From an uncultured Alphaproteobacteria bacterium (GTDB lineage: Bacteria > Pseudomonadota > Alphaproteobacteria > Rs-D84): a stretch of 64,000 nucleotides of DNA. Both the position numbers and the translations under genes were made by a program. Shown here piece by piece: positions 1 through 64,000 of this stretch. Below the pieces are notes generated by a model. It saw nothing but the letters and a program-made list of their open reading frames with translations. It ran no database searches and had not been told where the DNA came from. The DNA is taken from positions 4,830-68,829 of the forward strand of contig CALXLL010000004.1 in NCBI GenBank assembly GCA_944389185.1. The letters run 5' to 3'. Numbering within the stretch: position 1 is the stretch's first letter; every line of letters starts with the position of its first letter.

Positions 1-1432
1 CTTGCTGCCCTTGATATATTTCTGTAATAGCTTGGCGCATAAATTCATCCCATACTTCTTCGGATAAATCGCGACAAGTATCAAGGCTGTTTTCTGCAAA
101 TATTTTTTTATTATTAAGTTCGGCCACCAATAAGCGGTTGGTTTGGTTGGTTAATATGTCGCCTGATAATGAAACCTGAGTTTCTAATTGATAAAATTCA
201 GGACTGTAAATCGGGGCACCAGTATCACGATTTAAGTATCTTCCCGTTATATCCAGACAATGGACATAGCCTTCACCACATGCGCTGTCAGCCGTTAAAT
301 CTTTTCTGACGTTGGCGACACAATCGTTTATAGACGTTGAATTATGTGCATTATAGTTATCCAATCTGGCAACATTCATACTTCTTTCAGCGTCCCTGAT
401 AGAAGCGTTTGCATTATATAACTGCTTGTCCAAAGAATTAATAAGCAAAGAACAATCGTTTTCAATATACATACCGTATGCAGATACAACCATTTTTAAT
501 GTCGCATCAGACGGACAAGAACTTGATATCATTTCTACGCACTGTGCATGAACTGCGTTATATAGCTGTTCACCTGTTAAGTTTGCTATGTTTACGCCCG
601 AAGTTAAATCCGTCGTCGCCCATATTGCATTTATATCCCCCGCAATATCCAAGATGCCTTGTGTTGATAATGATTCAGATTTCGCATTTGATAGAACTTC
701 GCTTATTCCAGCAAGCTGTTGTGCCGCACTGGAAGTATCTTTCGCACCGGCAGCAATAGCTTCACCTTCGCTGGCCGTCATCATAGCTTGAACTTCTTTT
801 GCTGTTTTGTCTATTATGGCTAGATTTAAATTTGCGAAATCTTGCAGTTGACCAGAAGCTTGACTTAGTGCACGTTCCCTGTTTTGTATCTCTGTAATTT
901 TGGACGAGCATATACATCTTCTATAACTGTCGTTTGCCGTGGCACAAAATTGGTCCATACACGTAAAATAAGCATCTCGACATGCGTTATAACCAGTCCC
1001 AAAAGTTGTTGATTCAAGTGTGCTTGTAGATGCCGCCCTGGCAATAGCGTTCGTCGTCTGGGTTATTCTTGGAACAGAAGCAATCCTGGCAATCGCAACG
1101 CTTGGTGAAACCGTTGTTGTCCCCGCACGGGATACTGTATTTGTCGAAGAACGTTGAATTATTGCATTGTTTGTTGATGCCGACCTGGCACTGACATTTG
1201 TTTTTGGTTGCGTTGTTTTGTTCGCGTTATTTGTCCTTGATATAGTCGTGCTGGACCCACGACTTGATACGTTTTTTGATGTCGTTTGTTGCTGTAATAC
1301 GCCAGCCCGAGCCGTTACCGTTGTTGAATTACCGTCTTGTTGTCGTGATATACTATTAGAGTCACGAACAGCAGCTTCGGCCATATGTAAGCCGATAAAA
1401 CAAGCGGTCATAAAGAATAAAATCTTTTTCAT
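1..1432 (-). CDS. Large cysteine-rich secreted protein, paralog D (N-terminal ~477 codons only; runs off the window start)
   Basis: Absent from the ORF track because it has no in-window stop. I translated the minus strand by hand from ATG 1432..1430: MKKILFFMTACFIGLHMAEA|AVRDSNS (signal peptide), then a ~125-aa S/T/N/R-rich tract, then CRDAYFTCMDQFCATANDSYRRCICSS at 902..982. The frame is open to position 1 (checked codon by codon for 1..982). It aligns with the 1057-aa protein at 34294..37467 (CLDITGRYLNRDTGAP vs CLDTTGRYIDPSTGEA; VWDEF in both). Confidence 0.8.
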   Translation of the reverse strand, partial: MKKILFFMTACFIGLHMAEAAVRDSNSISRQQDGNSTTVTARAGVLQQQTTSKNVSSRGSSTTISRTNNANKTTQPKTNVSARSASTNNAIIQRSSTNTVSRAGTTTVSPSVAIARIASVPRITQTTNAIARAASTSTLESTTFGTGYNACRDAYFTCMDQFCATANDSYRRCICSSKITEIQNRERALSQASGQLQDFANLNLAIIDKTAKEVQAMMTASEGEAIAAGAKDTSSAAQQLAGISEVLSNAKSESLSTQGILDIAGDINAIWATTDLTSGVNIANLTGEQLYNAVHAQCVEMISSSCPSDATLKMVVSAYGMYIENDCSLLINSLDKQLYNANASIRDAERSMNVARLDNYNAHNSTSINDCVANVRKDLTADSACGEGYVHCLDITGRYLNRDTGAPIYSPEFYQLETQVSLSGDILTNQTNRLLVAELNNKKIFAENSLDTCRDLSEEVWDEFMRQAITEIYQGQQ

Positions 1433-1490
1433 ATTTATCTTATATATAATATCAAATAAAGCCCTTTCAGGGCAAGGCTTAATTTATCTT

Positions 1491-1520
1491 ATTAAAAATA
1501 AAACCGCAATATTTTGCGGT
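1491..1520 (-). terminator. Rho-independent terminator downstream of infA
   Basis: Perfect 7-bp stem accgcaa/ttgcggt (1503..1509 / 1514..1520) with a 4-nt loop, followed on the minus strand by a T-rich run (TTTATTTTT). Confidence 0.6.
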
Positions 1521-1525
1521 TAGGA

Positions 1526-1771
1526 TTATTGATTTTCTGTGTTAGTGTTTCTAGTTCTTTCAACAAAAGTTATTCGACCCTTGTCTAAATCATAAGGCGT
1601 CATTTCAACACGAACTTTTTCGCCTACGTTTACCCATATTCTTGCTTTTCGCATTTTACCGCAAACTGTTGCTAAAATTTCGTGACCGTTTTCTAGCTTG
1701 ACGCGAAACATCGTATTCGGTAATTTATCCATTACCGTTCCAGAAAAAACTATTACATCATCTTTTGCCAT
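1526..1771 (-). CDS. infA: Translation initiation factor IF-1
   Basis: 81 aa; MAKDDVI..G.V...LPN.MFRV.LENGH.ILA...GKMRK..I.....D.V.VE..PYDL.KGRI is the canonical IF-1 S1-fold sequence. Confidence 0.95.
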
Positions 1772-1907
1772 TATATATATTCCTTGAATATGACTGAAAA
1801 TAACAAAGCAATGATATTGTTTATAATAAAAAAAATCAAGATTTTTTTAAGTCTTGCACAATGTGCGCTTGTTTGATATTATTATATAATAATGTAGGTG
1901 GGATTTC

Positions 1908-4100
1908 ATGAATGTTAAAAATATACTAGCAATACTTTGTTTGTTTCCAAGTCTGGCGTTCGGGGCAGAAAGAACGGAAGAAGCCCGCGTGGGTGTAAAT
2001 CGTATGTCACAAGCCGCAGCACGAATGCCGAATATGGTTATCAATACAAGTCAAACATCAACTTCTTCTGTTAATACAAATAATTCTGATGCCGTTCAAG
2101 TTACCAAACCTTCTACTGTGACTGACGGTTCAAGTATAACAAATGAAGTTACAGAAAGTGCTTCAAATACTGATACTTCAAATAGTGTGCAGGAAATCGT
2201 GACCGTTGTTGAAGAAACAAATGGTAATTGTCGCGATGCTTATCGTGAATGTATGGATTTATTTTGTCTTTTGGACGAATCAGAAGGTGCAAGATGTGCT
2301 TGTTCTTCTAATATAGAGCAGGCAAAGCCGTTAATACAAGAAATTCAAGAAATTCAAGCAGAAGCAGATAAATTGTATACCGAAGGCGTAGAACGTGAAC
2401 AGTTAGGTGCAAAAGCATCGTTGGTATTCGGTGAAAGTGAACAAGCAAAAAAATCTTCTGCTGCATCAGGTATAAGCTTTACAGATTGGATAAATAGCGG
2501 AACAGAAGAAGCAGGATTGGGAACCGATTCTGGTATAGGTGATAATTTATATGCTATGGCGGCAGAATATTGTGCTTCAGAATTAGAGGCTTGCGGGGAT
2601 AAAGCTGAAATGGAAGAAATGCTTTATACGCGTCAAATAGTTGCCGATTGTAAGACTTTTGATTCTTACCTTGCTATGCAGAAGACAAACGCCGAAGCAA
2701 ACAAAAGAACCGCCGAAGCCGCAGTTAGAAAAGCAAGACTTGAAATGTTGGATACAACCAATAAATATAATCGTGGAGAGTGTCTGTTGGCTTATCGTGC
2801 TTGTATAGCAGATAAAGGTGGTTGCGGAACTAATTTTGAAAACTGCTTGGATGCAGATTTGTTGGCAAGACGTGCAAATGCTTGTGAAAATGTTTTGGAT
2901 CAATGTATGGCCGTTCGCGATTATGTCTTGCAAGACTGGGAAGCAGAAGCACAAAGTATTTTGGTTGAAGCCGCTAAATATGCAGATAAAAACGCTCGTG
3001 GAACATGCTTGGCCAGAATACAGCTGTGTTTAGAAGACAGTTGTTCTACTAGAACTAATTCGGCTTGTTTGACCGACGTTAACGTAGCGGCTGGTATTTG
3101 CCCTGTTATAGATGAATGTGAAGAAATGATCCCTGGTATTAAAACCGTTGTTAACGATAAATTGGGATATTTAAGAACTCAGTTTTGCCAAAATGATGTG
3201 GATTCTTGCCTGCGTGATAGGTGCGGTGAAAACTTTACGGCTCCGGAGTGCGTAGGTAAAACTTCAGCTGAAATTGCGGCTTTGTGTCCGCAGACTATGT
3301 TCCCGTCTTGTAAGAATGAAACTCAGTTTGACATAATTGTCCAAGCTGTGTTGTTGCAGATGGATTATCAGATGATGCAGGGCTGCGTGAATTATTTCAG
3401 TGAACAGTTAGGGCGCGTTTGCGGAACAGATATGTCTTGTTTGCCTACGGATACTCAGATTACGTCTTTAACAACAGTGCCGGATACGGAAGAGGGTTTA
3501 GCCGCTTTGCGTGAAACCGTTCGTGCAAACTCTCAGATTGCTGTTGACGAGTTCTTCAAACAATTTGAACAAGATAAGACCGTAGCCGCTTGTCAAGATA
3601 GCCAAAAACCAGCCGGTCAGAAAAGTCTGGGTGATAGCGTATTTACTACTGCAAAGTTAATTGCAGAAATTGGTGCGGAAAATAGAGCAATGAGAGAGCT
3701 TGAATCTAAAATTGCAGAGCTGTCCAGACAACAAGATTTAGAAGAAGCAGAACAAAATTGCTATGCTATGTTTAAAGTGGAAACGCCCGATAAGTCAAGC
3801 AAAAATTATAGCTATATAAAGAGTGTGTCTTTTGAACCGTCTTTAAGAAATTGTCACGTTTGTCGCGTTCAGCAAGTTTGCGAAGTCGGCGGTGAAACGA
3901 AAATGGCAGCCGCAATGAAAGGTGCAGCAGGTGGTCTGTCTGCTGGTGCAGCTGCAGGAACAATGGTGACACCAGGTTGGGGAACTGCCATTGGTGCCAT
4001 AGTCGGTGCCGTTGGTGGAGGTTTGTTAACAGGTCTTGGGTCCAGCGGTCAGCAAGAGTTCTGTCAAGAAATTGAATCTTGTGAAGACATAAATATGTAA
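1908..4100 (+). CDS. Large cysteine-rich secreted protein, paralog A (730 aa)
   Basis: AGGTGG Shine-Dalgarno 7 nt upstream of the ATG. Signal peptide MNVKNILAILCLFPSLAFG|AE, S/T/N-rich tract, signature CRDAYRECMDLFCLLDESEGARCACSS (2229..2309). Roughly 36 Cys by hand count, a Gly/Ala-rich hydrophobic segment, and a C-terminal CEDINM. Confidence 0.9.
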   Translation: MNVKNILAILCLFPSLAFGAERTEEARVGVNRMSQAAARMPNMVINTSQTSTSSVNTNNSDAVQVTKPSTVTDGSSITNEVTESASNTDTSNSVQEIVTVVEETNGNCRDAYRECMDLFCLLDESEGARCACSSNIEQAKPLIQEIQEIQAEADKLYTEGVEREQLGAKASLVFGESEQAKKSSAASGISFTDWINSGTEEAGLGTDSGIGDNLYAMAAEYCASELEACGDKAEMEEMLYTRQIVADCKTFDSYLAMQKTNAEANKRTAEAAVRKARLEMLDTTNKYNRGECLLAYRACIADKGGCGTNFENCLDADLLARRANACENVLDQCMAVRDYVLQDWEAEAQSILVEAAKYADKNARGTCLARIQLCLEDSCSTRTNSACLTDVNVAAGICPVIDECEEMIPGIKTVVNDKLGYLRTQFCQNDVDSCLRDRCGENFTAPECVGKTSAEIAALCPQTMFPSCKNETQFDIIVQAVLLQMDYQMMQGCVNYFSEQLGRVCGTDMSCLPTDTQITSLTTVPDTEEGLAALRETVRANSQIAVDEFFKQFEQDKTVAACQDSQKPAGQKSLGDSVFTTAKLIAEIGAENRAMRELESKIAELSRQQDLEEAEQNCYAMFKVETPDKSSKNYSYIKSVSFEPSLRNCHVCRVQQVCEVGGETKMAAAMKGAAGGLSAGAAAGTMVTPGWGTAIGAIVGAVGGGLLTGLGSSGQQEFCQEIESCEDINM

Positions 4101-4137
4101 AACGTTGCCAGTATTATAAAAAATAAGGTTGTAAAAA

Positions 4138-6642
4138 ATGTTTAGTAAAAAAAGTTCTTTAAGACTGTGGGGCTTTATCGGAATATGTGTTTTTGCTAAT
4201 TCGTCTTTTGCGGCCATAACTCAAAGACAATCTGCAATTCAGCAAGGAACAACGGTCAGATCAAGAACTTCTGCAACTGGTTTATATTCTCAGGAATGTT
4301 ATGACGCTTATTATGGTTGTATGGACCAGTTTTGCATACCTGATAACGCTAATGGTGGAAGTTGCACTTGCAGTGATGACAGTATTGAATATGAAAAGCA
4401 GTTTGCCGAAATAGAAGAAATGTTTAACGAAGCCGAACGTATAAGAACAGAAGAAGTAGAAAAAGTTAAAGCCGGCGCAAATGCAGATATAGTATTTACG
4501 GGTGAAAGAAGGTATGATTCAGATGGAAATCTTCTTGGGATAGGCGAAGAAACGGAAGAAGAGGCAAAGGAAAAAGCTCGTCAGGATTTGTTGGCGGTGT
4601 TTAATACCAATTTTTATGAAGAAGAAGACGATGTTTTTTCTTCTATCAGCAGTATAGCAGATTTAACAGGTGACGATTTGTATGCTAGTGCGGAAGAGCT
4701 TTGTCTGCAACAAATGCCAACTGGTTGCGATAACGATTTGACTTTCATAAGACAGTTATATGCAAGACAGATTGTTTCTGATTGTAACGGTTTTGCAAAT
4801 ATTATTAAGAGTAAAAAATCTGAAGCCGAGGCGGCTTTGGCAAGCGCTGAAGCAGAAGTAAGAACGGCTTTGCAGGAAAGTTTTGATTCTGCCAATAAGT
4901 ATGATTTGGGAACGTGTATGGTAGAATTCAAAAAATGTATGTTAACAGATGACGCTTGCGGTGAAGATTGGATTAATTGCGTATCCGTTGTTGCTTCGGA
5001 AAATATGCAGAATAATCAGGCAGAAAGCACGGCAGGAACAAGTATAGCCAGTGCTGATGTCTATGATATTACATCTTCTACGATGGAGATATTAAATTCT
5101 AAACGTCCGATTTGTGAAAGTGTTCTGTCACAATGCGTTGCCGTTCGTGATCAAGTTTGGCCCGCTTTTTTACGTGAAGCGGCACCTACTATTAAGGTTG
5201 CAGAATCTCAGGCTGAATCAAAGTTCCGTCAGTCTTGTTTGACCGAGATTTCAGATTGTATTCAAACGGCGTGTCGTGATGATATTGCTGGTAAAGGCGT
5301 TGCAACTATGGACGCTTGTTTATCCAGACCAGATATGGCGCGCAGTTTCTGTAAAGTAGAAATAGACCCTTGTGAAAGAATGGAACCTTTAATTTGGGGA
5401 TATGTTGTTGATAAGCTGGCTGCTATGCGTGTTGATGCTTGCACGCAAGAAGTAAAAGATTGCTTTACTAACGAGAACCGCTGCGGGCCTAATTTTGAAA
5501 ACTGCATAGGTATGGATTACGAATATATTCATAATATATGTCCTATAGATAGCTTAGTTGTTTGTAAGGCGAACAATCCTAACTTTTCTATGGAAGATTT
5601 AGATTCTATGTTAATGGGTCTGTATTTGAACATAGATAATGCAATGTTAGATAATTGTCAAAATGCAGTTGATAAGAAAATGGCTGAAATCTGCGGCAGC
5701 ACTACTGATTGTAACCGTTTCGCGTCAGATGATACTATTGGGACAGGAAGTTTGCGTTCTCAGAAAGACGGAGATGTTTATAGAGTTACCGGTATGATTT
5801 CGTTTGGCAGTATAAAGATGGGGGATGCATCTGGTTCTGTGACGGACACAATTGATGGTGAAGAGGTAGCATTAGAGCCTGGGCAAATAGGCGTTCAAGA
5901 TTATATAGCTAAAATACGTGAAGCAAATAAGGACGTTCCAGATCAGGCAAGCATAATAACTTCCATTGAAGAAGAGTTGAATAATATAGCTGGGACGATT
6001 AACAGGACGATAGAAATGATATCGCAAGATCCAGAAATTCAGTATTGTGTCAGTGGACGTAATTTATCACAGATTACAGGCGTAGAAGGCCAAAGCACTA
6101 CGGCAAGATTTCCGAATTTATTAAATCAGGTAAAGATGCAGATTGCGATAGCCGCGCTTAGACAAGCGCAAGATAATTATAACGCAAAGTTAAATACGGC
6201 AATAGCCGATGCAACAAAGAATGCATCTACGGACATTGCGCAGTATATGTGTCAAAAAATGGCTCAGAACGGTAGTTATGCTTTGGATATTTATGGCGCA
6301 ACTCCGTCAACGTCTTTAACTGAACCATATGCAATTAGTTATGAAGTAGGAACAGGGTTATCAAATGCAGAGCTTATAAGTGGCGGTGCTGGTGTATTAG
6401 AAATGGGCGGCGCAACATTTAAGAACTCTGGTTATCTTGGTGGCTCGGACATGACAGGTGGTGGTGCAACAAAAGAAACAACGGCAATATTTAATCGTGA
6501 TACAAGAATATGTCATATTTGCACGACTGTTACAACTCAATCTTGTGAAACAACGGGTAGCAGTAGCTGGTTCCATAATAACAGGAACGCTAGTTGTGAA
6601 ACTGTAGTTTCAGAGCCAAAGTGCGAAGACATACAGATGTAA
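4138..6642 (+). CDS. Large cysteine-rich secreted protein, paralog B (834 aa)
   Basis: Starts 37 nt after paralog A on the same strand. Signal peptide ...VFANSSFA|AI; signature CYDAYYGCMDQFCIPDNANGGSCTCSD (4297..4377). Collinear with A (LYA.A.E.C, Y.RQIV.DC, NKY..G.C, CG..F.NC, C..VL.QC.AVRD.V). Ends CEDIQM. Confidence 0.9.
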   Translation: MFSKKSSLRLWGFIGICVFANSSFAAITQRQSAIQQGTTVRSRTSATGLYSQECYDAYYGCMDQFCIPDNANGGSCTCSDDSIEYEKQFAEIEEMFNEAERIRTEEVEKVKAGANADIVFTGERRYDSDGNLLGIGEETEEEAKEKARQDLLAVFNTNFYEEEDDVFSSISSIADLTGDDLYASAEELCLQQMPTGCDNDLTFIRQLYARQIVSDCNGFANIIKSKKSEAEAALASAEAEVRTALQESFDSANKYDLGTCMVEFKKCMLTDDACGEDWINCVSVVASENMQNNQAESTAGTSIASADVYDITSSTMEILNSKRPICESVLSQCVAVRDQVWPAFLREAAPTIKVAESQAESKFRQSCLTEISDCIQTACRDDIAGKGVATMDACLSRPDMARSFCKVEIDPCERMEPLIWGYVVDKLAAMRVDACTQEVKDCFTNENRCGPNFENCIGMDYEYIHNICPIDSLVVCKANNPNFSMEDLDSMLMGLYLNIDNAMLDNCQNAVDKKMAEICGSTTDCNRFASDDTIGTGSLRSQKDGDVYRVTGMISFGSIKMGDASGSVTDTIDGEEVALEPGQIGVQDYIAKIREANKDVPDQASIITSIEEELNNIAGTINRTIEMISQDPEIQYCVSGRNLSQITGVEGQSTTARFPNLLNQVKMQIAIAALRQAQDNYNAKLNTAIADATKNASTDIAQYMCQKMAQNGSYALDIYGATPSTSLTEPYAISYEVGTGLSNAELISGGAGVLEMGGATFKNSGYLGGSDMTGGGATKETTAIFNRDTRICHICTTVTTQSCETTGSSSWFHNNRNASCETVVSEPKCEDIQM

Positions 6643-6650
6643 AAATGTAA

Positions 6651-6680
6651 GGTTCTGGTAATACAGAACCTTTTCTTTTC
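6651..6680 (+). terminator. Rho-independent terminator after the paralog A-B pair
   Basis: ggttctg-gtaata-cagaacc hairpin followed by ttttcttttc. Confidence 0.6.
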
Positions 6681-6710
6681 GCAGGAATATAATCATACAA
6701 GGGATATAAA

Positions 6711-7541
6711 ATGAACACTGATTCTTTAAATCTTGAAAATTATAGCTTTGATACAATCATTGCTTCTTTGGGAAAAATCTTGACCGATTTCGGCTTAAAG
6801 TTAATATCTGCCATCGTTATATTAACTGTCGGAATATGGCTGAGTAATAAATTAGTTAATGCGTTAAAAAAAATTATGAAAAAAAGAAAGCTGGAAGCTT
6901 CTTTAAAAACTTTTATATATTCTTTCGTAAATATATTATTAAAAATATTCGTTTTTATAATCGTTCTTACTACTATCGGCGTTCAAATGACTTCTATAAT
7001 CGCTGTATTAGGCGCCGCTTCTTTGGCAATCGGTATGGCGTTGTCCGGAACTTTGCAGAACTTTGCCGGTGGCGTAATAATTTTACTATTTAAACCATTC
7101 AAAGTCGGCGATTCAATAGAAACTGCAACCGGTGATATAGGCGTTGTTAAGCAAATTACTATATTTACAACAGAGCTGAATACTTTTGATAATCAAGTCG
7201 TGTTTTTACCAAACGGTGCTTTGGCAAACGGCGTAATCACAAACTTATCAAATGGTAAAATTAGAAGAGATGATATAAAATTAAGCTTGGCTTATGGTAA
7301 TAATATACAAAACGTAAGAAAATATATAATGAAAATATTAAACGGTAAACCCGAAATCTTACAATCACCAAAACCAGAGGTCTTTATAGATGCTTTAACA
7401 CCTTTGGCGGTAAGTTTAACGATTCGTTATTGGTGTAATTATTCTGATATGTCGGCTTTGAAAGATGATATTTTAGAAAATATTTATACAGAACTACCTA
7501 AAAAGAATATACATTTTGCTGTCGTTGAAAATAAAAAATAA
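6711..7541 (+). CDS. MscS-family small-conductance mechanosensitive channel
   Basis: 276 aa; N-terminal TM helices, then the MscS pore/beta-domain pattern (GMALSGTLQNFAGGVIILLFKPFKVGD.I...G..G.V..I.I..T.L.T.DN..V..PN). Confidence 0.85.
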   Translation: MNTDSLNLENYSFDTIIASLGKILTDFGLKLISAIVILTVGIWLSNKLVNALKKIMKKRKLEASLKTFIYSFVNILLKIFVFIIVLTTIGVQMTSIIAVLGAASLAIGMALSGTLQNFAGGVIILLFKPFKVGDSIETATGDIGVVKQITIFTTELNTFDNQVVFLPNGALANGVITNLSNGKIRRDDIKLSLAYGNNIQNVRKYIMKILNGKPEILQSPKPEVFIDALTPLAVSLTIRYWCNYSDMSALKDDILENIYTELPKKNIHFAVVENKK

Positions 7542-7603
7542 CTTCCTAATCTTTTTTTTATAGTTTATGTTATAATTACTTAGTAAAACAAAAGGAGTAT
7601 TAT

Positions 7604-7990
7604 ATGAAAAAAATATCTTTGATTGCATTAAGTGGTGTTTTAATGATTGGTGGCGCTTATGCCGGTTTCCAGCAGGGTAATAACACACAACGTGGTGGTT
7701 TCGTCGGTGGACCAGAAACAATCGTTACTGTTTCACAGGTAAAAGAAATGCGCGATGATACGCCTGTTATTATTCAAGGTAATATTCTTCAACGTATGGG
7801 AAATGAAAAATATTTATTCCAAGATTCAACTGGTTCTATAACTGTTGAAATAGACGATGATGACTGGCGCGGTTTAACTGTCACACCAAATGACACGGTT
7901 AAGTTAATGGGAGAAGTTGACGCTGGTTTATTTAATACCGAAATAGATATTGAATCTATTCAAATAGTTCCTGTTGTAAACGCTCAATAA
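7604..7990 (+). CDS. YgiW/YdeI-type periplasmic OB-fold (BOF) stress protein
   Basis: 128 aa; signal peptide. The core TVSQVKEMRDDTPVIIQGNILQRMGNEKYLFQDSTGSITVEIDDDDW matches the bacterial OB-fold family layout. Confidence 0.7.
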   Translation: MKKISLIALSGVLMIGGAYAGFQQGNNTQRGGFVGGPETIVTVSQVKEMRDDTPVIIQGNILQRMGNEKYLFQDSTGSITVEIDDDDWRGLTVTPNDTVKLMGEVDAGLFNTEIDIESIQIVPVVNAQ

Positions 7991-8006
7991 TATACAGAGA
8001 AAAATA

Positions 8007-8033
8007 AAATCCCGCTTTTGCGGGATTTTTTTT
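8007..8033. terminator. Bidirectional rho-independent terminator
   Basis: aaaatcccgc-tttt-gcgggatttttttt lies between convergent genes; A-run and T-run flank a GC stem. Confidence 0.6.
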
Positions 8034-8044
8034 ATAAGCTTCTT

Positions 8045-9115
8045 TTATCTGTTAGTTAATTGCAACTCTATACGACGATTCTTTTGCATACTTTCTTGAT
8101 CTGTTCCAAGCTCTACTGGATATAAATCACCGAAACCACTTGGCACAAGTCTTCGTCTGGATACACCGGCTTTTGCCAATTCATCGGCAACGGCAGTTGC
8201 TCTTAATAAAGATAATTCGGTATTATTCTTATAAGCTTTTGTTCCGCGCATAACTTGCTGTCTGTCCGTATGACCGTCTATACGAATAATCCAGTCTATA
8301 TCTGTAGGTATCTGATTTTCTAAATCTTTTATTACGTTAGCTATTAATCTAAGTTGATTCTTACCTTCTGGTGAAAGAGTATAAGAACCACTGCCGAATA
8401 ATATATCGCTGGATATTATAAATCTATCACCGTCTTGCTGTATAGTCGTTCTGTCACCAAGAGCAGTTTTTACGGCTTTATAGAACTCTGATTGATATTC
8501 TGCCATTTTATTAAGTTCCGCAACTTTATCTGCCAAAGCTTTGTTGAGTTTATTAGACATTTCTACGTATTGAATTTCTTGCTCTCTGGATTTTTCTTCG
8601 GCGGCACTTAATGCGCTTTGTAATTTCAATAATTGTTCTGATAAAGATGCGCGTTGTGCTTCTAATTCCGTCTGTAAGTCTTTTCTGTCTTGTTCAAGTT
8701 GTTTTGTAGCGGCTTTATCTACGTTTGCTTGATTAAGTTGCGTCGTTAGTTCACTTATTTTTGCTTCGTAGTCGGCGATAAGTTCTTCTACGCTGATATC
8801 AACTTCCGCAAGTTCCGTATTTAATGCAAGATTATCTTGCGTCAGATTTTCTAATTCGGCACGCGCAAGTATTAAAAGCCTTTTCGCTTCTTCTTCGTCT
8901 GCCGTCATCTGAGTTATTTTCTGTGCTTGTTCTTCATTAGTCTTTTTCAATTCAGCAATAGCTTTTGTCCCAGAGTCTTTATTAAATACACTGGTCGTGG
9001 TCCATAAAAAGACGAATACTATCAATAAGAAAATAAGTATTATCACCAAGTTAGAGAATAAGTCTACAAAAGCAGGCCATGTGTTTGTTTTTTCTTTAAA
9101 GCGTATGTTCATCAT
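8045..9115 (-). CDS. MotB/OmpA-like peptidoglycan-binding stator subunit with a long central coiled coil
   Basis: 356 aa. N-terminal WPAFVDLFSNL plus a TM helix (MotB-like, with an Asp just before the helix). About 160 aa of heptad-like E/K/Q/L sequence follow. The C-terminal OmpA_C-like domain reads IDGHTD......Y.NN.ELS..RA.AVA..L...GV...RL...G.G...P........Q.KNRRIEL. Confidence 0.8.
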   Translation of the reverse strand: MMNIRFKEKTNTWPAFVDLFSNLVIILIFLLIVFVFLWTTTSVFNKDSGTKAIAELKKTNEEQAQKITQMTADEEEAKRLLILARAELENLTQDNLALNTELAEVDISVEELIADYEAKISELTTQLNQANVDKAATKQLEQDRKDLQTELEAQRASLSEQLLKLQSALSAAEEKSREQEIQYVEMSNKLNKALADKVAELNKMAEYQSEFYKAVKTALGDRTTIQQDGDRFIISSDILFGSGSYTLSPEGKNQLRLIANVIKDLENQIPTDIDWIIRIDGHTDRQQVMRGTKAYKNNTELSLLRATAVADELAKAGVSRRRLVPSGFGDLYPVELGTDQESMQKNRRIELQLTNR

Positions 9116-9138
9116 TTTCCCTCTCGCTTTGGTTTCGT

Positions 9139-9915
9139 TTAAGATAACTCTGACAAAGTGTTCTTTAAGTCTTGAACGCTTTTGTTTAATTCTTGCGTGG
9201 CTTCGCTGATTTTAGGCAAAATGCTTGCCACTTCTTCCGAAGCTGATACGCGTGTGTGTGATGATAAGTAGTCTTCCAGTTCGTGAAAAATCGTGTTCTG
9301 AGCCAGCTGAACTTGAAGACTTAAAAAACCGACGCTAAGACTACCTGCCAAACCAAGTAAAGAACTGGTAAATGCTGTCGCCATACCTGACAAAGGTTTG
9401 GTAAGCCCCTGTTGCATAGTAAGCATTACTTGTTCGTCTTCAAAATTAAGACCGCCGATTAAATCTGCAAAACCACCAACCGTCATTATTAAACCTAAAA
9501 ACGTGCCAAGTAAGCCTAAAAATATAAGTGTGTTCGTTATATATCTGACCGATTCGCGCGAATCTTCAAAACGAATTAAAATCATATCAAGCATACCTTG
9601 TAAGTTGCCGGCAGATATTTTTTTTGGTCTGGCCTGCAACATCAAAGCGACAGAGCGTAAAAGCTTTGGCGGCAATTTGCCAGAACGACGCCCGCGCAGA
9701 TAATTGCTTAACCATTTATATTCTGGTAGTAATTGAAACATTTCAACAAAGCACAAACCAATTCCGAATATAGTAGTGCCGATAATTATACCGTTTAAGT
9801 ATATATTAGTGACGGCAATTTCCAGAAACTGACGATAAAAAAGCAGAATCCCCGCAAATAGAATAGCGGTAAATAAAGCCATTCGGTTAAGGTTTCTATG
9901 AAATTGGTTTGTCAT
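9139..9915 (-). CDS. MotA/TolQ/ExbB-family proton-channel subunit
   Basis: Multi-TM protein with the family signature GLLGTFLGLI...G and a C-terminal TM pair (ATAFTSSLLGLAGSL). The track start at 9957 is a TTG; ATG 9915 (MTNQFHRNL) has a GAGAG Shine-Dalgarno upstream and is preferred. It sits 23 nt upstream of the MotB-like gene. Confidence 0.75.
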   Translation of the reverse strand: MTNQFHRNLNRMALFTAILFAGILLFYRQFLEIAVTNIYLNGIIIGTTIFGIGLCFVEMFQLLPEYKWLSNYLRGRRSGKLPPKLLRSVALMLQARPKKISAGNLQGMLDMILIRFEDSRESVRYITNTLIFLGLLGTFLGLIMTVGGFADLIGGLNFEDEQVMLTMQQGLTKPLSGMATAFTSSLLGLAGSLSVGFLSLQVQLAQNTIFHELEDYLSSHTRVSASEEVASILPKISEATQELNKSVQDLKNTLSELS

Positions 9916-10064
9916 GTATCTCTCGCTTATATATAAGATGATAGTAAATATAGTCAAAACATGTCAACAATAAAAAGCTTGATTTTTATAGAAAAATATA
10001 CATAATAAGCTTTGTTCCTGCTGATGACATGGGGTCGTCGGCTGTATAAACCAAAGGAAATAAA

Positions 10065-10403
10065 ATGGCTTATTATGAAAGCGTCTTGGTTTTTCGCCAA
10101 GATATGACTGAACCGCAGGTTAAAGAAAAAGCGGCAAAGTTTTCCGAAATAATTAAAGAATTAGGCGGTGAAGTTAAGTCTACAGAGTTTTGGGGCTTAA
10201 AAAATCTTGCTTATATAATTCGTAAAAACCGTAAAGCTCATTATGTTATGTTTAACATGGAGTTGCCAGGTAATCAAATCACAGAATATGAACGCCGTCT
10301 GCGCATAGATGAAGACGTTATTCGTTTCTTAAATGTTCGCGTGGAAGAATTATCTACGACACCTTCTATAATGATGAAAAAAAATAACGAAGAGGTTGAA
10401 TAA
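10065..10403 (+). CDS. rpsF: 30S ribosomal protein S6
   Basis: [13 protein letters not shown]... is a typical S6 N-terminus; it is followed by rpsR with a 1-nt TAATG overlap. Confidence 0.93.
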
Positions 10404-10630
10404 TGGCAGTTCGTGCAGCTATTTATCGTAAAAAATCTAACCCTTTAAAGGGAAAGGTTATTGATTATAAAGACGTTAAGACTTTAAGTCACTATATAAC
10501 AGAACGCGGTAAAATCGTTCCAAGTCGTATAAGCGGCGTTTCTCAGAAAGATCAACGTTTGTTGGCAACTGCTATTAAACGTGCACGTCATTTGGGATTG
10601 TTACCTTTCGTTCGTAATAACTTAGGTTAA
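10403..10630 (+). CDS. rpsR: 30S ribosomal protein S18
   Basis: 75 aa; IDYKD...L..YI.ERGKI.P.RI.G.S.K.QR.L..AIKRAR.L.LLP. Confidence 0.93.
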
Positions 10631-10680
10631 TAGTTTAAATATTTGGGGGAAACCTCTAACTTGAAAAAAGGACAGATAAA

Positions 10681-11277
10681 ATGAAAGTTATTTTAACAGA
10701 AAAAATTACAAAACTTGGTAATATAGGCGATACAGTTGAAGTAAAGACGGGTTTTGCTCGTAACTTCTTATTGCCAAATAATAAAGCTATGCGCTGGTCA
10801 AAAGAAAACGTTGCTTTGTTCGAAGCTAAGAAAGCTGAATTACAGGCTCGTCAGGAAGCTGCTAGGAAATCGGCAGAAGCTAACGTTGATGCAGTTAAAA
10901 ACGCAAAACTTTATATGATACGTCAAGCCGGTGATACAGGTCAGTTGTATGGTTCTGTATCTACGCGTGATATTGCAAAAACGCTGAAAGAAGTTGCCGG
11001 TGTCGCCGTCGAATCTGCTCAGGTTCTATTGGGCGCACCTATTAAATCTATCGGTGCTTTTGATACGAAAATCGCTTTACACCCAGACGTTATCGTTCCT
11101 GTTAAAGTATATGTTGCACAGACTCAGGACGAAATAGAAGCTTTGGTTGCAGGTAAAGCTTTGACTTTCGGCACAAAGAAAGTTGAAGAAGAATCAACAG
11201 AAGAAAAAACAGAAGTTAAAGCAGAAGAAAAAAAAGAAGAAAAAGTTGATTCTGAACCTGTTGAAGAAGCGAAATAA
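10681..11277 (+). CDS. rplI: 50S ribosomal protein L9 with an acidic/lysine-rich C-terminal extension
   Basis: MKVILTEKITKLGNIGDTVEVKTGFARNFLLPNNKA is the canonical L9 N-domain. The last ~40 aa are E/K-rich (KKVEEESTEEKTEVKAEEKKEEK...). Confidence 0.92.
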   Translation: MKVILTEKITKLGNIGDTVEVKTGFARNFLLPNNKAMRWSKENVALFEAKKAELQARQEAARKSAEANVDAVKNAKLYMIRQAGDTGQLYGSVSTRDIAKTLKEVAGVAVESAQVLLGAPIKSIGAFDTKIALHPDVIVPVKVYVAQTQDEIEALVAGKALTFGTKKVEEESTEEKTEVKAEEKKEEKVDSEPVEEAK

Positions 11278-11293
11278 TTATTTCTTAACTTGT

Positions 11294-11320
11294 AAAAAAT
11301 CCGCCAATGGCGGATTTTTT
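11294..11320 (+). terminator. Rho-independent terminator after rplI
   Basis: aaaaaatccgcc-aa-tggcggatttttt. Confidence 0.65.
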
Positions 11321-11356
11321 AATGATTTTTTTTAGCGTTTGAATATAATCACTTGT

Positions 11357-12010
11357 ATGAAGCTTGAAAGTAAAGGAATTTTAATAGGCTTAAAACCTTT
11401 TGGAGAACGAGACCTGATTGCTAGTATTTTTAGCAAAGATTATGGCGTCGTTTGCGGGATGCTGAAAGGTGCTTTGATTAATAAAAAAAATAAGGCTTTA
11501 ATAGGGCAGATTGGAAACTTTTCTTGGAACGCAAGGTTGGATTCACAGTTAGGTGCATTCCATTGGGAACCAGAAAAAAATCTTGTTGCTTGCTTGATGA
11601 TGAATATGAATACGTTGGATGTTGTTAATTGCGTTTTTGATTTAATAAAAGCTTTGTTACCAGAACGAGAAAATTATGATGCTTTGTATGATGCAACTAT
11701 TTCTTTGCTAGAAAAATTAAAAACAGAAAATCCATTTACCGCATACTTAAGTTGGGAAATAGAATTGTTGCGTGATTTGGGGTATGCTTTGGATTTGGCT
11801 TGCTGTTCGGGATGCGGTTCAAGAAGTAATCTTAAATATATTTCTTCTAAAACCGGCAGGGCAGTTTGTGAAACTTGCGCAAAACCTTATTTATCAAAGG
11901 TTTATGAATTGCCGCTGAATCTGAATACAACGATTCGTTTTTTGGAAAAAGTGTTTATAGAGCAGGGTGGAAAAATCCCTATGACAAGAAAAAAATTATC
12001 AAGTTTTTAA
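11357..12010 (+). CDS. recO: DNA repair protein RecO
   Basis: N-terminal OB pattern (GILIGLKPFGERDLIASIFSKDYG) and a C-terminal zinc motif C.SGCG...C..C. The track start at 11339 is a TTG; ATG 11357 (MKLESKG) is preferred. Confidence 0.8.
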   Translation: MKLESKGILIGLKPFGERDLIASIFSKDYGVVCGMLKGALINKKNKALIGQIGNFSWNARLDSQLGAFHWEPEKNLVACLMMNMNTLDVVNCVFDLIKALLPERENYDALYDATISLLEKLKTENPFTAYLSWEIELLRDLGYALDLACCSGCGSRSNLKYISSKTGRAVCETCAKPYLSKVYELPLNLNTTIRFLEKVFIEQGGKIPMTRKKLSSF

Positions 12011-12091
12011 TCCTAAATATTTGTATTTAATACTTGCGCTTTCGTTTTTTTTTGTGTATTTTTAGTTTGTTCAACAGAAAAGGAGAAAACT

Positions 12092-12916
12092 ATGACTTGG
12101 ACAATATTGGTTCTAATAGTAGGTATTGCTCTTTACTTGTTTGGTGGCTTGCTATTCAAACAAGACGGTAAAAAACCTTCTACAAAAATCATGCTAGCAC
12201 ACAAATCAATCAAAATGCTTGCTATCATATTGGTTGCAGGCAGCGTTTGTCGTTTGTATGTTCCATACTATATGACTTCTGTAAATCCTATGATTTTACA
12301 AGAAATGATTAATAGCATGCAAGAACAGCAAAACGCAGAAAAAAATAAAGCGATTCGTTCTTTCGTTCGTGACAATACGGACGTTATGGTTGCAGATGCA
12401 CCTGTTATGGGTAAGCAAGACGCTAAGAAAACCATATTTGTCTGGACAGACTTTTCTTGCCCATACTGCCGTCGCGTTCATGGCGAATTAGATCGCGTTT
12501 TAAAGAATCGTGACGACGTTCGCGTTGTTGTTAAGAACTTTTCTATACACGGTCCTTTGTCTGATGGTCCTGCAAAAGCAGTTATCGCAGCTAAATTACA
12601 AAGTCCAGAAAAATCTGCTAAGTTAGTAGATATGTTGATGACTCGCAATTATTACACTCAGGATGATTTGAAAGATCAATCAAAGATTGCTGAAAAAGTA
12701 GAAAAGAACGTTATGAAAATGGCTGAAGAAGCTGGCTTGGATACGGCACAACTGAAACAAGATATGGATGGTGAAGTTGTCGCTCGTGAATTAGCAAACG
12801 TTCGTGATTTGGCTCAACGTTTTGAAATCACAGGAACACCTTTCTTAATCATCGGTGAAGAAGCGTTCCCAGGTGCAATACCTTATGAACAAATCAATAA
12901 TGCTTTGGACAAATAA
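12092..12916 (+). CDS. Membrane-anchored DsbA-family thiol:disulfide oxidoreductase
   Basis: 274 aa; N-terminal TM anchor; thioredoxin-fold active site FSCPYCRR (CPYC); C-terminal ...GTPFLIIG typical of DsbA/Com1-like proteins. Confidence 0.8.
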   Translation: MTWTILVLIVGIALYLFGGLLFKQDGKKPSTKIMLAHKSIKMLAIILVAGSVCRLYVPYYMTSVNPMILQEMINSMQEQQNAEKNKAIRSFVRDNTDVMVADAPVMGKQDAKKTIFVWTDFSCPYCRRVHGELDRVLKNRDDVRVVVKNFSIHGPLSDGPAKAVIAAKLQSPEKSAKLVDMLMTRNYYTQDDLKDQSKIAEKVEKNVMKMAEEAGLDTAQLKQDMDGEVVARELANVRDLAQRFEITGTPFLIIGEEAFPGAIPYEQINNALDK

Positions 12917-12934
12917 TTTTGATTGACTGAAACA

Positions 12935-12965
12935 AAAAGCTCTCGCACTTTGCGAGAGTTTTTTT
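12935..12965. terminator. Bidirectional rho-independent terminator
   Basis: aaaaagctctcgca-cttt-gcgagagttttttt between the convergent dsbA-like gene and pgk. Confidence 0.65.
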
Positions 12966-12985
12966 GTTTCATTATTAAAATTATT

Positions 12986-14155
12986 TTATTTATCTTCTAA
13001 AACGACTATACCAGGAAGTTTTTTGCCTTCTATGAATTCTAAGAATGCGCCACCACCTGTGGATACATATGTTATATCGTTTTTTACACCGCAGGCTTCA
13101 AGAGCTGCAACCGTATCACCACCACCTATGATGCTTTCCAGTTTGCCTGCTTTTGTTTGTTCGGCTATTGCTTTTGCAAGCTCGAATGAACCATAAGACC
13201 ATGTCGGCATCCATTCTGCCATGCCAAGTGTTCCATTCCAAATAACTGTCGCTGCTTTTTTTACTTCTGCGATGTTTCTTGCGGTTGTTTCTATACCAGC
13301 ATCGATAATTACATCATCGTCTTCTAGCTCTGTAAAGGCTTTATTTGTTCTTACGGCTTCTTTTGTAAACTCTTTCGCCACACCCTTATCCAGCGGTAAT
13401 AAAACTTTACAATTATTCGCTTTCGCGTATTCCAGTATTTCTAGAGCTGTATCTTTTTGGTCGGCTTCATATAGAGAATTACCGACTTTATCGCCCAACG
13501 CATAGTTAAAAGTCGTTCCTAATGCACCGCCAATTATTAAAGTATCTGATAATTTTGACAAAGCTTTTAATACACCTATTTTAGTGGACACTTTACTTCC
13601 GGCCACGATAGAAAGCAAAGGACGCTTTGGGTTTTCCATAACTTTTGTAAGTTCTGTTATTTCTGAAGCAAGAAGTTTCCCCGCATAAGAAGGTAATATT
13701 TCTGCAACACCAACTGTGCTGGCGTGCGCCCTATGTGATACCGCAAAAGCGTCGTTTATAAAAATGTCATACCCGTATGCAAGCTTTTTTGCAAATTCAA
13801 TATTGTTTTCTTCTTCGCCTGCATAAAACCTGACGTTTTCTAATAAAACAACGTCACCGTCTTTCATGTCTTTTATAAAATCTTTATCAAGACAATCTGG
13901 TATTAAAGGTATTTTCATGTATTCAGCAACTGGTTTTAAGCTATACTTCATATCTTTCGTGCCTTTGGGTCTACCAAGATGAGCGCATATAGCAACTTTT
14001 GCCCCGCGTTCTTTTAACCAATTTATAGTCGGCATGCTTTGTCCTATTCTGAAAGCATCTGTAATTTCACCTTCAACAATTTGGACGTTAAAATCGTCTC
14101 GTAATAAAATGGTCTTGCCGCGAACGTCAAGATTTTCAATTGTCCTTAACTTCAT
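12986..14155 (-). CDS. pgk: Phosphoglycerate kinase
   Basis: 389 aa; LLR.DFNV, HLGRPKG and the C-terminal STGGGA.LEF.EGK..PG motifs. Confidence 0.95.
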   Translation of the reverse strand: MKLRTIENLDVRGKTILLRDDFNVQIVEGEITDAFRIGQSMPTINWLKERGAKVAICAHLGRPKGTKDMKYSLKPVAEYMKIPLIPDCLDKDFIKDMKDGDVVLLENVRFYAGEEENNIEFAKKLAYGYDIFINDAFAVSHRAHASTVGVAEILPSYAGKLLASEITELTKVMENPKRPLLSIVAGSKVSTKIGVLKALSKLSDTLIIGGALGTTFNYALGDKVGNSLYEADQKDTALEILEYAKANNCKVLLPLDKGVAKEFTKEAVRTNKAFTELEDDDVIIDAGIETTARNIAEVKKAATVIWNGTLGMAEWMPTWSYGSFELAKAIAEQTKAGKLESIIGGGDTVAALEACGVKNDITYVSTGGGAFLEFIEGKKLPGIVVLEDK

Positions 14156-14759
14156 TTTTTATTCTCTCCTTGATTGGTTTAAAAGTCTTTCTATAAAGTT
14201 CATTTATACCATATTTATCGATTGCTTGCAAATGAGCCACAGTTGGATACCCCGCATTTTTATCCCATTCATATTCCGGGTATTTTTTTGATAATTCGTG
14301 CATAATATTATCTCTGGTTTCTTTCGCAATAATAGACGCCGCAGCCACGGAAAGCGATTTAGAATCACCTTTTACGATTGCTTTACCATTTATTTCTGCT
14401 GGCAACTTGTTCCCGTCTATTAAGCAAAACTCTGGTTTACAAGTTAACTTTTTAATTGCTCGCTTCATGGCAAGTAAAGACGCCTGTAATATGTTTATTT
14501 CGTCTATTTCTTTTGGGCTGCATTCCGCATATGCCCATATAGTATTTTTGGTTATCCAGTCATAAGCTTGCAGGCGAGCTTTATGACTCATTTGTTTAGA
14601 GTCTTTTATTATTACAGGTATATCAATATCAAAGGAAGGAAATATTACCGCTGCAGCTATTACGGGACCGCACAAGGGGCCACGTCCAGCTTCATCAACG
14701 CCAGCTATTATATTATATCCAGATTCTTTTTCTATCGTGAAATCAGGAATAAAGGACAT
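14136..14759 (-). CDS. rnhB: Ribonuclease HII
   Basis: GVDEAGRGPL.GPV..AAV active-site motif; 207 aa; its 3' end overlaps the pgk start by 20 nt. Confidence 0.92.
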   Translation of the reverse strand: MSFIPDFTIEKESGYNIIAGVDEAGRGPLCGPVIAAAVIFPSFDIDIPVIIKDSKQMSHKARLQAYDWITKNTIWAYAECSPKEIDEINILQASLLAMKRAIKKLTCKPEFCLIDGNKLPAEINGKAIVKGDSKSLSVAAASIIAKETRDNIMHELSKKYPEYEWDKNAGYPTVAHLQAIDKYGINELYRKTFKPIKERIKNEVKDN

Positions 14760-14782
14760 AAATGCCCCCTTTATTTCATATA

Positions 14783-16507
14783 TTAAATTGATAAACGATC
14801 TTTGATTTGTTTTTGAACGTATTCATCTTCGCTATTATATAATGGCCATTGACCTTCAGCTAAATCTTTCATCGTTGTAAGCGGTTGATCAAGTTTTGCA
14901 CGGTATAACCACAAATTAGACATAACCCTTTTTATATAACTTCTTGTTTCGTAAGCAGGAAAGCTTTCTATATATAGCAACGGATCATACGTTTCAAAAT
15001 CTTTTTCAAATTTGACGACCGAACCCATACCGGCATTATATGCCGCCAACATTTTTATTATATTATTATTAATATTTGGATGGCCAAGTAAATCAACTAT
15101 ATATTGCTGACCAAGGAACATATTATGTTCTGGGTTGGACATATCTATATCCGACATATTTACTTTGTTTTCTTTTGCCACTTTTTTAGCTGTGCTGGGC
15201 ATTAGCTGCATTAAGCCGTTTGCACCTGCGTTTGATTTAGCATTTGGTTTAAAACCACTTTCTTGTTTGGTTATTGCTAGTAATAAAGCGCGGTCAATAG
15301 ACCAACCACCCATAGGTTCCCAGTCTGGTAAAGGATACTGCGCAGAATATATAATGTCATCGTCGATTTCTAGAATACCGCGATCTTTTACAACCCCAGA
15401 AGCTTGGATGGATACGCGCGGTAAACCATAAGCTGTTGCAACGGAATTAATAGCATGAAGTAATCGGTCCGACGCTTTTGATGTTATCATATACTTTAAA
15501 TATTCTTCTGCTCGGTCTTTTTTGCCTATCTGCAATAATGCCAAAGCTCTTTTACCGTATTTAGATTTACTTAGTTCTTGTATGTCTTCTTCGGTATATT
15601 CTTGTTCAAAAAATTCGTATTTTGGGCTGTCGCCTAACATCGTGGCCGATAACGCACCGTAAAACGCCATAGGATATGCAGCCGCGATTTTCCAATAATT
15701 TTTAGCTGATTTTCTATCCCCGTTGAAATCAGCTGCACGACCCGCCCAGAAAGCAGCTTCTGTTTTTCTTGCGTTATTTATTTGCTTCAATTCTAGTATT
15801 TGGCTGAAATATTTTACGCTTTCATCATACTTTTCTTCCTTGAAGTATAGTAGTCCCATGGTCCATAAACCATATTCTGATTTTGCGTCAGAAGAAACAA
15901 AACCCCATTTTTTCGCAAGTTCGAATTCACCATTAGTATAATATACAAAAGCCAGTCTTCCGGCCAATCTTCCATAATCGGATTCTGTTAGTTTCTTTTT
16001 AAAACTTGGGTCTTCTAGTATCAATCTGGCGGTTTTTGTATAACCGCTGCGGATTGCTTTCTTAAACTTGTTGATTTTTGTATTCGTGTCCCCAGAATAT
16101 TTTTTTGCCGTCCACGTTTCCGATTGCGGCGTTTCTATAGAAGCGCCACCACTTAAATATTTTGGAACGTAAGCTTTCTTGACGGTTGCTTGCTTAATAC
16201 CCGCAAGTTTTTCCATGCGTGTTGCCCCCGGCATATCATAGTATTGATTCATCCAAGAAATTAGTTCTTTCCCGCGCGTCCGATAAGTTTTTGATATAAA
16301 ACGTTGATAAAGAACTTCGTTCATAAGAAGTTTATCAGTTAATTGACTTTCAAGCTTTTGGGCCGCTGTGATTTTTTCGTTCGATTGTAACGTAAATATC
16401 TGAGCATAAAGTTCTGCGTCTGAATCTGTTAAAATATTTATGTCTTCTGATGCGAACGCACCAAAAGGTAATATTACAGCAAATAAAAATATCAGGATTT
16501 TTTTCAT
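14783..16507 (-). CDS. Soluble lytic murein transglycosylase (Slt family)
   Basis: Signal peptide, a helical superhelix-type N-region, and the SLT catalytic motif ITKQESGF.P.A.S.AGA.GLMQLMP.TA. Confidence 0.85.
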   Translation of the reverse strand: MKKILIFLFAVILPFGAFASEDINILTDSDAELYAQIFTLQSNEKITAAQKLESQLTDKLLMNEVLYQRFISKTYRTRGKELISWMNQYYDMPGATRMEKLAGIKQATVKKAYVPKYLSGGASIETPQSETWTAKKYSGDTNTKINKFKKAIRSGYTKTARLILEDPSFKKKLTESDYGRLAGRLAFVYYTNGEFELAKKWGFVSSDAKSEYGLWTMGLLYFKEEKYDESVKYFSQILELKQINNARKTEAAFWAGRAADFNGDRKSAKNYWKIAAAYPMAFYGALSATMLGDSPKYEFFEQEYTEEDIQELSKSKYGKRALALLQIGKKDRAEEYLKYMITSKASDRLLHAINSVATAYGLPRVSIQASGVVKDRGILEIDDDIIYSAQYPLPDWEPMGGWSIDRALLLAITKQESGFKPNAKSNAGANGLMQLMPSTAKKVAKENKVNMSDIDMSNPEHNMFLGQQYIVDLLGHPNINNNIIKMLAAYNAGMGSVVKFEKDFETYDPLLYIESFPAYETRSYIKRVMSNLWLYRAKLDQPLTTMKDLAEGQWPLYNSEDEYVQKQIKDRLSI

Positions 16508-16512
16508 ATTAT

Positions 16513-17013
16513 TTAAAATAAAGTGTCTTTTGGTAATTCACAAACTTGCGCACCTTCTTCTGCTTCCGGTATTTTTTCAATTATTTTCTTAAAGTCCGAT
16601 ATTTTAGAGAACTTTCTGTATACGGAAACAAATCTTACGAAAGCAATTGGGTCCAGGTTTAATAACGAATCAGATACCATTTGACCGACTTGCGTGCTGG
16701 ATACTGTATCGTCTGCCGTTTCGGTTTCAAGTCTTCTGTGGATAGAAGTAATGACTTTTTCTATTTGTTCATCGCCTACGTCACGATTGCGACAAGCCAA
16801 TTTTATGCTGCGACGAAGCTTTTCTCGATCAAAAGCTTCAAGTTTTCCGCTGTTCTTACGAACCATTAAGTCACGCATTTGAATGCGTTCTACGGTTGTG
16901 AACTTTGCACCGCATTGATTACAAACACGACGACGACGAATTATCGAATCTTCGGTGTCTGGTCTTGAATCCGTGACGCGGCTGTCAGTAGAATTACAGT
17001 ATGGGCATCTCAT
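16513..17013 (-). CDS. nrdR: Transcriptional repressor NrdR
   Basis: MRCPYCNSTDSRVTDSRP....IRRRR.C..CG.RFTT.E zinc ribbon plus an ATP-cone. ATG 17013 was chosen over the longer track ORF. Confidence 0.93.
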   Translation of the reverse strand: MRCPYCNSTDSRVTDSRPDTEDSIIRRRRVCNQCGAKFTTVERIQMRDLMVRKNSGKLEAFDREKLRRSIKLACRNRDVGDEQIEKVITSIHRRLETETADDTVSSTQVGQMVSDSLLNLDPIAFVRFVSVYRKFSKISDFKKIIEKIPEAEEGAQVCELPKDTLF

Positions 17014-17190
17014 GAGTATATAAGGTAGCAAGCATTTTTACCCATGTAAAGCAGAAAGTTTTTTGCGCTTTTTTTATTAAAAAAGTGCTTTTTTATAAAA
17101 ATCAAGTCTTTTATTTTAACTAATTTACTTGTCCGCGGCTTTTTAACATCGTCAAAATATGATAAAATGTATATCAAGATAGCGAGAGAG

Positions 17191-18291
17191 ATGGAAAAGT
17201 TTTTAAATAAAATCTTAACAGGCGATTGTGTGGATGTTATGCGCTCTTTACCAGATGCGTCCGTTGATGCGGTGTTTGCGGATTCTCCTTATAATTTGCA
17301 GTTGGGAACGAAAACTTTGTATCGACCAGAAGACCAGACCGCTGCAAGGGCTGTTCGTGACTCTTGGGATTCTTTTTCTTCTAATAAAGAATATGATGAC
17401 TTTACACGTGCTTGGTTGACCGAATGTAAAAGAATTTTAAAACCAGATGGAGCCATGTGGGTAATTGGCAGCTATCATAATATTTTTAGATTAGGGGCAA
17501 TTCTGCAAGATCTTGGTTTCTGGATTCTTAATGATATTGTATGGGTAAAAACGAACCCTATGCCTAATTTTCGTGGAACAAGATTTACTAATGCTCATGA
17601 AACTTTGATATGGGCCACGCCACGAAAAACAGGTAAATATACGTTTAATTATGAAACTATGAAAAAACTTAACGGCGGTAAGCAAATGCGCTCTGACTGG
17701 GATTTGAATATTTGTCTTGGTGAAGAACGTCTTAAAGATAAAGACGGTAAAAGCCTTCATAATACCCAGAAACCACTTGATTTATTACGTCGAGTAATCT
17801 TGGCTTCTACTAAAACCGGCGATATAATATTAGACCCTTTTATGGGTAGCGGCACCACTGCGGTTGCAGCAAAAGAGTTAAATCGCCAATTTATCGGTAT
17901 TGAACGAGAAGAAACTTATGTCCAAGCTGCGTTAAAGCGACTGGAAAAAGTCGTTCCTATGGATTTGTCCGATATAGAAGTATCAGTTCCAAAACGTGAA
18001 GAAATTCGTGTCGCGTTTAGCGAGCTTTTAGAAGCTGGTTTATTGTATGCAGGTCAAACGTTGGTAAGCCCAAAGGGTGAACGCGTCATGATTACCAAAG
18101 ATGGACAATTAGTCCACAGCTTGTATGGCAAGGCTTCAATTCATGTTATGGCGGCAAAAATACAAAAAACAGTCAGCTTTAACGGTTGGGATTACTGGTC
18201 GGCAGAAAAAAGAGATGGTTCTTTGGTCCCAATTGATGAACTTAGAAAGTATATTCGCAGTATTAAACAAGATATTAAAAAGGCCGCTTGA
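17191..18291 (+). CDS. ccrM: CcrM-type N6-adenine DNA methyltransferase (beta class)
   Basis: Collinear with Caulobacter CcrM as I remember it (GDC....M..LP..SVD..FAD.PYNLQLG; WVIGSYHNIFR.G...QDLGFWILNDIVW.K.NPMPNF.GTRF.NAHETLIWA; HPTQKP..LL.R.IL..TK.GD.ILDPF.GSGTT). ATG 17191 gives the same spacing to GDC as CcrM. Motif IV reads DSPY (17281..17292) instead of DPPY. Confidence 0.88.
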   Translation: MEKFLNKILTGDCVDVMRSLPDASVDAVFADSPYNLQLGTKTLYRPEDQTAARAVRDSWDSFSSNKEYDDFTRAWLTECKRILKPDGAMWVIGSYHNIFRLGAILQDLGFWILNDIVWVKTNPMPNFRGTRFTNAHETLIWATPRKTGKYTFNYETMKKLNGGKQMRSDWDLNICLGEERLKDKDGKSLHNTQKPLDLLRRVILASTKTGDIILDPFMGSGTTAVAAKELNRQFIGIEREETYVQAALKRLEKVVPMDLSDIEVSVPKREEIRVAFSELLEAGLLYAGQTLVSPKGERVMITKDGQLVHSLYGKASIHVMAAKIQKTVSFNGWDYWSAEKRDGSLVPIDELRKYIRSIKQDIKKAA

Positions 18292-18417
18292 TATTTTAAA
18301 GCGGTTTTTTTATTGATAAGTTGTTTTTTTATAAAAATACCTTATATATCTATCATACATTAGCGAATCGGGCTTTTGTATGATATAGTTTTATTTGTAA
18401 AATATAAGGATTGTATT

Positions 18418-18999
18418 ATGGCTTTGATACCTATGGTTATTGAAGAATCCCCAAGGGGTGAACGTTCTTTCGACATTTATTCAAGGTTATTACGTGATAG
18501 AATAGTTATGATAAATGGCGAAATTGAACCAAATATGGCAAATATAGTTGTTGCACAACTTTTATTTTTGGAATCTGAAAACCCAAATGCGGATATTTCG
18601 TTATATATAAATAGTCCAGGTGGCGACGTTTCTGCTGGGTGGGCAATTATGGATACTATGCAATATATAAAATCACCAGTTTCAACTATTGGTATGGGTT
18701 TGGTCGCTTCTATGGGCTCTGTGTTATTGGCCGCTGGTGAAAAGGGTAAACGCTTCGTTTTACCGAATACTCAGATAATGATTCATCAGCCTATGGCAGG
18801 TGCTCAAGGTCAAATAACTGATATGGAAATTCGTATGAGCCAATATCAAAAAAATAAAAAAACTTTGATAAAACAGATGGCTCAGTTCACAGGGCGTAAA
18901 GAAAAAGAGTTGTTTGAAGCAATGGAACGCGATAATTGGATGGACCCGAAAGAAGCCAAAGATTTTGGTTTGATAGACGGTATTTTAGAAAAAAAATAA
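18418..18999 (+). CDS. clpP: ATP-dependent Clp protease proteolytic subunit
   Basis: [27 protein letters not shown]; INSPGG; the G.VASMGS active-site Ser context; IMIHQP. ATG 18418 follows AAGGA; the track ORF starts further upstream. Confidence 0.95.
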
Positions 19000-19028
19000 C
19001 TTTTGTCTTATAAAATTGGAAGATTAAT

Positions 19029-20300
19029 ATGAGTGACGATAAAACAAAAATAACTGATGAACATAAACAAGCAGACCAACAGTTCTGCAGCTTTTGCGGT
19101 AAAGCCGTTTATGAAGTAAAAAAACTTATAAGTGGTAGAAACGTTTGCATTTGTGATGAATGTATCAGTCTTTGTAATGATATTATAGCTGACGATAAAC
19201 GCGAAGAAATCAATAAAGACGCAACAAAATTACCTACGCCTTCACAGATTTACAATTTTTTAAACGATTATATAATCGGTCAAGACGCGGCAAAAAAAAC
19301 TTTGGCCGTTGCTGTTTATAATCACTATAAACGTCACAGCGCAAGTTTGTCTTCCGATGTAGAAGTTCAAAAGTCTAACGTCTTATTAATAGGTCCAACA
19401 GGAACAGGTAAGACTTTATTTGCTCAGACGCTGGCAAAGATTCTTAACGTCCCGTTTGCTATCGCAGATGCAACGACCTTGACAGAAGCAGGTTATGTCG
19501 GTGATGACGTAGAAAGCGTGTTAACAAGATTATTGCAAAATGCTAATTTTGATGTAGAAAAAGCAAGTAAAGGCATAATTTATATTGATGAAATTGATAA
19601 AATATCAAGGAAATCTGAAAATCCGTCTTTGACGCGTGACGTTTCCGGCGAAGGCGTTCAGCAGGCGTTGTTAAAGTTAGTAGAAGGAACTGTCGCAAAC
19701 GTCCCAGCCGGTGGGGCAGGGCGCAAGCATCCAGGTGAAGCAACCGTTCAGTTGGATACAAGTAAGATTTTGTTTATTTGTGGCGGAGCCTTTGACGGAC
19801 TGAATAAAATTATAGCTAATCGCACAAACGAAAGAATAGGTATTGGTTTCGGTGCGCACGTGGAATCTAAAAAAGAACGCGAATCAAAAAATTATTTGCA
19901 AGATGTTCAACCGGAAGACTTGGTAAAATTCGGAATTATACCGGAACTTGTTGGTCGGTTGCCGGTAATTACAACTTTGCAAGAGCTTGACGAAAGCGCA
20001 TTGGTAAAGATTTTGACTGAACCTAAAAATGCGATAGTAAAGCAGTATAGTGCTATGCTTGCTATGGATGGTGTAAAGTTGACGATAAAAGACGATGCTT
20101 TACAGGAAATAGCAAAAACTGCAGTTGCAAGGAAAACTGGTGCGCGTGGTTTACGTAGTATATTGGAAAAGATATTAATGCAACCTATGTTTGAAGCCCC
20201 TGATAAACCAGATTTGGTAGAAATAGTAATTGATAAAGATGTGGTTCAGGGTAAGAAGAAACCAATAGAAATCTTTAAAGAATCTAAAAAAGCAGCTTAA
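19029..20300 (+). CDS. clpX: ATP-dependent Clp protease ATP-binding subunit ClpX
   Basis: N-terminal zinc-binding C.FCGK....C..C, Walker [24 protein letters not shown]. Confidence 0.95.
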
Positions 20301-20304
20301 AAAA

Positions 20305-20330
20305 CAAACCGCCTTAAAGGCGGTTTTTAT
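20305..20330 (+). terminator. Rho-independent terminator after clpX
   Basis: aaccgcc-ttaa-aggcggttttt. Confidence 0.65.
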
Positions 20331-20333
20331 TTC

Positions 20334-20418
20334 TGGTGGCCCTGGTCGGACTTGAACCGACACTCCTTGCGGAACTTGATTTTGAGTCAAGCGCGTCTAC
20401 CAATTCCGCCACGGGGCC
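20334..20418 (-). tRNA. tRNA-Leu (anticodon CAA)
   Basis: Reverse complement GGCCCCG TG GCGGAATTGGTAGACGC G CTTGA CTCAAAA TCAAG + long variable arm + GTCGGTTCAAGTCCGAC CAGGGCC A CCA. Class II cloverleaf; anticodon loop CU-CAA-AA; encoded CCA. Confidence 0.9.
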
Positions 20419-20426
20419 AAAGCCGT

Positions 20427-20798
20427 TTATTTAGAGGCTTTTTTGCTTTCAACCTTTTTAACTAAACGAGCACTGCGATTTGATTTGTGTGCAGGTTTTT
20501 TTACAGGTTTTTCTGCTTTACCAACTTTTTTTTCAATGGCTTTCTTTATCGCGGCCATTTCAGGCGTTAAACGAGAAATTGGCTTTGACATTACATAAGC
20601 ATCAATACTGCCATGTTTCGTTAATGTGCGTAAACCGGCTGTTGAAATACGTAACGCAAAATCACGACCCAGAATGTCACTGTGAAATTTTAATTTTTGT
20701 AAATTAGGTAAAAATGTGCGCTTTGTATGGCGCATAGAGTGAGATACGTTCATCCCAACTTCTGTTTTTTTACCTGTTACCTTGCATACTCTTGGCAT
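20427..20798 (-). CDS. rpmB: 50S ribosomal protein L28 with a lysine-rich C-terminal extension
   Basis: MPRVCKVTGKK...G.NVSHS...TKR.F.PNLQ is canonical L28. The ~45-aa tail is K/A-rich. Confidence 0.9.
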   Translation of the reverse strand: MPRVCKVTGKKTEVGMNVSHSMRHTKRTFLPNLQKLKFHSDILGRDFALRISTAGLRTLTKHGSIDAYVMSKPISRLTPEMAAIKKAIEKKVGKAEKPVKKPAHKSNRSARLVKKVESKKASK

Positions 20799-20906
20799 AT
20801 TTAAAATCCTTTATAACTTGGCATAAGTTATAACATTTTTATCTAAAAGTCAAGCTTTGTTTTCATTTTTATGCGTTTGATTTTATAAATGTTTGTTTTC
20901 CTATGT

Positions 20907-20936
20907 CTTGAATTTTTGCTGCTAAAAACTATATAT
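20907..20936 (+). promoter_or_regulatory. Candidate RpoH (sigma32)-type heat-shock promoter of clpB
   Basis: CTTGAA (20907..20912) - 16 nt - CTATATAT (20929..20936), 32 nt upstream of the clpB ATG. It resembles the alphaproteobacterial sigma32 consensus CTTG-N17/18-CYTATNT. Confidence 0.45.
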
Positions 20937-20967
20937 ACATCAACAATTTAATAAGGAGTTTTAAATA

Positions 20968-23025
20968 ATGAATCCAGAAGATATGCAAGAAACACCAGAA
21001 CAGGCAATTGCTAAATATACGACCGATTTTACTAAATTGGCCGCAGACGGTAAATTGGATCCTGTCATAGGGCGTGATGAAGAAATTCGCAGAACTATTC
21101 AAGTGCTTTCACGCAGAACTAAAAATAATCCGGTTTTAATCGGTAATCCAGGCGTTGGTAAAACCGCTATTGTGGAAGGTTTGGCTGAACGTATAATTTC
21201 GGGTGATGTTCCTGAAAACCTGCAAAAGAAAAAATTGCTCTCTTTGGATATGGGGGCTTTGATGGCAGGTGCGATGTTCCGCGGCCAGTTTGAAGCAAGA
21301 TTAAAAGCTATTCTTAAGGCAGTTAAAGATTCAGACGGGCAGATTATTCTGTTCATTGATGAATTACATACTTTGGTTGGTGCAGGTAAGGGTGAAGGCT
21401 CTATGGATGCCGGTAACTTATTAAAGCCTATGTTGGCTAGGGGCGAATTACACTGTCTTGGTGCCACGACTTTGGACGAATATAGGCAGTATATTGAAAA
21501 AGACCCGGCTTTGGCACGTCGTTTTCAACCTGTTTATGTTGAAGAACCTTCTGTTGACGATACCATTTCTATTTTGCGCGGTCTGAAAGAAAAGTATGAA
21601 GGTCATCACGGGGTTCGTATTTCAGATTCAGCTTTGGTTTCTGCCGTTAAGTTATCAAACAGGTATATAACAGATAGATTTTTACCGGATAAAGCCATTG
21701 ACTTGATTGATGAAGCCGCTGCCCGCGTTCGTATAGAAATCGCTTCAAAGCCAGAAGCTTTGGATGAAATAGACAGAAAATTGATGCAACTTAAAATAGA
21801 ACAACAGGCTTTGAAAAAAGAAAAAGACGAAGATTCAAAGAAAAGACTTGTTGACTTAGAAGTGTTAATCAAGCAAACAGAAGAAGAATCTAAAAAACTA
21901 ACCGCCGATTGGCAAGCTGAACAACAAAAGATGAAAGGTTTGTCTGATGCTATGGCGGCTTTGGATGCTGCAAAAGCAGAAGTGGCAACGGCTATGAGAA
22001 GCGGTGATTACGAAAAAGCGTCTGCTTTGCAGTATGGAAAAATACCGGAACTGGAAGCCAATATACGTAAAATGAACGCAGAATCAAAAGAGTATAAAAC
22101 TGTGCTGCCAGAACATATTGCGGCTGTTGTAAGTAAGTGGACCGGCGTTCCTGCAGATAAGCTAACTATGGAAGAGCAATCTAAGCTTATGAATATAGAA
22201 GAAGAGCTTCGCAAAAGAGTCGTCGGTCAAGACGCTGCTTTATCAGTTGTGGCAAAAGCTATTCGTCGTTCCAGAGCAGGCCTGTCCGACCCGCACAGAC
22301 CTTCGGGCAGCTTTATGTTCCTTGGTCCAACAGGGGTCGGTAAAACCGAAGTCGCAAAAGCTTTGGCGGAATACTTATTTAACGACGATACAGCTATGAC
22401 CAGAATTGATATGAGTGAATATATGGAACCGCATTCTGTTTCAAGACTTATCGGAAGTCCTCCGGGATACGTTGGTTATGAACAAGGTGGCGTTCTGACG
22501 GAAAGCGTTCGTCGTCGTCCTTATCAGGTTTTGCTTTTCGATGAAATAGAAAAAGCTAACCCAGACGTATTTAATGTCTTCTTACAGATTTTAGATGACG
22601 GTCGTTTAACGGACGGGCAAGGGCATGTAGTTAACTTTACAAATACTATCATAATTATGACAAGTAATTTGCCTGATATGGAAGCAGTAAAGAAACACTT
22701 TAGACCAGAGTTTATAAACCGTATTGATGAAATCGTATTCTTTAACCCGTTGGGTAAAGACGTTATGTCTGGTATCGTAAAGATTCAATTAAAGAATCTT
22801 GAAAAACGTTTAGAGGAACGTCGTATATCCATAGAGGTTTCTGATAAAGCTATTAAATGGTTGGCTGATAACGGATACGATTCGGTGTTTGGTGCCAGAC
22901 CGTTGAAAAGACTTATAACTTCCGCCGTTGAAGATAAAATTGCTGATTTGATTTTATCGGGTAAAATCGGTGAAGGTTCTACTGTGTTCGTAGATACAAA
23001 AGGTAAAGAATTAACGGTAAATTAA
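20968..23025 (+). CDS. clpB: ClpB disaggregase lacking the N-terminal domain (685 aa)
   Basis: Two AAA+ modules (GNPGVGKT; GPTGVGKT), a coiled-coil M domain between them, and GARPLKR. The protein begins ~25 aa before [15 protein letters not shown], where the short (internal-start) E. coli isoform begins. Confidence 0.9.
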
Positions 23026-23053
23026 AAAGCGGGTTTCAAACCCGCTTTTTTTT
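23026..23053. terminator. Bidirectional rho-independent terminator
   Basis: aaaagcgggtt-tcaa-acccgctttttttt between convergent genes. Confidence 0.65.
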
Positions 23054-23951
23054 ATTTTTGCTTGTCCAAAACGAATCGCCGAAGCTCAGCAATCTTTTTC
23101 ATTTTTTCGTTCTTTAGAATTACGATTGCTCTATTATCTAGCTCTAAACGTATTTCTTCGGGGTAATTATAAATCTTTTTAACCAGAATATTATGTTTAG
23201 TTATAATATTTTTTTGTTCTGGTGGTCTTTGCTGTATGTTGGTGTCGTATATCAACCAAATCGGGGATTCGGGATAATATTTATTTCCAGAAATTATACC
23301 ATGTATGCCAAGAATCGTATCTTCACAGAATAGTTGAACTTCTGTATTTATATGATTCTTTAATATTTTACGACCGTTTATAAATACATCGTTATAAGCG
23401 CCTTCCAAAGTCATTTTGATTGGTTTGATTTCTACGATTATTTTTTGATATGGTTCTTTTTCAGTTTTCGGTAAAGCTTCTACTGTATGTGCGGAAGGTA
23501 TAATTACAGTTGCGTTTTTTGAATCGTGATTATCAATATTTTCTTTGGCTTTTTGAGCTAAATCTTTTTGCTTAACGAAAGTCCGCGTTTCCGAATCATA
23601 CTTCTTAAATCTTTTAGCAAGCTCTTCGTTCAAAGAGTCTTCAATAGGCAAACCTTTCTGTTTACGTCTGTTACGCTCTCTTCTTAAAGTTGCGTCAGAA
23701 TGTTTAGACCAGTCTTTTGTTTTTTCTTTGATATCAATATTTTGTTCTTTGGTTTCCGATGGTTGTTCAGGTGATAGGGTTTTAATTATATCGGTTAATG
23801 CTTTTTTGATAAGGTCTGGTGATAAGTTTGCCGTAATTGCAGAAACTATGTATGACGCAATAGTATTAGAAATAAGTTCTATAACTTCTTCATTATAAGG
23901 GTCGTTAAAAAAATCTTCTATTTGTTTTTTATCTAATATTTTTTTGCTCAT
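23052..23951 (-). CDS. Hypothetical K/E-rich protein (299 aa)
   Basis: Long ORF with no competing ORF. No signal peptide and no motif I recognise. Confidence 0.6.
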   Translation of the reverse strand: MSKKILDKKQIEDFFNDPYNEEVIELISNTIASYIVSAITANLSPDLIKKALTDIIKTLSPEQPSETKEQNIDIKEKTKDWSKHSDATLRRERNRRKQKGLPIEDSLNEELAKRFKKYDSETRTFVKQKDLAQKAKENIDNHDSKNATVIIPSAHTVEALPKTEKEPYQKIIVEIKPIKMTLEGAYNDVFINGRKILKNHINTEVQLFCEDTILGIHGIISGNKYYPESPIWLIYDTNIQQRPPEQKNIITKHNILVKKIYNYPEEIRLELDNRAIVILKNEKMKKIAELRRFVLDKQK

Positions 23952-23989
23952 TTTTGTCCCTTTATGACTTATACCTCCTTATTTCCCGT

Positions 23990-25792
23990 TCATCGTTTAT
24001 TCCCTGTAAATTGTATGTCACGAAGTTTTTTATATTCACCTTGCTGTGCTATTAATTCTTCGTCTGTTCCTTGCTCTATAATCTTACCGTCTTTTATTAC
24101 GCAGATTATATCAGCATCTAAAATAGTTGATAACCTGTGTGCAATTACAAATGTCGTCTTACCCTTCATTAAGGTCTTTAACGATGCTTGTATCAGTTTT
24201 TCGCTTTGTGTATCCAGCGCAGAAGTTGCTTCGTCTAGTAATAAGATAGAAGATTTCTTTAATACCGCCCGTGCTATCGCAATACGTTGCTTTTGACCAC
24301 CAGACAGCAAAGCACCGCCTTCACCTACATTCGTTTTATATTTCTTTGGGAAAGATTGTATAAAATCATGAGCGTTGGCAATCTTAGCGGCAGCTTGAAC
24401 CTCTTCAAATGTGGCTTCTGGTGCCCCGTATTTAATATTGTCTTCTATTGTGCCATTAAATAAAAATACATCTTGGGATACTTCGGCGATATTTCGTCTT
24501 AAAGATTTAAGCGTGAACTTTTTTATATCCGCACCGTTTATTAAGATTTTACCTTTTTGTGGGTCATAAAAGCGCTCTAATAAATTAAACATTGTGGTCT
24601 TACCACCCCCAGAAGGACCAACCAAAGCACATACTTTTCCCGCTGGAACTTCCAGATTTATGTCTTTTAATACTGGTTCTTCGGGAACATAAGCAAAAGA
24701 AACGTTGCTGAATTTTACAGCCATTGGGGCAGGGGCAAGCTCTATTGCGTCCTTGGAATCTTCTATTTCTGGCTTGCTGTCCAAAAAGTTAAATAAAACT
24801 TCTGCTGCCAACAAACCGTGCTGAACCGTATTTCCTGTTCCGGTTATGCTCTTTGCTGGTTTATATGCCGCCGTTAACGCCAGTAAGAATGCTGTAAAGT
24901 CACCGGTTGATATCGCACCGCTTATAATGAAATGACCGCCGATTATTAACGCAAGACATAAACCTATGGATATCATCAGCTCTAATAACGGAGATTGCAA
25001 TGAAAACGCCTGCGTGCTTTTATAAGAATTACACATATATGTATCCAGGACTTTTACGAATTTTTTTGTCTCGGTTTCTTCTGTTGCAAAAGACTGTATA
25101 GTCTTTATTCCATGCAATGTTTGATTTAAGTGTTGCGATACATTATTCGCAATATTAAACGATTCGCGAGAAAGTTTGCGCTTTTTACGCATTATCAGAA
25201 CCATAGGTATCATAATCGCAGGAACTAAGAACAACAGCACAGCACACATCTGCGGTGCATAATATATCATTAAAGACAAAGTCATAATTAAAGTTGCAAT
25301 TTGTTGTATAAAACCAACAACTGTGCTGGTTACCAAAGTTAAAACAGCATTAGATTGAACCTGGAAATAATTTAAGTTTTTACCGATACCGTCGCCATAG
25401 AACTTTGCGATATTCATTCTGACCATATGGTTATAAATCCTGGTTTGTAATCTTGCGCTGGCAAGCAAACCGGCTTTGGCCATTATTAAATCTTTTGCGT
25501 AGTTAAAAGCCCCTTTGAAACCGAAAGCCGCAATAATTTGAAGACCTATCATATATATAGATTGCATGCTTTTTTCGATAAAAGCTTTATCCACTACCTG
25601 TTGAACTAACGTAATTGTATAGGCTTCGGCACCGGCCGCACCGATAGTAGCCAGCATACCTGCCGCAAGCCACTTCCAATAAGGTCGCCCGATTTCACGC
25701 CAGACTCTGCCGTATAAAGACCATTTTATGCGACTGTTATCTTTGTCGCCTTTTATAAGTTTTTTGATTTTATTAGATATTTTCTTTAACAT
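23990..25792 (-). CDS. ABC exporter, fused permease/ATPase (MsbA-like lipid flippase type)
   Basis: 600 aa; a six-TM N-half, Walker A GPSGGGKT, signature LSGGQKQRIAIARA, Walker B ILLLDEATSALD. Confidence 0.85.
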   Translation of the reverse strand: MLKKISNKIKKLIKGDKDNSRIKWSLYGRVWREIGRPYWKWLAAGMLATIGAAGAEAYTITLVQQVVDKAFIEKSMQSIYMIGLQIIAAFGFKGAFNYAKDLIMAKAGLLASARLQTRIYNHMVRMNIAKFYGDGIGKNLNYFQVQSNAVLTLVTSTVVGFIQQIATLIMTLSLMIYYAPQMCAVLLFLVPAIMIPMVLIMRKKRKLSRESFNIANNVSQHLNQTLHGIKTIQSFATEETETKKFVKVLDTYMCNSYKSTQAFSLQSPLLELMISIGLCLALIIGGHFIISGAISTGDFTAFLLALTAAYKPAKSITGTGNTVQHGLLAAEVLFNFLDSKPEIEDSKDAIELAPAPMAVKFSNVSFAYVPEEPVLKDINLEVPAGKVCALVGPSGGGKTTMFNLLERFYDPQKGKILINGADIKKFTLKSLRRNIAEVSQDVFLFNGTIEDNIKYGAPEATFEEVQAAAKIANAHDFIQSFPKKYKTNVGEGGALLSGGQKQRIAIARAVLKKSSILLLDEATSALDTQSEKLIQASLKTLMKGKTTFVIAHRLSTILDADIICVIKDGKIIEQGTDEELIAQQGEYKKLRDIQFTGNKR

Positions 25793-25864
25793 AGCACTTT
25801 ATTATAGGGGCTTTCAGGAAAACTGTCCAGAAAAACTTGTTCTTGTCAAAGTTTTATTTTTGCG

Positions 25865-25893
25865 TTGACTTTTCTTATAAATATGTATATTAT
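25865..25893 (+). promoter_or_regulatory. Candidate sigma70 promoter for tRNA-Ala/rpsU
   Basis: TTGACT (25865..25870) - 17 nt - TATTAT (25888..25893), ~44 nt upstream of the tRNA 5' end. -10-like hexamers are frequent in AT-rich DNA, so support is weak. Confidence 0.35.
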
Positions 25894-25937
25894 TGTTAAG
25901 CTTTAAGAAAATCTTAAAGTATAAATGAAAAAGTTTT

Positions 25938-26013
25938 GGGGTTGTAGCTCAGTTGGTAGAGCATCTGCTTTGCAAGCAGAGGGTCGTCAGTTCGAGTCTG
26001 ATCAGCTCCACCA
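25938..26013 (+). tRNA. tRNA-Ala (anticodon UGC)
   Basis: GGGGTTG TA GCTC AGTTGGTA GAGC A TCTGC TTTGCAA GCAGA ... CAGCTCC A CCA; 76 nt. The G3:U70 alanine identity pair is present; CCA is encoded. Confidence 0.93.
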
Positions 26014-26050
26014 GAATAAATGCAAAATTGTTGAAGGGGGTGAATCGCTA

Positions 26051-26257
26051 ATGGTAAAAGTTCTTGTTCGTGATAATAACGTAGAACAAGCCTTACGCGT
26101 TGCAAAACGTAAATCTCAGAAAGAAGGTTTGTATCGTGAAATGAAAGAACGTCAGCGTTATGAAAAACCTACAACAAAGCGCAAACGTATGAAAGAAGAA
26201 GCCATTCGTAATGAAAAAAAACGTCAGTCAAAACAAAGAATGGTATTCGGTTTCTAA
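26051..26257 (+). CDS. rpsU: 30S ribosomal protein S21
   Basis: [24 protein letters not shown]...E.K.R..YEKP..KRKR is canonical S21, with a GAAGGGGG Shine-Dalgarno upstream. The 110-aa track ORF (25925..) reads through the tRNA and is not the gene. Confidence 0.9.
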
Positions 26258-26337
26258 AAATCTTAAATCCCATTTATATAATGGGATTTTTTTTACCTTG
26301 TTTTTATGATATAATTCTTTTCGTAAAAGGAGTTATT

Positions 26338-26817
26338 ATGCCGACTAAAAAAGTAGCTGTAAAAAAAGAAGTAAAAACAAGCAAAACTTATACTAATATG
26401 TTTGAAGCTTATAAAGCTTTCTGGAAACGCGGATTTACAGAATGGACAGGGACTTCGTCAAGGTCTGAATATTGGTGGTCCACTTTAATGAATATGATAA
26501 TATTCTTTGTGCTTTTTATTCTTTTGGGGCTTTGCATAGGACCGGATATTGATGCGCCGTTATTTCCATTGGCCGGTTCGGCAGTAATTATAGTTTTGTT
26601 TGTTTTATCTTTGGCAATTTTGATTCCGACTATATCTTTACAGCTTAGAAGATTTCATGACGTTGGAATAGCTTCATGGATTTTTTGGTTGTTATTTATT
26701 TGCCACTTGTTTTTAGTGTTCTTATTTGATTTCAGTTTTATTGGGGTGATTGTCTTTATAATTTCGCTTCTTCCGACAAAAAAAGATGGCAATATGTATC
26801 ATAAATATAATAAATAA
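26338..26817 (+). CDS. DUF805-family inner-membrane protein
   Basis: YWWSTLMN...TM helices...LQLRRFHDVG.ASW matches the DUF805 (YhaH-like) pattern. ATG 26338 follows AAGGAG. Confidence 0.7.
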   Translation: MPTKKVAVKKEVKTSKTYTNMFEAYKAFWKRGFTEWTGTSSRSEYWWSTLMNMIIFFVLFILLGLCIGPDIDAPLFPLAGSAVIIVLFVLSLAILIPTISLQLRRFHDVGIASWIFWLLFICHLFLVFLFDFSFIGVIVFIISLLPTKKDGNMYHKYNK

Positions 26818-26841
26818 AAAATCCCGTATATACGGGATTTT

Positions 26842-29619
26842 TTATTTTCCCCAATAATCTGCAATTACATATTCGGATACTAAGGGCACAGAAAGCTTGG
26901 TCACATTTTCCATTTCGTATTTTATCTTATTTGCAAAAGTTTCTGCTTGCTCGGTTTCACACTCGAATATGATTTCATCGTGAACTTGCATTATCATTTT
27001 TATCTTATCTTGATTAGGTTGAATAAGGTTTTTATCTATGTTCACCATTGCAAGGCGCATAATATCTGCTTCAAAGCCTTGAATGGGGGCGTTTACAGCT
27101 GCGCGCATTGCATAAGAGCGCATTCTTGGATTCTTTGCTTCTGGTAATTCTATTCTTCGTCCCCAAGGCGTATAAACGCAAGCGTTATCCAAAGCATATT
27201 TTTTTACTTCTTCTATATACTTATGAACTTCCGGTAATCCAGACATATAAGAGTTTATTATTTCTTGTGCGGCTGACCGTGATATACCAAGCTGACCCGA
27301 TAAACCAAAAGAAGATATACCATATATGATTGAAAAGTTTACCGTTTTTGCTGCACGTCTTAAATCTTTTGGAACAGGTTTATCCGCGGGTATATTAAAT
27401 ATTTTTCTGGCAGTTTGTTCGTGTATGTCTGCGCCGGACAAGAAAGTTTCTTTAAAAGTATGAACGTCCGCAACGTCTGCAAGTAATCTTAATTGTATTT
27501 GTGAATAATCTACGGATATAAGTTTTCTTCCTGTTGGTGCGATAAAGCATTTTCTGATTTCTTCGCCAAGCTCGGTTTTTACCGGTATGTTTTGCAAGTT
27601 AGGGTCACGACTGGAAAGTCTTCCGGTATTCGTGCTGGTTTGTAAATACGTAGTGTGTATTCTGCCATCTTTTTCAATTTGGCGCGGCAATGCGTCTGCG
27701 TAGGTTCCCGCAAGCTTTGCGATAGAGCGCCAATTTAGTATTTTACCTATTATCGGATGAAGGTCTGATAAATCATTTAATGTTTCGGCATCAGTAGATC
27801 GCTTTTTATTTGCCGGCAGATTAAGCTCGTCAAACAAGACTGCACCAAGTTGTTTTGGGCTTGCTATATTAAACTCGTGCCCGACTGTATCCCAGATTTC
27901 TTTTTCAAGTTTAGATAATTGGTCGTGGAATATGCTGGACAGCTGTTGTAAGCCAGATTTGTTTACAAGCACGCCTTCTTTTTCCATTTTAAGCAATATT
28001 TTAAGTAAGGGCAGGTCACAAGTTTCATATAAATGCTTTAACTTTTCATTTTTATCCAGTTCTGGGCGCATAAGTTTATACAATGCAAAGCAAATTGTTG
28101 CGTCTTCTGCCGCATAAGGTGTCGCAGTTTCAACGGATAATTCATCAAAGTGCATATCTGAATCTTTCGTTTTTGCGGGGAAAAGTGAAGCGAAAGATAT
28201 GTTTTCATGGTTTAAGTATTTTAATGCAAGCTCGTCCAAACCATGCCCATGCAAAGAACCGTGTAAAGCATAAGATAAAAGCATAGTGTCATCTATCGGA
28301 GCAATCTTATAAACGTCCCAATTTTCGTTGGATAAAATATGCAAGTCATATTTTAAGTTGTGCCCAACTTTTACTATCTTTTCGTTGGTTAAAACCGGCC
28401 AAAGTTTTTTATAAACGCTTTCAATACTTAATTGATTTGGTGCCAATGTATCTGTTGCAAATAAATCATTAACAGGTGCTCTATGACGAATCGGTATATA
28501 AACGCCGAAAGTTTCATCTGTTGCCAAAGAAATGCCGACAAGTTTATCGTTTATCTGGTTAAGCCCCGTTGTTTCCGTGTCTATTGCAATAACGTCTTTT
28601 ACTTTTGCGATGAAATCGTCTAGCTCTTTTTCCGTAGTTATTGTTGCCGAGCTTATTTTTTTTATATTTATATCTTGTTTATTTTCAACGTTTGTATCAC
28701 CGGTATCGCATACGGATTTAGAGTATACGAAAGGTTCTGGTTGCGCCATTGGGTCATATTCTTCTATTGGGAAAAGTTTTTCTATTTTTGCGGATAAAGA
28801 CGAGCTTTCTAATTTTTCCCGAACGTATTTCAAAGCGCTTGGAGTGTTAAATACGAAAGGTTCTATTATCAAGTCAGATAAGTCAACGTCTGTCTTTAAT
28901 GTGACCAGCTGTTTAGATATATAAGCTTTTTCTTTGTTTTCGCTAAGCAGATTTCTGATTCTTTCGTTTTTGACTTTATCTAAGTTCTGATACAGGTTAT
29001 CAAGATTTTTGAATTCGTTTATAAGCTCGGCCGCTTTTTTAGGGCCTATACCGGGGACACCTGGAACGTTATCGGACGAATCGCCCATTAAACTTTGAAC
29101 GTCAATTACTTGATTTGGTGCGACGCCGAATTTTTCAAATACTTGATCTTCCTTTATTTCTTTCTGCTTCATACCGTCGTATAAGAACACGCAATCAGAT
29201 ACAAGCTGCATCAAGTCTTTATCGCTGGTAATGATTCTTGTGCCACCCGGATTTTGACAGTTTGCTTTGGCCAAAGTAGCGATTACGTCATCTGCTTCTA
29301 CGTCTGGGATGCATAAGACAGGAACGCCGATTGCGGCCATTGCTTCACGCACCATAATTGATTGAGTTATTAAATCTTGCGGTGTTTCTGAACGATTAGC
29401 TTTATATTCAGGATATATTTTCTGTCGAAATGTTTGACGTGAAGCGTCAAATACGCAAACGAACGAATCGTTTTTTTCTGCTTTTGCAAGTATGGGTAAA
29501 ATCATATTAAAGAAACCGAACACAGCGCCCGTCGGAGTCCCGTCACTGCGGGTTAGATGAGTGTGCAATCCATAATAAGCTCGGAATAAAAGTGAATTTC
29601 CGTCAATTAAAGTCAGCAT
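26842..29619 (-). CDS. polA: DNA polymerase I
   Basis: 925 aa; 5'-3' exonuclease N-domain (LIDG..L.FRA.Y), a 3'-5' exonuclease region, and polymerase motifs (DYSQI.LR.LA; RR.AK..NF..IYG; QVHDE). Confidence 0.95.
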   Translation of the reverse strand: MLTLIDGNSLLFRAYYGLHTHLTRSDGTPTGAVFGFFNMILPILAKAEKNDSFVCVFDASRQTFRQKIYPEYKANRSETPQDLITQSIMVREAMAAIGVPVLCIPDVEADDVIATLAKANCQNPGGTRIITSDKDLMQLVSDCVFLYDGMKQKEIKEDQVFEKFGVAPNQVIDVQSLMGDSSDNVPGVPGIGPKKAAELINEFKNLDNLYQNLDKVKNERIRNLLSENKEKAYISKQLVTLKTDVDLSDLIIEPFVFNTPSALKYVREKLESSSLSAKIEKLFPIEEYDPMAQPEPFVYSKSVCDTGDTNVENKQDINIKKISSATITTEKELDDFIAKVKDVIAIDTETTGLNQINDKLVGISLATDETFGVYIPIRHRAPVNDLFATDTLAPNQLSIESVYKKLWPVLTNEKIVKVGHNLKYDLHILSNENWDVYKIAPIDDTMLLSYALHGSLHGHGLDELALKYLNHENISFASLFPAKTKDSDMHFDELSVETATPYAAEDATICFALYKLMRPELDKNEKLKHLYETCDLPLLKILLKMEKEGVLVNKSGLQQLSSIFHDQLSKLEKEIWDTVGHEFNIASPKQLGAVLFDELNLPANKKRSTDAETLNDLSDLHPIIGKILNWRSIAKLAGTYADALPRQIEKDGRIHTTYLQTSTNTGRLSSRDPNLQNIPVKTELGEEIRKCFIAPTGRKLISVDYSQIQLRLLADVADVHTFKETFLSGADIHEQTARKIFNIPADKPVPKDLRRAAKTVNFSIIYGISSFGLSGQLGISRSAAQEIINSYMSGLPEVHKYIEEVKKYALDNACVYTPWGRRIELPEAKNPRMRSYAMRAAVNAPIQGFEADIMRLAMVNIDKNLIQPNQDKIKMIMQVHDEIIFECETEQAETFANKIKYEMENVTKLSVPLVSEYVIADYWGK

Positions 29620-29670
29620 ATAATTTTACCTTTTTATTTGTTGCTGTGGGGCGCAAAGCGCCCCAAGATT

Positions 29671-30219
29671 TTAAAATACGTAACGAAGCTTTAAGCGTAA
29701 GTCATAGTGCAATATATCGGGTTCGTTACCTGCCACAGCCGTATAAGCGTCTGGGAAGTATAACACGCGTGCTTCGGCATCAATATTGAAAGGTATAACG
29801 GGCAGGTCAAAAGTTAACCCCAGCATACCTTGATAAATCATATCGTCTTTTGTTTTTATAGATGATAGTTCTTTTAGTTCACCGTCAAAAGCAATACCAG
29901 CACCGACGCCGATATAAGGGTGAATTACTGCGGAAGGTATTTTGAAATAAGCGTTTACCATACCTGTATTCATAAATAATACGTTATTATTCAGATAATC
30001 ATATTCAGCTTCTATGCGGAACAAAGGAATATCCATACCGATAACCGCACCATAAGACTGAGCGTTTTCTGTTACGGTTTGGTCTTGTAAGAATATTGCT
30101 GCGCCACCTGCACCGACCGTTACCCCAATATAAGGGTCTATTAACAGACCGGCGTTTGCACCAGCAGTTAAAAATAAAGTTGAACAAGCCGTTAAAAAAC
30201 CTGCTGTTTTTAATTTCAT
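29671..30219 (-). CDS. Small outer-membrane beta-barrel protein (OmpW/opacity-porin-like)
   Basis: 182 aa; signal peptide; alternating hydrophobic beta-strand pattern; C-terminal ...LRLKLRYVF with a terminal Phe. Confidence 0.65.
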   Translation of the reverse strand: MKLKTAGFLTACSTLFLTAGANAGLLIDPYIGVTVGAGGAAIFLQDQTVTENAQSYGAVIGMDIPLFRIEAEYDYLNNNVLFMNTGMVNAYFKIPSAVIHPYIGVGAGIAFDGELKELSSIKTKDDMIYQGMLGLTFDLPVIPFNIDAEARVLYFPDAYTAVAGNEPDILHYDLRLKLRYVF

Positions 30220-30266
30220 ATTTTGCTCCTTTCTATGATATTATAATAGAAAAAAGAGGCGTATAT

Positions 30267-30791
30267 ATGCAAGAAAATAAACCTATGTTAATAGTAGGTC
30301 TTGGAAATCCTGGGCCAGAGTATGCATTAAACAGGCACAACGTTGGATTTATGGCAATAGATTATTTTGCTGGGGCGGGCGCAAGTTGGAAGAATGAAAA
30401 GAACGCGCTTACGTTCGGGACCGATTTGGACGGTCACAAGGTAATATTTGTAAAACCGCAAACATTTATGAATAACAGCGGTATAGCCGTTCAGGCTTTG
30501 ATGCATTTTTATAAGATACCGCTGGAAAACTTGATTGTGATACACGACGACATGGATATAAAACCGGGCAGTTTTCGTAAGAAGACGGGTGGCAGCAGTG
30601 CGGGGCATAACGGTATAAAGTCCATAGATGCAAGCGTCGGGGCAGATTATCAAAGAATAAGAATCGGTATCGGTCATCCGAAAGATTTTAATTTACAGAT
30701 GTCACCTTCGGATTGGGTAGTCAGCAATTTTTCTAAGGCAGAGCTGGAAACGATATCCAAAGTAATACCAGAAATAAATCTATTTGACTAG
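30267..30791 (+). CDS. pth: Peptidyl-tRNA hydrolase
   Basis: MLIVGLGNPGPEY...RHN.GF motif and HNG.KSI. ATG 30267 was chosen. The 5' extension of the track ORF (30096..) overlaps the opposite-strand OMP gene and is spurious. Confidence 0.9.
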   Translation: MQENKPMLIVGLGNPGPEYALNRHNVGFMAIDYFAGAGASWKNEKNALTFGTDLDGHKVIFVKPQTFMNNSGIAVQALMHFYKIPLENLIVIHDDMDIKPGSFRKKTGGSSAGHNGIKSIDASVGADYQRIRIGIGHPKDFNLQMSPSDWVVSNFSKAELETISKVIPEINLFD

Positions 30792-33088
30792 TAAGGTATA
30801 TTTATACCGCTTGGTAAATAAAAGCATCCGTTATTATCACAGAACTGTGTTCCAGAACTTCCGCCGGTAATTGTGCAAGCGTTTATATTTTGTGCACTTG
30901 TAGTTGTGGTTGTAGAACCTGCTGGGCAAAGCTGGCAAACGGTTTTACCGGCGGTTTCTGAACCATAATAACCCAGTGGGGCAGGGGAGCATTCTATTGA
31001 ATCTGATGTTTCAAGGCAACAGCCTGCCTGACAGGATATGTTACCATATGTGCAGTTACCCCACATAGTATTTTCACCTGTGCCAGAGAGATATTGACAG
31101 CTTGAATTTCTGGTTCCACAATCACCGGCCGCTTCGCCACTTGTATTACATTCACATTTGGCGTAGTTATACACTTGGTCTTTGTCATTCCATTTTGCTA
31201 ATCCAGTTATTCCAAAACCGAATTCGGTACTTTTTGGACAATTACCTAGGTGTTCAGAACATGCAATTTGGTTAGGGTCGCAGGCAGGATATAAGGTTGT
31301 TTCACATTGTGTGCTAGTGCCATCTGGGTTGCCGTGATAATTGCTAGCGCAACTGGTTATATAACACTGTCCGTATTTGCTTTCGTCGTTTAACCAGAAC
31401 TTAATACCAGAAGAAGCATTGGTATCGTCTGGTTTGCAAGATTGTTTATTTGGTATGCAGGCATTATTGGCTTCTGTTGGGTCGTTTTCATTAAAATGAT
31501 AACCAAAGCATATGTCATCTGGATTATTACAAGTTACGAAATTTTTATCTTTAAAATTGTTATATTGGCAGTCGTTTTCATAATATACGTTTTTTATATC
31601 TGGTTTTAACGAACCACCTGTAATCGTTTTGGCTTCGCATACTTGATAACAATCTGTATCGTTTATAGAACCTTCTGCAGAATGAACCCATGGGGCAGGA
31701 CATTCTTGCTGGCCTATGCCTTCCCCAGGACAATAAGAACCACTAGGGCATAGTTTACATTTATTTACAGCATCAAAATCACATCCAGGGATGCTGAGAC
31801 ATACTTCTTGGTCTGTAATACTATTGCATTCACCCGTGCAGTCGTCCGGGGAATCTGAACCTGCTGGGGAGCCTGTTCCGGTTGGACATTCTACGGGTTT
31901 ATCTGGTCCACCTGCACACCAATAACCTTCTTCACATTGTTCACAAGTGGCGGTGCCATTTGTTTCTGTTACATATGCGCCTCTAGTTGCCCGAAAATCA
32001 ATTGATACTGTTATTTCACCCCAAGCAGTTGCACTGGATGCCGTTTGTTTTAACTGTCCAGAGTCGCAATATTTGCTTACTGTTGTGGCATCTTTTGTTT
32101 GATAACAATTACTATAACTAGTCCAACCAGTTCCAGTTCCACGTGTCCAACCGTCAGTTTGTGCAGGACAACTGCTGCAACTGGTTGCTGTTCCGCCATT
32201 AGAATACACTGCACCACTGCATTGTGTGCATGTGTTTAATTTTCTATCTATAAAAGCCCCAGGTTTTGCTTTTACTTTATCCATTTGTGTGGGCCCCCAA
32301 GTTCCTTCTGCGGTGGCGTTTTGATATATGTATCCGCTTTCACAAAAATTACTGATTGATGTCGCAACTTTTGTTTGGGTGCATTGTGTAATATTTGACC
32401 AACCTTCACCAGTTGAAAGCGTCCAATTCGTTGTGTTTGTTGGACAATTTTTTCTTAGCCCATTTTCACAATATACACTGCCACTGCATATTGTTTGTGA
32501 TATACATGCAATGTTTGTTGATTGACAATCAGAAGCATAATATCCTGTATTTGGTGTCAAGCAAGATTCACTGGCTTTTTGTTGGGATGTTTTATACTGA
32601 CCAGATTGGCAAGCCTGCCATACTGCATATAATATAATACCTTGTGACGGGTCATAATCTGATGGAACAGTATAATTAAAGCTGCCGGTTGTTGCAGAAG
32701 TATTTGTTGACCAACCTATTAAAACATATCCTGCACGATAAAAATTGGTTGTATTTCCATCTGGTAAACTGATGTTATTGTCAGATGATACGTCTGTTAT
32801 TGATTCTGGTGCAGTTCCATTACCGCCATTCAGGTTAAATGATATTCCTGGTATCGGTATGGGACATTCTGTATCACCTGCACAGGTATATCCATCCGGA
32901 CATGGCAGACAAGCATTTCCAGCAGCAGACACTGGGTTACATTCTTTGTTTGTGTTGGATGTCGCCATATAATAATTTTTTGAACAAGAAGAGTATTTTT
33001 TGTCGCATGTATATCCTGCACCTGCCACATTATATATTGGGACAATAAATATAACAAAAATAATAAAATATTTAATGTATTTTAACAT
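30788..33088 (-). CDS. Secreted cysteine-rich surface protein (766 aa) with a Listeria-Bacteroides repeat and C-x2-C-P-x-G-type (ephrin-receptor-like / GCC2_GCC3-like) repeats
   Basis: Signal peptide MLKYIKYFIIFVIFIVPIYNVAGA. ISFNLNGGNGTAP...AGYVLIGWSTN...IILYAVWQ (32615..32845) fits the Flg_new/List_Bact repeat. Also CLPCPDGYTCAGDTEC, CEQCEEGYWCAGG...EC, CKLCPSGSYCPGEG...EC, CQLCPAGSTTTT...AC. Confidence 0.85.
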   Translation of the reverse strand: MLKYIKYFIIFVIFIVPIYNVAGAGYTCDKKYSSCSKNYYMATSNTNKECNPVSAAGNACLPCPDGYTCAGDTECPIPIPGISFNLNGGNGTAPESITDVSSDNNISLPDGNTTNFYRAGYVLIGWSTNTSATTGSFNYTVPSDYDPSQGIILYAVWQACQSGQYKTSQQKASESCLTPNTGYYASDCQSTNIACISQTICSGSVYCENGLRKNCPTNTTNWTLSTGEGWSNITQCTQTKVATSISNFCESGYIYQNATAEGTWGPTQMDKVKAKPGAFIDRKLNTCTQCSGAVYSNGGTATSCSSCPAQTDGWTRGTGTGWTSYSNCYQTKDATTVSKYCDSGQLKQTASSATAWGEITVSIDFRATRGAYVTETNGTATCEQCEEGYWCAGGPDKPVECPTGTGSPAGSDSPDDCTGECNSITDQEVCLSIPGCDFDAVNKCKLCPSGSYCPGEGIGQQECPAPWVHSAEGSINDTDCYQVCEAKTITGGSLKPDIKNVYYENDCQYNNFKDKNFVTCNNPDDICFGYHFNENDPTEANNACIPNKQSCKPDDTNASSGIKFWLNDESKYGQCYITSCASNYHGNPDGTSTQCETTLYPACDPNQIACSEHLGNCPKSTEFGFGITGLAKWNDKDQVYNYAKCECNTSGEAAGDCGTRNSSCQYLSGTGENTMWGNCTYGNISCQAGCCLETSDSIECSPAPLGYYGSETAGKTVCQLCPAGSTTTTTSAQNINACTITGGSSGTQFCDNNGCFYLPSGINIPY

Positions 33089-33167
33089 TCTTCTCGCTAC
33101 GTTTATCCTTAGTTTTATACTAGAAAAATAGAACTATTCTTGCAAGGGAAAAATAAGAACATAATAA

Positions 33168-33195
33168 AAAAATCCGGCTGTGCCGGATTCTTTAC
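33168..33195 (-). terminator. Rho-independent terminator after the lipoprotein gene
   Basis: On the minus strand: gaatccggc-acag-ccggattttttt. Confidence 0.55.
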
Positions 33196-34016
33196 CTTTG
33201 TTTGACATTTTGTATGTCTTGCAGTTGTTTATTAACTGTCCAACCGTTTTCAACAAACCACGTGCTGTCTGCTGGTTTGATTAAGCCCGGTTGAAATTGA
33301 AAGTTTCCATAACCTTTGGCTTTACCGTTACCAGCCTTGATGCTGGTTTCAAGAAAGTTTCTTTCTTCTGTAATTCTTTCTGCATCCGTCCAAGATAAAT
33401 ATTCACGTGAATATATAAGATTCAAAAATATATTTTGAATGTCAGGATTTTGTGCATGATATTTTATGGAATCTGGTTGTATTTGACTGTGACGTGAACG
33501 GCCACAATTTAATATAACGTCTTTCCCTGGTATTTTTACTTGTGGTTGATTTACTGTCCAACCTTGTTCAACCATCCACAGACTGTCTTCTGGTGGAATG
33601 CCACCTGGCTGAAAATTAAAACCGCCATATCCAACTGTTTTGGGTTTACCTGCATCAACCATTTCTTGCAGTATTGGTCTTACTTTTGTTAAATCGTCCG
33701 TTGTATATACTAAATAATAGTCTGGTGTCATTGAGTTTAAATATATGGTTTTTACTGTTGAATCGGCGGCTATCTTTGATATGTTTTCTGTTTCTACTTC
33801 ATTCATATTACTAAAGTTAAAACTTAAAATCTCTATCTTGGTCGGAACATAAGGTTCAGTGTCTGGATTGTCTGGAACTTCTGGAACTTCTGGATCTGGT
33901 TTGTCTGGAACTTCCGGAATAGGTTTTTCACATGATGTTAATATTGTCGCCCCAGCCATACATATCATCGGTATCATTCTGCGCAACTTATAGGGTAATA
34001 TTTGTTTCAGTTTCAT
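33192..34016 (-). CDS. Lipoprotein with a Pro-rich linker and two tandem copies of an unknown ~100-aa domain
   Basis: ATG 34016 follows AAGGAAA. Lipobox ATILTS|C; linker PEVPDKPDPEVPEVPDNPD. The duplicated motifs are GYGGFNFQPGGIPPEDSLWMVEQGWTVN and GYGNFQFQPGLIKPADSTWFVENGWTVN. Confidence 0.8.
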   Translation of the reverse strand: MKLKQILPYKLRRMIPMICMAGATILTSCEKPIPEVPDKPDPEVPEVPDNPDTEPYVPTKIEILSFNFSNMNEVETENISKIAADSTVKTIYLNSMTPDYYLVYTTDDLTKVRPILQEMVDAGKPKTVGYGGFNFQPGGIPPEDSLWMVEQGWTVNQPQVKIPGKDVILNCGRSRHSQIQPDSIKYHAQNPDIQNIFLNLIYSREYLSWTDAERITEERNFLETSIKAGNGKAKGYGNFQFQPGLIKPADSTWFVENGWTVNKQLQDIQNVKQR

Positions 34017-34036
34017 TTCGTTTCCTTTTGGTTCGT

Positions 34037-34216
34037 TTAATAGCAAAAAAGCCCCGCAAAATTGCAGGACTTTTTAAAAGCTTTTTTACAGAAGTTAACA
34101 ATATCAGCAGAACTTATTTCCAAATCGCCAGATAAATATTCGCGATTTTCCCCCCCTGGTGTCTTTTTACATCCACCGGGTCGCCAAAGACTGTATATGA
34201 ATGTTTTAGTCTTCAT
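34037..34216 (-). CDS. Possible small ORF (59 aa, 4 Cys) between two surface-protein genes
   Basis: Hand translation: MKTKTFIYSLWRPGGCKKTPGGENREYLSGDLEISSADIVNFCKKAFKKSCNFAGLFCY*. It is below the track cutoff, has no clear Shine-Dalgarno and no recognisable motif. Its 3' end contains a terminator-like hairpin. Confidence 0.2.
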   Translation of the reverse strand: MKTKTFIYSLWRPGGCKKTPGGENREYLSGDLEISSADIVNFCKKAFKKSCNFAGLFCY

Positions 34217-34293
34217 TTCTGCTTCTTTTTACTAAGTTTTCTTTTGAATTATATATCAGTATAATTTTTTGTCAAGACCTTTTTGTCAATGGT

Positions 34294-37200
34294 TTACTCG
34301 TATGATACTTGCCATTTGTTCGGTATTTGACAAGATGTTTCTGGTTGATCCGATTCCCATTCTTGCGTATCAAAATTCAATGTGCAACGGGGAACACTGT
34401 CATAATATAAATAATAGTTTTCTGATTGGTTCGTTGTCGTGGGCCTTATGTATTGCCCCGTCGTCTTGTTAACCAATACATATTCACCAGCACATCTAAT
34501 CGTTTTACCGTTCGGAAATGCACCGCCTTGGTCTTCGAATGACGTTTCCCCACCAGAACAAATTAAGAAATACGTCCCGTCCACATATTCTGCGTTATCC
34601 TTAACAACCGCCGCAGCAACCAAATTGTTCGGTGCGTTCGGCGTGCATAATCCTCTGGGTATCGTGGTCGCCGTCTGACCTGTCCGGAAATAACTCGTAG
34701 TGGTTTCCCAATTCAAATTATTTACCTTTTTCGGGCTTTCTTCTTTGCAGCAGTTCCCGTTAAAGTCTAGCGTCCCAGATACGTCACCGTCTGCCGTGGT
34801 TTTCTTGCAGCAATTGGTTATATTATTTGCCAAACCTTCTAACGTGATTTCAATCCTTTCAAAGTTTTCAGGACACATAACACCGTCATCGGTAAAATTA
34901 CTGGAACTATAACAAGATATATTACCGTTTTCATCTGTCTGGGCCCTGTAACCAATAGGACACGTCGTGTCGCGACAACTGTCCGCACGACTTTCCGTGC
35001 TGGTGTTCTTGGCAAACCAATACAGTAAAGTTTCTTTTTTGCTGTCCGTATATTTTATCCTGTTATGACTTTTTGAAGATTGTAAGTTCGTCGTCGGTAA
35101 TACTTCGCAGTTACCCCATAAACTTTCAGCAATCCTGCAAGCCTTGCATGAAAAAGAATCTTTCGTCCCGTAACTGTCGGTATCAGAATCATATCCGCAT
35201 TCTGTCGCACATATGTCATATATACAATTAAAGGCTTGACTTGTTCCGTCTTCTTGGTTAATAGCAAGAGCGCTGCACGCATTAGATGCTTCTTGCGTGT
35301 TCGTTATCGTTATGTCTATTTCGTTACCATATAAATACTTGTAGAACGTCCCTGTTTCTGAATCTATTATTTTGTTTTCTACTAACCTGGCCGTTACGTT
35401 GTCTATTGCCGACTGACCCGCGTCAACCACGCAATTAACAACTTCTTCCCAACAGGAATAACGATTTATAATAGATTTTCTGTTAATAGAATTCTGCACG
35501 TTTTCACATAAACCAAAATTACCAGATATTGACTTACATGCTTGAATCATGCAATTCTTACCAATTTCACGGCACGTCTGTAATATAGTGTCATACGTCT
35601 TGTCAGTAGCTATGTCGGTCATACCACCAATCCAATCGCTGTCACCACCTGTCGTTTCAAGTAACGCCGTGCAAGCCTGTTGAACCCCAGAACATATTTC
35701 TTTTACCGTCCTGTCAGCTGTAACGCCGAATACGGATAATGCCCTGGAATCAAAGTCTTCTATGGAATCTGCCGTTTCCGTTAAGCACTGGGTTGTTAAC
35801 GTAGTGCAACTTTGACGCATGTCTTCAAGCTTTTGTTCTTGGGCAAGCTTTATCTGCGCCAACGCATCTTCTATGAATTCGTCCCATACATAATCTGATA
35901 TGTCTTGACAGTTTTCCATGGCAGGTTCTAAAAACTTCTTTTTGGAATTTAAAAAACTGACAAACGCTTCGTTACCAGGTGTGTTAGTCCACGTCTGATC
36001 CGGGGCAGGGCGCGTTATAAGATTAACTAAGTTAACTAAGTCAACCGTTAAGAAAGCTTCACCAGTAGATGGGTCTATGTAACGCCCCGTCGTGTCTAAG
36101 CATTTACCAAGATTATCACCGCATACAGAATTGTCCGTCAACATATCCAACATTTTCTTTTTGCAGGTCAATATGTCGTCTGAATTCCGCTTTTGATATA
36201 TGTCTAAACGAGCCATATCAAGTAATGCACCGCTTTCAAAAATCTTTTCTCGGGCTTGGTCTTGTTGCGTTTCATACGCTTTGGCAACGGTATTACAGTC
36301 TTGCTCTATCAACATTTGATAGCCGCTTTCTATTATATCTAATTCTTCCTGAGAACATATTTCTAGCGCCATTTCACGACATACTGGTAACGCCGCATTA
36401 TATAACGCCGTTCCTGTCTTGCTGGTAGTGCTGGCCCCCAATAGCGGGTCTACTGTGTCAAACGCAGCATCCATGTTTAACGATAAGTTTATAGCATTTA
36501 AACTTTGATTAAAGTTTTCATCGTCAAAGCTGGCGTTTAATTTTTCTGCTATTTCATCCAGTAATTTCTTGGAATCTGTTTCGTCTTCTTTGTTAAATGC
36601 CAATTCACCTTCTGTCGCTTCAAATAAAGCTTCGGCGTCTTCTGCGTCCATGTTGACCGTTAATAGACGCTGATTAAAATCAAGCATCTTTTCTTCTATT
36701 TCATTTAATTGCTGCTTTACAGAATCAAATTCGTTTACGCGACTTGAACACGCGCAACGCTTAAGCTGACTGTCTTTGTTAGCACAAAATTCATCCATAC
36801 AGTTATTGTATACTTCACGACATTCTTGATAATTACTGTTCAATATGTCTTCTGCCGTTACCGCTTGAACTTCTGATAAACCTGTAGTCGCGCTTCTGGA
36901 TATTCGCCCGGATGAAGCCGCGTTGCGCACAGAACTTGCACTGGATATTCGTGATTGGTTGGTTGGCATTACACCAGTCCTTGCAATTGCCGCACGCGAA
37001 GGAACAGATATAACGTTGTTGGCACTTCTGCTGGTCATACTGCCCGTCGTTTGATTAGTTGTGCTTTGCCTTGATACGTTTATTCTTGTCGGCTGCGCTG
37101 CAACCCTTGATTGAACATTGGATGTAGATCTTACCGTGACGTTCTGCGCCTGCCTGTTGGTAACCTGAGAAGATGAATCAGACGTTTTTACGGCAGTTCT

Positions 37201-37467
37201 GTCTACAACTTCACCTGTTTCATCGCGATTACGAATTATCTGTTGGTCTTGCTTTGTCGGTGTGGCAGATGTAGAACGTGATATAGATGATGTAACATTC
37301 GTTTGATTTGGCTGTGAAGCAGAAGATGTTTGTCTGGTTGATGCTATCGTCGTCGTTTCACCACGACGAGTAGCCGCACGAACTGCGTCTTGCGCTTCTT
37401 CTGCCATACTTGCTTGAACGCCAAGCAAAGCAAGCACCAGACAAAGATATAATCTTATCTTTTTCAT
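34294..37467 (-). CDS. Large cysteine-rich secreted protein, paralog C (1057 aa)
   Basis: Signal peptide MKKIRLYLCLVLALLGVQASMA, a ~190-aa S/T/N/R/Q tract, signature CREVYNNCMDEFCANKDSQLKRCACSS (36742..36822). Central region homologous to paralog D. Distinct C-terminal ~330 aa carry CP.GY and CC motifs. Confidence 0.9.
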   Translation of the reverse strand: MKKIRLYLCLVLALLGVQASMAEEAQDAVRAATRRGETTTIASTRQTSSASQPNQTNVTSSISRSTSATPTKQDQQIIRNRDETGEVVDRTAVKTSDSSSQVTNRQAQNVTVRSTSNVQSRVAAQPTRINVSRQSTTNQTTGSMTSRSANNVISVPSRAAIARTGVMPTNQSRISSASSVRNAASSGRISRSATTGLSEVQAVTAEDILNSNYQECREVYNNCMDEFCANKDSQLKRCACSSRVNEFDSVKQQLNEIEEKMLDFNQRLLTVNMDAEDAEALFEATEGELAFNKEDETDSKKLLDEIAEKLNASFDDENFNQSLNAINLSLNMDAAFDTVDPLLGASTTSKTGTALYNAALPVCREMALEICSQEELDIIESGYQMLIEQDCNTVAKAYETQQDQAREKIFESGALLDMARLDIYQKRNSDDILTCKKKMLDMLTDNSVCGDNLGKCLDTTGRYIDPSTGEAFLTVDLVNLVNLITRPAPDQTWTNTPGNEAFVSFLNSKKKFLEPAMENCQDISDYVWDEFIEDALAQIKLAQEQKLEDMRQSCTTLTTQCLTETADSIEDFDSRALSVFGVTADRTVKEICSGVQQACTALLETTGGDSDWIGGMTDIATDKTYDTILQTCREIGKNCMIQACKSISGNFGLCENVQNSINRKSIINRYSCWEEVVNCVVDAGQSAIDNVTARLVENKIIDSETGTFYKYLYGNEIDITITNTQEASNACSALAINQEDGTSQAFNCIYDICATECGYDSDTDSYGTKDSFSCKACRIAESLWGNCEVLPTTNLQSSKSHNRIKYTDSKKETLLYWFAKNTSTESRADSCRDTTCPIGYRAQTDENGNISCYSSSNFTDDGVMCPENFERIEITLEGLANNITNCCKKTTADGDVSGTLDFNGNCCKEESPKKVNNLNWETTTSYFRTGQTATTIPRGLCTPNAPNNLVAAAVVKDNAEYVDGTYFLICSGGETSFEDQGGAFPNGKTIRCAGEYVLVNKTTGQYIRPTTTNQSENYYLYYDSVPRCTLNFDTQEWESDQPETSCQIPNKWQVSYE

Positions 37468-37527
37468 CCTTATTATATAATGATAGCAGATTTATGAAAA
37501 CGCGGGCAAGATAAAAAAATATTTTTT

Positions 37528-37612
37528 TGGTGCGGATAGGGGGACTTGAACCCCCACGGATTTCTCCACAGCATCCTTAGTGCTGAGCGTCTACCATTTC
37601 CGCCATATCCGC
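37528..37612 (-). tRNA. tRNA-Leu with apparent anticodon AAG (A34)
   Basis: Reverse complement GCGGATA TG GCGGAAATGGTAGACGC T CAGCA CTAAGGA TGCTG + long variable arm + GGGGGTTCAAGTCCCCC TATCCGC A CCA. Only the CAGCA/TGCTG stem gives a 5-bp stem with a 7-nt loop, which places AAG at positions 34-36. Confidence 0.8.
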
Positions 37613-37701
37613 TTTTGTGTCACAAGATTATTACAATATCCTATTTTTTTTTCAACATTTTTATGTTACAATATTAAAAAATAATGTGTAGGAGATTTTA
37701 A

Positions 37702-39219
37702 ATGAAAAAATTATACGCTCGTCTTTTAGGGTCTTGCTTTTTCCTTGGACTAACCAGTGCTGTTAATGCAGCAGGAACTTATTATACAGGAAGTTATCGG
37801 TCTTTACAGCAACCTTATTCTCAGCAAGTTGCAGCAAGGCAAAATACTTATTATTCTCCTTCTTATACTACAACAGGATATAATTCTAATACTGGTTATT
37901 CTTCTTATTATAATTCAAGATATGCAACCACAAATAATGCTTATAACACTGGTGTGCAGACCTCACAAAATACTTCAAATGCTTCAACCGCTTCAAGCGG
38001 GCAACAAAAAAACGACGGCTTTTATATAGGAGCTGGAATTAGCCATGAAAATGCTATGTGGAAATTCGATATGAATCAATCTGGTAGTATTTTACATTAC
38101 GATAATATAAGTTGGAACGTTTTAGATGTTAAAGCAGGTTATGGTTTTAATTTAGGTAATACAGCTGCAAAAATAGATGCTGGATTCAGGTATGGTATGC
38201 AGTTTGGTGAAACTACAATGGTAGATGATGATATTACAAACGGCGGCTTTTTAGTTACGCAGTGGTGCGAGTCTGTCGATTCTGATGGCAAATGCGTTGG
38301 TTTTATAGGTGATCAAATGGGGCACGCTTTGTCCGTTGGTTCAAGTCAGGGCGGCAGTTTGATGGAGTTTAACGTGGGATTCGGCTTAACGGATATGTTT
38401 AAAATAGGTAATATAAAAGTAACACCATCACTTGGTTTTCGCTATCTAAGCTATAATCTTACAACTGAAAGAAATTATGGTTTGTCTGTTGATACCGCTG
38501 CTTGCATAGAAGTTAACGGTGAAATCCAATGTAATCCAGCTATCATAATAGAACATAGTAATGGAACCCAAGAGATTTTATGGTATGTCAAAGATGACGA
38601 TAGCGACGGTTTTTGGGATATTGCTTCTGGTGATGCGGTTGGTATAAACCCCGGTGGAACATATTACTATCAACAACCGGGAGTAAGTCATTCTTATGAT
38701 ACTACATGGGCCGGTCCATATGTGGCTTTGGATATGGTATACGATATAAACGATAATAATGCTGTTAACGGTTTTGTTGAATTAGGACTGCCGGGATATA
38801 CTTCTACTGGTGATCAGCCTTATAGATTTGATTGGCAGCATCCAAAGAGTATAGAAGATAAAGCTGGTATTGGTTCCGCTTTGCATATCGGTTTAGGAGC
38901 TAATTGGACGACGGCAATAAGTAACAGTATGTCTTTGTCGGTCGGCTTAACTTATGACTATTATTCTGTAAGTGGTGCTGATGCAAATACTTATTTAAAT
39001 GAAAGTTATTATACTGATTTGTATAACAGTATTCTTAATTCTGACCCATGGAATGGTGACGAAACAGCTATGTTGGATCCGAAAACTGGAAGCCCAACCG
39101 CAATAAATATAAAAGAAATAGAAAAAGAATGTCCAGGTTGGGTATGTTCTGCTGCCGGTGAAATTAACTCCATTTACAAATCTATGGGAATAAGAGTAGG
39201 TTTACAGGCAAAATTTTAG
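37702..39219 (+). CDS. Outer-membrane beta-barrel protein with an N-terminal Tyr/Ser/Asn/Thr-rich low-complexity region (505 aa)
   Basis: Signal peptide ...TSAVNA|AG; an 80-aa Y/S/N/T tract (37774..38017); amphipathic beta-strand pattern. Three closely spaced Cys pairs (C..........C). C-terminal MGIRVGLQAKF with a terminal Phe. Confidence 0.7.
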   Translation: MKKLYARLLGSCFFLGLTSAVNAAGTYYTGSYRSLQQPYSQQVAARQNTYYSPSYTTTGYNSNTGYSSYYNSRYATTNNAYNTGVQTSQNTSNASTASSGQQKNDGFYIGAGISHENAMWKFDMNQSGSILHYDNISWNVLDVKAGYGFNLGNTAAKIDAGFRYGMQFGETTMVDDDITNGGFLVTQWCESVDSDGKCVGFIGDQMGHALSVGSSQGGSLMEFNVGFGLTDMFKIGNIKVTPSLGFRYLSYNLTTERNYGLSVDTAACIEVNGEIQCNPAIIIEHSNGTQEILWYVKDDDSDGFWDIASGDAVGINPGGTYYYQQPGVSHSYDTTWAGPYVALDMVYDINDNNAVNGFVELGLPGYTSTGDQPYRFDWQHPKSIEDKAGIGSALHIGLGANWTTAISNSMSLSVGLTYDYYSVSGADANTYLNESYYTDLYNSILNSDPWNGDETAMLDPKTGSPTAINIKEIEKECPGWVCSAAGEINSIYKSMGIRVGLQAKF

Positions 39220-39255
39220 TGCATTTATTAAAAAACAGTGTATTGTTATATTAAT

Positions 39256-39879
39256 ATGAAAAAAATATTTGGACTTTTTATGACGTTATGCTGTTTGCTA
39301 ACTGTTGGATTTCGTGCCAATGGTGCTGATTTAGATTTGTCCGGACAAGCTTTCATAAATATTACAAGTGATACGTCTGCAAATGCAAAAAATATTGCTT
39401 TTGATGAAGCAAGAAGACAGATTTTAATAGATGCTTTAATGCAATATTCTAATGAAGAACAATTAAAAGATGCTTTGGCGTCAGCAGACAGTAATGATTT
39501 GCTTAATTTAATTGCTTCTTCAAGTATAGAAGGGGAAAAATTGTCGGACACTACTTATTCTGCCAATATTTCTATGACAATAGATGCAACTGCCGCAAAG
39601 CAATGGATGACGGAAAATAATATTCAGAATTGGTTGAATGACGGCGATTTCGAAACCAGGTTTATTGTTCTTATTTCTACGCAAGATAAATTAACAGATT
39701 GGATTCAATTAAACCAAATATCAAGACAAGAAAATATAGATTTATCTACGCAATATATAATGGGTAATCAGATTTCTGTGGAATTACCCGTTAAAGATAG
39801 AGCAAAATTCACCATAGCTGTGCGCGAAGCTGGTTGGCATTATAACGATCAAGATGGGGTTTTGCGTGTTTGGAAATAG
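39256..39879 (+). CDS. Secreted/periplasmic hypothetical protein (207 aa)
   Basis: ATG 39256 gives MKKIFGLFMTLCCLLTVGFRANG|AD (signal peptide). No recognisable motif. It sits between two OMP genes on the same strand. Confidence 0.6.
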   Translation: MKKIFGLFMTLCCLLTVGFRANGADLDLSGQAFINITSDTSANAKNIAFDEARRQILIDALMQYSNEEQLKDALASADSNDLLNLIASSSIEGEKLSDTTYSANISMTIDATAAKQWMTENNIQNWLNDGDFETRFIVLISTQDKLTDWIQLNQISRQENIDLSTQYIMGNQISVELPVKDRAKFTIAVREAGWHYNDQDGVLRVWK

Positions 39880-39935
39880 GATTAAGTTTCTATAAAAATT
39901 ATCGGTTAAATAAATTAGTATAACCGTGTATTAAC

Positions 39936-40820
39936 ATGGTTATATTTTTTTATAAGATTTTGTTTTTTTTAATTGCGTTTTTTATGGTGACCTGTTCTTG
40001 GGCTACCTTGGTTGATAATGTTTCCGAAAATAAATCTTCCAATAAAATGATTTTATATGTTAATAGGTTAGGCTTAGATTGGTCAAAAACAGACGTAAAG
40101 AACGCTTATGAGTATAGATATTCTTCTATTCAAGCCCTAAAAGCGATAAGCCAGGATTATATAAAAGGTGTGTTAGATGCTGGGCTGGAATATTCTGCCG
40201 GTAAGTTCAGGTGGGACAACACGTTATTGATGGAATACGGTCAAACCAGTTTAGAACCCTATAATGCATCAAAAATCGTAGACGAAAACGCAGATAACTT
40301 TATTATATCAACTGGTGTATCTTATTCTTGTTGGGATTTTATGAATTTAAAATTTGGCCCTTCTTTCAGAGCTGCATATGATACGGAGTTTGTTACCAGA
40401 TACAGCTTACCAAGGCAAAACATTTTTCGTTTAAGTCCTGGTGTGGCTTTGCTTGATAATGATATATTGAAAAGCTTATATTTGACCGGGGTTTATGAGT
40501 ATGATTTTACTTATGATTATGTTAACGATAAACTGGGCGCAGAAATCGGTTTCCGGTTAGAATATATTCCAAGAAAAGGAGTCAAGATATCTGCTGGCGG
40601 GTATTTCCGCGAGTTTTTTTCTTATTCTTCTTATGACCCATATGATTTAGAACGGGATTTAAATGTTGTTTTACGTATGGATACTAATATGTGGGGAAAA
40701 TTAACAATGGGACCGTATATTCAATATAGGCTTGCAAAAGCTCGCGGAACAGATGTTTATGGCAGTAATTTTATGATAGGTTTATCTTTTAACTATATTG
40801 ATAAATATATTTTATTTTAA
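39936..40820 (+). CDS. Outer-membrane beta-barrel protein (294 aa)
   Basis: Hydrophobic N-terminus, alternating beta-strand pattern rich in Y/G/F, and C-terminal ...GLSFNYIDKYILF. Confidence 0.6.
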   Translation: MVIFFYKILFFLIAFFMVTCSWATLVDNVSENKSSNKMILYVNRLGLDWSKTDVKNAYEYRYSSIQALKAISQDYIKGVLDAGLEYSAGKFRWDNTLLMEYGQTSLEPYNASKIVDENADNFIISTGVSYSCWDFMNLKFGPSFRAAYDTEFVTRYSLPRQNIFRLSPGVALLDNDILKSLYLTGVYEYDFTYDYVNDKLGAEIGFRLEYIPRKGVKISAGGYFREFFSYSSYDPYDLERDLNVVLRMDTNMWGKLTMGPYIQYRLAKARGTDVYGSNFMIGLSFNYIDKYILF

Positions 40821-40828
40821 TTCTTTGT

Positions 40829-42661
40829 TTAGAAAGATAATTTTGCTTTTGCAAGAACATATACTTCGTCGGTTCCAATCGGGTTATCTATGAAACCAAA
40901 ATACAGATTGTTATAAGACAAAGAATATTCAATTGATGGTTTGCTTGATAGACCTATATCATAAGTATTAAAAAAGATTTTGCCATTTTTATCACGACCT
41001 GTTGGTAATGTCATATACATATTTCCTGCGATTATCGTGTCTGGTATTGATATGTTAAAATCAAGGTCAAATAATTTGGCGCCAAAAGAAGCCGAAAAAG
41101 AATATATATTAGAAAAATCTGATATTAAAGAATTGGTTTGGGGTTTTGGTAAACCATAGCTGAATTGAATTTTTTGGTAAAGTTTTATGTTGTTAAATGT
41201 TTGCTGTTGATTGAAGTTGATAAAACTGAAAAAAGTATTTGGTTGTGTTTTTAATAATCCAGTATTGTTTAGTAAATCATTTTGTTTTAAACCAAAGTCA
41301 AAGTTATTCGTAGAAAATACAATTACTTGATTGGAGTTCCTTAGCTTGTCAAAAGCTCTGCTTGGATTTTGTATTTTTACGATATCTGAAAAATTAGAAG
41401 TAAATGCACGACCGTATTTATCAAAGAAAGCAAATTTTATATCGGCCTGTTTAATATTGCTTGCTATGTTCCCAGCAACTCTTGCTGCTTGCAAAGGTTG
41501 CATAATTGTTGAATTGTCATAACTTATTGGAATAAGAGGGGCGCCAACAGGACGGGTTGCGCGCTCCATATCCAACATACCATGACCGTATATTTCGTCA
41601 ATACCGGGTGCACCTAAATCACGAGCCGTTTCCAGTAATAGACTTGTTATTTCCTGGGCTTTCATATAAGGAAAAGCTTCTTTTATAACTGCAATTGCCG
41701 CAGAAACCATTGGCGCGGCAAAACTTGTCCCGTTGGCAATTGTGTGATTGATGTTTATATTTGTGCCGGGGGCAGTTATACAATAATTTTTAGTTTCACC
41801 ACATGCATTGCTGAAATCTGCAAGAGATTGTGTGGATTCATCCCAAGCGACCACGTTTATAAAATGTCCTTGCAATTCTGAAATGACTTTCGGCATTGCA
41901 GATAAAGCACCGCTTTGTCTTTTGTCGTAATCGTTGCCGGCTGCCCAGACAAAAATAGCGTCTCGGTTAGCTGCGGATATAAGCTGGTTAACAAAGTTTA
42001 TATCTGTTTCTTTTATTAGCTGCTCTTTTGATACCAACTGGTCAGACCGCATAGAGCTGGTCCAGCTGGCGTTAAATATATCTGCATTATTTGCATTTTT
42101 TATCGTTTCACCGATTTCATAAAAAGATATAAAGTTAAAATCTTGGTCTATTATTTTGTAAGAATCTACTTTCGCGTCTGGTGCTATGATGCCAGAAGCT
42201 AAATCTGTAACGGTTTTACCATGCCAGGTATCCAGTCCGGCGTCAAGAACTGCTATGTTAAAGCCTTTACCGGTAAAACCGCGCGCCAAAGAATAGGGCA
42301 ATCTTATAGATTCATAATTATTATAATTTGCCGTATATTCTTGCGTGGATTTTGCATCTGCTAGCTGAATCTGAGTAACGTCATTACCAACCATATTATA
42401 GTTTATAGTTGTCGTTTGTCTGTGGAAACTTGTATCTGTATTATTAGATCCGGCGCCGGTAAATGCCATAATTGCAATGGCGCTTCCTATTATTCCAGAA
42501 GCTCCAAGTATGGATAGATAACTATTCGTAGAATCAGAATAAGAACATTCTTTAGAGTGCGTTTTTTTATATAAATCATCGCGGCAATCTTGTGCCATAA
42601 CGCTGGTCATCAACAACATACCAGCAAAAAACATTGTGAAAATCTTAAAAATAGATTTCAT
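40829..42661 (-). CDS. Subtilisin-like (S8) serine protease with a C-terminal beta-barrel (autotransporter-like) domain
   Basis: Signal peptide; Asp motif FNIAVLDAGLD; His motif WHGKTV; Ser motif GTSFAAPMVSAAIAVI. The last ~230 aa are beta-strand-like and end AKAKLSF. Confidence 0.75.
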   Translation of the reverse strand: MKSIFKIFTMFFAGMLLMTSVMAQDCRDDLYKKTHSKECSYSDSTNSYLSILGASGIIGSAIAIMAFTGAGSNNTDTSFHRQTTTINYNMVGNDVTQIQLADAKSTQEYTANYNNYESIRLPYSLARGFTGKGFNIAVLDAGLDTWHGKTVTDLASGIIAPDAKVDSYKIIDQDFNFISFYEIGETIKNANNADIFNASWTSSMRSDQLVSKEQLIKETDINFVNQLISAANRDAIFVWAAGNDYDKRQSGALSAMPKVISELQGHFINVVAWDESTQSLADFSNACGETKNYCITAPGTNININHTIANGTSFAAPMVSAAIAVIKEAFPYMKAQEITSLLLETARDLGAPGIDEIYGHGMLDMERATRPVGAPLIPISYDNSTIMQPLQAARVAGNIASNIKQADIKFAFFDKYGRAFTSNFSDIVKIQNPSRAFDKLRNSNQVIVFSTNNFDFGLKQNDLLNNTGLLKTQPNTFFSFINFNQQQTFNNIKLYQKIQFSYGLPKPQTNSLISDFSNIYSFSASFGAKLFDLDFNISIPDTIIAGNMYMTLPTGRDKNGKIFFNTYDIGLSSKPSIEYSLSYNNLYFGFIDNPIGTDEVYVLAKAKLSF

Positions 42662-42887
42662 ATTTTAATATTGTATTACAAAAAATAAGTTTGTCAATTT
42701 TTTGTGGTAGGATTTTTTATCATTGTTTTTTGTGCGAATTTCCTTGATTTTTTACTTAAGTTGTTATAGTATGCAAACACGCGTTTGACGCGAAGAACAC
42801 AATCGCTTTGCTTGATTTCTGTCCAAAGCCTTTGGTTTTGGCTTGTGTGCGGGCGATGAGGATAACAACAGAAAAAAGGATTTAATT

Positions 42888-43748
42888 ATGGCATTGCCAA
42901 CATTTACAATGAAACAACTTATGGAAGCCGGCGTTCATTTCGGGCATCATACTCGTCGCTGGAATCCTTTAATGACACCTTATGTTTACGGTGTAAAAGA
43001 TAAAATTCACATCATTAATTTAAATAAAACGGCACCTTTATTACAGCGTGCTTTGGTCGCTTTGGAAGCAATTGCTGCAGCTGGCGGTAAAATATTATTC
43101 GTTGCAACTAAACATCAGGCTAAAGATATAGTTAAAGATGCTGCTGAACGTTGCGGACAATTTTATGTTAATAATCGCTGGTTAGGCGGTATGTTGACTA
43201 ACTGGGTAACGGTATCTCAATCTATTCGCCGCTTGAAAAAGATGGAAGCCGATATTGAAAATGCTGATAAGTTGGGATTGACTAAAAAAGAAGTCGGTAT
43301 TATGACAAAAGAAGTTGAAAAACTTCGCAGTATATTCGGCGGTATTTTGGAAATGCATGGTATTCCACAAGCTATGATTGTAATTGACGTTCCTCGTGAA
43401 ATTAACGCGGTTCGTGAAGCTAGAAACTTGGATATTCCGACAATTGCTATTTGTGATACGAATGCAAATCCTGAATTAGTAGATTATCCTGTTCCGGGTA
43501 ATGATGATGCTGCTCGTGCAACTCAGTTGTATTGCGATTTGTTCGTTGATGCAATTTTGTCCGGTATTGAAAAACGTCTGGGCGGTGCAGCAGGTAAGAA
43601 AGTAGAATCAGATATGAAAATGGACGCAGCTGAAGAACTTGAAGCAGATCTTAAAGATAAAGAAGCTAAGCAAAAATCTAAAACTTCTGAAGCAAGGGCC
43701 GAACGTCGCGGTAAATTGGCAGAAAAAGCAGAAAAAGTAGAAAAATAA
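42888..43748 (+). CDS. rpsB: 30S ribosomal protein S2 with a K/E-rich C-terminal extension
   Basis: MALPTFTMKQLMEAGVHFGHHTRRWNP is canonical S2. ATG 42888 follows AAAGGA. The tail is EELEADLKDKEAKQKSK...AEKVEK. Confidence 0.93.
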   Translation: MALPTFTMKQLMEAGVHFGHHTRRWNPLMTPYVYGVKDKIHIINLNKTAPLLQRALVALEAIAAAGGKILFVATKHQAKDIVKDAAERCGQFYVNNRWLGGMLTNWVTVSQSIRRLKKMEADIENADKLGLTKKEVGIMTKEVEKLRSIFGGILEMHGIPQAMIVIDVPREINAVREARNLDIPTIAICDTNANPELVDYPVPGNDDAARATQLYCDLFVDAILSGIEKRLGGAAGKKVESDMKMDAAEELEADLKDKEAKQKSKTSEARAERRGKLAEKAEKVEK

Positions 43749-43774
43749 TAACTTTAACTAATGGGGGATTAACT

Positions 43775-44644
43775 ATGGCAGAAGTAACAGCTAAACTTAT
43801 ACAAGAATTACGCGAAAAAACATCCGCAGGTATGATGGATTGTAAAAAAGCGTTGATAGAAAATAATGGTGATATTGAAGCCGCTGCCGATTGGTTACGT
43901 CAAAAAGGTATCGTTAAAGCTGCTTCAAAAGCAGGTAGAATCGCTGCTTCTGGTTTGGTTACCGTTGTAAAATGCGATAAGATGGGGTGCGTAGTAGAAT
44001 TAAACGCAGAAACCGATTTCGTTGCTAAAAACGATAAGTTCCAAAAGTTGGTCGCAGACGTTGCTTCTAAGGCTTTGGAATTAAACGGTGATTTTGACGC
44101 AACTTTGGCTGCGGTAAAAGACGACATCGCAAATACCATTTCTACTATAGGTGAAAATATGAATCTTCGCCGTATAGCAAAGGTTTCCGGTGATCGTATT
44201 TATTCTTATATACATAACGCATTGGTTCCAGGTATGGGGCAAATCGGTGTTGCGGTTGCTATTAACGGTGATTCCGATAAAATCGATGAAATCGGTAATA
44301 AAATCGCTATGCATATTGCCGCAAGTAAACCTGAATATATGACAATTGCTGACGTTGATCCGGCCGCTGTTGAACGCGAAAAGAAAGTTTTTATTGAATC
44401 TGGTGCAACTGCCGGTAAACCAGAAAACGTAGTAGAAAAAATGGTTGAAGGGCGTATTAAAAAGTATTACGCAGAAACCGTTTTGGAAGAACAACCTTTC
44501 GTTATGGATCCTTCAAAAACCGTTAAGCAGGTTGTTGAGGAAGCCGGTGGTAAATTGGCTGGTTTCGCTTATTACGTCTTGGGCGAAGGTATTCAAAAGC
44601 GCGAAGACAATTTGGCAGATGAAGTTGCTAAGATGTTGCAATAA
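43775..44644 (+). CDS. tsf: Elongation factor Ts
   Basis: MAEVTAKLIQELREKTSAGMMDCKKAL.EN.GD.E.A.DWLR.KG is the canonical EF-Ts UBA-like N-terminus. Confidence 0.95.
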   Translation: MAEVTAKLIQELREKTSAGMMDCKKALIENNGDIEAAADWLRQKGIVKAASKAGRIAASGLVTVVKCDKMGCVVELNAETDFVAKNDKFQKLVADVASKALELNGDFDATLAAVKDDIANTISTIGENMNLRRIAKVSGDRIYSYIHNALVPGMGQIGVAVAINGDSDKIDEIGNKIAMHIAASKPEYMTIADVDPAAVEREKKVFIESGATAGKPENVVEKMVEGRIKKYYAETVLEEQPFVMDPSKTVKQVVEEAGGKLAGFAYYVLGEGIQKREDNLADEVAKMLQ

Positions 44645-44766
44645 ATCTGTGAAAAATATAAGCAATTATAAAAACCGCGCTTTGTATAAAGAGCGGTTTT
44701 TATTTATAAGATTTATGGAATATTAGTTTTTATTCTGATATTATAAACCATAAAGGAACGAAAATT

Positions 44767-45987
44767 ATGAAAAAACAAAACGAATTATTGAAAGAGCTGG
44801 AAGCAAGAGGATTTATAAACCAATCTTCTAATATAGAAGGTTTAAACGATGCCTTGAATCAGGGTAGAATTGTCGGCTATTGGGGAACTGATCCTACTGG
44901 TGATTCTTTGCATGTCGGGCATTTAGCCTCTTTAATGTTAATTCGTTGGTTCCAAAAATATGGTAATAAACCTATATTACTGGTCGGTGGCGCAACAGGA
45001 CGTATAGGTGACCCTTCGGAAAGAGATAAAAGTCGCCCGATGCTTACCGATGAACAAATAAAGATTAATTCAGAAGGTCTTCGCAGGTCTATATCTAAGT
45101 TCATAAAATTCGGAGAAGGCGATACAGATGCCATTATGGTTGATAATTATGATTGGATGAAAAATTATAGTCATATGGATTTTTTACGAGAATTCGGAAC
45201 AGATTTTACAATACCAAGAATGCTGTCAATGGAAAGCGTTAAAAGAAGACTTGAAAAGGGTATGACTTTCTTAGAGTTTAATTATATGACTTTCCAAGCG
45301 GTTGACTTTTTAACTTTATATCAACGTCATAACTGCGTCTTGCAATTCTGCGGGGCAGACCAGTGGGGAAACAGTGTTATGGGGGTGGAACTGGTTCGTA
45401 AGAAGTTAGGAAAAGAAGTTTTTGTTCTATCTACTTCTTTGATAACCGATTCAAAAGGCGAAAAAATAGGGAAGTCTGCAGGTAACGCCGTATGGGTAAA
45501 CGAAGATAAAACCAGTCCATATGAATATTATCAATATTTTAGAAATACGCCGGATGATTTAGTAGAAAAGTTTTTGAAAATATTTACAGAAATACCTTTG
45601 AGCGAGATAGATAAGCTTGCTAAGTTGCAAGGTGCCGAATTGAATGAAGCTAAAAAAGTTTTGGCGTTTGCAGCAACAGAAATAGCTCATGGAACGGAGG
45701 AAGCAAAGAAAGCTGCAGCTGCAGCAACTGCTTTGTTCGCAGGTGGGGCAGATTCTGAAAATGTTCCTTGTGTTGAATTAGAAGTAAAGGAATCTATGGG
45801 TATCATTGATTTCTTGGTGGTATGCGGTTTGTTCCAATCAAAGTCCGAGGCCAGAAGAATGATAGAGCAAGGCGGAATACAAATAGACGGGGAAAAAATT
45901 ACCGACCGAGAATACATGATATCTCCGGCAAAAGAGATAATGGTTCAGAAGGGTAAAAAGACTTTCTTAAAGGTTGTTAATAAATAA
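44767..45987 (+). CDS. tyrS: Tyrosine--tRNA ligase
   Basis: HIGH-type motif SLHVGHL, KMSKS-type motif KIGKSAGN, and a C-terminal S4 domain (SKSEARRMIEQGGIQIDGEKI). Confidence 0.92.
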   Translation: MKKQNELLKELEARGFINQSSNIEGLNDALNQGRIVGYWGTDPTGDSLHVGHLASLMLIRWFQKYGNKPILLVGGATGRIGDPSERDKSRPMLTDEQIKINSEGLRRSISKFIKFGEGDTDAIMVDNYDWMKNYSHMDFLREFGTDFTIPRMLSMESVKRRLEKGMTFLEFNYMTFQAVDFLTLYQRHNCVLQFCGADQWGNSVMGVELVRKKLGKEVFVLSTSLITDSKGEKIGKSAGNAVWVNEDKTSPYEYYQYFRNTPDDLVEKFLKIFTEIPLSEIDKLAKLQGAELNEAKKVLAFAATEIAHGTEEAKKAAAAATALFAGGADSENVPCVELEVKESMGIIDFLVVCGLFQSKSEARRMIEQGGIQIDGEKITDREYMISPAKEIMVQKGKKTFLKVVNK

Positions 45988-47060
45988 TGTTAAAGCGAAT
46001 ATTCATGGGGTTATTTTTGATTTCTGTTGCGGTAGAATCAGTTTCTGCCGCAACAGAGCTGTCAAAGATTCAAAACCAAATTCGTCAGACCGAGCAACAA
46101 AATAAAAAATTAGAACAGCAGGTAAGAAAGTCAGACAAAGACATAGAACAAACTAAAAAAAAGTTAGTAAAAACAGCAGAACAAGTTTCATTGCTAGAAG
46201 AGCAGCGCGGAATCGTTAACCGAAAAATATCTGATATAGATAAGCAGATGAAAGAGCTTGATAAGTCATTAAATCAGAATAAATCAAGGATTGCGGACGC
46301 TGCGGCAAGTATTTTGTTTGTTGCTTCGCACCCAAGCTTTGATTCAGAGAATATGCGGGAATATGTTTTGACTTCCGCCATATTGTCTGGCGCCGCTGAC
46401 AGATTTGACGAAGATATACAGTCCGCAACACAAAAACTGGAAGAACTGGAAAAGCTTCGTGAACAACGTGCAATAGAAAAAGAAAAGCTTGATAGGACGG
46501 CAGAAAAATATGCTAAAGAAAAGCAGGAATTGGACTCTTTATTAAGAACGCGTGCCGTTCAAAACGACAAATTAAAGGCTGAACAGATTTCTTTACAGAA
46601 AAAAATAAAAGACTTATCCGCAAGGGCAAAAAGTATATCAGAGTTATCAGCAGGCGTGGGGAGTTCCGAAATGTTAAAAAGTTCCAGATTATCATGGCGA
46701 AAGCTTAATTTACCAGTAAAGGGCAGGGTGACAGTCAAGTTTGGTGAAAAAACAGCACTTGGGTTGCGTTCGGACGGTTGGAGAATAAGAACGCGCGGGG
46801 ACGCACTGGTTACCGCACCGGCAGATGGACAGGTCAAATTTGCAGATAGCTTTAAGGGTTTTGGTAAGGTTATTATAATATCGCATAAGAATGGTTATAA
46901 TACCGTTATGACAAATCTTGGGACGATAAATGTGATGTTGGAACAAGAGGTTTTGGCGGGTGAACCCGTAGGGCGAATGGACCCCAATAAAGACGAAATG
47001 TATTTAGAAGTTCGTCGCGGTAATAAAGCCGTTAACCCAGAAACTTTATTTAAAAACTAG
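45987..47060 (+). CDS. EnvC-like coiled-coil protein with a degenerate LytM/M23 domain (murein hydrolase activator type)
   Basis: Signal peptide, ~200-aa coiled coil, and a C-terminal M23 fold (APADGQVKFADSFKGFGKVIIISHKNGYNTVMTNLG). The HxH position reads MYLEVR, so it is probably non-catalytic. The start overlaps the tyrS stop (TAATG). Confidence 0.75.
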   Translation: MLKRIFMGLFLISVAVESVSAATELSKIQNQIRQTEQQNKKLEQQVRKSDKDIEQTKKKLVKTAEQVSLLEEQRGIVNRKISDIDKQMKELDKSLNQNKSRIADAAASILFVASHPSFDSENMREYVLTSAILSGAADRFDEDIQSATQKLEELEKLREQRAIEKEKLDRTAEKYAKEKQELDSLLRTRAVQNDKLKAEQISLQKKIKDLSARAKSISELSAGVGSSEMLKSSRLSWRKLNLPVKGRVTVKFGEKTALGLRSDGWRIRTRGDALVTAPADGQVKFADSFKGFGKVIIISHKNGYNTVMTNLGTINVMLEQEVLAGEPVGRMDPNKDEMYLEVRRGNKAVNPETLFKN

Positions 47061-47164
47061 GTATTTAGCTTTAATAAATAAAACATTTTTTCTTGTTTGT
47101 GTATTATTTTTTATGTTTTTAACACATTGACAAAAGAAAATAATGTATTATATTATGTGTAATA

Positions 47165-48112
47165 ATGGGGGTACAAATGGCTTTTGAAAATCTTATTAAT
47201 GCTGATCATGGTCGTGAAACGAAAGTCACTTATTATGATGAGTATATTTTAAAGCAGCCTTTGGACAATATGGGTGAAGAAGCCAGAAAAAAATGGCTGG
47301 ATAAGCAACATAGAACCAAGTCTGTTATAGATGAAATTGCTGCTGTCGGCAACCCTGCTTATTATATCCCAAAAATGATTGCTGTTAATGATTGGGACTT
47401 TAAAGCCTTAGAAGAAAGAGCTTTCGGATATCATTTGACTTATGATTTATATTCTAAATTATCAGAAAGGCAGAAGTTTGAAATAATTAACTCGATTTCC
47501 AGCTTTTTGGTCGATATGAACGAATTAAGACCTGTCGGAAGTTTGCAAAAACATAAAATAATTAAAGAATTAAAGTTTAACAGATTAGATTCTTTCGTTA
47601 ACGATAAAATATCTAGGTGGCCTTTCAGCGAGTCTGAAAAATCGTTTGTTTCAAGAATTCGTGACGAAGTTGCGTCTTTTGAGTATATGACAAGGTTGGC
47701 TTGGTCGCATAGTGATCTTAATTCGGGAAATGTTTTATATGACCCTGTAAAAAGCAGAATCGCTTTCATAGATTTTGCCGAAGCGGATTATCGTTTTATT
47801 TATCGCGATATTTTTGCACCTATACAAATAGAGCTTGATTTATACGAAGATGTTTACAAATTATACAATAAGCTTCATAACCACGGATTGTATTATATGC
47901 CTTGTTTTGAAGATAGAGAACTGAAAAATATCATGAAGTATCGCATAATTGTAGCTTTGTTAAAGCGCTTTATAAAAGCTGCCGATGATTTGCGTATAAA
48001 TGCGGTTTCTGAAAAAACGAAAATTAATAATCAAAATAAAATAGAATATATGAAATTACAGATTCAGAAAATGCGATATATAGAAAGCGTATATGGAAAA
48101 GGGACAAAATAA
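47165..48112 (+). CDS. Aminoglycoside/choline-kinase-fold phosphotransferase family protein
   Basis: WSHSDLNSGNVLYD.....IAFIDFAEADY matches the H.D....N / .D catalytic and Mg-binding loops of the APH/ChoK kinase fold. The start may be ATG 47177. Confidence 0.65.
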   Translation: MGVQMAFENLINADHGRETKVTYYDEYILKQPLDNMGEEARKKWLDKQHRTKSVIDEIAAVGNPAYYIPKMIAVNDWDFKALEERAFGYHLTYDLYSKLSERQKFEIINSISSFLVDMNELRPVGSLQKHKIIKELKFNRLDSFVNDKISRWPFSESEKSFVSRIRDEVASFEYMTRLAWSHSDLNSGNVLYDPVKSRIAFIDFAEADYRFIYRDIFAPIQIELDLYEDVYKLYNKLHNHGLYYMPCFEDRELKNIMKYRIIVALLKRFIKAADDLRINAVSEKTKINNQNKIEYMKLQIQKMRYIESVYGKGTK

Positions 48113-48118
48113 TAGCGT

Positions 48119-48841
48119 TTATATGTATTTTGATTTCTTTAATATTTTTAGTATGTCTTGTTGCGTCCTTAACATACAATTATACATATAATCTGCATAA
48201 TATTTATAGTTGTCTTGTGCGCGTTCTCTAAGTGCCTGCATATAATCATATTTATCAGATTTTTTATTGAATATTATAGGTGTATATTTATTAAGAATTA
48301 AAAACCAATTCATAGCATATCTTCCTGTTCTTTTATTAAAATCGTTAAACAGTTGATTGGCTATGATATCGTAATGTATGTCTATGGCGCGGTTTAGAAT
48401 TGGAAGCCTGGAATCGTATAAATGTTGATGCATATTATGAATGTGATAAGGTAAAGTTTCAAATCGCGGGGCGTCTAGTTGTAACTGTTCTATATAAGCG
48501 TCGGAAAACCTATATTGACCGCCAGGTATATCAAGATTTTCGGCAAGATGTTTATGTATATCTCGTATATCTAAATAATCTAGGCGCTTTTTATTCTTTT
48601 GATTGATTATATATTGCCATGTTAAAACAGCGTTATTAAATACCATTGGTTGGATGTAATATTTCTTTTCTGATTTAGGTAAATAATCAGGGTATTGAAA
48701 TAATATTTTATTTTCTTCTGATATTTCGTGGCTTACCCATCCAAGATGAAACTTGTAATATTTATTACTTAGTTTTAAAAGTTCGTTAATCGTCTTACGA
48801 TTGGTTTCAATTGCTTTTTTTATAGATAAGCGATTAGACAT
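48119..48841 (-). CDS. Fic/Fido-fold protein with a degenerate active-site motif
   Basis: AIDIHYDIIANQLFNDFNKRTGRYAMNWFLI aligns to the Fic core ...H..I..IHPF.DGNGRTGR.L....L. The catalytic His is Gln and GNG is FNK (48320..48355). Confidence 0.6.
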   Translation of the reverse strand: MSNRLSIKKAIETNRKTINELLKLSNKYYKFHLGWVSHEISEENKILFQYPDYLPKSEKKYYIQPMVFNNAVLTWQYIINQKNKKRLDYLDIRDIHKHLAENLDIPGGQYRFSDAYIEQLQLDAPRFETLPYHIHNMHQHLYDSRLPILNRAIDIHYDIIANQLFNDFNKRTGRYAMNWFLILNKYTPIIFNKKSDKYDYMQALRERAQDNYKYYADYMYNCMLRTQQDILKILKKSKYI

Positions 48842-48965
48842 TTAGTTACCTTATTTTATATTTATGTATAGACCATATATAAAAATTGTCAATGTTTTTA
48901 TTAAAAATCGTGTTGATAGTTGTTCTTTTTTGTTTTATGCTTGTGCTGATATAAAAGGAATGGAT

Positions 48966-50381
48966 ATGTTAAAAAGAATTATGATTTTAGTCGCTTTATT
49001 AATTCCAGTCACTTCTTTTGCTGCAGATAAAAGTAAAAAAGAAGAACCTATTGAACACTTAACGGACGAGCAGATTTATGAACAGTTAAAAAAGTTTGCC
49101 CTTGTTTTTGAGGTCGCGCGCGAAAGCTTTGTTGAAGAAGTAGACGAAAAAAAAGTTTTAGAAGCCGCTATGAACGGTATGTTGGGGGCTTTGGATCCGC
49201 ATTCTTCTTACCTATCAGAAGATGATTTTAAAGAGTTTAATGATAAGTCTTACGGTAATTTTGGTGGTTTGGGTATTCAGATTACAAGCGATAAAGGGGC
49301 CGTTCGCGTTATTTCACCAATTGATGATACGCCTGCCGATAAAGCCGGTATAAAAGCAGGTGACTATATTACTCATATTGATGACGAGCAAGTCTTTGAT
49401 ATGACTTTAAATCAAGCCGTAAAGAAAATGAAAGGAAAGCCCGGCACAAAAGTAAAACTGACGATTATTTCCGAAGGTAAAGAACCAAGAACTATCACTT
49501 TGAAAAGAGCCATTATAAAAGTCGAATCTGTTAAATCAGAAGTTAAGTCTTTGGCGGATAGTGGTGAAGACGCAGAAAAAATCGGGTATATAAGAATATC
49601 TGATTTCGGCGCGAAAACTTCCAAAGAATTAGTTGAAGCAATAAAAAAATTGGAAAAAGAAGACGTTATCGGTTATGTATTAGACGTTCGTAATAATCCA
49701 GGTGGTTATTTGACAGCAGCTATTGATGTGGCAGATGCTTTCTTGGATAGCGGTGAAATCGTTTCTACCAGAGGTAAAAATAAAAACGATATAGAACGCA
49801 GTATGGCGACTCCGGGTGATTTAACAAATGGTAAACCAATCGTTGTTTTGATAAATCACGGTTCTGCTTCCGCTTCAGAAATCGTTGCTGGGGCATTACA
49901 AGATAATGGGCGCGCATTGATTATGGGCAGTCAAAGCTTCGGTAAAGGAAGCGTTCAACAGCAAAAGCCTTTGGGTGATGGAACTGCTATACATATAACA
50001 ATAGCAAGATATTATACGCCAAGTGGGCATTCTATTCAGGGCGAAGGAATTACGCCTGACGTAGAGGTTTTACATAGTAAAGTTGAGGTTCTGGAAAGAA
50101 AAGAAAGTTTGTATTCAGAAGCTTCTTTCAAAAACGCTTTGAAAAACGAAGAAGCAGAGAAAAAAGATAAAAAGAAATCTGACAATGACGAAACAGATGA
50201 AACCGAACTAACCGACGAAGAAAAAGATGCGTTGGATTATCAGCTGCAAAGAGCTATGGATATGGTTATAGCTATGTTTAAAATGGAAAGCAGAGCAAAA
50301 GCTTTGACCGAAAAAAATCAAACAGAAAATATAGAAGAAATAGATTCTATAGAAGCTGATTCTTCTGCAAAAGAAGATTAA
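48966..50381 (+). CDS. ctpA: Carboxy-terminal processing peptidase (S41) with an acidic/lysine-rich tail
   Basis: Signal peptide; PDZ region (GAVRVISPIDDTPADKAGIKAGDYI); S41 catalytic context GSASASEI and ...SFGKGSVQ. ATG 48966 was chosen (7 nt after AAAGGA). Confidence 0.88.
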   Translation: MLKRIMILVALLIPVTSFAADKSKKEEPIEHLTDEQIYEQLKKFALVFEVARESFVEEVDEKKVLEAAMNGMLGALDPHSSYLSEDDFKEFNDKSYGNFGGLGIQITSDKGAVRVISPIDDTPADKAGIKAGDYITHIDDEQVFDMTLNQAVKKMKGKPGTKVKLTIISEGKEPRTITLKRAIIKVESVKSEVKSLADSGEDAEKIGYIRISDFGAKTSKELVEAIKKLEKEDVIGYVLDVRNNPGGYLTAAIDVADAFLDSGEIVSTRGKNKNDIERSMATPGDLTNGKPIVVLINHGSASASEIVAGALQDNGRALIMGSQSFGKGSVQQQKPLGDGTAIHITIARYYTPSGHSIQGEGITPDVEVLHSKVEVLERKESLYSEASFKNALKNEEAEKKDKKKSDNDETDETELTDEEKDALDYQLQRAMDMVIAMFKMESRAKALTEKNQTENIEEIDSIEADSSAKED

Positions 50382-50530
50382 AATAAACGGCTTATTGCTA
50401 AATTAAGTATAAAAAAGAGAGTCTTTCTCTCTTTTTTTATTTGTTTTTATTGACATAAAAAATATTTGTTGATTTTTTGTGTGGCTTTGCTATATTTAAA
50501 ATAAAGATTTATTAAATAAGGGCAATTTAT

Positions 50531-51178
50531 ATGAAAAACACACAAAAAAGGTATTTTGTTCAAGACTTTAAAACCTATGATATTTTTCGTTTACCAAAAA
50601 ATTTCGTTGTAAAGGGTGACTTGGATATTTCAAATATGGATTTATTTGACGATGAAATGCCAGATTTGTCAGATGTAACTGTAATGGGTAATTTTGATTG
50701 TTCTTGGAATAGAAGAAAGACTTTGAAAGGGACGCCTAAAATCATTAACGGTGATTTTATTTGTTCTGATAATCTTATCACAAGTTTTGAATATGGACCG
50801 GTAAAAGCAAAACGTTATATTTGTATGAGAAATAATTTAGAAACTTTAAAAGGTATTTCCGATAATGCAGAAGAACTTATTTGTTGGGACAATTTTTTAC
50901 AAGATTTTAAGTATTGTTCCGAAACATTAAGAAAGTGTATATGCTTTAATAACTGTGCAACAACTTTCAAGGGGCTGCCAAAAACAATGGATGAAATTGA
51001 TATAAGGTTTAATCGGTTATCTGATTTTATAGGTGCGCCTAAGACAATAAATAAACTTAATTGTTCGGATAATTATAACTTATCCGATTTGACTGGGCTA
51101 CCAGAGCATTGTAAAGACTTTATATGTGAAAGAACGCCTGTATATTATATGTATCAGTCCAGATTAAAATCTAAATAA
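50531..51178 (+). CDS. Cys-containing leucine-rich-repeat-like protein (about nine ~22-aa repeats)
   Basis: Reiterated pattern ..G.F.C..N.L.s..G.P.. (MGNFDCSWNRRKTLKGTPK / INGDFICSDNLITSFEYGP / INKLNCSDNYNLSDLTGLPE ...). No signal peptide. Confidence 0.65.
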   Translation: MKNTQKRYFVQDFKTYDIFRLPKNFVVKGDLDISNMDLFDDEMPDLSDVTVMGNFDCSWNRRKTLKGTPKIINGDFICSDNLITSFEYGPVKAKRYICMRNNLETLKGISDNAEELICWDNFLQDFKYCSETLRKCICFNNCATTFKGLPKTMDEIDIRFNRLSDFIGAPKTINKLNCSDNYNLSDLTGLPEHCKDFICERTPVYYMYQSRLKSK

Positions 51179-51208
51179 AAAACGGGTTTTTCCCGTTTTT
51201 ATTTTTGT
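51178..51208. terminator. Bidirectional rho-independent terminator
   Basis: aaaaacggg-ttttt-cccgttttt between convergent genes. Confidence 0.55.
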
Positions 51209-51831
51209 TTAGCTTCGCAAATCACATAACCTTCAGGTGATAAAATCCAATCACAAAAACCGTATTTTAGGCTTTTGATTGAATCCAGCCTTTCGTTTTT
51301 GATAAGAGCGTTTAATTGTCGTTTCGTAATTTTTGTATGTCTTAAATAATTTACTATAAGATTATCAAATTGTTTTGGCGTTAAGTCTAACGAGCAAAAA
51401 TAATCTTCTTCGTCTTTTTTCTTTATAAATCCAACAGGTTTGGTTTCCATAACGTGCGGAATAAAATGATATGATTCGTATCCCATTATTCTAAAACCCG
51501 GAGTTCCTTGAACGGCTAGTGCGCTGGCAGTGGTGCTGGCAACACCTGTAACCGTAGTTCTTATTATTATTCCTTTGGATCTTGCCATGTTTATAAGAAA
51601 CTCTATTGAAGAATATGTTTTTATGTCGCCACCGTAAGAGTTGATAAAAATATCTAAAACATTTGGGCCTTTTATATCATAAGGACCAGTTATGCGTAAA
51701 GTTTTATCGGTGTTTGTTTCAGGATTATAACTAAAAATAAAATCTTTTAAATCGGCAATGAAATAATTCGGTTTATTTGCTTCCAGGTCTTCTATTATAT
51801 AAAGAGTTCCGTTCTTAAAAAAGTTTGCCAT
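51199..51831 (-). CDS. Divergent orphan ClpP/ClpP-like serine-protease-fold protein
   Basis: IFINSYGGD (cf. INSPGG) and TGVASTTASALAVQG (cf. [14 protein letters not shown] in the bona fide clpP at 18418). ATG 51831 follows AAGGGA. Confidence 0.55.
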   Translation of the reverse strand: MANFFKNGTLYIIEDLEANKPNYFIADLKDFIFSYNPETNTDKTLRITGPYDIKGPNVLDIFINSYGGDIKTYSSIEFLINMARSKGIIIRTTVTGVASTTASALAVQGTPGFRIMGYESYHFIPHVMETKPVGFIKKKDEEDYFCSLDLTPKQFDNLIVNYLRHTKITKRQLNALIKNERLDSIKSLKYGFCDWILSPEGYVICEAKQK

Positions 51832-51952
51832 AATTTTCCCTTTTAACAGATTGTATGACAAAAAGACTAAATGTCAATGCTTTATTAAGTCTTGCCTTGT
51901 TTATAAAATGGGGGTATCATTTGTCAGTTATTTAATTTAGAGGAAAAAAGAA

Positions 51953-54900
51953 ATGGCTAATTTAATTGTTGACGGTAACTGGGCGGCAGCGGATGTCGCT
52001 TATAGATGTGTTGATTTTGCTGCTATTTATCCGATTACACCCAGCAGCACAATGGGCGAGCTTGCTGATGAGTGGTCTTTCCAGCATAAGAAAAATATTT
52101 GGGGGGCAATACCAGAGATAATAGAAATGCAGTCCGAAGGTGGTGCCGCCGGTGCTATGCACGGTGCTTTGCAGATGGGTGCTTTGGCGACTACTTTTAC
52201 AGCTTCGCAAGGTTTGTTACTGATGATTCCTAATATGTATAAAATCGCAGGCGAGCAAACTCCTTTCGTAATGCATGTTGCTGCACGCGCTTTGGCTACA
52301 CATGCTTTATCTATTTTTGGCGACCACAGCGATGTTATGTCTGTTCGCTCTACTGGGTTTGCTTTGTTGTCCAGTCATAACGTTCAACAAGCTGCTGATT
52401 TAGCAGCTGTTGCACATGCCGCAACTTTAAGAGCCAGAGTCCCTTTCTTACACTTTTTTGACGGTTTTCGCACAAGTCATGAAGAATCAAGATTGGATAG
52501 AGTCCCTGATGAAGTTTTGAAAGAAATGATGCCCGATGAACTTGTTTTGAAGAACAGAGCCAGAGGTATGACACCTGATAAACCGACAATTCGTGGGACG
52601 GCTCAGAACCCTGATGTGTATTTCCAAGGGCGCGAAGCTGCGAATTCTTTATATATGAAGACACCGGAAATTGTTCAAGAGTGTATGGATAAGTTCGCAA
52701 AATTAACTGGTCGTCAGTATCATTTGGTAGATTATGTTGGTGACCCGAATGCAGAAAATGTCGTGGTCGCGATGGGAAGTGCTTGCGAAACTATTGAAGA
52801 AACTTTGCCTTATTTACCGTCTGGTTTGGGGTTATTGAAAGTTCACTTATTCAGACCTTTCCCAACAGAAGCTTTCTTGGCTGCTTTGCCAAAGACAGTA
52901 AAAAGAATTGCTGTTTTAGATAGAACCAAGGAACCAGGTAGTATCGGTGAACCTTTATATCAAGATGTTAAATCTGTCGTAGGCGATAAAGCGGAAGTAT
53001 TTGGTGGAAGATACGGTTTGGGGTCAAAAGAATTCAAACCTCGTGATGTAAAAGCTGTTTACGAAAACCTGATTCTTGGTTCTTTACATCATAACTTTAC
53101 AGTTGGTATAGACGATGATTTGACAGGTTTGTCTTTGAAAACAGACCCTGCGTTTGCAGTTCAGGCTTCTAACTTTAAGACAGCTATTTTATATGGTATC
53201 GGAAGTGACGGAACAGTCGGCGCAGTTAAGAATATAGTAAAGATTGTCGGGGAAAATTCTGATTTATATCCGCAATCTTATGCGGTTTATGACTCTAAAA
53301 AGTCTGGGGGGGTAACGGCTTCGCACGTTCGTTTTTCTGACGAGCCCATTAAAAGCCAATATTTAATAGAAGTCGCGGACTTTATCAGCGTTTCCAATTT
53401 TATGATTGCGCAAAGATTTGATGTCTTTAAGGGGCTTCGTGCTGGCGGTACAGTTATGATAAACACTTCTATGGAACCAGAAGTTGCTTTCGCAAATCTA
53501 CCACGTGAAACGCAAGAACATTTAATGAGACTTCGGGCAAATGTTTATTTCTTAAATGCAAATCGTGCGGCAGCAGAGCTGGGATTAGGTAATCGTATCA
53601 ATACTTTCATAATGCTTAACTTCTTTAATTTGACGAAAGTTATCGATCCTGCGGTTGCTGCAAAAAGTGCAAAAGTTGCAATAGAAAAAACATACAAGAA
53701 AAAGGGGATGGATGTAGTAGAAGCAAATTGGGCGGCGGTTGATAAAGCAGCAGACTTCTTACGCGAATACAAATTGCCGTCGTCTGTTTCTAATTTTGCA
53801 CCTGACTTTGTGCCTGCTATGGTTTTAGACACGCCAGTTGAGATAGCAGGAACGCTTGGTGAAATGGCGGCGCAACGCGGTGATAGCTTGCCTGTGTCAA
53901 GATTCAAAATAGACGGTGAATTCGGGGCAGGACAATATCCTGTCGGAACTTCTAAGTATGAAAAACGTGCGATATCGGATAAAGTAGCAAGCGTTGATTT
54001 AAGTAAATGTATACAGTGCGGTAAATGTTCTACTTTATGTCCGCATGCGGCGATTCGTATGAAGGTAATGACACCGGCGCAAGCAGAAGAGGCAAAGGCG
54101 CAAGGTATAATGGTCGTGCCTGTAAAAACACCAGAGCTTGGACCAGATATGTATTTCACTTTGAACATATCGCCCGCAGACTGCACTGGATGCAATGTTT
54201 GTGTAAAGAATTGCCCAGTAAAAGCATTATCTATGATTTCAATGGCTGATGCAGCCGATAATCAAAAGGCTTTTGACGCTGCGGTTAAATTGCCAGATTT
54301 CCCACGTGAAAAATTGAACTTGAATATACCAAAGCATGTAGAATTGCTACCACATTATTTTGAATTTCCTGGTGCTTGCGCTGGTTGCGGTGAAACGCCT
54401 TATATAAAAATGTTAGCGCATTTATTCGGTGACAGAATGGTCGTAGCAAATGCAACGGGATGTTCGTCTATTTACGGTGCTAATTTACCGACAACTCCCT
54501 GGACTTGCGATGCAAATGGGCGCGGTCCTGCGTGGTCAAACTCTTTATTTGAAGATAATGCAGAATATGGTTTGGGTATGCGTATAGCTCTTAACCAAAA
54601 GCGCAATACTTTGAAGGGGCTGTTGTTTGAGCTAAATATCCCAGACGTAGAAAGCTTGTTTGCAGAAAAAGACGTTGTAAAGCAACGTGAAATAAAAGAT
54701 AAGTTAGTTAATCAGCTGGCAAAAATCGATTCGCCACGCGCAAGACTTGCAGAAAGCTTAGTCGGTGAAATTGTTGATAAGTCTGTCTGGATAATAGGCG
54801 GTGACGGCTGGGCTTATGATATAGGATACGGTGGTTTGGACCATATATTACACAGCGGCGAAAATGTTAATATATTAGTTTTGGATACCGAAGGGTATTC

Positions 54901-55459
54901 AAATACTGGCGGTCAACAATCTAAATCTACTCCTTTTGGTGCAAGTATGAAGTTTGCTATTGGTGGCAAGGAACACGCAAAGAAAGATTTAGGTATGATG
55001 GCCATGATGTCAGGGGCTTATGTTGCTCAGATAGCTTTGGGAGCAAATCAAGCACAGGCGGTTCGTGCTTTCCGTGAAGCCGAAGCGTTTAACGGACCGT
55101 CAATAATATTGGCTTATGCACCTTGTATTGCCCATGGTTTTGCTTTGCAAAATGGGCCCGAACATCAAATGCAAATGGTTCAGACGGGTGCTTGGCCTTT
55201 GTATCGATTTGACCCGACTTTGATAGAGCAGGGTAAAAATCCTTTGAATCTGGATTCCAGTGTGGACAATCCGTTGCCTTTAGAAGAGTTTTTGAAGACG
55301 GAAAGTCGTTTTGGTGCTGCGCGCGCGGTTAACCCGAACTTTGATCATTTGGTTGAAGAAGCCAAAGAAAATAATCGTTATAAAAGTGAGCTAAAGAAAT
55401 ATATTGCTCATTTTGCTATGATGAACGCTCCGGAAGTGAAAGAAAATGGGGAAGGATAA
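51953..55459 (+). CDS. nifJ: Pyruvate:ferredoxin (flavodoxin) oxidoreductase, single-polypeptide type
   Basis: 1168 aa; N-terminal DGN.A.A..AY......A.YPITPSS; two ferredoxin-type clusters (CIQCGKCSTLCPHAAI; CTGCNVCVKNCP); TPP motif GGDGWAYDIGYGGLDH. Confidence 0.95.
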   Translation: MANLIVDGNWAAADVAYRCVDFAAIYPITPSSTMGELADEWSFQHKKNIWGAIPEIIEMQSEGGAAGAMHGALQMGALATTFTASQGLLLMIPNMYKIAGEQTPFVMHVAARALATHALSIFGDHSDVMSVRSTGFALLSSHNVQQAADLAAVAHAATLRARVPFLHFFDGFRTSHEESRLDRVPDEVLKEMMPDELVLKNRARGMTPDKPTIRGTAQNPDVYFQGREAANSLYMKTPEIVQECMDKFAKLTGRQYHLVDYVGDPNAENVVVAMGSACETIEETLPYLPSGLGLLKVHLFRPFPTEAFLAALPKTVKRIAVLDRTKEPGSIGEPLYQDVKSVVGDKAEVFGGRYGLGSKEFKPRDVKAVYENLILGSLHHNFTVGIDDDLTGLSLKTDPAFAVQASNFKTAILYGIGSDGTVGAVKNIVKIVGENSDLYPQSYAVYDSKKSGGVTASHVRFSDEPIKSQYLIEVADFISVSNFMIAQRFDVFKGLRAGGTVMINTSMEPEVAFANLPRETQEHLMRLRANVYFLNANRAAAELGLGNRINTFIMLNFFNLTKVIDPAVAAKSAKVAIEKTYKKKGMDVVEANWAAVDKAADFLREYKLPSSVSNFAPDFVPAMVLDTPVEIAGTLGEMAAQRGDSLPVSRFKIDGEFGAGQYPVGTSKYEKRAISDKVASVDLSKCIQCGKCSTLCPHAAIRMKVMTPAQAEEAKAQGIMVVPVKTPELGPDMYFTLNISPADCTGCNVCVKNCPVKALSMISMADAADNQKAFDAAVKLPDFPREKLNLNIPKHVELLPHYFEFPGACAGCGETPYIKMLAHLFGDRMVVANATGCSSIYGANLPTTPWTCDANGRGPAWSNSLFEDNAEYGLGMRIALNQKRNTLKGLLFELNIPDVESLFAEKDVVKQREIKDKLVNQLAKIDSPRARLAESLVGEIVDKSVWIIGGDGWAYDIGYGGLDHILHSGENVNILVLDTEGYSNTGGQQSKSTPFGASMKFAIGGKEHAKKDLGMMAMMSGAYVAQIALGANQAQAVRAFREAEAFNGPSIILAYAPCIAHGFALQNGPEHQMQMVQTGAWPLYRFDPTLIEQGKNPLNLDSSVDNPLPLEEFLKTESRFGAARAVNPNFDHLVEEAKENNRYKSELKKYIAHFAMMNAPEVKENGEG

Positions 55460-55462
55460 AAT

Positions 55463-55903
55463 ATGAAAAGAATACTAATCTTTTGTTTTTTGTGTTGCAT
55501 GACGGTTTTAAGCGCTTGCACGTTTCAGACGAAGCACCGCGGGTATATTTTCCCGCAAAATCTTGAAGAAGAAATCGCTTCTGTTAAAACCGTTAGACAA
55601 CTGGAAGATGTAATTGGATCGCCGCAAGTTAAAACGGTTTATGGTGACGATGTCTGGATTTATTACGGGGCCGATGAAAATTATCGCGGGCCATTAAAAC
55701 AGACATATTCAAATAAAACAGTTTTACTTGCGTGGGTAAAAAACGGTAAAGTTATAAAAACTCAGGTATTACGCGACGAAGATTTACCAAAAGTTGTTTT
55801 GGCAGAAGGCGAAACGCAAATCCCAGCAGCAATAGAACTAAATGCGTTACAAGAATTGTTTAACAATATAGGTCGTTTTTCTCCGGCAGGGTTAGGACAG
55901 TAA
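55463..55903 (+). CDS. bamE: Outer-membrane assembly lipoprotein BamE (SmpA/OmlA)
   Basis: Lipobox VLSA|C, then HRGYIFPQNLEEEI...T..Q...V.GSP......GDDVWIYY, typical of alphaproteobacterial BamE. It starts 3 nt after the PFOR stop. Confidence 0.7.
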   Translation: MKRILIFCFLCCMTVLSACTFQTKHRGYIFPQNLEEEIASVKTVRQLEDVIGSPQVKTVYGDDVWIYYGADENYRGPLKQTYSNKTVLLAWVKNGKVIKTQVLRDEDLPKVVLAEGETQIPAAIELNALQELFNNIGRFSPAGLGQ

Positions 55904-55959
55904 ATCATATTTGCAAAAACTTTGCAAAATGTGTAAAATATATCCTATAGAGAGTGTAT

Positions 55960-56511
55960 ATGAAAAAGATTGTTTATACTTTTATCTGTTCGCTTTTGTT
56001 CGTTGGTTTAGGTTATGCCTATGCGGATGACTTTGTATCGTGTGGCCCAGGCTATATATTAGTTGAATCGGGAAGTATGGACGGCATTGATACCGCAGAG
56101 TGTCAAAAATTATGGTGTCGTGATTTAGAAACAGGTGGTTATATGGGCAGCGGTGATAGGGCTAGTTCTGGATATAAAGATACAGAAGCCCCCGTTGAAT
56201 TATATGATAATGACGGTAATCACATAGAATGTTTTGGTGACCGCAGATGGTGTTCTGGGGAACCCGTCGGTATTTGGCGCCCCGAATACGGTGCTTATAC
56301 CAAAGGCGGTTCAGACGATACTTCTTATTATTCTTATCAAAAGGGTAGTTGTTTTGCCTGGCGTATAGAACAACCTTCTTGTCCAGAAGGGCAGACGGCT
56401 ATACTGCAAGACGGGGAATGGAAGTGCTTATCTGCAGTCGAAACAACAGAAGCTAGCAGAGAATCCAGCGTTCGTAGAACAGGCACTTTAAGAAGGGCTA
56501 TTATAAGATAA
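55960..56511 (+). CDS. Small secreted cysteine-rich protein (183 aa, 10 Cys in the mature part by hand count)
   Basis: ATG 55960: MKKIVYTFICSLLFVGLGYAYA|DD. Contains CGPGY....C..LWC and CPEGQTAILQDGEWKC motifs. Basic C-terminal tail RRTGTLRRAIIR. Confidence 0.7.
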   Translation: MKKIVYTFICSLLFVGLGYAYADDFVSCGPGYILVESGSMDGIDTAECQKLWCRDLETGGYMGSGDRASSGYKDTEAPVELYDNDGNHIECFGDRRWCSGEPVGIWRPEYGAYTKGGSDDTSYYSYQKGSCFAWRIEQPSCPEGQTAILQDGEWKCLSAVETTEASRESSVRRTGTLRRAIIR

Positions 56512-56561
56512 AAGCTTAAAACGATTTTTTCTAGGGTTGCATTTGTTTTTTTATTATTTTA

Positions 56562-56570
56562 TGGTATAAT
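56562..56570 (+). promoter_or_regulatory. Candidate extended -10 promoter element upstream of carD
   Basis: TGGTATAAT (TGnTATAAT) lies 43 nt upstream of ATG 56613. There is no well-spaced -35. Confidence 0.35.
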
Positions 56571-56612
56571 ACTTGGAAAAGAGAGAATGGCAACTGTTAA
56601 AGGGTGTGCCTT

Positions 56613-57176
56613 ATGCCAAGTAAAAAATTAGATTTTAAAACAGGTCAGTATGTCGTATACCCAACGCAAGGCGTTGGTAAGTTGATGCGCGTAGAAGAAC
56701 AAACTATTGCCGGTCAAAAAATTAAAATGTTGGTGATAGACTTCGAAAGAAATCATATGACTTTGCGTGTTCCAGTAGATAGGGCCGAAATATCCGGATT
56801 ACGACCTTTGACTTCAATAAAAAAAATGGACGAAGCTATTGCGGCTGCGAAAGGCAAAGCCGGTGCAAAGCGCTTGTTATGGGCAAGAAGGGCCGCGCAA
56901 TACGAAGATAATATTAATTCCGGAGACCCAATGAAGTTGGCGGAAGTTGTTCGTGATTTGCAACGCAGAAGTCCCGCTGATACGATGACTTTTTCTGCTA
57001 GACAGCTTTATTTACGTGCTTTGGAAAGAATGGCGCAAGAGTTTGCAGTCCTTCATAAGATAGACGTTAATGAAGCATCAGATAAAATAGAAGATATTTT
57101 AGGTATACCAAAAGAAATAGATTTAAATGCTTTAGAAACAGAATCTGATGATGATTCAGATGAAGACGAAGATTAA
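56613..57176 (+). CDS. carD: CarD/CdnL-family RNA-polymerase-binding regulator with an acidic tail
   Basis: FKTGQYVVYPTQGVGKLMRVEEQTIAG.K...LVI.F......L.VP is the CarD N-terminal Tudor-like domain. The C-terminus is ETESDDDSDEDED. Confidence 0.88.
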   Translation: MPSKKLDFKTGQYVVYPTQGVGKLMRVEEQTIAGQKIKMLVIDFERNHMTLRVPVDRAEISGLRPLTSIKKMDEAIAAAKGKAGAKRLLWARRAAQYEDNINSGDPMKLAEVVRDLQRRSPADTMTFSARQLYLRALERMAQEFAVLHKIDVNEASDKIEDILGIPKEIDLNALETESDDDSDEDED

Positions 57177-57204
57177 AAAAATGCGCTTGTTGCGCATTTT
57201 TTTT
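57175..57204. terminator. Bidirectional rho-independent terminator
   Basis: aaaaaaatgcgc-ttgt-tgcgcatttttttt between convergent carD and lptB. Confidence 0.6.
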
Positions 57205-57931
57205 ACATTGTAAAATCTTCACCCAGATAAACTTTTTTTACCATTTCGTCTTTAACTATTTCTTCAGTAGTTCCATGCTTTAAGATTTTTCCGTCATGTA
57301 ATACGTAACTGCGGTCGGTAATCCCCAAAGTTTCGCGAACGTTATGGTCTGTTATAATAACGCCTAATCCGCGATTTTTTAACTGAGATACTAAACTTCT
57401 TATTTCATTAACCGCAATCGGATCAATACCTGCAAAAGGTTCATCTAATAAAATAAACTTTGGATCGTTTGCCAAAGCGCGGGCTATTTCAACACGTCTT
57501 CGTTCGCCGCCAGATAAAGATGTTGCAGGACTGCGACGAAGGTTTGTTATAGAAAACTCTTCCAGTAAATCGTCAAGTTTTTGTTTTCTTTTTTTCTTGT
57601 CCGGTTCAACAACTTCCAGAATTGCCATAATATTCTGCTCAACAGTTAGCCCGCGAAATACGCTGTTTTCTTGCGGTAAATATCCTATATGCAACCTTGC
57701 CCTTTGATAAAACGGTAGTTTCGTTATGTCTTGAGAGTTTAAAAATATTTGCCCGCGTGTAGCATTAAGTTGCCCAGTTATACAATAAAAAGCGGTTGTT
57801 TTTCCGGCACCGTTTGGTCCAAGTAAACCAACCGATTCGCCTTGTCGGGCTTCAAGTGAAATGTCACGTATAACAAGCTTTTTGCCGTATGCTTTAGATA
57901 AGTGTTCCACGCGTAATACAGATTGTTTCAT
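57203..57931 (-). CDS. lptB: LPS export ABC transporter ATPase LptB
   Basis: 242 aa; Walker A GPNGAGKTT, LSGGERRRVEIARAL, ILLDEPFAGIDP, and the LptB-type C-terminus ...VYLGE.F. Confidence 0.92.
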   Translation of the reverse strand: MKQSVLRVEHLSKAYGKKLVIRDISLEARQGESVGLLGPNGAGKTTAFYCITGQLNATRGQIFLNSQDITKLPFYQRARLHIGYLPQENSVFRGLTVEQNIMAILEVVEPDKKKRKQKLDDLLEEFSITNLRRSPATSLSGGERRRVEIARALANDPKFILLDEPFAGIDPIAVNEIRSLVSQLKNRGLGVIITDHNVRETLGITDRSYVLHDGKILKHGTTEEIVKDEMVKKVYLGEDFTM

Positions 57932-58407
57932 AGTTTTACCACCAATTCTTTTGTAAAAACTTTGTCGCCGTTGCTGGAAAATATTTTTACGTTACCTATT
58001 AAAGTTATAGTTTTGTCCTTTTTATTATATTCAGCTGTATCGGCACTGATATCGTCTGTTATTGTCTTGCCATCAGATTTCCTGTTTACTTTACCGGATA
58101 CCGTTTCAAGATATATTATATCAGGTTCGTCATATTTTTGGCGAGCGTTTTTTGCTTTTATCTTGAACGGTTCACCGTTTTGGTCTTGCCCTGCAAAATC
58201 TGCATCGGACATTTTAAATTGATTACTTACAATATCCGTCATATTTATAGCGCTTATGGGTGTCCATAATAATTGTTTTGTAAACAAAGAACCGGCAATT
58301 AAAGCAGCAACCATAACCAGCCCCCAACCAGTAAAGAAAAATTGCCAAAGTCTTTTAAGACGCTGGTGCTTGGTAAATATTATAAAATTGCGTTTGCTTT
58401 TTTGCAT
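57928..58407 (-). CDS. lptC: LptC-like membrane-anchored LPS export protein
   Basis: 159 aa; N-terminal TM anchor, then a beta-jellyroll-like OstA/LptC pattern (ADTAEYNKKDKTITLIGNVKI). 4-nt overlap with lptB. Confidence 0.55.
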   Translation of the reverse strand: MQKSKRNFIIFTKHQRLKRLWQFFFTGWGLVMVAALIAGSLFTKQLLWTPISAINMTDIVSNQFKMSDADFAGQDQNGEPFKIKAKNARQKYDEPDIIYLETVSGKVNRKSDGKTITDDISADTAEYNKKDKTITLIGNVKIFSSNGDKVFTKELVVKL

Positions 58408-58492
58408 ATCGCAAGTCTAGCGCTTATATTAATAAAAAGCAATTTTTATATTTATTCGCCTTTATTTTTGTGTTATAATATAAGCCAGAGAG

Positions 58493-59296
58493 ATGAAAAA
58501 ATATTTTCTTATCTTTATAGGTTTGTTTTGTTTTTTGACGAATTCTTCGTCTGTTTTCGCAATTACTATAAATAAAGCAGCACCCGTTGCTAAACAGGAA
58601 GTAAGTGTAACCGATAATACAGCCAGCTTGATACCTACGGTTCTGGGGGTGGTAAGTAGCGTTCGCGAATTAAGCGCTAAGCAAAAAGAATTGACGCAAG
58701 ATTGTATTCCAACGCAACAAGAGCTTAATTTTGTGAACGAAACTATAAAAGAATGGGCGAAAACTGGTGCAATGTCAGAAGAAGAAATATGGAGAAATAA
58801 AAATTGGAATTATTGTGACGGTCCGTCTGGTGGGTATGCTATATCTATTCAGTTGGCGGAAAGCGTCGGTGAAGATAATTTAGTGTGTTTCGATTATTTC
58901 GGCAGCGAAAGCGATAAAAATATGGTTTGGTATCGTTTCCCAAAGGCAACGGTTGCACAATATTGTGAAGATGGTTCTACTACTTGCTCTAATAAAAAAA
59001 CAAAATCAAATATATATGATGTTTTTAACTTGGTGGATTTTTCAACAAAAGATTATACGGCTTCTGAAGCAACTATGGCGGCAAAACTTATAGCAAAAAT
59101 AGAACAGTGTTCTAGTTCTAAATTAAGTGCCAAGAAAACTGCTATGTGGGGAGAGTTTTTAATGAATACTGTCGGATCTATCGGACAATCTACCAGCACA
59201 GATGTTATTATGCAACAGGTGTCTGGGGTCGTCGGTGGTGGAACAGGCGGTGCTTTACAGTCTTTGGGTTCTATTGCAACACAATTCCTTAATTGA
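58493..59296 (+). CDS. Secreted hypothetical protein (267 aa, 6 Cys) with a Gly-rich hydrophobic C-terminus
   Basis: Signal peptide MKKYFLIFIGLFCFLTNSSSVFA. The C-terminus VSGVVGGGTGGALQSLGSIATQFLN resembles the Gly-rich segment of paralog A. Confidence 0.7.
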   Translation: MKKYFLIFIGLFCFLTNSSSVFAITINKAAPVAKQEVSVTDNTASLIPTVLGVVSSVRELSAKQKELTQDCIPTQQELNFVNETIKEWAKTGAMSEEEIWRNKNWNYCDGPSGGYAISIQLAESVGEDNLVCFDYFGSESDKNMVWYRFPKATVAQYCEDGSTTCSNKKTKSNIYDVFNLVDFSTKDYTASEATMAAKLIAKIEQCSSSKLSAKKTAMWGEFLMNTVGSIGQSTSTDVIMQQVSGVVGGGTGGALQSLGSIATQFLN

Positions 59297-59385
59297 TTTA
59301 TTAATGTTGTGCGGTGTTAAGTTTTCTCTTTACTCGTATGCGCAAAAATCGTATAATATAACAAGAATGTAATAAAGGGTTTCTT

Positions 59386-60954
59386 ATGAAAAGTAAGAAT
59401 TATATATCTTCAAGTTTAATGTCAAAATTGCTGGTTCTGGTTGCTGGGCTGTCTCTTGCTGGATGTGCAGGAACAGACACAAATAATGAATACGTGCCAG
59501 TTGCAACGCCTACGGTTGATTACGTAGAAACGTTGGATGTATATTCTGCACCTCATAAAGACTCTTTCTTAAATCAGTTGGCGATGAATTATCGTTCTTA
59601 TGCAATTTATAATGCAAGAACAAGTATGTATCCTGAAATAGGCGAATTGTTTGCACAAAAAGCAGTTGCTGCTTTTTCTGGTGAATTACCTTTCCCAGAA
59701 ACTTTACAAAATTGGCCAATAGAAGACGAACAAGCTTCTTTCGAGGTGTATACTGCTTATAATGAATTGATAGATCAACTGAAAAATGATGCCAGCTTAA
59801 CAAACCCAGAGCTTGCAGCAGAAGCACAGGCAAAATATGATTGTTGGATTTCTGCTTTGGCAAGCGGTCAGTATGCTACTGCCGATGAATGCAGAACAAG
59901 ATTTCAAAAAGCTATTAATGTTTTAAAAGATTGTGAAAACGGTAAAGTAATTTCTGGTGGGACAACAGTTGCAGAAACAGTAGAAACAACTTCGAATGTT
60001 TCCGGTGAAGTTTCCGTTGCATTAGAACAAGATGTTCAACCAGAAAAACAAGAACAATTTTATCCGGATACAAGGAATATGCGTTCTATGAACAGCTCTT
60101 CTCATGCTCGAGAAGGTGTAATTATTGTTAATAATGTAAATGTGCCAGAACATTTAATAAATCCTGTCCCAGTTCAGCCATTGGTGTTTAATCAAAATAT
60201 TTATGGTGGTGATAAGACTATAACAGACAGCAATAATAAAACAAAAACAGTAACAGATAGTAATAATACAGAATCTTTGTCTGATACAGATGGTAATCTT
60301 GATAATAACTGTATTGGTGCCAGCTTGCCGGAATGTCAAAATGTTACAGAACCAATCCCTGTCGTTTCTGAAGAATATATAAGTCGAGAAGAGTTTATTA
60401 ATATGATGATGGCAATGCGCGCTGAATTGGCTGCTATTAATGCAAGGCTTGATAAAATAGAACTTGCCACAAACGATAAAACAATTATAAAAGTTCAACA
60501 GATTCCTTTGGAACCCCAGCAGCATATAATGGAAGAGGTTTTGGAAATACAATTTGACTTTGATAAAGCAGTTGTAAAACCTGAATATGATGAATTAATA
60601 AGACAGCTGGTCGGGGCAACTCAGAATAATAAAAATATAAAAGTTTCTGTTGTAGGTCATACGGATACGGTTGGAACCAAAAGCTATAATTATGCTTTGG
60701 GCGGACGTCGTGCAGAAGCTGTTCAACAAATGTTAATAAAGTATGGTATTCCTGCAAGTCAGATAGTTGCAGTTTCGGCTGGTGAAGAAGGCTTAAAGGT
60801 TCCAACGCCAGATAATGTCAGGAATGCTGAAAATCGTAGAGTCCGCGTTGTGAAAGAGACTTCTTATACTGAAATGGCACCGGCAGAACCCGTAAACATA
60901 GAAGTAGGGGAGTTTTCTGAAACAGTATGTGGGGAATACGGTTGTCAAAATTAA
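59386..60954 (+). CDS. OmpA-family peptidoglycan-associated lipoprotein (522 aa)
   Basis: Lipobox LSLAG|C. C-terminal OmpA_C domain (FDFDKA.V.P......L.......I.V.GHTD..G...YN..L..RRA.AV...L...G......A...GE......N.RV). Short TDSNN repeats in the linker. Confidence 0.85.
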   Translation: MKSKNYISSSLMSKLLVLVAGLSLAGCAGTDTNNEYVPVATPTVDYVETLDVYSAPHKDSFLNQLAMNYRSYAIYNARTSMYPEIGELFAQKAVAAFSGELPFPETLQNWPIEDEQASFEVYTAYNELIDQLKNDASLTNPELAAEAQAKYDCWISALASGQYATADECRTRFQKAINVLKDCENGKVISGGTTVAETVETTSNVSGEVSVALEQDVQPEKQEQFYPDTRNMRSMNSSSHAREGVIIVNNVNVPEHLINPVPVQPLVFNQNIYGGDKTITDSNNKTKTVTDSNNTESLSDTDGNLDNNCIGASLPECQNVTEPIPVVSEEYISREEFINMMMAMRAELAAINARLDKIELATNDKTIIKVQQIPLEPQQHIMEEVLEIQFDFDKAVVKPEYDELIRQLVGATQNNKNIKVSVVGHTDTVGTKSYNYALGGRRAEAVQQMLIKYGIPASQIVAVSAGEEGLKVPTPDNVRNAENRRVRVVKETSYTEMAPAEPVNIEVGEFSETVCGEYGCQN

Positions 60955-60977
60955 CTTAAGTAAAAAGATATTTATAC

Positions 60978-61006
60978 TTGACAAAAAATACTTGTTAGTA
61001 TAAAAT
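60978..61006 (+). promoter_or_regulatory. Near-consensus sigma70 promoter
   Basis: TTGACA (60978..60983) - 17 nt - TAAAAT (61001..61006). Confidence 0.5.
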
Positions 61007-61042
61007 ATTTGCGTGCTAGAAGTTTTTTTAAGAGGCAATAAT

Positions 61043-61201
61043 ATGGCGAATAACATAAAAAATATGATAAGTAAAGCAACGTCAAGTTTAAGTCAGAAAA
61101 GCCGCGCTGCTTCTTTTAGAAGTGGTATGAATGTCTTTAATATCGGTGCTAAATTAAGCGAATACGGTATTTTCCCAGATAATAAAGACAAAGAAAAGTA
61201 A
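61043..61201 (+). CDS. Small basic hypothetical protein (52 aa)
   Basis: ATG 61043 follows AGAGG: MANNIKNMISKATSSLSQKSRAASFRSGMNVFNIGAKLSEYGIFPDNKDKEK. It is bracketed by its own promoter and terminator. Confidence 0.45.
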   Translation: MANNIKNMISKATSSLSQKSRAASFRSGMNVFNIGAKLSEYGIFPDNKDKEK

Positions 61202-61223
61202 TTTATGACGTTAACAGATATTT

Positions 61224-61256
61224 AAAATGGCGTAAGGAGTCTTACGCCATTTTTTA
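61224..61256 (+). terminator. Rho-independent terminator
   Basis: atggcgtaag-gagt-cttacgccattttt (10-bp stem plus T-run). Confidence 0.7.
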
Positions 61257-61290
61257 TATATTAATCAATTATTGTTTTAAAGTTTATATA

Positions 61291-64000: not shown

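Follow-up and report, generated by a model that had tools for sequence, protein, structure and literature searches.

The closest described systems are the chlamydial cysteine-rich envelope proteins OmcA and OmcB, of which OmcB is beta-rich; TraN (PF06986) of F-type T4SS, a Cys-rich exported outer-membrane protein; the disulfide-stapled helical domains of CHCH twin-Cx9C proteins, Helicobacter Sel1-like Hcp and Plasmodium DBL; and the glycine-zipper outer-membrane proteins (Gly-zipper_Omp/YMGG; SlyB/PCP, Rickettsia 17-kDa antigen). These were compared with four Cys-rich proteins encoded in a 64,000-nucleotide stretch of DNA (hereafter, the window) from Candidatus Enterousia, an uncultured, anaerobic gut lineage of the Alphaproteobacteria (order Rs-D84) with genomes of about 0.75-1 Mb.

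Like OmcB and OmcA, these proteins are Sec-exported, Cys-rich and found in a reduced-genome diderm, and a Pom-type porin gene lies beside one of them, paralog E. However, they present no sequence or profile similarity to OmcB and OmcA, are predicted to be all-alpha, and have a Cys pattern that suggests intramolecular staples, while the host retains peptidoglycan genes and is a gut alphaproteobacterium not known as intracellular. Neither Chlam_OMP6 (PF03504) nor Chlam_OMP3 (PF03503) is among the Pfam matches of paralogs A, B, D and E at E <= 1 (hmmscan), and the analogy with OmcA/OmcB drawn in the original prediction has no support from homology. With TraN the family shares export, Cys-richness and a length of several hundred residues, yet it has no BLAST, HMM or profile-profile similarity to it, no tra genes nearby, and a chromosomal synteny with housekeeping genes.

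The likeness to the CHCH, Hcp and DBL domains is one of analogy: Cys residues on one helix face, neighbouring helices that would be locked by disulfides, and repeated modules. There is no homology, the family's Cys spacing (C-x6-C-x4/6-C-x6-9-C) is a different one, and taxon and cell compartment differ. Pfam gave no Sel1 or TPR match for the four proteins, and 25 diverse family members matched neither these nor Chlam_OMP6/Chlam_OMP3; the only CHCHD10 match (phmmer), in the Gly-rich segment of A, is non-significant (E 5.3). That segment, Gly/Ala-rich, hydrophobic and about 50 aa long, weakly matches glycine-zipper proteins and could form a membrane hairpin, but it scores below threshold, is an insert in a Cys-knotted C-terminal mini-domain, and is absent from B, D and E.

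Family definition and layout

The features of the window on which the analysis rests are the following (nucleotide positions in the window, or amino acids of the named protein).

1-1432, minus: paralog D, ORF; aa 1-477 of 812, the rest lying beyond the window
D aa 1-20, minus: signal peptide
D aa 21-145, minus: cationic S/T/N/R tract with periodic [IV][SA]R
D from aa 146, minus: N-module
1526-1771, minus: infA (translation initiation factor IF-1), ORF; PF01176 on source scaffold L082; not a family member
1908-4100, plus: paralog A, ORF, 730 aa
A aa 1-19 (nt 1908-1964), plus: signal peptide
A aa 20-104, plus: polar tract
A about aa 105-350 (nt 2220-2957), plus: twelve-Cys N-module
A aa 287-340 (R2), 362-410 (R3) and 422-475 (R4), plus: Cys repeats
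A up to about aa 621, plus: helical region
A C-terminus, plus: beta mini-domain containing CHVC
3891-4052 (A aa 662-715), plus: glycine-zipper-like hydrophobic insert between the C-terminal beta strands; weak profile matches
4138-6642, plus: paralog B, ORF, 834 aa
B aa 1-25, plus: signal peptide
B about aa 50-350 (nt 4285-5187), plus: N-module
12092-12916, plus: DsbA-like thioredoxin-fold protein (Pfam DSBA 4.5e-21); N-terminal hydrophobic segments, CPYC active site
34294-37467, minus: paralog E, ORF, 1057 aa
E aa 1-22, minus: signal peptide
E aa 23-210, minus: Arg-periodic polar tract
E aa 214-553 (nt 35809-36828), minus: N-module

The coordinates originally assigned to A, B, D and E match the computed ORFs exactly, including the minus-strand truncation of D, of which 477 of 812 aa lie in the window; its full length was taken from the source scaffold (L082). 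At 730-1057 aa, these proteins are large rather than giant, as they had been called. Their similarity in BLASTP comparisons is far above chance and marks them as true paralogs: A and B share 29% identity (E 2e-52), D and E 30% (E 2e-53), and weaker relationships join A to E (2e-11) and to D (8e-13). The pairwise scores thus separate two subfamilies, A/B and D/E. When the window ORFs were scanned with an HMM of the shared module, exactly these four proteins were matched, among them the fourth member proposed at 34294-37467.

The single architecture claimed for the paralogs, with a Sec signal peptide, polar tract, Cys signature, helix and Cys-dense core, was seen in all four. A signal peptide of the n-h-c type, its -3/-1 residues small (as read off the sequence), precedes a Cys-free polar tract, followed by a module of about 330 aa with 12 invariant Cys and by further Cys-rich sequence; the module opens with C-x6-C-M-D-x-F-C-x9-C-x-C-S, then a helix, then the Cys-dense core. 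Within the core, the pattern C-x6-C-x4/6-C-x6-9-C recurs as an internal repeat (R2-R4; hhalign probability 91%, E 1e-6), and Cys are spaced i/i+7 along the predicted long helices. Mature Cys counts are 36 in A, 36 in B, 42 in E and an odd 29 in full-length D.

The range of the family was obtained with a profile of the N-module, as had been proposed, and amounts to 824 clusters (50% identity) at E <= 1e-3, 500 of them at E <= 1e-30. Exactly 12 Cys are present in the module of 128/133 diverse representatives, and a signal-peptide-like N-terminus in 118/126 complete ones, whose Cys-free polar tract has a median length of 121 aa, an Arg content of 11.9% and a net charge of +14 (median); the tract is usually Arg-rich across the family. 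In public records, family members are named "hypothetical protein".

Searches of Pfam, NCBIfam, and PDB sequences and profiles with the family yielded no match, and neither did Foldseek searches of PDB and BFVD with two AlphaFold models (A and B). The family is previously undescribed: neither described families nor solved structures include a relative that these searches could detect, and the original statement that the core holds no characterised domain stands, no known family having been matched by sequence, profile or structure. The two models are of modest confidence (pLDDT 58-61, pTM 0.29-0.34) and suggest, at that level, a fold that is mainly all-alpha with an internal Cys repeat.

Individual paralogs, conservation and neighbourhood

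Paralog A contains 37 Cys, one inside the signal peptide, which agrees with an earlier hand count of about 36 for the mature protein. Cys inside the signal peptides of the family proteins have no canonical lipobox (L-x-[GAS]-C) before them, are not conserved among orthologs, and are followed by an A-x-A type cleavage site. The AlphaFold2 model of A is all-alpha with a mean pLDDT of 61 and core blocks at 70-86, falling below 50 in the glycine-zipper-like segment. This segment is highly conserved among A orthologs; its aa 672-706 match Pfam Gly-zipper_Omp at E 0.01 with 16.2 bits, below the gathering cut-off of 25, and a weak NCBIfam YiaD_Gzip match is also present. We propose it as a putative membrane anchor. 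Paralog B has a polar Cys-free tract of only about 25 aa and the same Cys order as A, and the two share the C-terminal ending C-H-[VI]-C ... C-E-D-I-x-M, B having no glycine zipper. Its AlphaFold2 model (mean pLDDT 58) presents an all-alpha core and small beta regions. A and B are in tandem, 37 nt apart as reported earlier. Given that no terminator lies in this gap and that a bidirectional terminator-like hairpin (6649-6672) follows the 3' end of B, the two genes probably form one operon.

The D/E-like branch is strongly diversified, with 145 of the best 150 clusters (50% identity), and its members differ in their C-terminal classes. Among D orthologs (n=62), the AAVR start of the mature protein is kept, as are the periodic Arg, while the remaining tract varies. 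A module of about 60 aa in the C-terminal part of D recurs (BLASTP 4e-10) in an exported protein of 766 aa encoded nearby, in which Flg_new and Ephrin_rec_like domains are present. Paralog E has a C-terminal Cys-rich extension of about 500 aa, and its gene adjoins that of a porin matching Pfam Pom (Protochlamydia outer membrane protein, 1.7e-10).

In A, each of the 36 mature Cys is retained by 90% or more of 53 species, and 36/37 Cys columns of B and 24/29 of D are conserved, against a conservation of non-Cys columns of 49% (A), 35% (B) and 28% (D). The dN/dS values range from 0.04 to 0.17 overall and from 0.04 to 0.11 for A. Frameshifted or decayed orthologs, envisaged earlier as a sign against the family, were not found: the ORFs are intact across 80 species-level genomes and under purifying selection, and the order D-infA-A-B is syntenic wherever the contig reaches. 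A, B and D are ancient single-copy orthologs with fixed synteny under strong purifying selection. The suggestion of ongoing paralog expansion does not hold for these three; strong diversification is seen only in the D/E-like branch. In the same genome comparisons, A presents 56-80% identity and the neighbouring OmpA-family protein 56-77%, a similarity that suggests a housekeeping envelope role for A rather than that of an arms-race antigen.

The locus neighbours are infA, MscS, BOF, OmpA, S6/L9, RecO, DsbA and PGK. The window encodes diderm-envelope functions (OmpA-family, Pom-like porin, LptB/LptC) and two peptidoglycan-related proteins, an SLT lytic transglycosylase and an M23 peptidase. Other genes in it code for a Fic-domain protein and a subtilase. 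The original prediction regarded infA as embedded in the cluster, which is accurate as to the conserved D-infA-A-B synteny but not as to a functional link, infA having its own terminator-like hairpin directly 3' (1521-1502). Because terminator-like hairpins occupy the 93 nt between D and infA, co-transcription of the two is not demonstrable, and we regard infA as a syntenic neighbour in a compact genome, without functional link to the family.

Proposed role and rival explanations

Taken as a whole, the original interpretation stands as to a real family with no known match, export signals and a DsbA-like gene, and is unsupported or overstated as to the OmcA/OmcB analogy, expansion of A, B and D, the embedding of infA, and a toxin role. 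The explanation we favour, at a probability of about 0.4, is that these proteins constitute a lineage-specific, undescribed family of Sec-exported, disulfide-stapled, mainly alpha-helical structural envelope components of Candidatus Enterousia and its Rs-D84 relatives. The exported Cys would be oxidised into intramolecular disulfides, and the long helices, locked by these, would form rigid bundles. A and B may act together, as their probable operon, same Cys pattern and same C-terminal mini-domain suggest, with the glycine-zipper hairpin tethering A to a membrane. Docking of D/E-like members onto anionic envelope material would involve their conserved mature N-terminus and cationic periodic-Arg tract, and their variable C-terminal Cys-rich modules would face outward. 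The DsbA-like protein, encoded 5.5 kb from the family genes and with its CxxC kept in 13/13 related loci reaching the gene, is a candidate oxidase for these disulfides.

Some observations count against this explanation: the polar tract of A is acidic, not cationic, and D has an odd Cys count (29) with only 24 columns conserved. In addition, neither DsbB nor VKOR turned up in the 64-kb window, and since this anaerobic lineage is reported to have no respiratory chain (PMC12306168), the route by which DsbA would be re-oxidised is not evident. No outer-membrane translocation route was identified for the family, so that periplasmic and surface locations are not distinguishable.

The diversification of the D/E-like branch resembles surface-interaction proteins more than a scaffold. 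It is possible, if somewhat doubtful, that the family comprises surface adhesins of a partner-dependent lifestyle, with a helical, Cys-stapled stalk and variable C-terminal Cys-rich modules binding host mucus or cells, or other microbes from which the metabolically deficient bacterium would scavenge. This would suit a lineage whose genomes miss glycolytic steps, respiratory chains and standard transporters and for which partner-dependent life has been proposed (PMC12306168), as well as the differing C-terminal classes, the module D shares with the Flg_new/Ephrin_rec_like protein (domains typical of surface proteins), and the long disordered tethers, common among surface proteins. Yet A, B and D are single-copy and syntenic, with the low dN/dS given above and no hypervariable tip; an outer-membrane route is not evident; and no known adhesin domain was matched in the four proteins (Pfam, NCBIfam) or in the 25 representatives (Pfam). 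An unlikely further reading is a new surface apparatus in which rigid, disulfide-laddered helical stalks would physically attach the genome-reduced Rs-D84 cells to a partner cell; a cationic periodic-Arg tether would anchor the stalks, perhaps by threading through porins or LPS or by docking on them. A chlamydia-like outer-membrane complex, in which these proteins and porins would be cross-linked by intermolecular disulfides into a rigid lattice, is the hypothesis of the original prediction and is a little less likely again. The Cys-rich exported proteins of a reduced-genome diderm, the Pom-match porin beside E and the one potentially free Cys of full-length D agree with it; however, Chlam_OMP6/Chlam_OMP3 matches are absent, the predicted fold is all-alpha while OmcB is beta-rich, and the even, strictly conserved Cys sets of A and B fit intramolecular staples better than a cross-linked lattice. 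Peptidoglycan-related genes are also retained: the window has those for SLT and M23, and RodA, MreB and MrdA are reported in PMC12306168.

Periplasmic metal-binding or redox-buffer proteins, whose Cys would coordinate metal or switch back and forth between the thiol and disulfide states instead of forming permanent staples, are very unlikely. Although A and B carry a CxxC with His (C-H-[VI]-C) in the C-terminal mini-domain, and stable oxidative folding is less obvious in an anaerobic habitat with no respiratory chain reported, 36 Cys at i/i+7 seem, from their spacing, atypical of metal sites and typical of helix-helix disulfide ladders; no metal-binding or redox family was matched (Pfam, NCBIfam), and a DsbA-like oxidase is retained. 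A role as secreted toxins or effectors, raised in the original prediction, found no supporting evidence and is highly improbable: the proteins are large, exported and lineage-specific, and the Fic-domain protein and subtilase are encoded in the same window, but no enzymatic or pore-forming domain was found in the family, neither an immunity gene nor an association with a secretion system was seen, and the four conserved paralogs are under strong purifying selection in fixed synteny. The least credible reading, mating-pair stabilisation by TraN-like proteins of a conjugation system, derives from a UniRef record naming a B ortholog 72% identical to B (P0243, A0A9D1JWE5) "IncF plasmid conjugative transfer protein TraN", in addition to the general likeness to TraN noted above. 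B had no match at E <= 1 among 72,556 plasmids (tblastn, PLSDB); the family profile aligned to F-plasmid TraN with a probability of 0.45% (hhalign); the mislabelled ortholog had no Pfam match at E <= 0.5, whereas the F TraN control matched PF06986 at 1e-79 in the same run; and no T4SS genes are among the window genes scanned. With the chromosomal synteny conserved in 80 loci, these Pfam, hhalign and tblastn results effectively refute a TraN identity, and the record seems to have been misannotated.

Implications for Rs-D84 biology

Rs-D84/Candidatus Enterousia are widespread uncultured gut bacteria, and no fewer than four large genes, together about 10 kb or roughly 1% of the genome, are spent on this one protein family. 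Since all the species examined keep them under strong purifying selection, the family probably plays a central part in building or using the envelope. Current domain databases do not detect it, and in at least one public record a member wrongly bears the name TraN; the present definition offers a handle for localisation and metaproteomics, and for the structure of a possibly new disulfide-stapled helical fold. It also gives access to a further question, namely by what means an anaerobic cell that has no respiratory chain oxidises 36 Cys in each protein. If the surface-apparatus reading were true, proteobacteria would have their own equivalent of the epibiotic lifestyle known from Patescibacteria, and it would rest on a fold without known relatives.

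Four homologous cysteine-rich proteins

The four related ORFs of the original prediction were confirmed by the ORF list, translation and BLASTP. Their positions, together with that of infA, are as follows:

1-1432, minus strand: paralog D, running off the window edge (translation)
1526-1771, minus strand: infA (ORF list)
1908-4100, plus strand: paralog A, 730 aa (ORF list)
4138-6642, plus strand: paralog B, 834 aa (ORF list)
34294-37467, minus strand: paralog E, 1057 aa (translation)

At 730-1057 aa, the proteins hardly deserve the name "giant" they had been given. Complete D, carried by the source scaffold (ENA ERZ28613403, 116 kb; locus L082, which reaches beyond the window), has 812 aa and an odd number of mature cysteines, 29. 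In pairwise BLASTP, A and B present 29% identity (E-value 2e-52), D and E present 30% identity (2e-53), and A matches D and E with E-values of 8e-13 and 2e-11, respectively. All four thus share a common origin and fall into two subfamilies, A/B and D/E. Their four-way alignment contains 12 invariant cysteines within a module of ~330 aa (the N-module) that starts with C-x6-C-M-D-x-F-C-x9-C-x-C-S, and the HMM of this module matches only A, B, D and E in the six-frame translation of the window. Of the 37 cysteines of paralog A, one belongs to the signal peptide, leaving 36 in the mature form, in agreement with the roughly 36 predicted; mature B has 36 and mature E has 42. As read from the sequence, all four N-termini present a basic n-region, a hydrophobic core of 10-14 residues and small residues at -3/-1.

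The core of A carries three cysteine repeats, R2 (aa 287-340), R3 (362-410) and R4 (422-475), with cysteines recurring at positions 292/299/306/313/326/333, 367/374/379/387/398/404 and 427/434/439/448/460/468. In a profile-profile comparison of 123 A and B sequences, R2 matches R4 with a probability of 91% (E-value 1e-6) and the common pattern C-x6-C-x6-CG-x-NF-x-x-C, so that a true duplication is supported; the match between R3 and R4 is weaker (3e-3). Cysteines at i and i+7 would lie on one helix face, which fits helix-to-helix disulfide ladders. Both A and B end in a mini-domain (R-x-C-H-[VI]-C ... C-E-D-I-x-M), which in A alone, not in B, holds a Gly/Ala-rich hydrophobic insert of ~50 aa. 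This insert is strongly conserved among A orthologs, and its Pfam match to Gly-zipper_Omp is weak (E-value 0.01, below the cut-off). The AlphaFold2 model of A, obtained with a 36-sequence alignment, presents a mean pLDDT of 61 (70-86 in core blocks) and a pTM of 0.34, and is made up almost entirely of long helices; a small beta unit, broken by a low-confidence Gly-rich segment, comes after them at the C-terminus. The B model (mean pLDDT 58, pTM 0.29) is helical like that of A.

Conservation and extent of the family

Scanning one genome per GTDB species yielded 80 loci, all from MAGs, labeled Candidatus Enterousia, "Alphaproteobacteria bacterium", "proteobacterium", "bacterium" and, in one case, "Rickettsiales bacterium". 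According to tblastn, the order D(-) infA(-) A(+) B(+) is present in essentially every locus reaching far enough, and identity to the window proteins is 56-80% for A, 49-72% for B and 48-72% for D, compared with 56-77% for the neighboring OmpA-family protein and 82-97% for infA. The paralogs are not decayed in these relatives: three intact family ORFs lie within ~22 kb in 63 loci, and dN/dS is low (Nei-Gojobori, closest ortholog pairs), at 0.04-0.11 for A, 0.03-0.11 for B and 0.10-0.17 for D. Cysteine-majority columns are kept in at least 90% of species in 36/36 cases for A, 36/37 for B and 24/29 for D, while the same holds for 49%, 35% and 28% of the non-cysteine columns. Given the intact ORFs, the synteny, the low dN/dS and the cysteine conservation, these are ancient, expressed-looking, selected genes rather than decaying copies; the "paralog expansion" first proposed was an overstatement.

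In PMC12306168, Enterousia is placed in Rs-D84, an order without cultured members and with genomes of ~0.75-1.0 Mb. In these genomes, the TCA cycle and respiratory chains are missing, as are several steps of glycolysis and the standard transporters; RodA, MreB and MrdA are kept. A lifestyle dependent on a partner has been suggested.

Among 1.84 billion cluster representatives, the N-module profile retrieved 824 clusters at E <= 1e-3, 500 of them at E <= 1e-30. Among the best 150 of the 824, the nearest paralog is D in 82, E in 63 and B in 5; thus, the D/E-like branch, which includes several distinct C-terminal classes, is much more diversified. A profile built on all four paralogs contributed little, its matches being nearly all orthologs of A. 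The N-module has exactly 12 cysteines in 128/133 representatives. The N-terminus is complete in 126 representatives, and in 118 of these it resembles a signal peptide. In this set of 126, the polar tract preceding the N-module has a median of 121 aa, no cysteine and a median net charge of +14, with abundant A, T, S and R (R 11.9%, D+E 3.6%). The tract of A is acidic, so a cationic tract is not universal in the family. Total cysteine number is even in 88 and odd in 62 of 150 representatives, a count that is uninformative because fragments and signal-peptide cysteines are included.

The 62 orthologs of D keep AAVR as mature N-terminus and arginines at regular intervals, while the residues in between vary. 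The tracts of D (window 1-1372) and E (36838-37401) present a degenerate periodic [IV][SA]R every ~8-12 residues, a motif for which no known counterpart was identified, and many N-x-S/T triplets, which tract composition alone would yield.

Searches for known relatives and a shared module

The family's undescribed status is supported by searches of several kinds. Nothing above threshold emerged when the four proteins were scanned against Pfam and NCBIfam and 25 diverse representatives against Pfam; the sub-threshold noise consisted of Gly-zipper, Lips, Chitin_synth and DUF7631 (one member). Against PDB sequences, neither single proteins nor three profiles (A2, A3, A4) gave a significant match. 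Foldseek yielded no match at E <= 0.001, whether in PDB or BFVD for the A model or in PDB for the B model; its top matches are generic long-helix proteins with TM-scores < 0.2. Literature searches found no description of the family. Descent from phages or mobile elements finds no support either, with no relatives in IMG/VR or INPHARED (GenBank phages). We regard it as a solid conclusion that A, B, D and E represent a genuine protein family, undescribed and restricted to its lineage, whose exported, cysteine-rich, helical members are under strong constraint. What is new is the protein family; the general kind, exported cysteine-rich envelope or surface proteins, is already known.

Where a public name is given, it is "hypothetical protein", with one exception: the UniRef entry of a B ortholog (P0243, UniRef100_A0A9D1JWE5) is named "IncF plasmid conjugative transfer protein TraN". 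B has no tblastn match among 72,556 plasmids, hhalign of the family profile against F TraN gives a probability of 0.45%, and the labeled ortholog is without a Pfam match in the same run in which F TraN scores 1e-79 on PF06986. Judging by sequence, the name on A0A9D1JWE5 is probably an annotation error, one that could spread.

The window also encodes a 766-aa cysteine-rich exported protein (30788-33088, minus strand), unrelated to the family, which matches Flg_new and Ephrin_rec_like in Pfam. At its N-terminus, ~60 aa (C..Y..C..YYM...AGNACLPCPDG) share 40% identity with a module that complete D carries in its C-terminal part (BLASTP, 4e-10), which suggests that cysteine-rich modules may be shuffled between families; the C-terminal third of E shows no resemblance to this neighbor. 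Other genes observed in the window are:

17167-18291, plus strand: CcrM-like N6/N4 DNA methyltransferase with RAMA domain
25925-26257, plus strand: ribosomal protein S21 ORF (110 aa), overlapping tRNA-Ala(tgc) (25938-26013, plus strand) at its 5' end; the Pfam match spans only aa 46-96, so the true start lies further downstream
48119-48841, minus strand: Fic/DOC protein
51199-51861, minus strand: second, divergent ClpP-like protein
51953-55459, plus strand: pyruvate:ferredoxin oxidoreductase, which fits an anaerobic lifestyle

Envelope context, proposed function and putative disulfide formation

A Shine-Dalgarno-like AGGTGGG precedes A. A and B probably form an operon, since the gap separating them is free of terminator-like sites and B is followed by a bidirectional hairpin. 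infA has its own terminator-like hairpin before D and is therefore a bystander, not a gene "embedded" in the cluster. Outer-membrane protein genes cluster around E, and these are listed with the other features of interest:

12092-12916, plus strand: DsbA-like protein of the thioredoxin fold, with a CPYC site and two hydrophobic segments at its N-terminus
29671-30219, minus strand: weak Surface_Ag_2 match, near E
37528-37612, minus strand: tRNA-Leu(aag), 60 nt upstream of the E start on the same strand, from whose promoter read-through into E is possible
37702-39219, plus strand: porin, divergent from E (Pfam Pom, Protochlamydia outer membrane protein, 1.7e-10)
39936-40820, plus strand: DUF3078 protein, near E

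The window further encodes two OmpA-family proteins, LptB/LptC, an SLT transglycosylase and an M23 peptidase; with the porin, these genes indicate a diderm cell with LPS and peptidoglycan. Upstream of the window, the source scaffold carries an 849-aa autotransporter (PF03797; L082 3770-6319, plus strand) ~0.8 kb past the D stop codon, with a 235-aa gene between, so at least one secretion route to the surface, of type V, is available to the organism.

We tentatively favor, with a probability of about 0.4, a role as disulfide-stapled structural proteins of the envelope. The glycine-zipper-like insert would tether A to the membrane, with B as its partner, and D/E-like members would be docked via their conserved N-terminus and Arg-periodic tract and would carry variable distal modules. 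Adhesion to a partner or host is the main rival and, though itself unlikely, draws on the lineage's presumed dependence on partners, the diversification of the D/E-like members and the module that D has in common with the Flg_new/Ephrin_rec_like protein.

The remaining readings are less likely than either envelope staples or adhesion. A chlamydia-like cross-linked lattice is improbable, and the OmcA/OmcB analogy originally drawn is overstated; metal or redox roles are somewhat more improbable still, and toxins would be quite surprising. A TraN function, given the plasmid, profile and Pfam results, is the least credible of all.

The CxxC of the DsbA-like protein is kept in 13/13 related loci reaching the gene; as partners, neither DsbB nor VKOR turned up in the window. 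The gene is retained in a <1-Mb genome of a lineage reportedly without a respiratory chain (PMC12306168). With ~18 putative disulfides to form per protein in such a lineage, the source of the oxidant is a problem.

Follow-up and report, generated by a model that had tools for sequence, protein, structure and literature searches.

The stretch of DNA analysed here (64,000 nucleotides, hereafter the window) encodes four large cysteine-rich paralogs, A to D. Paralog A (730 aa, 1908..4100 on the plus strand, 36 mature Cys) begins with a signal peptide and an 85-residue S/T/N-rich tract, continues in a helical core rich in Cys, has a glycine-zipper-like hydrophobic loop towards its C-terminus and terminates in CEDINM. 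It is followed after a gap of 38 bp by paralog B (834 aa, 4138..6642, plus strand, also 36 mature Cys), in which only a short tract precedes the signature motif described below and which terminates in CEDIQM. No terminator-like site was found in the A-B gap, a terminator-like hairpin lies 7 bp past the B stop codon (6649..6672, plus strand), and a promoter-like site, a consensus match only (10/12 positions), is located upstream of A (1800..1827, plus strand); A and B are probably co-transcribed. In paralog C (1057 aa, 34294..37467, minus strand, 42 mature Cys), a signal peptide and a 190-residue basic S/T/R-rich tract precede the Cys-rich helical core, and the C-terminal domain is rich in both beta structure and Cys. 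The N-terminal 477 aa of paralog D fall within the window (1..1432, minus strand, with its ATG at 1432), the ORF exiting at the window start; a complete D ortholog (L006:4549-7245) is 898 aa long and has a Cys-rich C-terminal region.

Outside its signal peptide, the only hydrophobic stretch of A is the glycine-zipper-like segment at aa 672-706 (3921..4025, plus strand), a candidate membrane anchor that sits with low pLDDT in a small beta sheet of the AlphaFold model. The Gly-zipper_Omp match in A (E=0.01, 16 bits) is under the Pfam cut-off of 25. Similar weak matches recur at the same place in 6 of 10 of its orthologs, and over aa 666-735 all of these score 13-17 bits. This loop is peculiar to paralog A, being absent from B, C and D, and lies outside the signature.

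Each paralog carries, inside its long ORF, a single copy of a 27-residue signature: CRDAYRECMDLFCLLDESEGARCACSS in A (2229..2309, plus strand, aa 108-134), CYDAYYGCMDQFCIPDNANGGSCTCSD in B (4297..4377, plus strand), CREVYNNCMDEFCANKDSQLKRCACSS in C (36742..36822, minus strand) and CRDAYFTCMDQFCATANDSYRRCICSS in D (902..982, minus strand). These peptides had been quoted in an earlier note made from the sequence alone, and translation reproduced all four exactly. When the six-frame translation of the window was scanned by regular expression, the pattern C-x6-C-M-D-x-F-C-x9-C-x-C-[SD] matched these four sites and none elsewhere, and the looser C-x6-C-x4-C-x9-C-x-C returned the identical four; given the residue frequencies in the six frames of the window itself, chance would yield about 1e-8 matches to the full pattern. 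The spacing is the same in all four, as the note had claimed. Its downstream anchors (G..LY..C..C, Y..I..DC and CG..C) are likewise invariant columns of the four-way alignment; in A the second anchor reads LY-x5-C222-x6-C229 ... Y-x2-QI-x2-DC248 (2547..2651, plus strand), and its three invariant Cys raise the total of the first bundle to eight. When 138 family members are clustered by average linkage, they divide first along the proposed line between A/B and C/D subtypes. The motif had also been placed at a boundary between disordered and helical regions, and in the AlphaFold models of A and C it does stand where the confidently predicted helices start; the S/T/N/R-rich tract before it is barely alignable, with about 33% identity between species against 72-79% in the core. 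The claim of a non-random, collinear signature shared by a four-member paralog family is thus supported.

The signature is not a stand-alone domain; it stands at the head of a conserved core some 400 residues long, in which 20 Cys are invariant. Among 138 aligned members (at most 50% identity), each of these 20 is present in at least 88% of the sequences, and most of them in at least 98%; in A numbering they are Cys 108, 115, 120, 130, 132, 222, 229, 248, 292, 306, 313, 333, 367, 374, 398, 404, 427, 439, 448 and 468. All 20 are found in A, B and C, and D has those that fall within the window. The C-x6-C-x4-C-x9-C part of the signature looks like one copy, the best kept, of an internally recurring four-Cys module, C-x6-C-x4/6-C-x6/9-C, of which regular expressions clearly pick out two to four copies per protein. 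In A these are R1, which includes the CG-x5-C anchor (CLLAYRACIADKGGCGTNFENC, 2781..2846), R2 (CLARIQLCLEDSCSTRTNSAC, 3006..3068) and R3 (CQNDVDSCLRDRCGENFTAPEC, 3186..3251), all on the plus strand; B has copies at 4915..4980 (CMVEFKKCMLTDDACGEDWINC) and 5440..5505 (CTQEVKDCFTNENRCGPNFENC), both on the plus strand, and C has a second copy at 35506..35574 on the minus strand (CREIGKNCMIQACKSISGNFGLC, to be compared with CREVYNNCMDEFC in its signature). In hhalign comparisons, R1 and R3 of A align in register with E=4.6e-4 and form the sole convincing repeat pair, R2 of A aligns in register but weakly with the other modules (E 0.03-0.16), and the N-terminal copy in the signature aligns in register with the internal modules at E 0.06-0.16. 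Because of these last values, we call the signature's status as a repeat copy only suggestive.

The AlphaFold models cover aa 95-730 of A (mean pLDDT 78; long helices and a C-terminal sheet) and aa 205-1057 of C (mean pLDDT 79; a beta-rich C-terminal domain). Although independent, the two models agree that the motif is the helix-loop-helix start of a long-helix core. In the A model, C108-C120 lie in helix 1, followed by a loop, by C130 and C132 in a short helix, and then by long helix 2. The signature geometry is that of a helix 1 that has Cys at i, i+7 and i+12 and in which Y, M, D and F are invariant, then a loop of 9 residues and a C-x-C turn, with an invariant Ser immediately preceding long helix 2. 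Foldseek searches found no significant neighbor of the A and C models in the PDB (best E 0.67 and 1.2, TM<=0.12) or of the A model in BFVD (best E 0.26), and the top match of the family profile among PDB sequences was an unrelated nuclear receptor (E=0.007).

The four paralogs belong to a much larger family, which we call the CMDxFC family. A profile search gathered 846 clusters at 50% identity, every one annotated 'hypothetical protein', and paralog A by itself has at least 961 homologs, none with a name. The sub-pattern C[RY][DE][AV]YxxCMD, searched against one genome per species (185,579 species), matched 573 stretches, 557 of which (97%) encode relatives. Of 150 listed representatives at 50% identity, 148 are new; the full pattern is present in 122 of these 148, and the cysteine spacing is kept in 134; among the 26 representatives lacking the full pattern, 12 keep the spacing with substitutions, and most others are fragments matching from inside the profile. 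A family definition of C-x6-C-[ML]-D-x-[FLMI]-C-x9-C-x-C right after an N-terminal polar tract fits A, B, C and D. The sources listed are metagenome-assembled genomes named Alphaproteobacteria, Rickettsiales, Pseudomonadota or Ca. Enterousia, with a sole exception labelled Bacteroides fragilis (L029); among these sources, which for the genome loci are the best 80 of 557, the family appears confined to uncultured gut Alphaproteobacteria with genomes below 1 Mb, of the order Rs-D84 / Ca. Enterousia.

Annotation libraries were searched at several depths. Pfam-A and NCBIfam scans of A, B, C and D at E<=1 gave only the below-threshold glycine-zipper matches and noise, with zero Pfam matches to Sel1, CHCH or metal-binding families; PHROGs and PADLOC gave no match for the family, and a Pfam scan of the complete D ortholog, five long representatives and ten A orthologs gave nothing above threshold. 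A viral origin was considered and rejected, there being no relatives in IMG/VR (2.9 million viral contigs), where CMD[QLE]FC[ALI] plus a second pattern gave 83 unrelated chance matches. A literature search on Rs-D84 cysteine-rich proteins and CX6C periplasmic motifs found nothing about the family. The CMDxFC family is thus a new, unnamed family, although of a familiar general type.

Gene order was examined in the best 80 of the 557 genome loci, using a regular-expression classifier on motif order and strand. The A-B tandem is retained in these 80 species loci, the arrangement D(-) A(+) B(+) occurs in at least 69 of them, and the order D / infA / A / B is found also in a relative with 54% GC, compared with 37.5% GC here. 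Horizontal transfer was rejected, since GC3 of all four genes is within the window range and synteny is conserved across species. Over the 80 species genomes the cores are 72-79% identical, compared with 72% for the OmpA-family neighbor, 63% for BOF and 55% for MscS; being as conserved as the OmpA-family neighbor, the cores point to structural rather than arms-race behavior. The C-terminal regions vary widely among the representatives beside this constant core. The setting is an envelope one, the window also encoding an OmpA-family protein, a Pom-like porin, DUF3078, a lipoprotein, LptB/LptC and an SLT transglycosylase, the Protochlamydia-type porin (Pom) adjoining paralog C; in a genome of less than 1 Mb such a neighborhood is weak evidence on function. 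Codon adaptation, computed against ribosomal and glycolytic genes, spans a narrow range (CAI 0.60-0.79) in which A and B are mid-range and C and D low, and so does not indicate the high expression expected for a major structural protein. A 59-residue Cys module is shared between the C-terminus of a D ortholog and the neighboring 766-aa protein (44% identity, E=2e-9), which carries Ephrin_rec_like and Listeria-Bacteroides-repeat domains. Such domains are typical of surface proteins.

Signal-peptide-like N-termini are present in all four paralogs and in 102 of 123 representatives with a full start, and the mature Cys counts are even not only in A, B and C but also in 99 of the 123 representatives. 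The variable Cys are gained and lost jointly, as seen with 434/460 (phi 0.97) and col553/409 (phi 0.92), and Cys 299/326/379/387 vary as a single set. For the invariant Cys the covariation signal is nil. At 12092..12916 on the plus strand, the window encodes a DsbA-like thioredoxin (Pfam DSBA, E=4.5e-21) that is membrane-anchored and has CPYC as its active site; its sequence contains FSCPYCRR and an N-terminal hydrophobic segment. The even counts, the paired gain and loss and this DsbA-like gene together point to structural disulfides formed by the family Cys, and by genomic context the DsbA-like protein is a candidate, though unproven, oxidase for them. The organism is an anaerobe that encodes PFOR, and Rs-D84 genomes have been reported to lack respiratory chains (PMC12306168). 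This counts against disulfides made by DsbA, which would have to be re-oxidised, and raises the question of what drives extensive disulfide formation in the periplasm of such an anaerobe.

A structural role of the motif we regard as likely. More specifically, our leading reading, in which we place a little less than even confidence, is that the signature is the N-terminal disulfide clasp of Sec-exported, mainly alpha-helical envelope scaffold or contact proteins in Rs-D84 / Candidatus Enterousia; the scaffold function itself is a best guess, offered with reserve. According to this model, eight Cys, five from the signature and three from LY..C-x6-C..DC, would pair up and lock the first helical bundle by four disulfides, which the DsbA-like oxidoreductase would form in the periplasm, and helix 2 would be N-capped by the invariant Ser. 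The finished rods would serve as structural parts of the envelope, as a periplasmic or outer-membrane-associated scaffold, in which A could be anchored via its glycine-zipper loop and probably partnered with the co-transcribed B, and C and D may contribute flexible tails of basic character and C-terminal domains rich in beta structure.

The rods could alternatively be the stalks of surface adhesins or partner-contact proteins, the signature still acting as a structural clasp, with the C-terminal Cys- and beta-rich domains and basic tails displayed at the cell surface so that the bacterium, being metabolically dependent, could hold on to host mucus or to a different cell. The proposal that Rs-D84 / Enterousia live in obligate symbiosis or parasitism and have membrane proteins yet to be explained (PMC12306168) would suit such a role, as would the modelled beta-rich C-terminal domain of C, the Cys module that a D ortholog shares at its C-terminus with a protein bearing surface-type domains, the variable C-terminal regions beside a constant core, and the commitment of about 1% of a sub-1-Mb genome to four paralogs totalling about 3,500 aa. 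We nevertheless consider it rather unlikely, since no autotransporter barrel, lipobox or known sorting signal was found in the four proteins and no outer-membrane secretion route was identified, the core conservation resembles that of housekeeping envelope proteins rather than fast-evolving contact proteins, and A and B are without a distinct C-terminal binding domain, A finishing in a membrane-anchor-like loop. Bolder still is the idea that the four paralogs build an undescribed disulfide-cross-linked helical lattice or attachment apparatus in the Rs-D84 envelope, with A/B as membrane-anchored heterodimeric rods and C/D supplying basic tails and binding domains. This is a long shot; if true, it would mean a lineage-specific 'exoskeleton' or contact organelle underlying the partner-dependent life of these gut bacteria, and a new fold from a repeated heptad-spaced cysteine module.

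A quite different use of the Cys (for example C-x6-C...C-x-C) would be to coordinate Zn, Cu or Fe-S in periplasmic metal buffering or traffic. The very high Cys content, the resemblance of C-x-C and other close Cys to some metal sites, the A/B-specific Cys forming a set of four, and the weaker case for oxidative folding in an anaerobe with PFOR would all fit; however, the Cys at 434/460 and col553/409 vary pairwise and not by threes or fours, mature counts are even, the Cys columns have no conserved His beside them, a spacing of i and i+7 along long helices suits Cys that staple one helix to another, a gene for a DsbA-like oxidase lies nearby and Pfam gives no metal-binding family, all of which makes metal binding very improbable. 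Finally, the signature could be a known or trivial feature, belonging to a domain that has a name already or arising in Cys-rich ORFs by chance or low complexity; the earlier note had given a named domain and random frequency as its refutations, and the six-residue core CMD[QLE]FC[ALI] alone does arise by chance elsewhere. Neither was found for the full signature: four matches are seen where about 1e-8 are expected, 557 of the 573 genome-wide sub-pattern matches encode homologs, the profile search yields 846 clusters, and Pfam-A, NCBIfam, PHROGs, PADLOC, PDB sequences and Foldseek are all without a significant match. This reading is refuted by these results, and we give it practically no chance.

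Candidatus Enterousia and other Rs-D84 are uncultured and widespread in human, ruminant, bird and termite guts, with genomes below 1 Mb. Four large, syntenic, strongly conserved and unannotated proteins account for about 1% of such a genome, which makes a central role in the envelope or in partner contact likely. The family definition, resting on the signature, the 20 invariant Cys, four orthogroups and the D / infA / A / B synteny, yields a specific lineage marker, something to look for by metaproteomics and cryo-ET, and a possible new Pfam entry; a heptad-spaced Cys module repeated on long helices with no PDB neighbor should also interest structural biologists.

Several known systems offer partial likenesses. 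The nearest, non-significant Foldseek neighbors are spectrin/alpha-actinin-like rods and phage tape-measure proteins, which share elongated long-helix bundles with the family but are without disulfides, and E>=0.26 and TM<=0.19 do not amount to homology. With the glycine-zipper proteins (PF13488 / PF13441; the Rickettsia 17-kDa antigen and SlyB-like lipoproteins), the A C-terminus shares a G-x3-G-rich hydrophobic loop, which in A is, however, a small insert of a 730-aa protein, with matches below threshold. The Helicobacter Hcp proteins (Sel1-like) are exported alpha-helical repeat proteins in which one disulfide fixes each repeat. Like them, the family is exported, bacterial and built of alpha-helical repeats, but its helices are much longer and its module has four to six Cys, and neither a Sel1/SLR Pfam match at E<=1 nor a Foldseek PDB match was found. 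Chlamydial OmcA/OmcB, from small-genome, partner-dependent organisms, are Cys-rich envelope proteins whose disulfide cross-links stiffen the envelope. The likeness, to which the Protochlamydia-type porin beside paralog C may be added, is a functional analogy only, with no sequence relation; OmcB is beta-rich and the family helical, and in contrast with the chlamydial comparison, Rs-D84 retain peptidoglycan and rod-shape genes (PMC12306168). The twin CX9C / CX3C (CHCH) proteins, helix-loop-helix units with regular Cys pairs that are disulfide-stapled in the mitochondrial intermembrane space (reviewed in PMC12114033), are small two-disulfide domains, whereas the family proteins are bacterial, Sec-exported, 700-1100 aa long and contain 28-42 Cys. 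Their C-x6-C-x4-C-x9-C-x-C spacing, with x6 (heptad) intervals, an extra Cys at +12 and a C-x-C in place of two CX9C motifs, together with the absence of a Pfam CHCH match, sets them outside that group. What the two have in common is helix-loop-helix units with regular Cys pairs, presumably stapled by disulfides after export, and the oxidising compartment of the CHCH proteins derives from the periplasm, which would be the family's own.

All four paralogous Cys-rich proteins of the window, A to D, are long open reading frames carrying the signature C-x6-C-M-D-x-F-C-x9-C-x-C-[SD]. Paralogs A (1908..4100, plus strand, 730 aa), B (4138..6642, plus, 834 aa) and C (34294..37467, minus, 1057 aa) are complete; D (minus) starts from an ATG at 1432 and extends past the window start, with 477 aa visible. 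The four 27-residue peptides quoted in the earlier note are exact translations of 2229..2309 (A), 4297..4377 (B), 36742..36822 (C, minus) and 902..982 (D, minus), and a regular-expression scan of the six frames of the 64-kb window bore out that all four paralogs share the signature, with 4 matches and none elsewhere. Residue frequencies in the six frames of the window itself predict ~1e-8 chance matches; with 4 found, and no named relative, the signature can be neither a chance feature nor an already-named one. The collinear anchors G..LY..C..C, Y..I..DC and CG..C are indeed invariant columns in four-way alignments of A to D, and the proposed A/B and C/D subtypes form the first split in an average-linkage tree of 138 members. 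In the core, A and B are 37% identical, C and D 33%, and pairs across the two subtypes 24-25%.

The N-termini of A to D are all signal-peptide-like, with a basic start, a hydrophobic stretch and a small-x-small site. Next comes a polar S/T/N/Q/A/R tract (85 aa in A, ~30 in B, ~190 in C, ~120 in D), in which 82% of residues are small, polar or basic across family representatives. The tract of C- and D-type members is strongly basic (median net charge +13 to +17), and the folded part is acidic. Between species the tract is hardly alignable (~33% identity), and the cores are 72-79% identical. In the AlphaFold2 model of A (aa 95-730, 122-sequence alignment, mean pLDDT 78), the core is predicted as long helices, often with pLDDT >90, and the C-terminus as a small three-stranded sheet around a low-confidence glycine-rich hydrophobic loop, where recurrent glycine-zipper matches all stayed below threshold. 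The model of C (aa 205-1057, 84 sequences, mean pLDDT 79) shows this long-helix core again and ends in a C-terminal domain rich in beta structure and Cys. The signature occupies an equivalent position in both models: its helix 1 carries the invariant Y, M, D and F together with the first three of the five Cys, after which come a loop, the C-x-C turn, an invariant Ser and a 35-40-residue helix.

Alignment of the 138 members, all drawn from clusters at ≤50% identity, yielded 20 Cys columns with 88-100% conservation, at 108, 115, 120, 130, 132, 222, 229 and 248; 292, 306, 313 and 333; 367, 374, 398 and 404; and 427, 439, 448 and 468 (A numbering). The signature Cys are an odd set of five, to which the next anchor adds three, making eight. 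Variable Cys also travel together: 434 and 460 are both present in 65 of 67 cases (phi 0.97), an insert Cys co-occurs with the 409-equivalent Cys (phi 0.92), and the A/B-specific Cys 299, 326, 379 and 387 always form one set. Mature Cys counts are even in A (36), B (36) and C (42), and in 99/123 representatives. A C-x6-C-x4/6-C-x6/9-C module recurs at aa 108, 292, 367 and 427 in A, at 54, 260 and 435 in B, and at 216 and 632 in C, where the second copy, CREIGKNCMIQAC, visibly resembles CREVYNNCMDEFC of the C signature. In profile-profile comparisons the modules of A starting at aa 292 and 427 aligned in register (E=4.6e-4), as did, weakly, the N-terminal copy (E 0.06-0.16). This recurrence in register is the reason for reading the signature as a repeat copy, and is suggestive of its being the best-conserved one. 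The paralog-family reading of the earlier note stands in refined form: the signature belongs to a ~400-residue core containing 20 invariant Cys, and it is probably one unit of an internal repeat.

A collection of 5.8 billion proteins contains at least 961 homologs of A, all of them unnamed and lacking any Pfam domain. A four-core profile searched against 1.84 billion representatives retrieved 846 clusters at 50% identity (528 with E≤1e-30), and the strict signature is found in 122 of the 148 new representatives listed; most others keep the Cys spacing or are fragments whose match starts within the profile. All sources listed are Alphaproteobacteria, Rickettsiales or Pseudomonadota MAGs, in which the protein is called 'hypothetical protein'. 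When one genome from each of 185,579 species was surveyed with the sub-pattern C[RY][DE][AV]YxxCMD, 557 of 573 matching places encoded family relatives; the best 80 of the 557 lie in MAGs of gut origin (human, chicken, ruminant, rabbit and other hosts), which carry the names Alphaproteobacteria, uncultured Rickettsiales or Candidatus Enterousia. No relatives occur in 2.9 million viral contigs. The signature is highly specific to one large family without annotation, whose members are exported, rich in Cys and mostly helical; among the matches listed, the family is restricted to Rs-D84-like Alphaproteobacteria apart from one contig. That contig, CAVGNU010000011.1, is deposited as 'Bacteroides fragilis isolate H07647-L1_cleanbin_000047', holds an Enterousia-type D/A/B cluster (79% identity to A) and is probably a mislabelled or mis-binned MAG. 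The uncultured order Rs-D84, which includes Enterousia, has genomes of ~0.75-1.0 Mb and a fermentative metabolism without respiratory chains (PMC12306168).

Of 80 species loci, at least 69 have the three genes arranged as D(-) A(+) B(+). In a distant relative (JGI 3300027984) the neighbourhood is preserved as D / infA / (secG) / A / B, with secG inserted; since this D/infA/A/B grouping occurs at a GC of 53.7% there and 37.5% in the window, the cluster is older than a large GC shift in the lineage. A and B are probably an operon, given the 38-bp gap without a terminator-like site, the promoter-like site upstream of A and the hairpin directly after B. Median identity to the window proteins across the 80 species is 92% for IF-1, 79%, 73% and 72% for the A, B and D cores, 72% for an OmpA-family neighbour, 63% for BOF and 55% for MscS. 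The 72-79% of the cores indicates strong purifying selection; tails and C-terminal regions are more variable. On a termite- or gut-type 'Rickettsiales bacterium' contig (L081), rpoA and rplQ are separated by an insertion of a reverse-transcriptase (RVT_1) gene (7265..8329, plus) and several unknown ORFs; a B-type member lies directly downstream.

Also in the window is a gene for a DsbA-like thioredoxin (12092..12916, plus), anchored in the membrane and with CPYC at its active site; as respiratory chains are reportedly absent from the organism, it would be without the usual DsbB-quinone route. Genes of clear diderm envelope function include LptB/LptC, two OmpA-family proteins, an SLT transglycosylase, a Pom-like porin adjoining C (Protochlamydia outer membrane protein family, E=1.7e-10), a DUF3078 barrel, a lipoprotein and a subtilase. 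Paralog C lies inside a run of envelope or secreted-protein genes (29671..42661), which also holds the Pom-like porin, the DUF3078 barrel and the subtilase, a weak Surface_Ag_2-like barrel, a 284-aa probable lipoprotein (LTSC lipobox-like), a 213-aa unknown and a 766-aa Cys-rich exported protein (30788..33088, minus) with Listeria-Bacteroides repeat, Ephrin_rec_like and TNFR-like matches. The N-terminus of the latter (aa 25-80) matches aa 635-693 of a full-length, 898-aa D ortholog (locus L006, 4549-7245, minus) over a 59-residue Cys module (44% identity, E=2e-9), so that otherwise unrelated envelope proteins have a second Cys-rich module in common. Elsewhere are an N6/N4 DNA methyltransferase with a C-terminal RAMA domain (17167..18291, plus), presumably CcrM-like, a canonical clpP-clpX pair (18376..20300), a divergent second ClpP-like ORF (51199..51861, minus, E=2e-8) and a Fic/DOC-family protein (48119..48841, minus). 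Pfam gave no match at all for six more ORFs, 185-299 aa long (9139..9957 and 23052..23951, minus; 39238..39879, 50531..51178, 55954..56511 and 58493..59296, plus).

Taken together, we consider it quite likely that the signature is a structural clasp: its Cys would pair with those of the next anchor in disulfides locking the first helical bundle, the invariant Y, M and F would be core residues, and the Ser would cap helix 2. The Cys co-variation and even counts are the pattern expected of structural disulfides, whose putative connectivity is inferred; that the Cys bind metal instead is improbable. As to the whole proteins, conservation of the cores points to a conserved role, structural or essential, and speaks against rapid evolution of the antigenic or arms-race kind. 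Tentatively, A to D may be structural envelope components, A being membrane-anchored and partnered by B. The main rival, somewhat more doubtful, sees them as stalks on the cell surface that make contact with partner cells or host material; the Rs-D84/Enterousia lineage has been proposed to be partner-dependent (PMC12306168). Should A to D build a lineage-specific envelope lattice or contact apparatus, they would be of greater interest.

Sequence, profile and fold searches found no relatives of the A-D family. Twin-CX9C/CHCH helix-loop-helix staples, Helicobacter Sel1-like cysteine-rich proteins and chlamydial cysteine-rich envelope proteins offer analogies only, since A to D fell outside each family when membership was tested. 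The family is new and unnamed, from an uncultured reduced-genome gut lineage, and its general kind, that of exported disulfide-rich structural proteins, is a familiar one.

Follow-up and report, generated by a model that had tools for sequence, protein, structure and literature searches.

Two adjacent minus-strand genes at positions 8045 to 9915 of the window (i.e., the whole 64,000-nucleotide stretch that was analysed) represent a two-gene module conserved in Alphaproteobacteria, in the tail-less form that it takes in the Enterousia clade. Their products, here called A and B, probably form a peptidoglycan-anchored, ion-driven A5B2 unit working in envelope or cell-division physiology; the role is most likely not flagellar rotation, TonB-type import or phage defence. 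A preliminary description of this DNA had taken the pair for an orphan, stator-like combination of a MotA/TolQ/ExbB-type channel with a MotB-like protein. The stator-like character is borne out by the channel aspartate and by a real peptidoglycan-binding domain, whereas the orphan status is not, as the pair belongs to a large, vertically conserved family already catalogued as PRK09039.

The locus and its family

Gene A (9139..9915, minus strand) encodes a 258-aa channel subunit with four transmembrane (TM) helices, of the TolQ/ExbB/ZorA/MotA fold and in a tail-less form, and gene B (8045..9115, minus strand) encodes a 356-aa ‘peptidoglycan-binding protein’ of the PRK09039 type; database copies of B begin at its second methionine (355 aa). 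Both reading frames and their order are as first described, the MotB-like gene starting 23 nt after the stop of the four-TM channel gene. The interval given earlier for the pair, 8045 to 9957, is right for B and needs shortening for A, whose true start is most likely the ATG at 9915 instead of the TTG at 9957, since a promoter-like site (TTGACA-18 nt-TATCAT, 9938..9967, minus strand, 11 of 12 matches) overlaps that TTG and since database orthologues of A measure 249-258 aa. The site lies upstream of A, in the divergent intergenic region common to A and rpsF. At the other end, a bidirectional intrinsic-terminator-like hairpin (8006..8029; 10-bp stem with five GC pairs, T runs on both sides) is common to the pair and to the convergent BOF gene. 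A and B would thus make up one operon, with its own promoter-like site and terminator-like hairpin.

The neighbours of the pair are housekeeping genes: MscS and BOF flank it at one end, rpsF-rpsR-rplI-recO-dsbA-pgk at the other. The absence of adjacent flagellar, Tol-Pal and TonB genes, remarked upon at the outset, holds over about 10 kb. Whether the pair could be this organism's genuine flagellar stator or TolQR had been left to a genome-wide check, and it is neither: FlhA (FHIPEP) and FliG (FliG_C) were searched for in the 96.85%-complete, 0.8-Mb genome and neither was found, and the same genome encodes a separate ybgC-tolQ-tolR-tolA cluster (C5:7370-9485) and tolB (C1:123469).

Protein B is, on sequence grounds, clearly homologous to the PRK09039 ‘peptidoglycan-binding protein’ family, its residues 8-356 aligning to positions 12-350 of the 350 in the NCBIfam model NF006543 (E 8e-72), with a score of 243 bits against a curated equivalog cut-off of 305. 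It carries WPAFVD (with Asp18) and YQSEFY (with Tyr207), which match the family's W-P-x-[FWY]-[VI]-D and YxSEF motifs. Of 301 alphaproteobacterial genomes sampled, 202 (67%) carry the family, and an A homologue stands immediately upstream of B, on the same strand, in all 12 loci of a first set and in 76 of 80 of a larger one. The A family itself comprises about 1,087 clusters at 50% identity (E <= 1e-30). The gene order gap-pgk-fba-thiE-efp-suhB-A-B is conserved. Compared with clade orthologues, A and B have pN values of 0.18-0.30 while synonymous sites are saturated, and both genes are under purifying selection. The pair is moreover retained in a genome of only 0.8 Mb.

The family name carries no functional information, and databases often label its members ‘flagellar motor protein MotA’ or ‘chemotaxis protein MotB’. 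A full-text literature search for ‘PRK09039’ returned nothing relevant; the pair's family is not described in the MotAB phylogeny of mBio 2025 (PMC12505986), and the pair is not mentioned in the paper on the R. sphaeroides CenKR regulon. Membership among the Rgs polar-growth proteins of S. meliloti (PMC7327166) was considered and rejected, the supplements of that work being without mention of MotA or OmpA; RgsF is a TPR/Sel1 protein (PMC7327166).

Channel motifs and the heptad-phased rod

At the level of sequence profiles, A falls below the threshold of Pfam MotA_ExbB (E 0.066, 13.4 bits, cut-off 22.9) and matches none of the NCBIfam MotA models. Its best profile matches are to ZorA (PADLOC ZorA1, E 5.5e-13), but with no NCBIfam ZorA model does it reach the curated cut-off (ZorA_2 with E 2e-06 and 27 bits against 100, ZorA_4 with 23 against 500), and the PADLOC Zor matches are limited to the TM3-TM4 core of A and the OmpA domain of B. 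A search of PDB sequences with the A-family profile brought up coiled-coil noise only (e.g., apolipoproteins), so a fold search was used. The predicted model of A (pLDDT 85) finds A subunits of 5:2 motors in all of its best 50 Foldseek hits, led by TolQ (9ddm_E, TM-score 0.51/0.58), ZorA (8vvn_D, 0.46/0.50) and ExbB (5sv0), with modest E-values of 4e-3 to 2e-2; MotA and PomA rank 41st or lower.

The TM3 motif LGLLGTF (A residues 133-139, including Thr138; 9499..9519, minus strand), invariant in 40 family members, is the counterpart of the TolQ/ExbB ‘GLLGT’ ion-path motif and aligns to FIGLFGTIWG of this genome's own TolQ. The TM4 motif GMATAFTSSLLGLAGSL (residues 177-193, including Thr180; 9337..9387, minus strand) contains the GMxTAF signature, with G177, M178, F182, S185, G188, L189 and L193 invariant in 40 family members, and hhalign places it on TM3 of the same TolQ, the A-family profile aligning to this protein over the TM3/TM4 motifs with a probability of 81%.

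Beyond TM4 only about 55 residues of A remain, as against a helical cytoplasmic tail of typically about 130-170 residues (median 170) in most family members. This is a truncation specific to the clade. The tail, mostly lost in this clade, is the obvious output element of the other members. In two loci (L050 and L051) A bears a C-terminal alpha/beta extension, which has no Pfam match. What the window's pair amounts to is an ordinary, tail-less member of its family.

Protein B begins with a short cytoplasmic stretch, followed by a TM helix containing Asp18, then a coiled coil and, at the C-terminus, an OmpA domain (AlphaFold2 model, mean pLDDT 78). The TM helix spans residues 16-42 (8990..9070, minus strand) in the model. 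The codon of Asp18, read directly from the sequence at 9062..9064 (minus strand), is where the preliminary description had put the aspartate of its FVDLF motif. This residue, presumed to be the one that binds the ion, does not vary in either of two alignments, with 30 and 38 sequences. The C-terminal part is a MotB-type OmpA-like peptidoglycan-binding domain (residues 225-355; 8051..8443, minus strand), as had been claimed: Pfam OmpA matches residues 239-347 (E 1.2e-15), the motifs DGHTD (Asp284) and ELSxxRA (Arg305) are invariant, and the closest PDB profile hits are MotS (3e-26), MotB (2e-22) and PomB (3e-21). By fold the best hits of this domain are DVU_2228, PA0833, MotS and PomB. ZorB comes only 28th among the fold hits of B, which matches the ZorB3 profile with an E-value of 1e-22. 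The ExbD/TolR fold (PF02472) has no Pfam match in B, and hhalign to this genome's own TolR gives a probability of 1.4%. PF28175 is listed for some B homologues.

Between the TM helix and the OmpA domain lies the long heptad-rich segment noticed from the start, which AlphaFold2 renders as one unbroken helix (residues 48-219, 172 aa; 8459..8974, minus strand). At 0.148 nm per residue it would measure about 25 nm. Residues 41-225 are free of proline and 32% charged, and one heptad position is hydrophobic along the entire coil. From Asp18 to Tyr207 there are 189 residues, i.e., 27 heptads. The coil spans about 130-880 residues (roughly 19-130 nm) in relatives, and the 224 distinct B sequences examined show 47 distinct distances between the Asp and YRSEFF, from 160 to 902, whilst the spacing from YRSEFF to DGH[TA]D is 73 residues in every one of them. 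Of these 47 distances, 26 share one residue class modulo 7 and all but two of the others fall in the +1, +3 or +4 classes (chi-square p = 9e-14); 38 of 55 nearest-neighbour differences in length are multiples of 7. Eight Acetobacteraceae loci fetched later obey the same whole-heptad rule. Such change by whole heptads indicates that the coil is one continuous in-register rod, and neither a flexible linker nor a fixed periplasmic ruler. This heptad-quantised length may be one of two points that are new here.

The same range makes it unlikely that the coil is sized to the periplasm, as was implied by the original idea of a periplasm-spanning stalk; coils of up to 880 residues cannot fit perpendicularly in that compartment. 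A helical-hairpin coil, placing the OmpA domain at about 10 nm, was also considered and discarded, because it would bring the domain back to the membrane and because AlphaFold2 gives a single helix. The length of the A tail and that of the B coil show a weak rank correlation (Spearman 0.38), which is confounded by relatedness and is given no weight here.

Mechanism, role and alternatives

By homology with the solved TolQR, ExbBD, ZorAB and MotAB complexes, and with predictions of the monomers only, we infer the following 5:2 arrangement. Five copies of A would encircle the TM helices of a B dimer. The ion path would run between Asp18 of B and the threonines Thr138 and Thr180 of A, and the flow would make A5 either rotate relative to B2 or go through a conformational cycle against it. 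In the periplasm the B dimer would go on as a single coiled coil of 27 heptads, about 25 nm long, with its two strands parallel and in register and with MotB-type OmpA domains at its tip that would bind peptidoglycan. With these domains so bound, B2 would be fixed to the sacculus and A5 would be the mobile part. The role would be one in the homeostasis of the envelope or of cell division, Tol-Pal-like in spirit.

The strongest competitor of such a motor is a passive tether, in which B is a static strut between inner membrane and peptidoglycan, or a periplasmic scaffold, and A its membrane chaperone or anchor, with no ion-driven movement. The long, rigid coil with its conserved OmpA anchor would suit this; so would the Rhodobacteraceae, whose coil lengths are far above the periplasmic width and fit a scaffold lying in the plane, and this clade can do without the cytoplasmic tail of A. 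However, the TM aspartate of B and the TolQ-type threonine and glycine motifs of A's TM3 and TM4 do not vary from order to order, which is otherwise hard to explain and favours an ion pathway, and A and B are co-encoded in the 76 of 80 loci mentioned above. We regard a purely passive role as unlikely.

Some bearing on physiology comes from Komagataeibacter hansenii, a non-flagellated host in which two adjacent genes, called ‘motA’ and ‘motB’, were studied by Jacek et al. in 2018 (PMC6315621) and 2019 (PMC6570709); the first product has four TM helices, the second one TM helix and an OmpA domain (PMC6315621, PMC6570709). The published primers encode the termini VTRPTTY (MotA, N-terminal), MARRSR (MotB, N-terminal) and IEFRLTDR* (MotB, C-terminal). 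In eight of eight Acetobacteraceae loci the motB reverse primer marks a full-length B-family gene (E 1e-117 to 1e-135), with an A-family gene, whose product starts MTRPT[LI]YLLRM, ahead of it. The exact locus of K. hansenii ATCC 23769 is absent among 401 Acetobacteraceae genomes, where relatives with 0-3 primer mismatches were found. Judged from these primer-encoded termini, the protein sizes (348 and 321 aa) and the close relatives, the K. hansenii genes are members of the pair's family, a link that may be the second point new here. Overexpression of these genes gave elongated cells, chains or filaments, and wider colony spreading (PMC6315621, PMC6570709). Since disruption mutants are viable (reviewed in PMC7347698), the module cannot be essential everywhere. 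The authors called the genes motility-related; neither the coiled coil nor the family is described in their papers (PMC6315621, PMC6570709). Polar GFP foci were also reported in this work; they may be aggregates, as a C-terminal GFP on B would sit in the periplasm.

On 0.3% agar the K. hansenii overexpressors reached about three times as far (PMC6570709, PMC6315621), and this is what supports a motor for surface motility or gliding, comparable to AglRQS and GldLM; it is also the only support for gliding as the output, which had been offered beforehand. Yet wider colonies can also result when cells elongate or their cellulose is altered, the pair has no conserved Glt-, Gld- or pilus-like partner genes beside it, B would be fixed to peptidoglycan, and the pair is kept in the 0.8-Mb genome of a gut symbiont that has no flagellar genes. 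All this makes a motility motor distinctly improbable.

An anti-phage module of the Zorya kind, or a remnant of one, is less probable still, and the earlier suggestion of a defence output fares accordingly. It would account for ZorA being the best profile match and the second-best fold hit (8vvn_D) of A, for the ZorB3 match of B, and for the helical C-terminal tail of A in most of the family. Nevertheless the profile scores are far under the curated ZorA cut-offs, none of ZorC, D, E, F and G lies next to the pair, whose neighbours are ribosomal and other housekeeping genes in conserved synteny, the coil is here on periplasmic B and not on cytoplasmic A, the family occurs in two thirds of the sampled genomes, and selection on the pair is purifying. 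Least probable of all is a degenerate stator left over from a lost flagellum, suggested by the MotA/MotB names in databases and by an OmpA domain closest to those of MotS, MotB and PomB: five flagellated relatives encode, besides the pair, FliG and 3-6 canonical MotA_ExbB paralogues, their flagellar MotA genes adjoin fliG with the pair present additionally, the family signature, coil included, is common to flagellated and non-flagellated lineages, the fold of A is nearer to TolQ, ZorA and ExbB than to MotA or PomA, and neither gene has escaped purifying selection.

Returning to the ion-driven envelope unit, we would propose more tentatively that the family makes up one more functional class among 5:2 motors and belongs to the core machinery of the alphaproteobacterial envelope. 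Here an ion-conducting TM dimer would be coupled to peptidoglycan via a rigid, heptad-phased rod of 19-130 nm, which either passes torque or position to the sacculus or lies in the periplasmic plane, and which would control elongation and division. If true, this mechanism differs from those of Mot, Tol/Ton, Gld/Agl and Zorya. The well-understood 5:2 motors (Mot, Tol, Exb, Gld/Agl, Zor) all have a known output; the present family equals some of them in its spread among Alphaproteobacteria, survives extreme genome reduction and is routinely mis-annotated as MotA/MotB. The heptad-quantised rod is a direct and testable structural prediction, and the link to the K. hansenii ‘motAB’ phenotypes offers a tractable entry point.

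Likeness to known systems

Within its own family the window's pair shares domain order, invariant motifs and the upstream partner gene with the other PRK09039 members, and differs from most of them in the missing helical tail of A; the A protein of K. hansenii, too, retains a longer C-terminal tail. With flagellar stators (MotAB, PomAB, MotPS) it has in common the four TM helices of A, the TM aspartate of B and the MotB-type OmpA domain. However, A lacks their large FliG-binding cytoplasmic domain, the short flexible plug/linker of MotB contrasts with a continuous coiled coil of 172 residues, and true stators coexist with the pair in flagellated relatives. The ZorAB core of Zorya (PDB 8vvn; Hu et al. 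2025) likewise has a peptidoglycan-binding B subunit with a TM aspartate, and the helical tail after the last TM helix of A in most members of the pair's family recalls it. This tail is about 500 residues or more in ZorA, against about 170 at most in the pair's family and next to nothing in the window's A; Zorya sits in defence islands with its effectors ZorC to ZorG, whereas the pair has a housekeeping context and no effectors, and bears its long coiled coil on B, in the periplasm.

The Tol system resembles the pair in several ways. Among fold matches of A the best is TolQ (9ddm_E), and its TM motifs can be aligned with those of the TolQ encoded in this genome. The Tol system, too, has a long helix in the periplasm (TolA domain II) and a peptidoglycan binder of the OmpA type (Pal), and the filaments and chains of the K. 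hansenii overexpressors resemble the effect of TolQR overexpression. In spite of this, A has four TM helices and not three, B is unrelated to the TolR/ExbD fold, and the genome encodes a separate, complete tolQRA plus tolB. What Tol-Pal distributes among several proteins, i.e., the TM helix with the aspartate, the long helix and the peptidoglycan-binding domain, is in the pair fused into one, B.

The gene pair and its coiled-coil rod

The two minus-strand open reading frames of the preliminary description are present at 8045..9957 of the window, and are followed by a bidirectional terminator-like hairpin at 8006..8029. Gene B (8045..9115, minus strand; 356 aa, starting MMNIRFKEKTNTWPAFVDLF) carries the Asp of its FVDLF motif where it had been placed, Asp18 being read from the sequence at 9064..9062, and its OmpA-type domain is genuine, both by Pfam (residues 239-347, E 1.2e-15) and in an AlphaFold2 model built on a 38-sequence alignment (mean pLDDT 78). 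In this model a TM helix (residues 16-42) precedes one unbroken helix of 172 residues (48-219; ~25 nm, taking 0.148 nm per residue), which is the heptad-rich segment already described, and an OmpA-type alpha/beta domain (225-355). No proline occurs within residues 41-225, and one heptad position of the coil is hydrophobic from end to end. The start of gene A, on the other hand, had been set at TTG 9957 and is corrected here: a promoter-like site (TTGACA-18-TATCAT, 9967..9938, minus strand) overlaps this codon and the orthologues have 249-258 aa, so that the true start is most likely, on such sequence grounds, the ATG at 9915.

Across the family, B ranges from 316 to 1,091 aa, with W13, P14, D18 and the DGHTD and ELSxxRA motifs of the OmpA domain invariant, the membrane-distal third of the coil conserved as well, and its middle hugely variable. 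In 224 distinct B sequences we measured how far the Asp lies from the Tyr of YRSEFF. The 47 different lengths that occur (160-902 residues) depart strongly from a uniform distribution modulo 7 (chi-square p = 9e-14). As many as 26 of these lengths fall in the main heptad phase (6 mod 7). Skips (+1), stammers (+3) and stutters (+4) are known coiled-coil discontinuities, and they account for eight (0 mod 7), four (2 mod 7) and seven (3 mod 7) further lengths, respectively, leaving two in classes with no coiled-coil reading. Where nearest relatives are unequal in length, the difference is a multiple of 7 in 38 of 55 cases, and in eight Acetobacteraceae loci fetched later, lengths of 160, 167 and 307 belong to the main class and 150 to the stutter class. 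The window's B measures 189 residues, i.e., 27 heptads, and its clade shows 189, 196, 203, 210 and 224, whilst YRSEFF and DGHTD are 73 residues apart in all sequences. Heptad-quantised lengths and this fixed spacing together argue that the B coil forms one coiled coil, uninterrupted and in register from one conserved end to the other, a rod and not a flexible linker.

The minimum length of the coil is ~130 residues (~19 nm), with no evident maximum. Rhodobacteraceae coils reach 450-880 residues, with internal repeats of ~100 residues. In a Paracoccaceae MAG (L106:5157-8432) and in loci L063, L077 and L054, B has 646-1,091 aa and its coil includes tandem repeats of ~100 residues (e.g., AALDEAVVAKDARIAGLEEELSAS...), which would extend over 70-130 nm if straight. 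A stalk matched to the width of the periplasm, as the periplasm-spanning stalk first proposed would be, is ruled out by coils of up to 880 residues and as long as ~130 nm.

A widespread family

The pair had been taken for an orphan, which it is not. NCBIfam NF006543 (PRK09039, 'peptidoglycan-binding protein') covers B over its whole length (E 8e-72, below the curated cut-off). Of 301 alphaproteobacterial genomes, sampled evenly, 202 contain a match to this model, as do 174 of the 256 of high quality; the Caulobacter control genome gave no match. An A homologue lies directly upstream of B in 12/12 loci of one set and 76/80 of another, the remaining four loci stopping at a contig end. By itself, the A family comprises 1,087 clusters at 50% identity (E <= 1e-30) among 1.84 billion representatives. 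Databases name B either 'peptidoglycan-binding protein' or 'chemotaxis protein MotB', and our literature search found no paper treating the A/B family as such.

Among the named hosts are Devosia, Kordiimonas, Paracoccus, Yoonia, Roseivivax, Acidisoma, Nitrospirillum and Tepidicaulis. Some Xanthomonadales (Gammaproteobacteria) carry the pair too, outside the main range, e.g., Dokdonella ginsengisoli (L109) and a Chiayiivirga MAG (L103), where horizontal transfer may be responsible. In other orders the pair closes a conserved housekeeping gene order, gap-pgk-fba-thiE-efp-suhB-A-B, beyond which lie an MsbA-like ABC transporter gene in convergent orientation and rpmE; pgk is upstream of the pair in the window too. 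Compared to clade orthologues, pN is 0.18-0.30 and synonymous sites are saturated. Three distant Alphaproteobacteria encode an extra OmpA-domain protein just before A, in the same orientation (L024:6214-6813; L032:5492-6727, ~410 aa; L037:5208-6794), which may be a lineage-specific third component.

Most A proteins have ~380 aa and continue past TM4 into a helical tail of 130-170 residues, itself conserved; in the Enterousia clade, which includes the window, just ~55 residues remain of it. In Enterousia-related rumen and horse-gut MAGs (L050:3995-5143 and L051:3986-5173) the tail is replaced by a C-terminal extension of ~170 residues, alpha/beta in appearance (IRIDGKYPALVAIG...) and with no Pfam match; this position seems evolutionarily plastic.

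Other motors in the same genomes

As the preliminary description had it, no flagellar, Tol-Pal or TonB genes adjoin the pair, which lies between MscS and a BOF protein at one end and rpsF-rpsR-rplI, recO, dsbA, pgk, rnhB, an SLT transglycosylase, nrdR, ccrM and clpPX at the other; the ccrM product (17167-18291), adjoining nrdR and clpPX, is an N6-adenine methyltransferase of the CcrM type that also has a RAMA domain, in keeping with an alphaproteobacterial ancestry of the window. The genome carrying the window (796 kb, 96.85% complete) has exactly one canonical MotA_ExbB/ExbD pair, within a ybgC-tolQ-tolR-tolA cluster on contig 5, and tolB on contig 1, whilst FlhA and FliG were not found in the assembly. 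Hence the A/B pair is not this genome's flagellar stator, nor its TolQR, and the one outcome named at the outset as fatal to the reading of a motor with another output does not occur. The TolQ frame itself (C5:8583-9077, L010) is short, 164 aa counted from the first start codon, and aligns with positions 108-210 of the 216 of the TolQ model; the first third of the protein seems either absent or begun at an unusual codon. OmpA-domain genes number six in this genome, a further one lying at ~60553-60837 of the window (G000:C4:65382-65666) inside a 530-aa open frame.

Each of five flagellated relatives with the pair also has FliG and 3-6 canonical MotA_ExbB paralogues, among which the pair's A is invariably the weakest Pfam match. 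Acidisoma cellulosilyticum (L086; B of 475 aa), with no FliG match in its genome, is a second non-flagellated host.

A stator-like pair and its possible role

Genes called 'motA' (348 aa) and 'motB' (321 aa) were studied in non-flagellated Komagataeibacter hansenii (PMC6315621, PMC6570709). The published primers encode the N-termini VTRPTTY (MotA) and MARRSR (MotB) and the MotB C-terminus IEFRLTDR*. Searched in 401 Acetobacteraceae genomes, the motB reverse primer gave 27 matches; in all eight loci fetched, the matched gene is a full-length B-family protein starting MARR (E 1e-117 to 1e-135), preceded by an A-family gene starting MTRPT[LI]YLLRM, which identifies the K. hansenii genes, at the sequence level, as members of the family. 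Given that overexpressed proteins aggregate at cell poles, and that GFP fused to the C-terminus of B would end up in the periplasm, polar localisation has to be taken with caution. GFP fusions were seen at the poles, and overexpression made cells elongate into chains or filaments, increased spreading on soft agar ~3x and loosened the cellulose network (PMC6315621, PMC6570709), whilst motA, motB and motAB disruption mutants of strain ATCC 53582 are viable, with denser cellulose (reviewed in PMC7347698).

The first interpretation was partly right: the observation is real and the pair stator-like, but it is one unremarkable member, lacking the tail, of a catalogued family of wide distribution. 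Its most likely mechanism has four steps. By homology, A5 would assemble around the TM helices of B2; the ion path would run through the conserved residues Asp18 (B) and Thr138/Thr180 (A); B2, continuous and in register, would form a parallel, presumably dimeric, coiled-coil rod; and the tip of this rod would bind peptidoglycan through a MotB-type domain, whose fold and key residues are in place. A passive strut, a gliding motor, a Zorya-type defence system and a flagellar relic were considered as rivals to this A5B2 rod.

By sequence A is the weaker of the pair, matching Pfam MotA_ExbB at E 0.066 only. Its assignment to the 5:2 motors is supported by its TM3-TM4 core, which matches PADLOC ZorA profiles (5.5e-13), by the family profile (40 members), which aligns to the genome's own TolQ (hhalign probability 81%) across the LGLLGTFxGL and GMxTAFxSSLxGL motifs, and by an AlphaFold2 model (pLDDT 85) whose top 50 Foldseek matches are all A subunits of such motors, TolQ (9ddm_E) first, ZorA (8vvn_D) next, then ExbB, with MotA and PomA lower. 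This likeness to TolQ, together with the dosage phenotypes of K. hansenii, would point to envelope or cell-division physiology.

Follow-up and report, generated by a model that had tools for sequence, protein, structure and literature searches.

What does a protein built of eukaryote-type cysteine-rich repeats do in an uncultured gut alphaproteobacterium, and where do such repeats come from? The Rs-D84/Enterousia bacteria are uncultured yet common in the guts of humans, livestock, rodents, birds and termites. For Rs-D84, which has neither biosynthesis nor respiration, an obligate life as symbiont or parasite is predicted, the Rs-D84/Enterousia genomes implying a life off another cell (PMC12306168), and the literature does not name the partner organism (PMC12306168, PMC11257099). 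The Ephrin_rec_like domain (PF07699, formerly GCC2_GCC3) is regarded as eukaryote-born, its isolated bacterial occurrences being read as horizontal gene transfer (PMC6993872); beyond that paper, nothing relevant was found in the literature on bacterial GCC2_GCC3/Ephrin_rec_like families or on bacterial VSP-like proteins. An expanded bacterial family carrying this supposedly eukaryote-born repeat is relevant to the question of how TNFR/ephrin-receptor-type modules arose.

The gene and its surroundings

The window, that is, the whole 64-kb stretch of DNA that was analysed, contains the complete gene on its minus strand (Table 1), and the open reading frame matches exactly the one proposed in the first-pass annotation. 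Its 3' end overlaps that of the convergent pth by 4 nt. P0001, a protein of identical sequence, was predicted on an independent metagenome contig whose gene order is also identical, and a near-identical allele is present in GCA_949293515.1. The terminator-like hairpin upstream suggests that the Cys-rich gene has its own transcript. When the family was compared with the 64-kb window by tblastn, the sole match was the gene itself, and neither local cassettes, invertible promoters, slippage tracts, donor pseudogene cassettes nor inverted repeats were found within these 64 kb. The repeat and promoter scans of the window were unremarkable, the former revealing no flanking repeats around the gene. 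Besides this gene, the window holds another Cys-rich family, represented by four members. A Protochlamydia-type Pom porin is encoded nearby, peptidoglycan machinery (SLT, M23 and OmpA domains) is encoded as well, and PFOR is present. Finally, the membrane-anchored DsbA-like enzyme is likely to be the catalyst of the about 30 disulfides of the Cys-rich protein.

Table 1. Positions of the features discussed in the text (window coordinates).
Feature	Position	Strand	Residues	Details
Complete gene	30788..33088	-	766 aa	ATG start, 61 Cys
Sec signal peptide	33017..33088	-	1-24	MLKYIKYFIIFVIFIVPIYNVAGA/G; KD, AF2 helix 2-23, family consensus
Conserved N-terminal family module	32849..33016	-	25-80	18-sequence alignment; includes first quoted CxxC unit
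Flg_new / Listeria-Bacteroides (InlB B-repeat) domain	32621..32845	-	82-156	PF09479; AF2 pLDDT about 90
Family repeat, copy 1	32249..32494	-	199-280	AF2 strands 249-260/263-274, pLDDT >90
Family repeat, copy 2	31970..32227	-	288-373	Sequence comparison across family
Hypervariable block A	31982..32017	-	358-369	Second strand of copy-2 hairpin
Cys-rich unit CEQCEEGYWCAGGPDKPVECP...	31838..31945	-	382-417	Last segment in common with large N-terminal family
C-terminal module	30791..31831	-	420-766 (347 aa)	Full-length homology to stand-alone secreted Cys-rich family
Hypervariable block B	31571..31780	-	437-506	Wholesale replacement in allele P0125
Ephrin_rec_like-type unit (CKLCPSGSYCPGEGIGQQEC...)	31649..31768	-	441-480	PF07699 21.5 bits, just under cut-off of 23.1
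Hypervariable block C	31139..31234	-	619-650	Includes indel-bearing loop
Best Ephrin_rec_like repeat (…CSPAPLGYYGSETAGKTVCQLCPAGSTTTTTSAQNINAC)	30875..30997	-	698-738	PF07699 31.9 bits, E 1.1e-7
Highly conserved C-terminal tail (...GGSSGTQFCDNNGCFYLPSGINIPY)	30791..30874	-	739-766	Inter-species identity
Terminator-like hairpin	33167..33193	-		12-bp stem and T-run, between upstream lipoprotein gene and Cys-rich gene
Membrane-anchored DsbA-like thiol-disulfide oxidoreductase gene	12092..12916	+		Pfam DSBA 75.9 bits

Two cysteine-rich families in one protein

Cysteine makes up 8.0% of the protein, and the count of 61 residues, six CxxC motifs among them, is odd and thus leaves at least one unpaired. 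The four Cys motifs quoted in the first-pass annotation were all located (at aa 60, 382, 444 and 718), together with a fifth CxxC-led unit at aa 287. KD values above 1.6 are restricted to windows starting at aa 1-10, the maximum elsewhere being 0.79; the signal peptide, whose cleavage region has the family consensus ...NALA/AGY.C, is therefore the sole hydrophobic segment, and the protein is without a membrane anchor. It likewise has no lipobox, no LPXTG, no autotransporter barrel and no secretion signal of a known kind, which leaves any export past the periplasm putative.

The first 400 residues are common to about 100 proteins, and the coverage by homologues (119 sequences) falls beyond aa ~400. 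Uncultured gut Alphaproteobacteria (Rs-D84/Enterousia) with genomes below 1 Mb contribute more than 100 proteins to this large N-terminal family, and the present protein belongs to it by its signal peptide followed by A-G-Y-x-C...Y-[ST]-[ST]-C..YY...AGNAC.PC, as well as by the ~90-aa family repeat, of which members carry at least one copy and the present protein two. The N-terminal module has the consensus AGYxC..Y.SC..YY...C...AGNAC.PCP.GY.CAG...CP, with invariant or near-invariant columns at Y26, C28, C35, Y39, Y40, N58, C60, C63, C69, G71 and P76; its motif occurs in 97 of 120 homologues, and at aa 24-76 here. Each family repeat (~85-95 aa) consists of a TNFR/ephrin-like Cys head, a GW..G.GW stretch and a long beta-hairpin, and the self-alignment of the two copies scores 177 against 46 +/- 9 for shuffles (z about 15). 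Copy 2 is the best-conserved segment family-wide, with ~57% identity to paralogues of 1200-1300 aa, and its Cys head reaches 19.6 bits with Ephrin_rec_like and 21.1 bits with TNFR_ELAPOR1_6th, both sub-threshold. The AF2 model of aa 30-420 is confident.

From aa 420 onwards, the protein resembles instead a stand-alone family of secreted proteins of ~340-420 aa (P0121-P0123, P0138 and others), to which it is homologous from end to end, including the C-terminal FCD..GCF.LP motif kept across that family. More precisely, this module matches P0121-P0123 at 84-90% coverage (E 1e-19 to 1e-25), and its profile collects 108 clusters at E<=1e-10, mostly of 340-420 aa. Applied to the full-length protein, AF2 did not model aa 483-625; with the deeper alignment of the stand-alone family, aa 420-766 gave a compact, confident fold (pLDDT 95.1, pTM 0.74). 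No solved homologue of this module was found, the best Foldseek match in the PDB having E 1.5e-3 and TM<=0.18, so that it constitutes a confidently predicted fold without solved relative. In 101 of 120 homologues the large family ends in a ~90-aa tail (...GLTTIG.GAGADE..DCGR......LYLRS.KKT...L...I.G..FYGNM......L.I.....TYSVYDDSM), which is absent here and replaced by the second-family module; this tail, ending in YSVYDDSM, might be an anchoring element of the large family. On the basis of these homologies, the protein is a chimera of two lineage-specific Cys-rich families (aa 1-400 and aa 420-766), both of which are large and undescribed. Its own C-terminal tail, of which aa 751-766 are 94% identical between species, is a possible docking or sorting element.

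With regard to domain profiles, the Pfam gathering cut-offs are 23.1 bits for PF07699, 27 bits for PF09479 and 33.2 bits for PF23091, and the Pfam check proposed earlier for the first two places both above them. PF07699 scores 26.6 bits over the whole protein through three stretches, the third being aa 277-312 (19.6 bits), and 42-57 bits in paralogues. For Flg_new (PF09479), the scan of the full protein gives 30.4 bits and that of the isolated segment 37.1 bits (profile positions 3-65 of 65), in agreement with the domain previously placed at 32615..32845, and NCBIfam TIGR02543 reaches 16 bits, under its 20.95 cut-off. With PF23091 (TNFR_ELAPOR1_6th), the present protein stays at 18.8-21.1 bits, below the threshold passed by the paralogues P0036 (39.5), P0003 (45.1) and P0005 (36.0 bits). 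Of the likeness put forward by the first-pass annotation, the GCC2_GCC3/ephrin-receptor-like part is thus borne out, whereas the VSP and furin-like part amounts to motif resemblance. The Pfam scan gave no match at E<=1 to either the Giardia VSP domain (PF03302) or the furin-like/growth-factor-receptor Cys-rich domains (PF00757 and relatives), and the sole furin-type link is indirect, through a mollusc PCSK5-like protein matched by the C-terminal profile (E 1.5e-10). Membership in the furin-like family was accordingly rejected. The same scan detected no ephrin ligand-binding domain, fn3 or kinase, and there is no TM helix. That the motif pattern is not due to chance follows from the retention of 61/61 Cys at 56% identity in the sister-species orthologue and from the more than 120 homologues.

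A single-protein sequence search of the PDB gave no match, and the family profile reached in PDB sequences only Flg_new-containing bacterial proteins, namely an exo-alpha-sialidase N-terminal domain (E 0.003) and, weakly, an InlB B-repeat. At the level of the fold, Foldseek ranked the mastigoneme protein Mst1 first (E 1e-6), followed by ELAPOR1, the EphB6/EphA2/EphB2 CRD and TNFRs (4-1BB, CD40, DcR3, TNFR2); all these solved structures are eukaryotic, and they are extracellular binding or filament modules. The ELAPOR1, Eph and TNFR matches have E 0.01-0.5, the last two with a low TM owing to the query model being a long multi-domain rod.

A native gene with localised hypervariability

The first-pass annotation had considered a possible horizontal acquisition and proposed to compare the composition of the gene with its flanks. 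This comparison gives a GC3 of 0.26, inside the 0.23-0.42 of the neighbours, and synteny with pth/polA is kept in the sister species; besides, searches for phage or plasmid relatives were negative, and the closest relatives among the more than 120 homologues are bacterial. In the light of these data, and of the lack of flanking repeats, recent horizontal transfer or a mobile element was rejected: the gene is native and not recently transferred. Homologues of the large family come exclusively from MAGs of gut Alphaproteobacteria, each genome carrying several (one circular genome measures 0.96 Mb), and the closer bacterial relatives, numbering in the hundreds, belong to lineages from the guts of termites, birds, rodents, ruminants and humans; any transfer from a eukaryote would therefore be ancient. 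Among 20 distant matches sampled, one was metazoan. Length and repeat number differ enormously between family members. Giant relatives of 2,400-4,430 aa occur in genomes below 1 Mb. In NCBI the families bear no label, 'hypothetical', or 'InlB B-repeat-containing protein', after Flg_new.

Compared with its orthologue in the sister species, the protein is far more divergent than the flanking syntenic proteins of the same species pair (PolA 94.5%, Pth 90.8% identity), with a dN of 0.39 versus 0.03-0.09 in the flanks. Its inter-species dN/dS is 0.36, although NG86 dS is near saturation in places, for which reason it is the contrast with the flanks, rather than any absolute value, that is relied on. 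The lowest inter-species identity, 34%, is found at aa 351-400, and the same value at aa 601-650. Within the species, 8 of the 12 residues of block A change together among alleles that are 97-99% identical overall. Block dS amounts to 0.10-0.49 against 0.003-0.015 for the flanking PolA, i.e. 10-30 times background; for the three blocks pooled, dS is 0.49 and dN 0.42, with a PolA dS of 0.015 in the same pair. The alleles are mosaic, all four block combinations being seen. Since both dS and dN are raised in the blocks compared to the flanking genes, segmental recombination is indicated; as dN/dS is below 1 throughout (0.6-0.9 in the blocks), positive selection is not demonstrated, and the fast change could be explained by relaxed constraint together with recombination. 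The Cys scaffold is thus fixed while the hypervariable blocks recombine as a mosaic, which is how a protein exposed to interaction partners would be expected to evolve. The fusion of two families, their expansion and the mosaic of hypervariable blocks are all missing from the first-pass annotation.

A putative contact protein and its alternatives

Taken as a whole, the sequence evidence slightly favours, with a probability of roughly 0.55 and for a genome-reduced, Enterousia-like gut alphaproteobacterium of the order Rs-D84, a Sec-exported disulfide-rich rod that would serve as a partner- or host-binding contact protein diversified by recombination. After Sec export, the protein would be oxidised by the periplasmic DsbA-like enzyme, and then presumably displayed on the cell or released from it. 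There it may act in contact and recognition, binding as an adhesin to whichever partner cell or host surface supports the metabolically dependent bacterium. Divergent segments swapped in by recombination would keep a few exposed loop and hairpin blocks diverse in the population, the driver presumably being changing ligands, host antibodies or phages.

The same data can be read as a structural coat, in which the protein would belong to a disulfide cross-linked outer layer, like the chlamydial Cys-rich outer-membrane complex or an S-layer, that stabilises the reduced cell, its variation being a by-product of phage or antibody pressure rather than of ligand recognition. The abundance of Cys-rich secreted proteins in the 64 kb, the giant relatives in such small genomes, the Pom porin, the retained DsbA, the filament-forming glycoprotein Mst1 as top fold match and a free thiol that could cross-link all fit such a layer. 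The encoded peptidoglycan machinery, however, means that a rigid shell is not obviously needed, binding proteins are the more usual home of Flg_new and of localised hypervariable loops, and lattice-forming coat proteins would not be expected to differ so much in length and repeat number, so that this reading is considered unlikely. A role confined to the periplasm, with CxxC binding Zn or Fe in the way suggested for Giardia VSPs, or acting as a redox buffer, is the least probable of all: although it would agree with a Sec signal unaccompanied by any recognised outer-membrane translocation signal, with an anaerobe having PFOR and no respiration (PMC12306168) and with a weak FtrD-like match in some relatives, CxxC motifs are few among the cysteines, whose spacing, like the very-high-confidence AF2 models, fits TNFR/ephrin-type disulfide-stapled beta-hairpin modules. 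The retention of DsbA also speaks against it, and localised mosaic hypervariability would be unusual in a periplasmic housekeeping protein.

Little credit, finally, can be given to a host-mimicking decoy, whose ephrin-receptor/TNFR-like repeats would descend from those of an animal or gut protist, acquired horizontally, and would bind ephrins or TNF-family cytokines. The eukaryotic birth ascribed to PF07699 and its bacterial cases read as transfers (PMC6993872), the exclusively eukaryotic solved-structure matches and a profile that reaches a mollusc PCSK5/SCUBE-like protein would suit this proposal. It has against it the native composition, the cross-species synteny without mobile-element link and the fact that bacterial relatives, in their hundreds, are closer. 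The protein lacks the Eph ligand-binding domain, fn3 and kinase, the Eph and TNFR structure matches are weak, and it was not possible to map a ligand interface known from solved Eph or TNFR structures.

Comparison with known systems helps to situate the proposed contact protein. By profile, and more tentatively by fold search, it shares its repeat type with Ephrin_rec_like proteins (Eph CRD, ELAPOR1, SCUBE/PCSK5, Chlamydomonas Mst1), and like them would be made of extracellular disulfide-stapled beta-hairpin modules strung into rods; it is however bacterial, without Eph ligand-binding domain, fn3, TM or kinase, and its repeats are joined to Flg_new, to the ~90-aa lineage-specific repeat and to the C-terminal module. 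With Listeria InlB B-repeat proteins it has in common one Flg_new near the N-terminus, accounting for 10% of its length, but it has no LRRs, GW modules or LPXTG, and its bulk consists of Cys-rich repeats absent from internalins. Recombining variable surface proteins are known from host-restricted bacteria (Anaplasma Msp2, Neisseria Opa/PilE, Rickettsiales surface antigens). The localised hypervariable blocks between conserved sequence are alike, as is the setting of a genome-reduced, host-dependent alphaproteobacterium, whereas the fold, a disulfide-rich rod rather than a beta-barrel or pilin, is unrelated.

Giardia VSPs and ciliate Cys-rich surface antigens are likewise secreted CxxC multigene families with 5-8% Cys, found in anaerobic, gut-dwelling, host-dependent microbes; they resemble the present family in their conserved N-terminus, variable repeat core and conserved C-terminal tail (in most paralogues), and in fast divergence on a fixed Cys scaffold. 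The hallmark of Giardia VSPs is a C-terminal transmembrane helix followed by an invariant CRGKA tail. The present protein ends in ...CFYLPSGINIPY and has neither, and membership in the VSP family was rejected on these grounds and on the missing Pfam match. Nothing points to mutually exclusive expression, the variation here being allelic mosaicism at a single syntenic locus. It can be proposed, tentatively and with more doubt than confidence, that Rs-D84/Enterousia have a bacterial counterpart of the VSP coat, consisting of a eukaryote-type (TNFR/ephrin-receptor-like) disulfide-rich repertoire whose loops are shuffled by segmental recombination. If so, loop shuffling would vary antigenicity or partner specificity, and the present gene would be a chimera in which the conserved family head is coupled with a distinct Cys-rich binding module of novel structure. 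Large, fast-diversifying and secreted, these proteins are the most obvious candidates for contact machinery in these bacteria, and may offer handles, as antigens or baits, for finding the partner and for enriching or culturing the organisms.

A chimera of two cysteine-rich families

The target protein contains 61 Cys (8.0%), with T, G, S and N also abundant, and the four cysteine motifs pointed out in the first-pass annotation are all present, at aa 60, 382, 444 and 718, together with a fifth CxxC-led unit at aa 287. These motifs had been likened both to GCC2_GCC3/ephrin-receptor-like repeats and to Giardia VSP or furin-like repeats: the former likeness is borne out by a significant match of the whole protein to the Pfam profile Ephrin_rec_like (PF07699, the former GCC2_GCC3), at 26.6 bits for a cut-off of 23.1, whereas the latter goes no further than the motifs, the Giardia VSP and furin-like models giving no match in the Pfam scan. 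The Flg_new repeat lies where it had been placed at first reading and exceeds its Pfam cut-off of 27 bits. Domain membership is that of PF07699 and PF09479, to the exclusion of Giardia VSP, furin-like and Eph receptor assignments. The N-terminal signal peptide, which marks the protein for export, is the sole hydrophobic stretch, and no membrane anchor was found in the hydrophobicity of the whole protein. In addition, the 3' ends of the target gene and of the convergent pth (30267..30791, +) overlap by 4 nt (30788..30791), an arrangement kept in all related loci (L001, L004 and L059-L062).

Coordinates of the target gene, its protein segments (aa) and other genes of the window (nt)
Feature	Position	Strand	Observation
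Target ORF	30788..33088	-	real, 766 aa
N-terminal part	aa 1-~400		in order: signal peptide, conserved head, Flg_new, Cys-rich linker, two ~90-aa repeats
Flg_new	aa 82-156 (nt 32621-32845)	-	Pfam, 30.4 bits in context, 37.1 as segment
~90-aa repeat, copies 1 and 2	aa 199-280, aa 288-373		mutual alignment score 177 vs 46 ± 9 for shuffles
Ephrin_rec_like unit	aa 277-312		19.6 bits, below 23.1
Ephrin_rec_like unit	aa 441-480		21.5 bits, below 23.1
Ephrin_rec_like unit	aa 698-738		31.9 bits, above 23.1
Hypervariable block	aa 358-369		on copy-2 hairpin
Hypervariable block	aa 437-506		wholesale replacement in one allele
Hypervariable block	aa 619-650		allele differences clustered
Upstream predicted lipoprotein	33192..34016	-	274 aa, LTSC lipobox, internal duplication
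Second Cys-rich family, unrelated to target	<1..1432, 34294..37467	-	secreted
Second Cys-rich family, unrelated to target	1908..4100, 4138..6642	+	secreted
DsbA-like thioredoxin-fold protein	12092..12916	+	membrane-anchored; Pfam DSBA, 75.9 bits
505-aa outer-membrane protein	37702..39219	+	Pfam Pom (Protochlamydia outer-membrane protein), 41 bits, GA 22.4
Small secreted Cys-rich protein	55960..56511	+	183 aa, 4.9% Cys, no Pfam match

By homology, two families are joined in the target, which is thus chimeric. Its N-terminal part is common to about 100 proteins of 700-1330 aa, and the head AGYxC…YSSC..YY…AGNAC.PCP.GY.CAG is conserved in 97 of 120 relatives. The best-conserved element of this large family (about 57% identity) is the ~90-aa repeat, in which a TNFR/ephrin-like Cys head is followed by the motif GW..G.GW and then by a long beta-hairpin. 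Besides, 101 of the 120 relatives share a C-terminal tail of ~90 aa (...GLTTIG.GAGADE..DCGR...LYLRS.KKT...FYGNM...YSVYDDSM, as in the last ~90 aa of the relative P0010), which has no Pfam match, is absent from the target and may serve the family for anchoring or sorting. Several tail-less members (among P0003-P0120) look frameshifted or truncated. The last 16 residues of the target, 94% identical between species, may replace the missing tail.

As for the other family of the chimera, aa 420-766 show homology over their whole length to secreted proteins of about 360 aa that stand alone. A profile made from this half, used in an exhaustive HMMER search, retrieved 247 clusters at E≤1e-3, of which 108 reach E≤1e-10; they are overwhelmingly 340-420 aa long, and target-like fusions are rare among them (the sister-species orthologue P0002, P0162 and P0185). 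Paralogues score 42-57 bits against Ephrin_rec_like and 36-45 bits against TNFR_ELAPOR1_6th, both well over threshold.

The AF2 full-length model, obtained from a 59-sequence alignment, has a pLDDT of 80-96 over aa 30-420 and below 50 over aa 483-625; the C-terminal half modelled with 63 stand-alone relatives (aa 420-766) reaches a mean pLDDT of 95.1 and a pTM of 0.74. With Foldseek, all PDB matches of the full model are eukaryotic extracellular Cys-rich proteins, namely the Chlamydomonas mastigoneme Mst1 (E 1e-6 to 3e-5), thyroglobulin, ELAPOR1, the cysteine-rich domains of EphB6, EphA2 and EphB2, and TNFR-family ectodomains (E 0.01-0.5). The same search of the PDB gave no significant solved match to the C-terminal module as a whole (best E 1.5e-3, TM ≤ 0.18), in which ephrin/TNFR-type sub-modules alone match locally. 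In the literature searched, no description was found of the two joined families, the ~90-aa repeat, the paralogue tail or the C-terminal fold.

Host lineage and native status

Among the ordinary bacterial genes of the window (GC 37.5%) are polA, pth, tRNA genes, PFOR and genes for OmpA-domain proteins, a DsbA-like oxidoreductase, peptidoglycan enzymes of the SLT and M23 types and a porin of the Pom type. The target protein is found unchanged on an independent metagenome contig, where its neighbours are the same, and near-identical alleles are present on many contigs, NCBI assembly GCA_949293515.1 included. Over 120 homologues were found among 5.8 billion proteins, all of metagenome or MAG origin, Candidatus Enterousia being the only organism name given. 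In a scan of species-representative genomes, the large family was met at 54 loci, nearly all from MAGs of uncultured gut Alphaproteobacteria or 'Rickettsiales', recovered from humans (Hadza, Brazil), chicken, yak, deer, rabbit, mouse and termites; with a single N-terminal search pattern, at least 13 assemblies carry two or three loci each. One genome carrying the family (OZ007020.1) is circular, at 958,618 bp. The lineage concerned (order Rs-D84, genus Enterousia) has genomes under 1 Mb and is predicted to live as an obligate symbiont or parasite of other cells (PMC12306168), and Rs-D84 has been found in higher termites without flagellates (PMC11257099).

Some relatives (P0232/P0305 (MBR2285905.1), P0176 and P0261) are giants of 2,400-4,430 aa that have 14-16 stretches of repeats and are encoded on contigs of 0.2-0.9 Mb. 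They presumably belong to the same reduced-genome lineage, so that one such gene would claim up to about 1.5% of the genome. Locus L024 (OZ246409.1), a 716,531-bp 'chromosome' titled 'uncultured Muribaculaceae bacterium', also holds a member of the family (33% identity over query aa 2-328); the size and content of this record suggest a mislabelled Rs-D84-like alphaproteobacterium.

The idea, raised at first reading, that the gene had been acquired horizontally finds no sign of a recent event in GC3, synteny, phage or plasmid relatives or flanking repeats. Its GC3 of 0.26 falls within the range of its neighbours (0.23-0.42) and is not foreign, the slightly raised total GC being due to amino-acid composition; the orthologue P0002 occupies the same slot, between the lipoprotein gene and pth/polA; no relatives were found in phages or plasmids, and no repeats flank the gene. 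Twenty distant matches had their sources looked up: the named ones are Alphaproteobacteria/Pseudomonadota MAGs or a JGI 'delta-60 repeat protein', and the sole eukaryote is a mollusc PCSK5/SCUBE-like protein (E 1.5e-10 over 25 repeats), the sequence tie to eukaryotic repeats therefore being real but distant. According to PMC6993872, PF07699 arose in early eukaryotes, and a lone bacterial case is treated there as HGT. By sequence comparison, the relatives of the target form a bacterial clade that is old and has expanded, a notable case of a 'eukaryotic' repeat multiplying in bacteria; any transfer behind it would have to be ancient.

Mosaic alleles and proposed role

Compared with the sister-species locus L004, amino-acid identity is 94.5% for PolA, 90.8% for Pth, 85.7% for a 182-aa outer-membrane protein, 88.2% for the upstream lipoprotein and 55.6% for the target, in which all 61 Cys are nonetheless conserved. 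Between species, dN is 0.39 for the target and 0.03-0.09 for its neighbours, while dN/dS is 0.36 for the target, 0.32 for DUF805 and 0.06-0.23 for PolA, Pth, the 182-aa protein and the lipoprotein. Within the species, 13 alleles are 90-100% identical, with strongly clustered differences and further ones scattered over aa 656-733. All four block combinations are seen among them, which indicates recombination. The hypervariable blocks have a dS of 0.10-0.49, against 0.003-0.015 for the flanking PolA, and a dN of 0.06-0.42, the remainder of the gene being at background; since both rates are raised, the alleles are mosaics with imported divergent segments. Mutation in place as the source of block variation does not agree with this joint elevation. 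As dN/dS stays below 1, positive selection is not demonstrated. The recombination hot-spot seems to include the lipoprotein gene, whose dS is raised to 0.19 in the within-species allele L061 (PolA, 0.015); its product has a linker of PE/PD-rich repeats (nt 33855-33919) and no Pfam match.

We consider the target, with a probability of about 0.55, to be an exported, disulfide-stapled contact or recognition protein whose exposed blocks are diversified by recombination. It would leave the cytoplasm by Sec export, acquire, through the DsbA-like enzyme that is retained, the fold of a rod built of disulfide-stapled modules, and be displayed or released, presumably with passage across the outer membrane; it might then serve, by a presumed binding, as a contact or recognition protein for a partner or host surface, recombination keeping a few exposed blocks diverse under some putative selective agent. 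In working and organisation, it would resemble the Cys-rich families of variable surface proteins in gut protists and the recombining surface antigens of host-restricted bacteria, and a new mechanism is not claimed. For a gut lineage that is widespread, uncultured and dependent on a partner, the target offers a concrete, testable lead to the manner of contact with that partner.

The contact-protein reading is weakest in that neither a signal for anchoring nor one for translocation across the outer membrane can be recognised in the target, which also lacks the family tail. A structural coat cross-linked by disulfides is rather unlikely. A decoy for host ligands, acquired from a eukaryote, appears quite improbable when set beside the native composition and synteny of the gene and its distant tie to eukaryotic repeats, and we give the least credence to a periplasmic or metal-binding protein.

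Other exported proteins of the window

The members of the second Cys-rich family (477+, 730, 834 and 1057 aa; 4-5% Cys) are mutual paralogues, with pairwise identities of 24-30% (E 1e-11 to 1e-52) and no Pfam match. All four combine a signal peptide with an S/T/N/Q/R-rich linker and the conserved motif 'C..(A/V)Y..CMD.FC......RC.CS', and the target and these four make up about 18% of the window. Between the 1057-aa member and its orthologue, identity is 76% and dS 1.55. The DsbA-like protein is kept in a genome that is under 1 Mb and has no respiratory chain, and its re-oxidation would have to proceed without quinones or DsbB. Finally, the Pom family is unexpected in an alphaproteobacterium.
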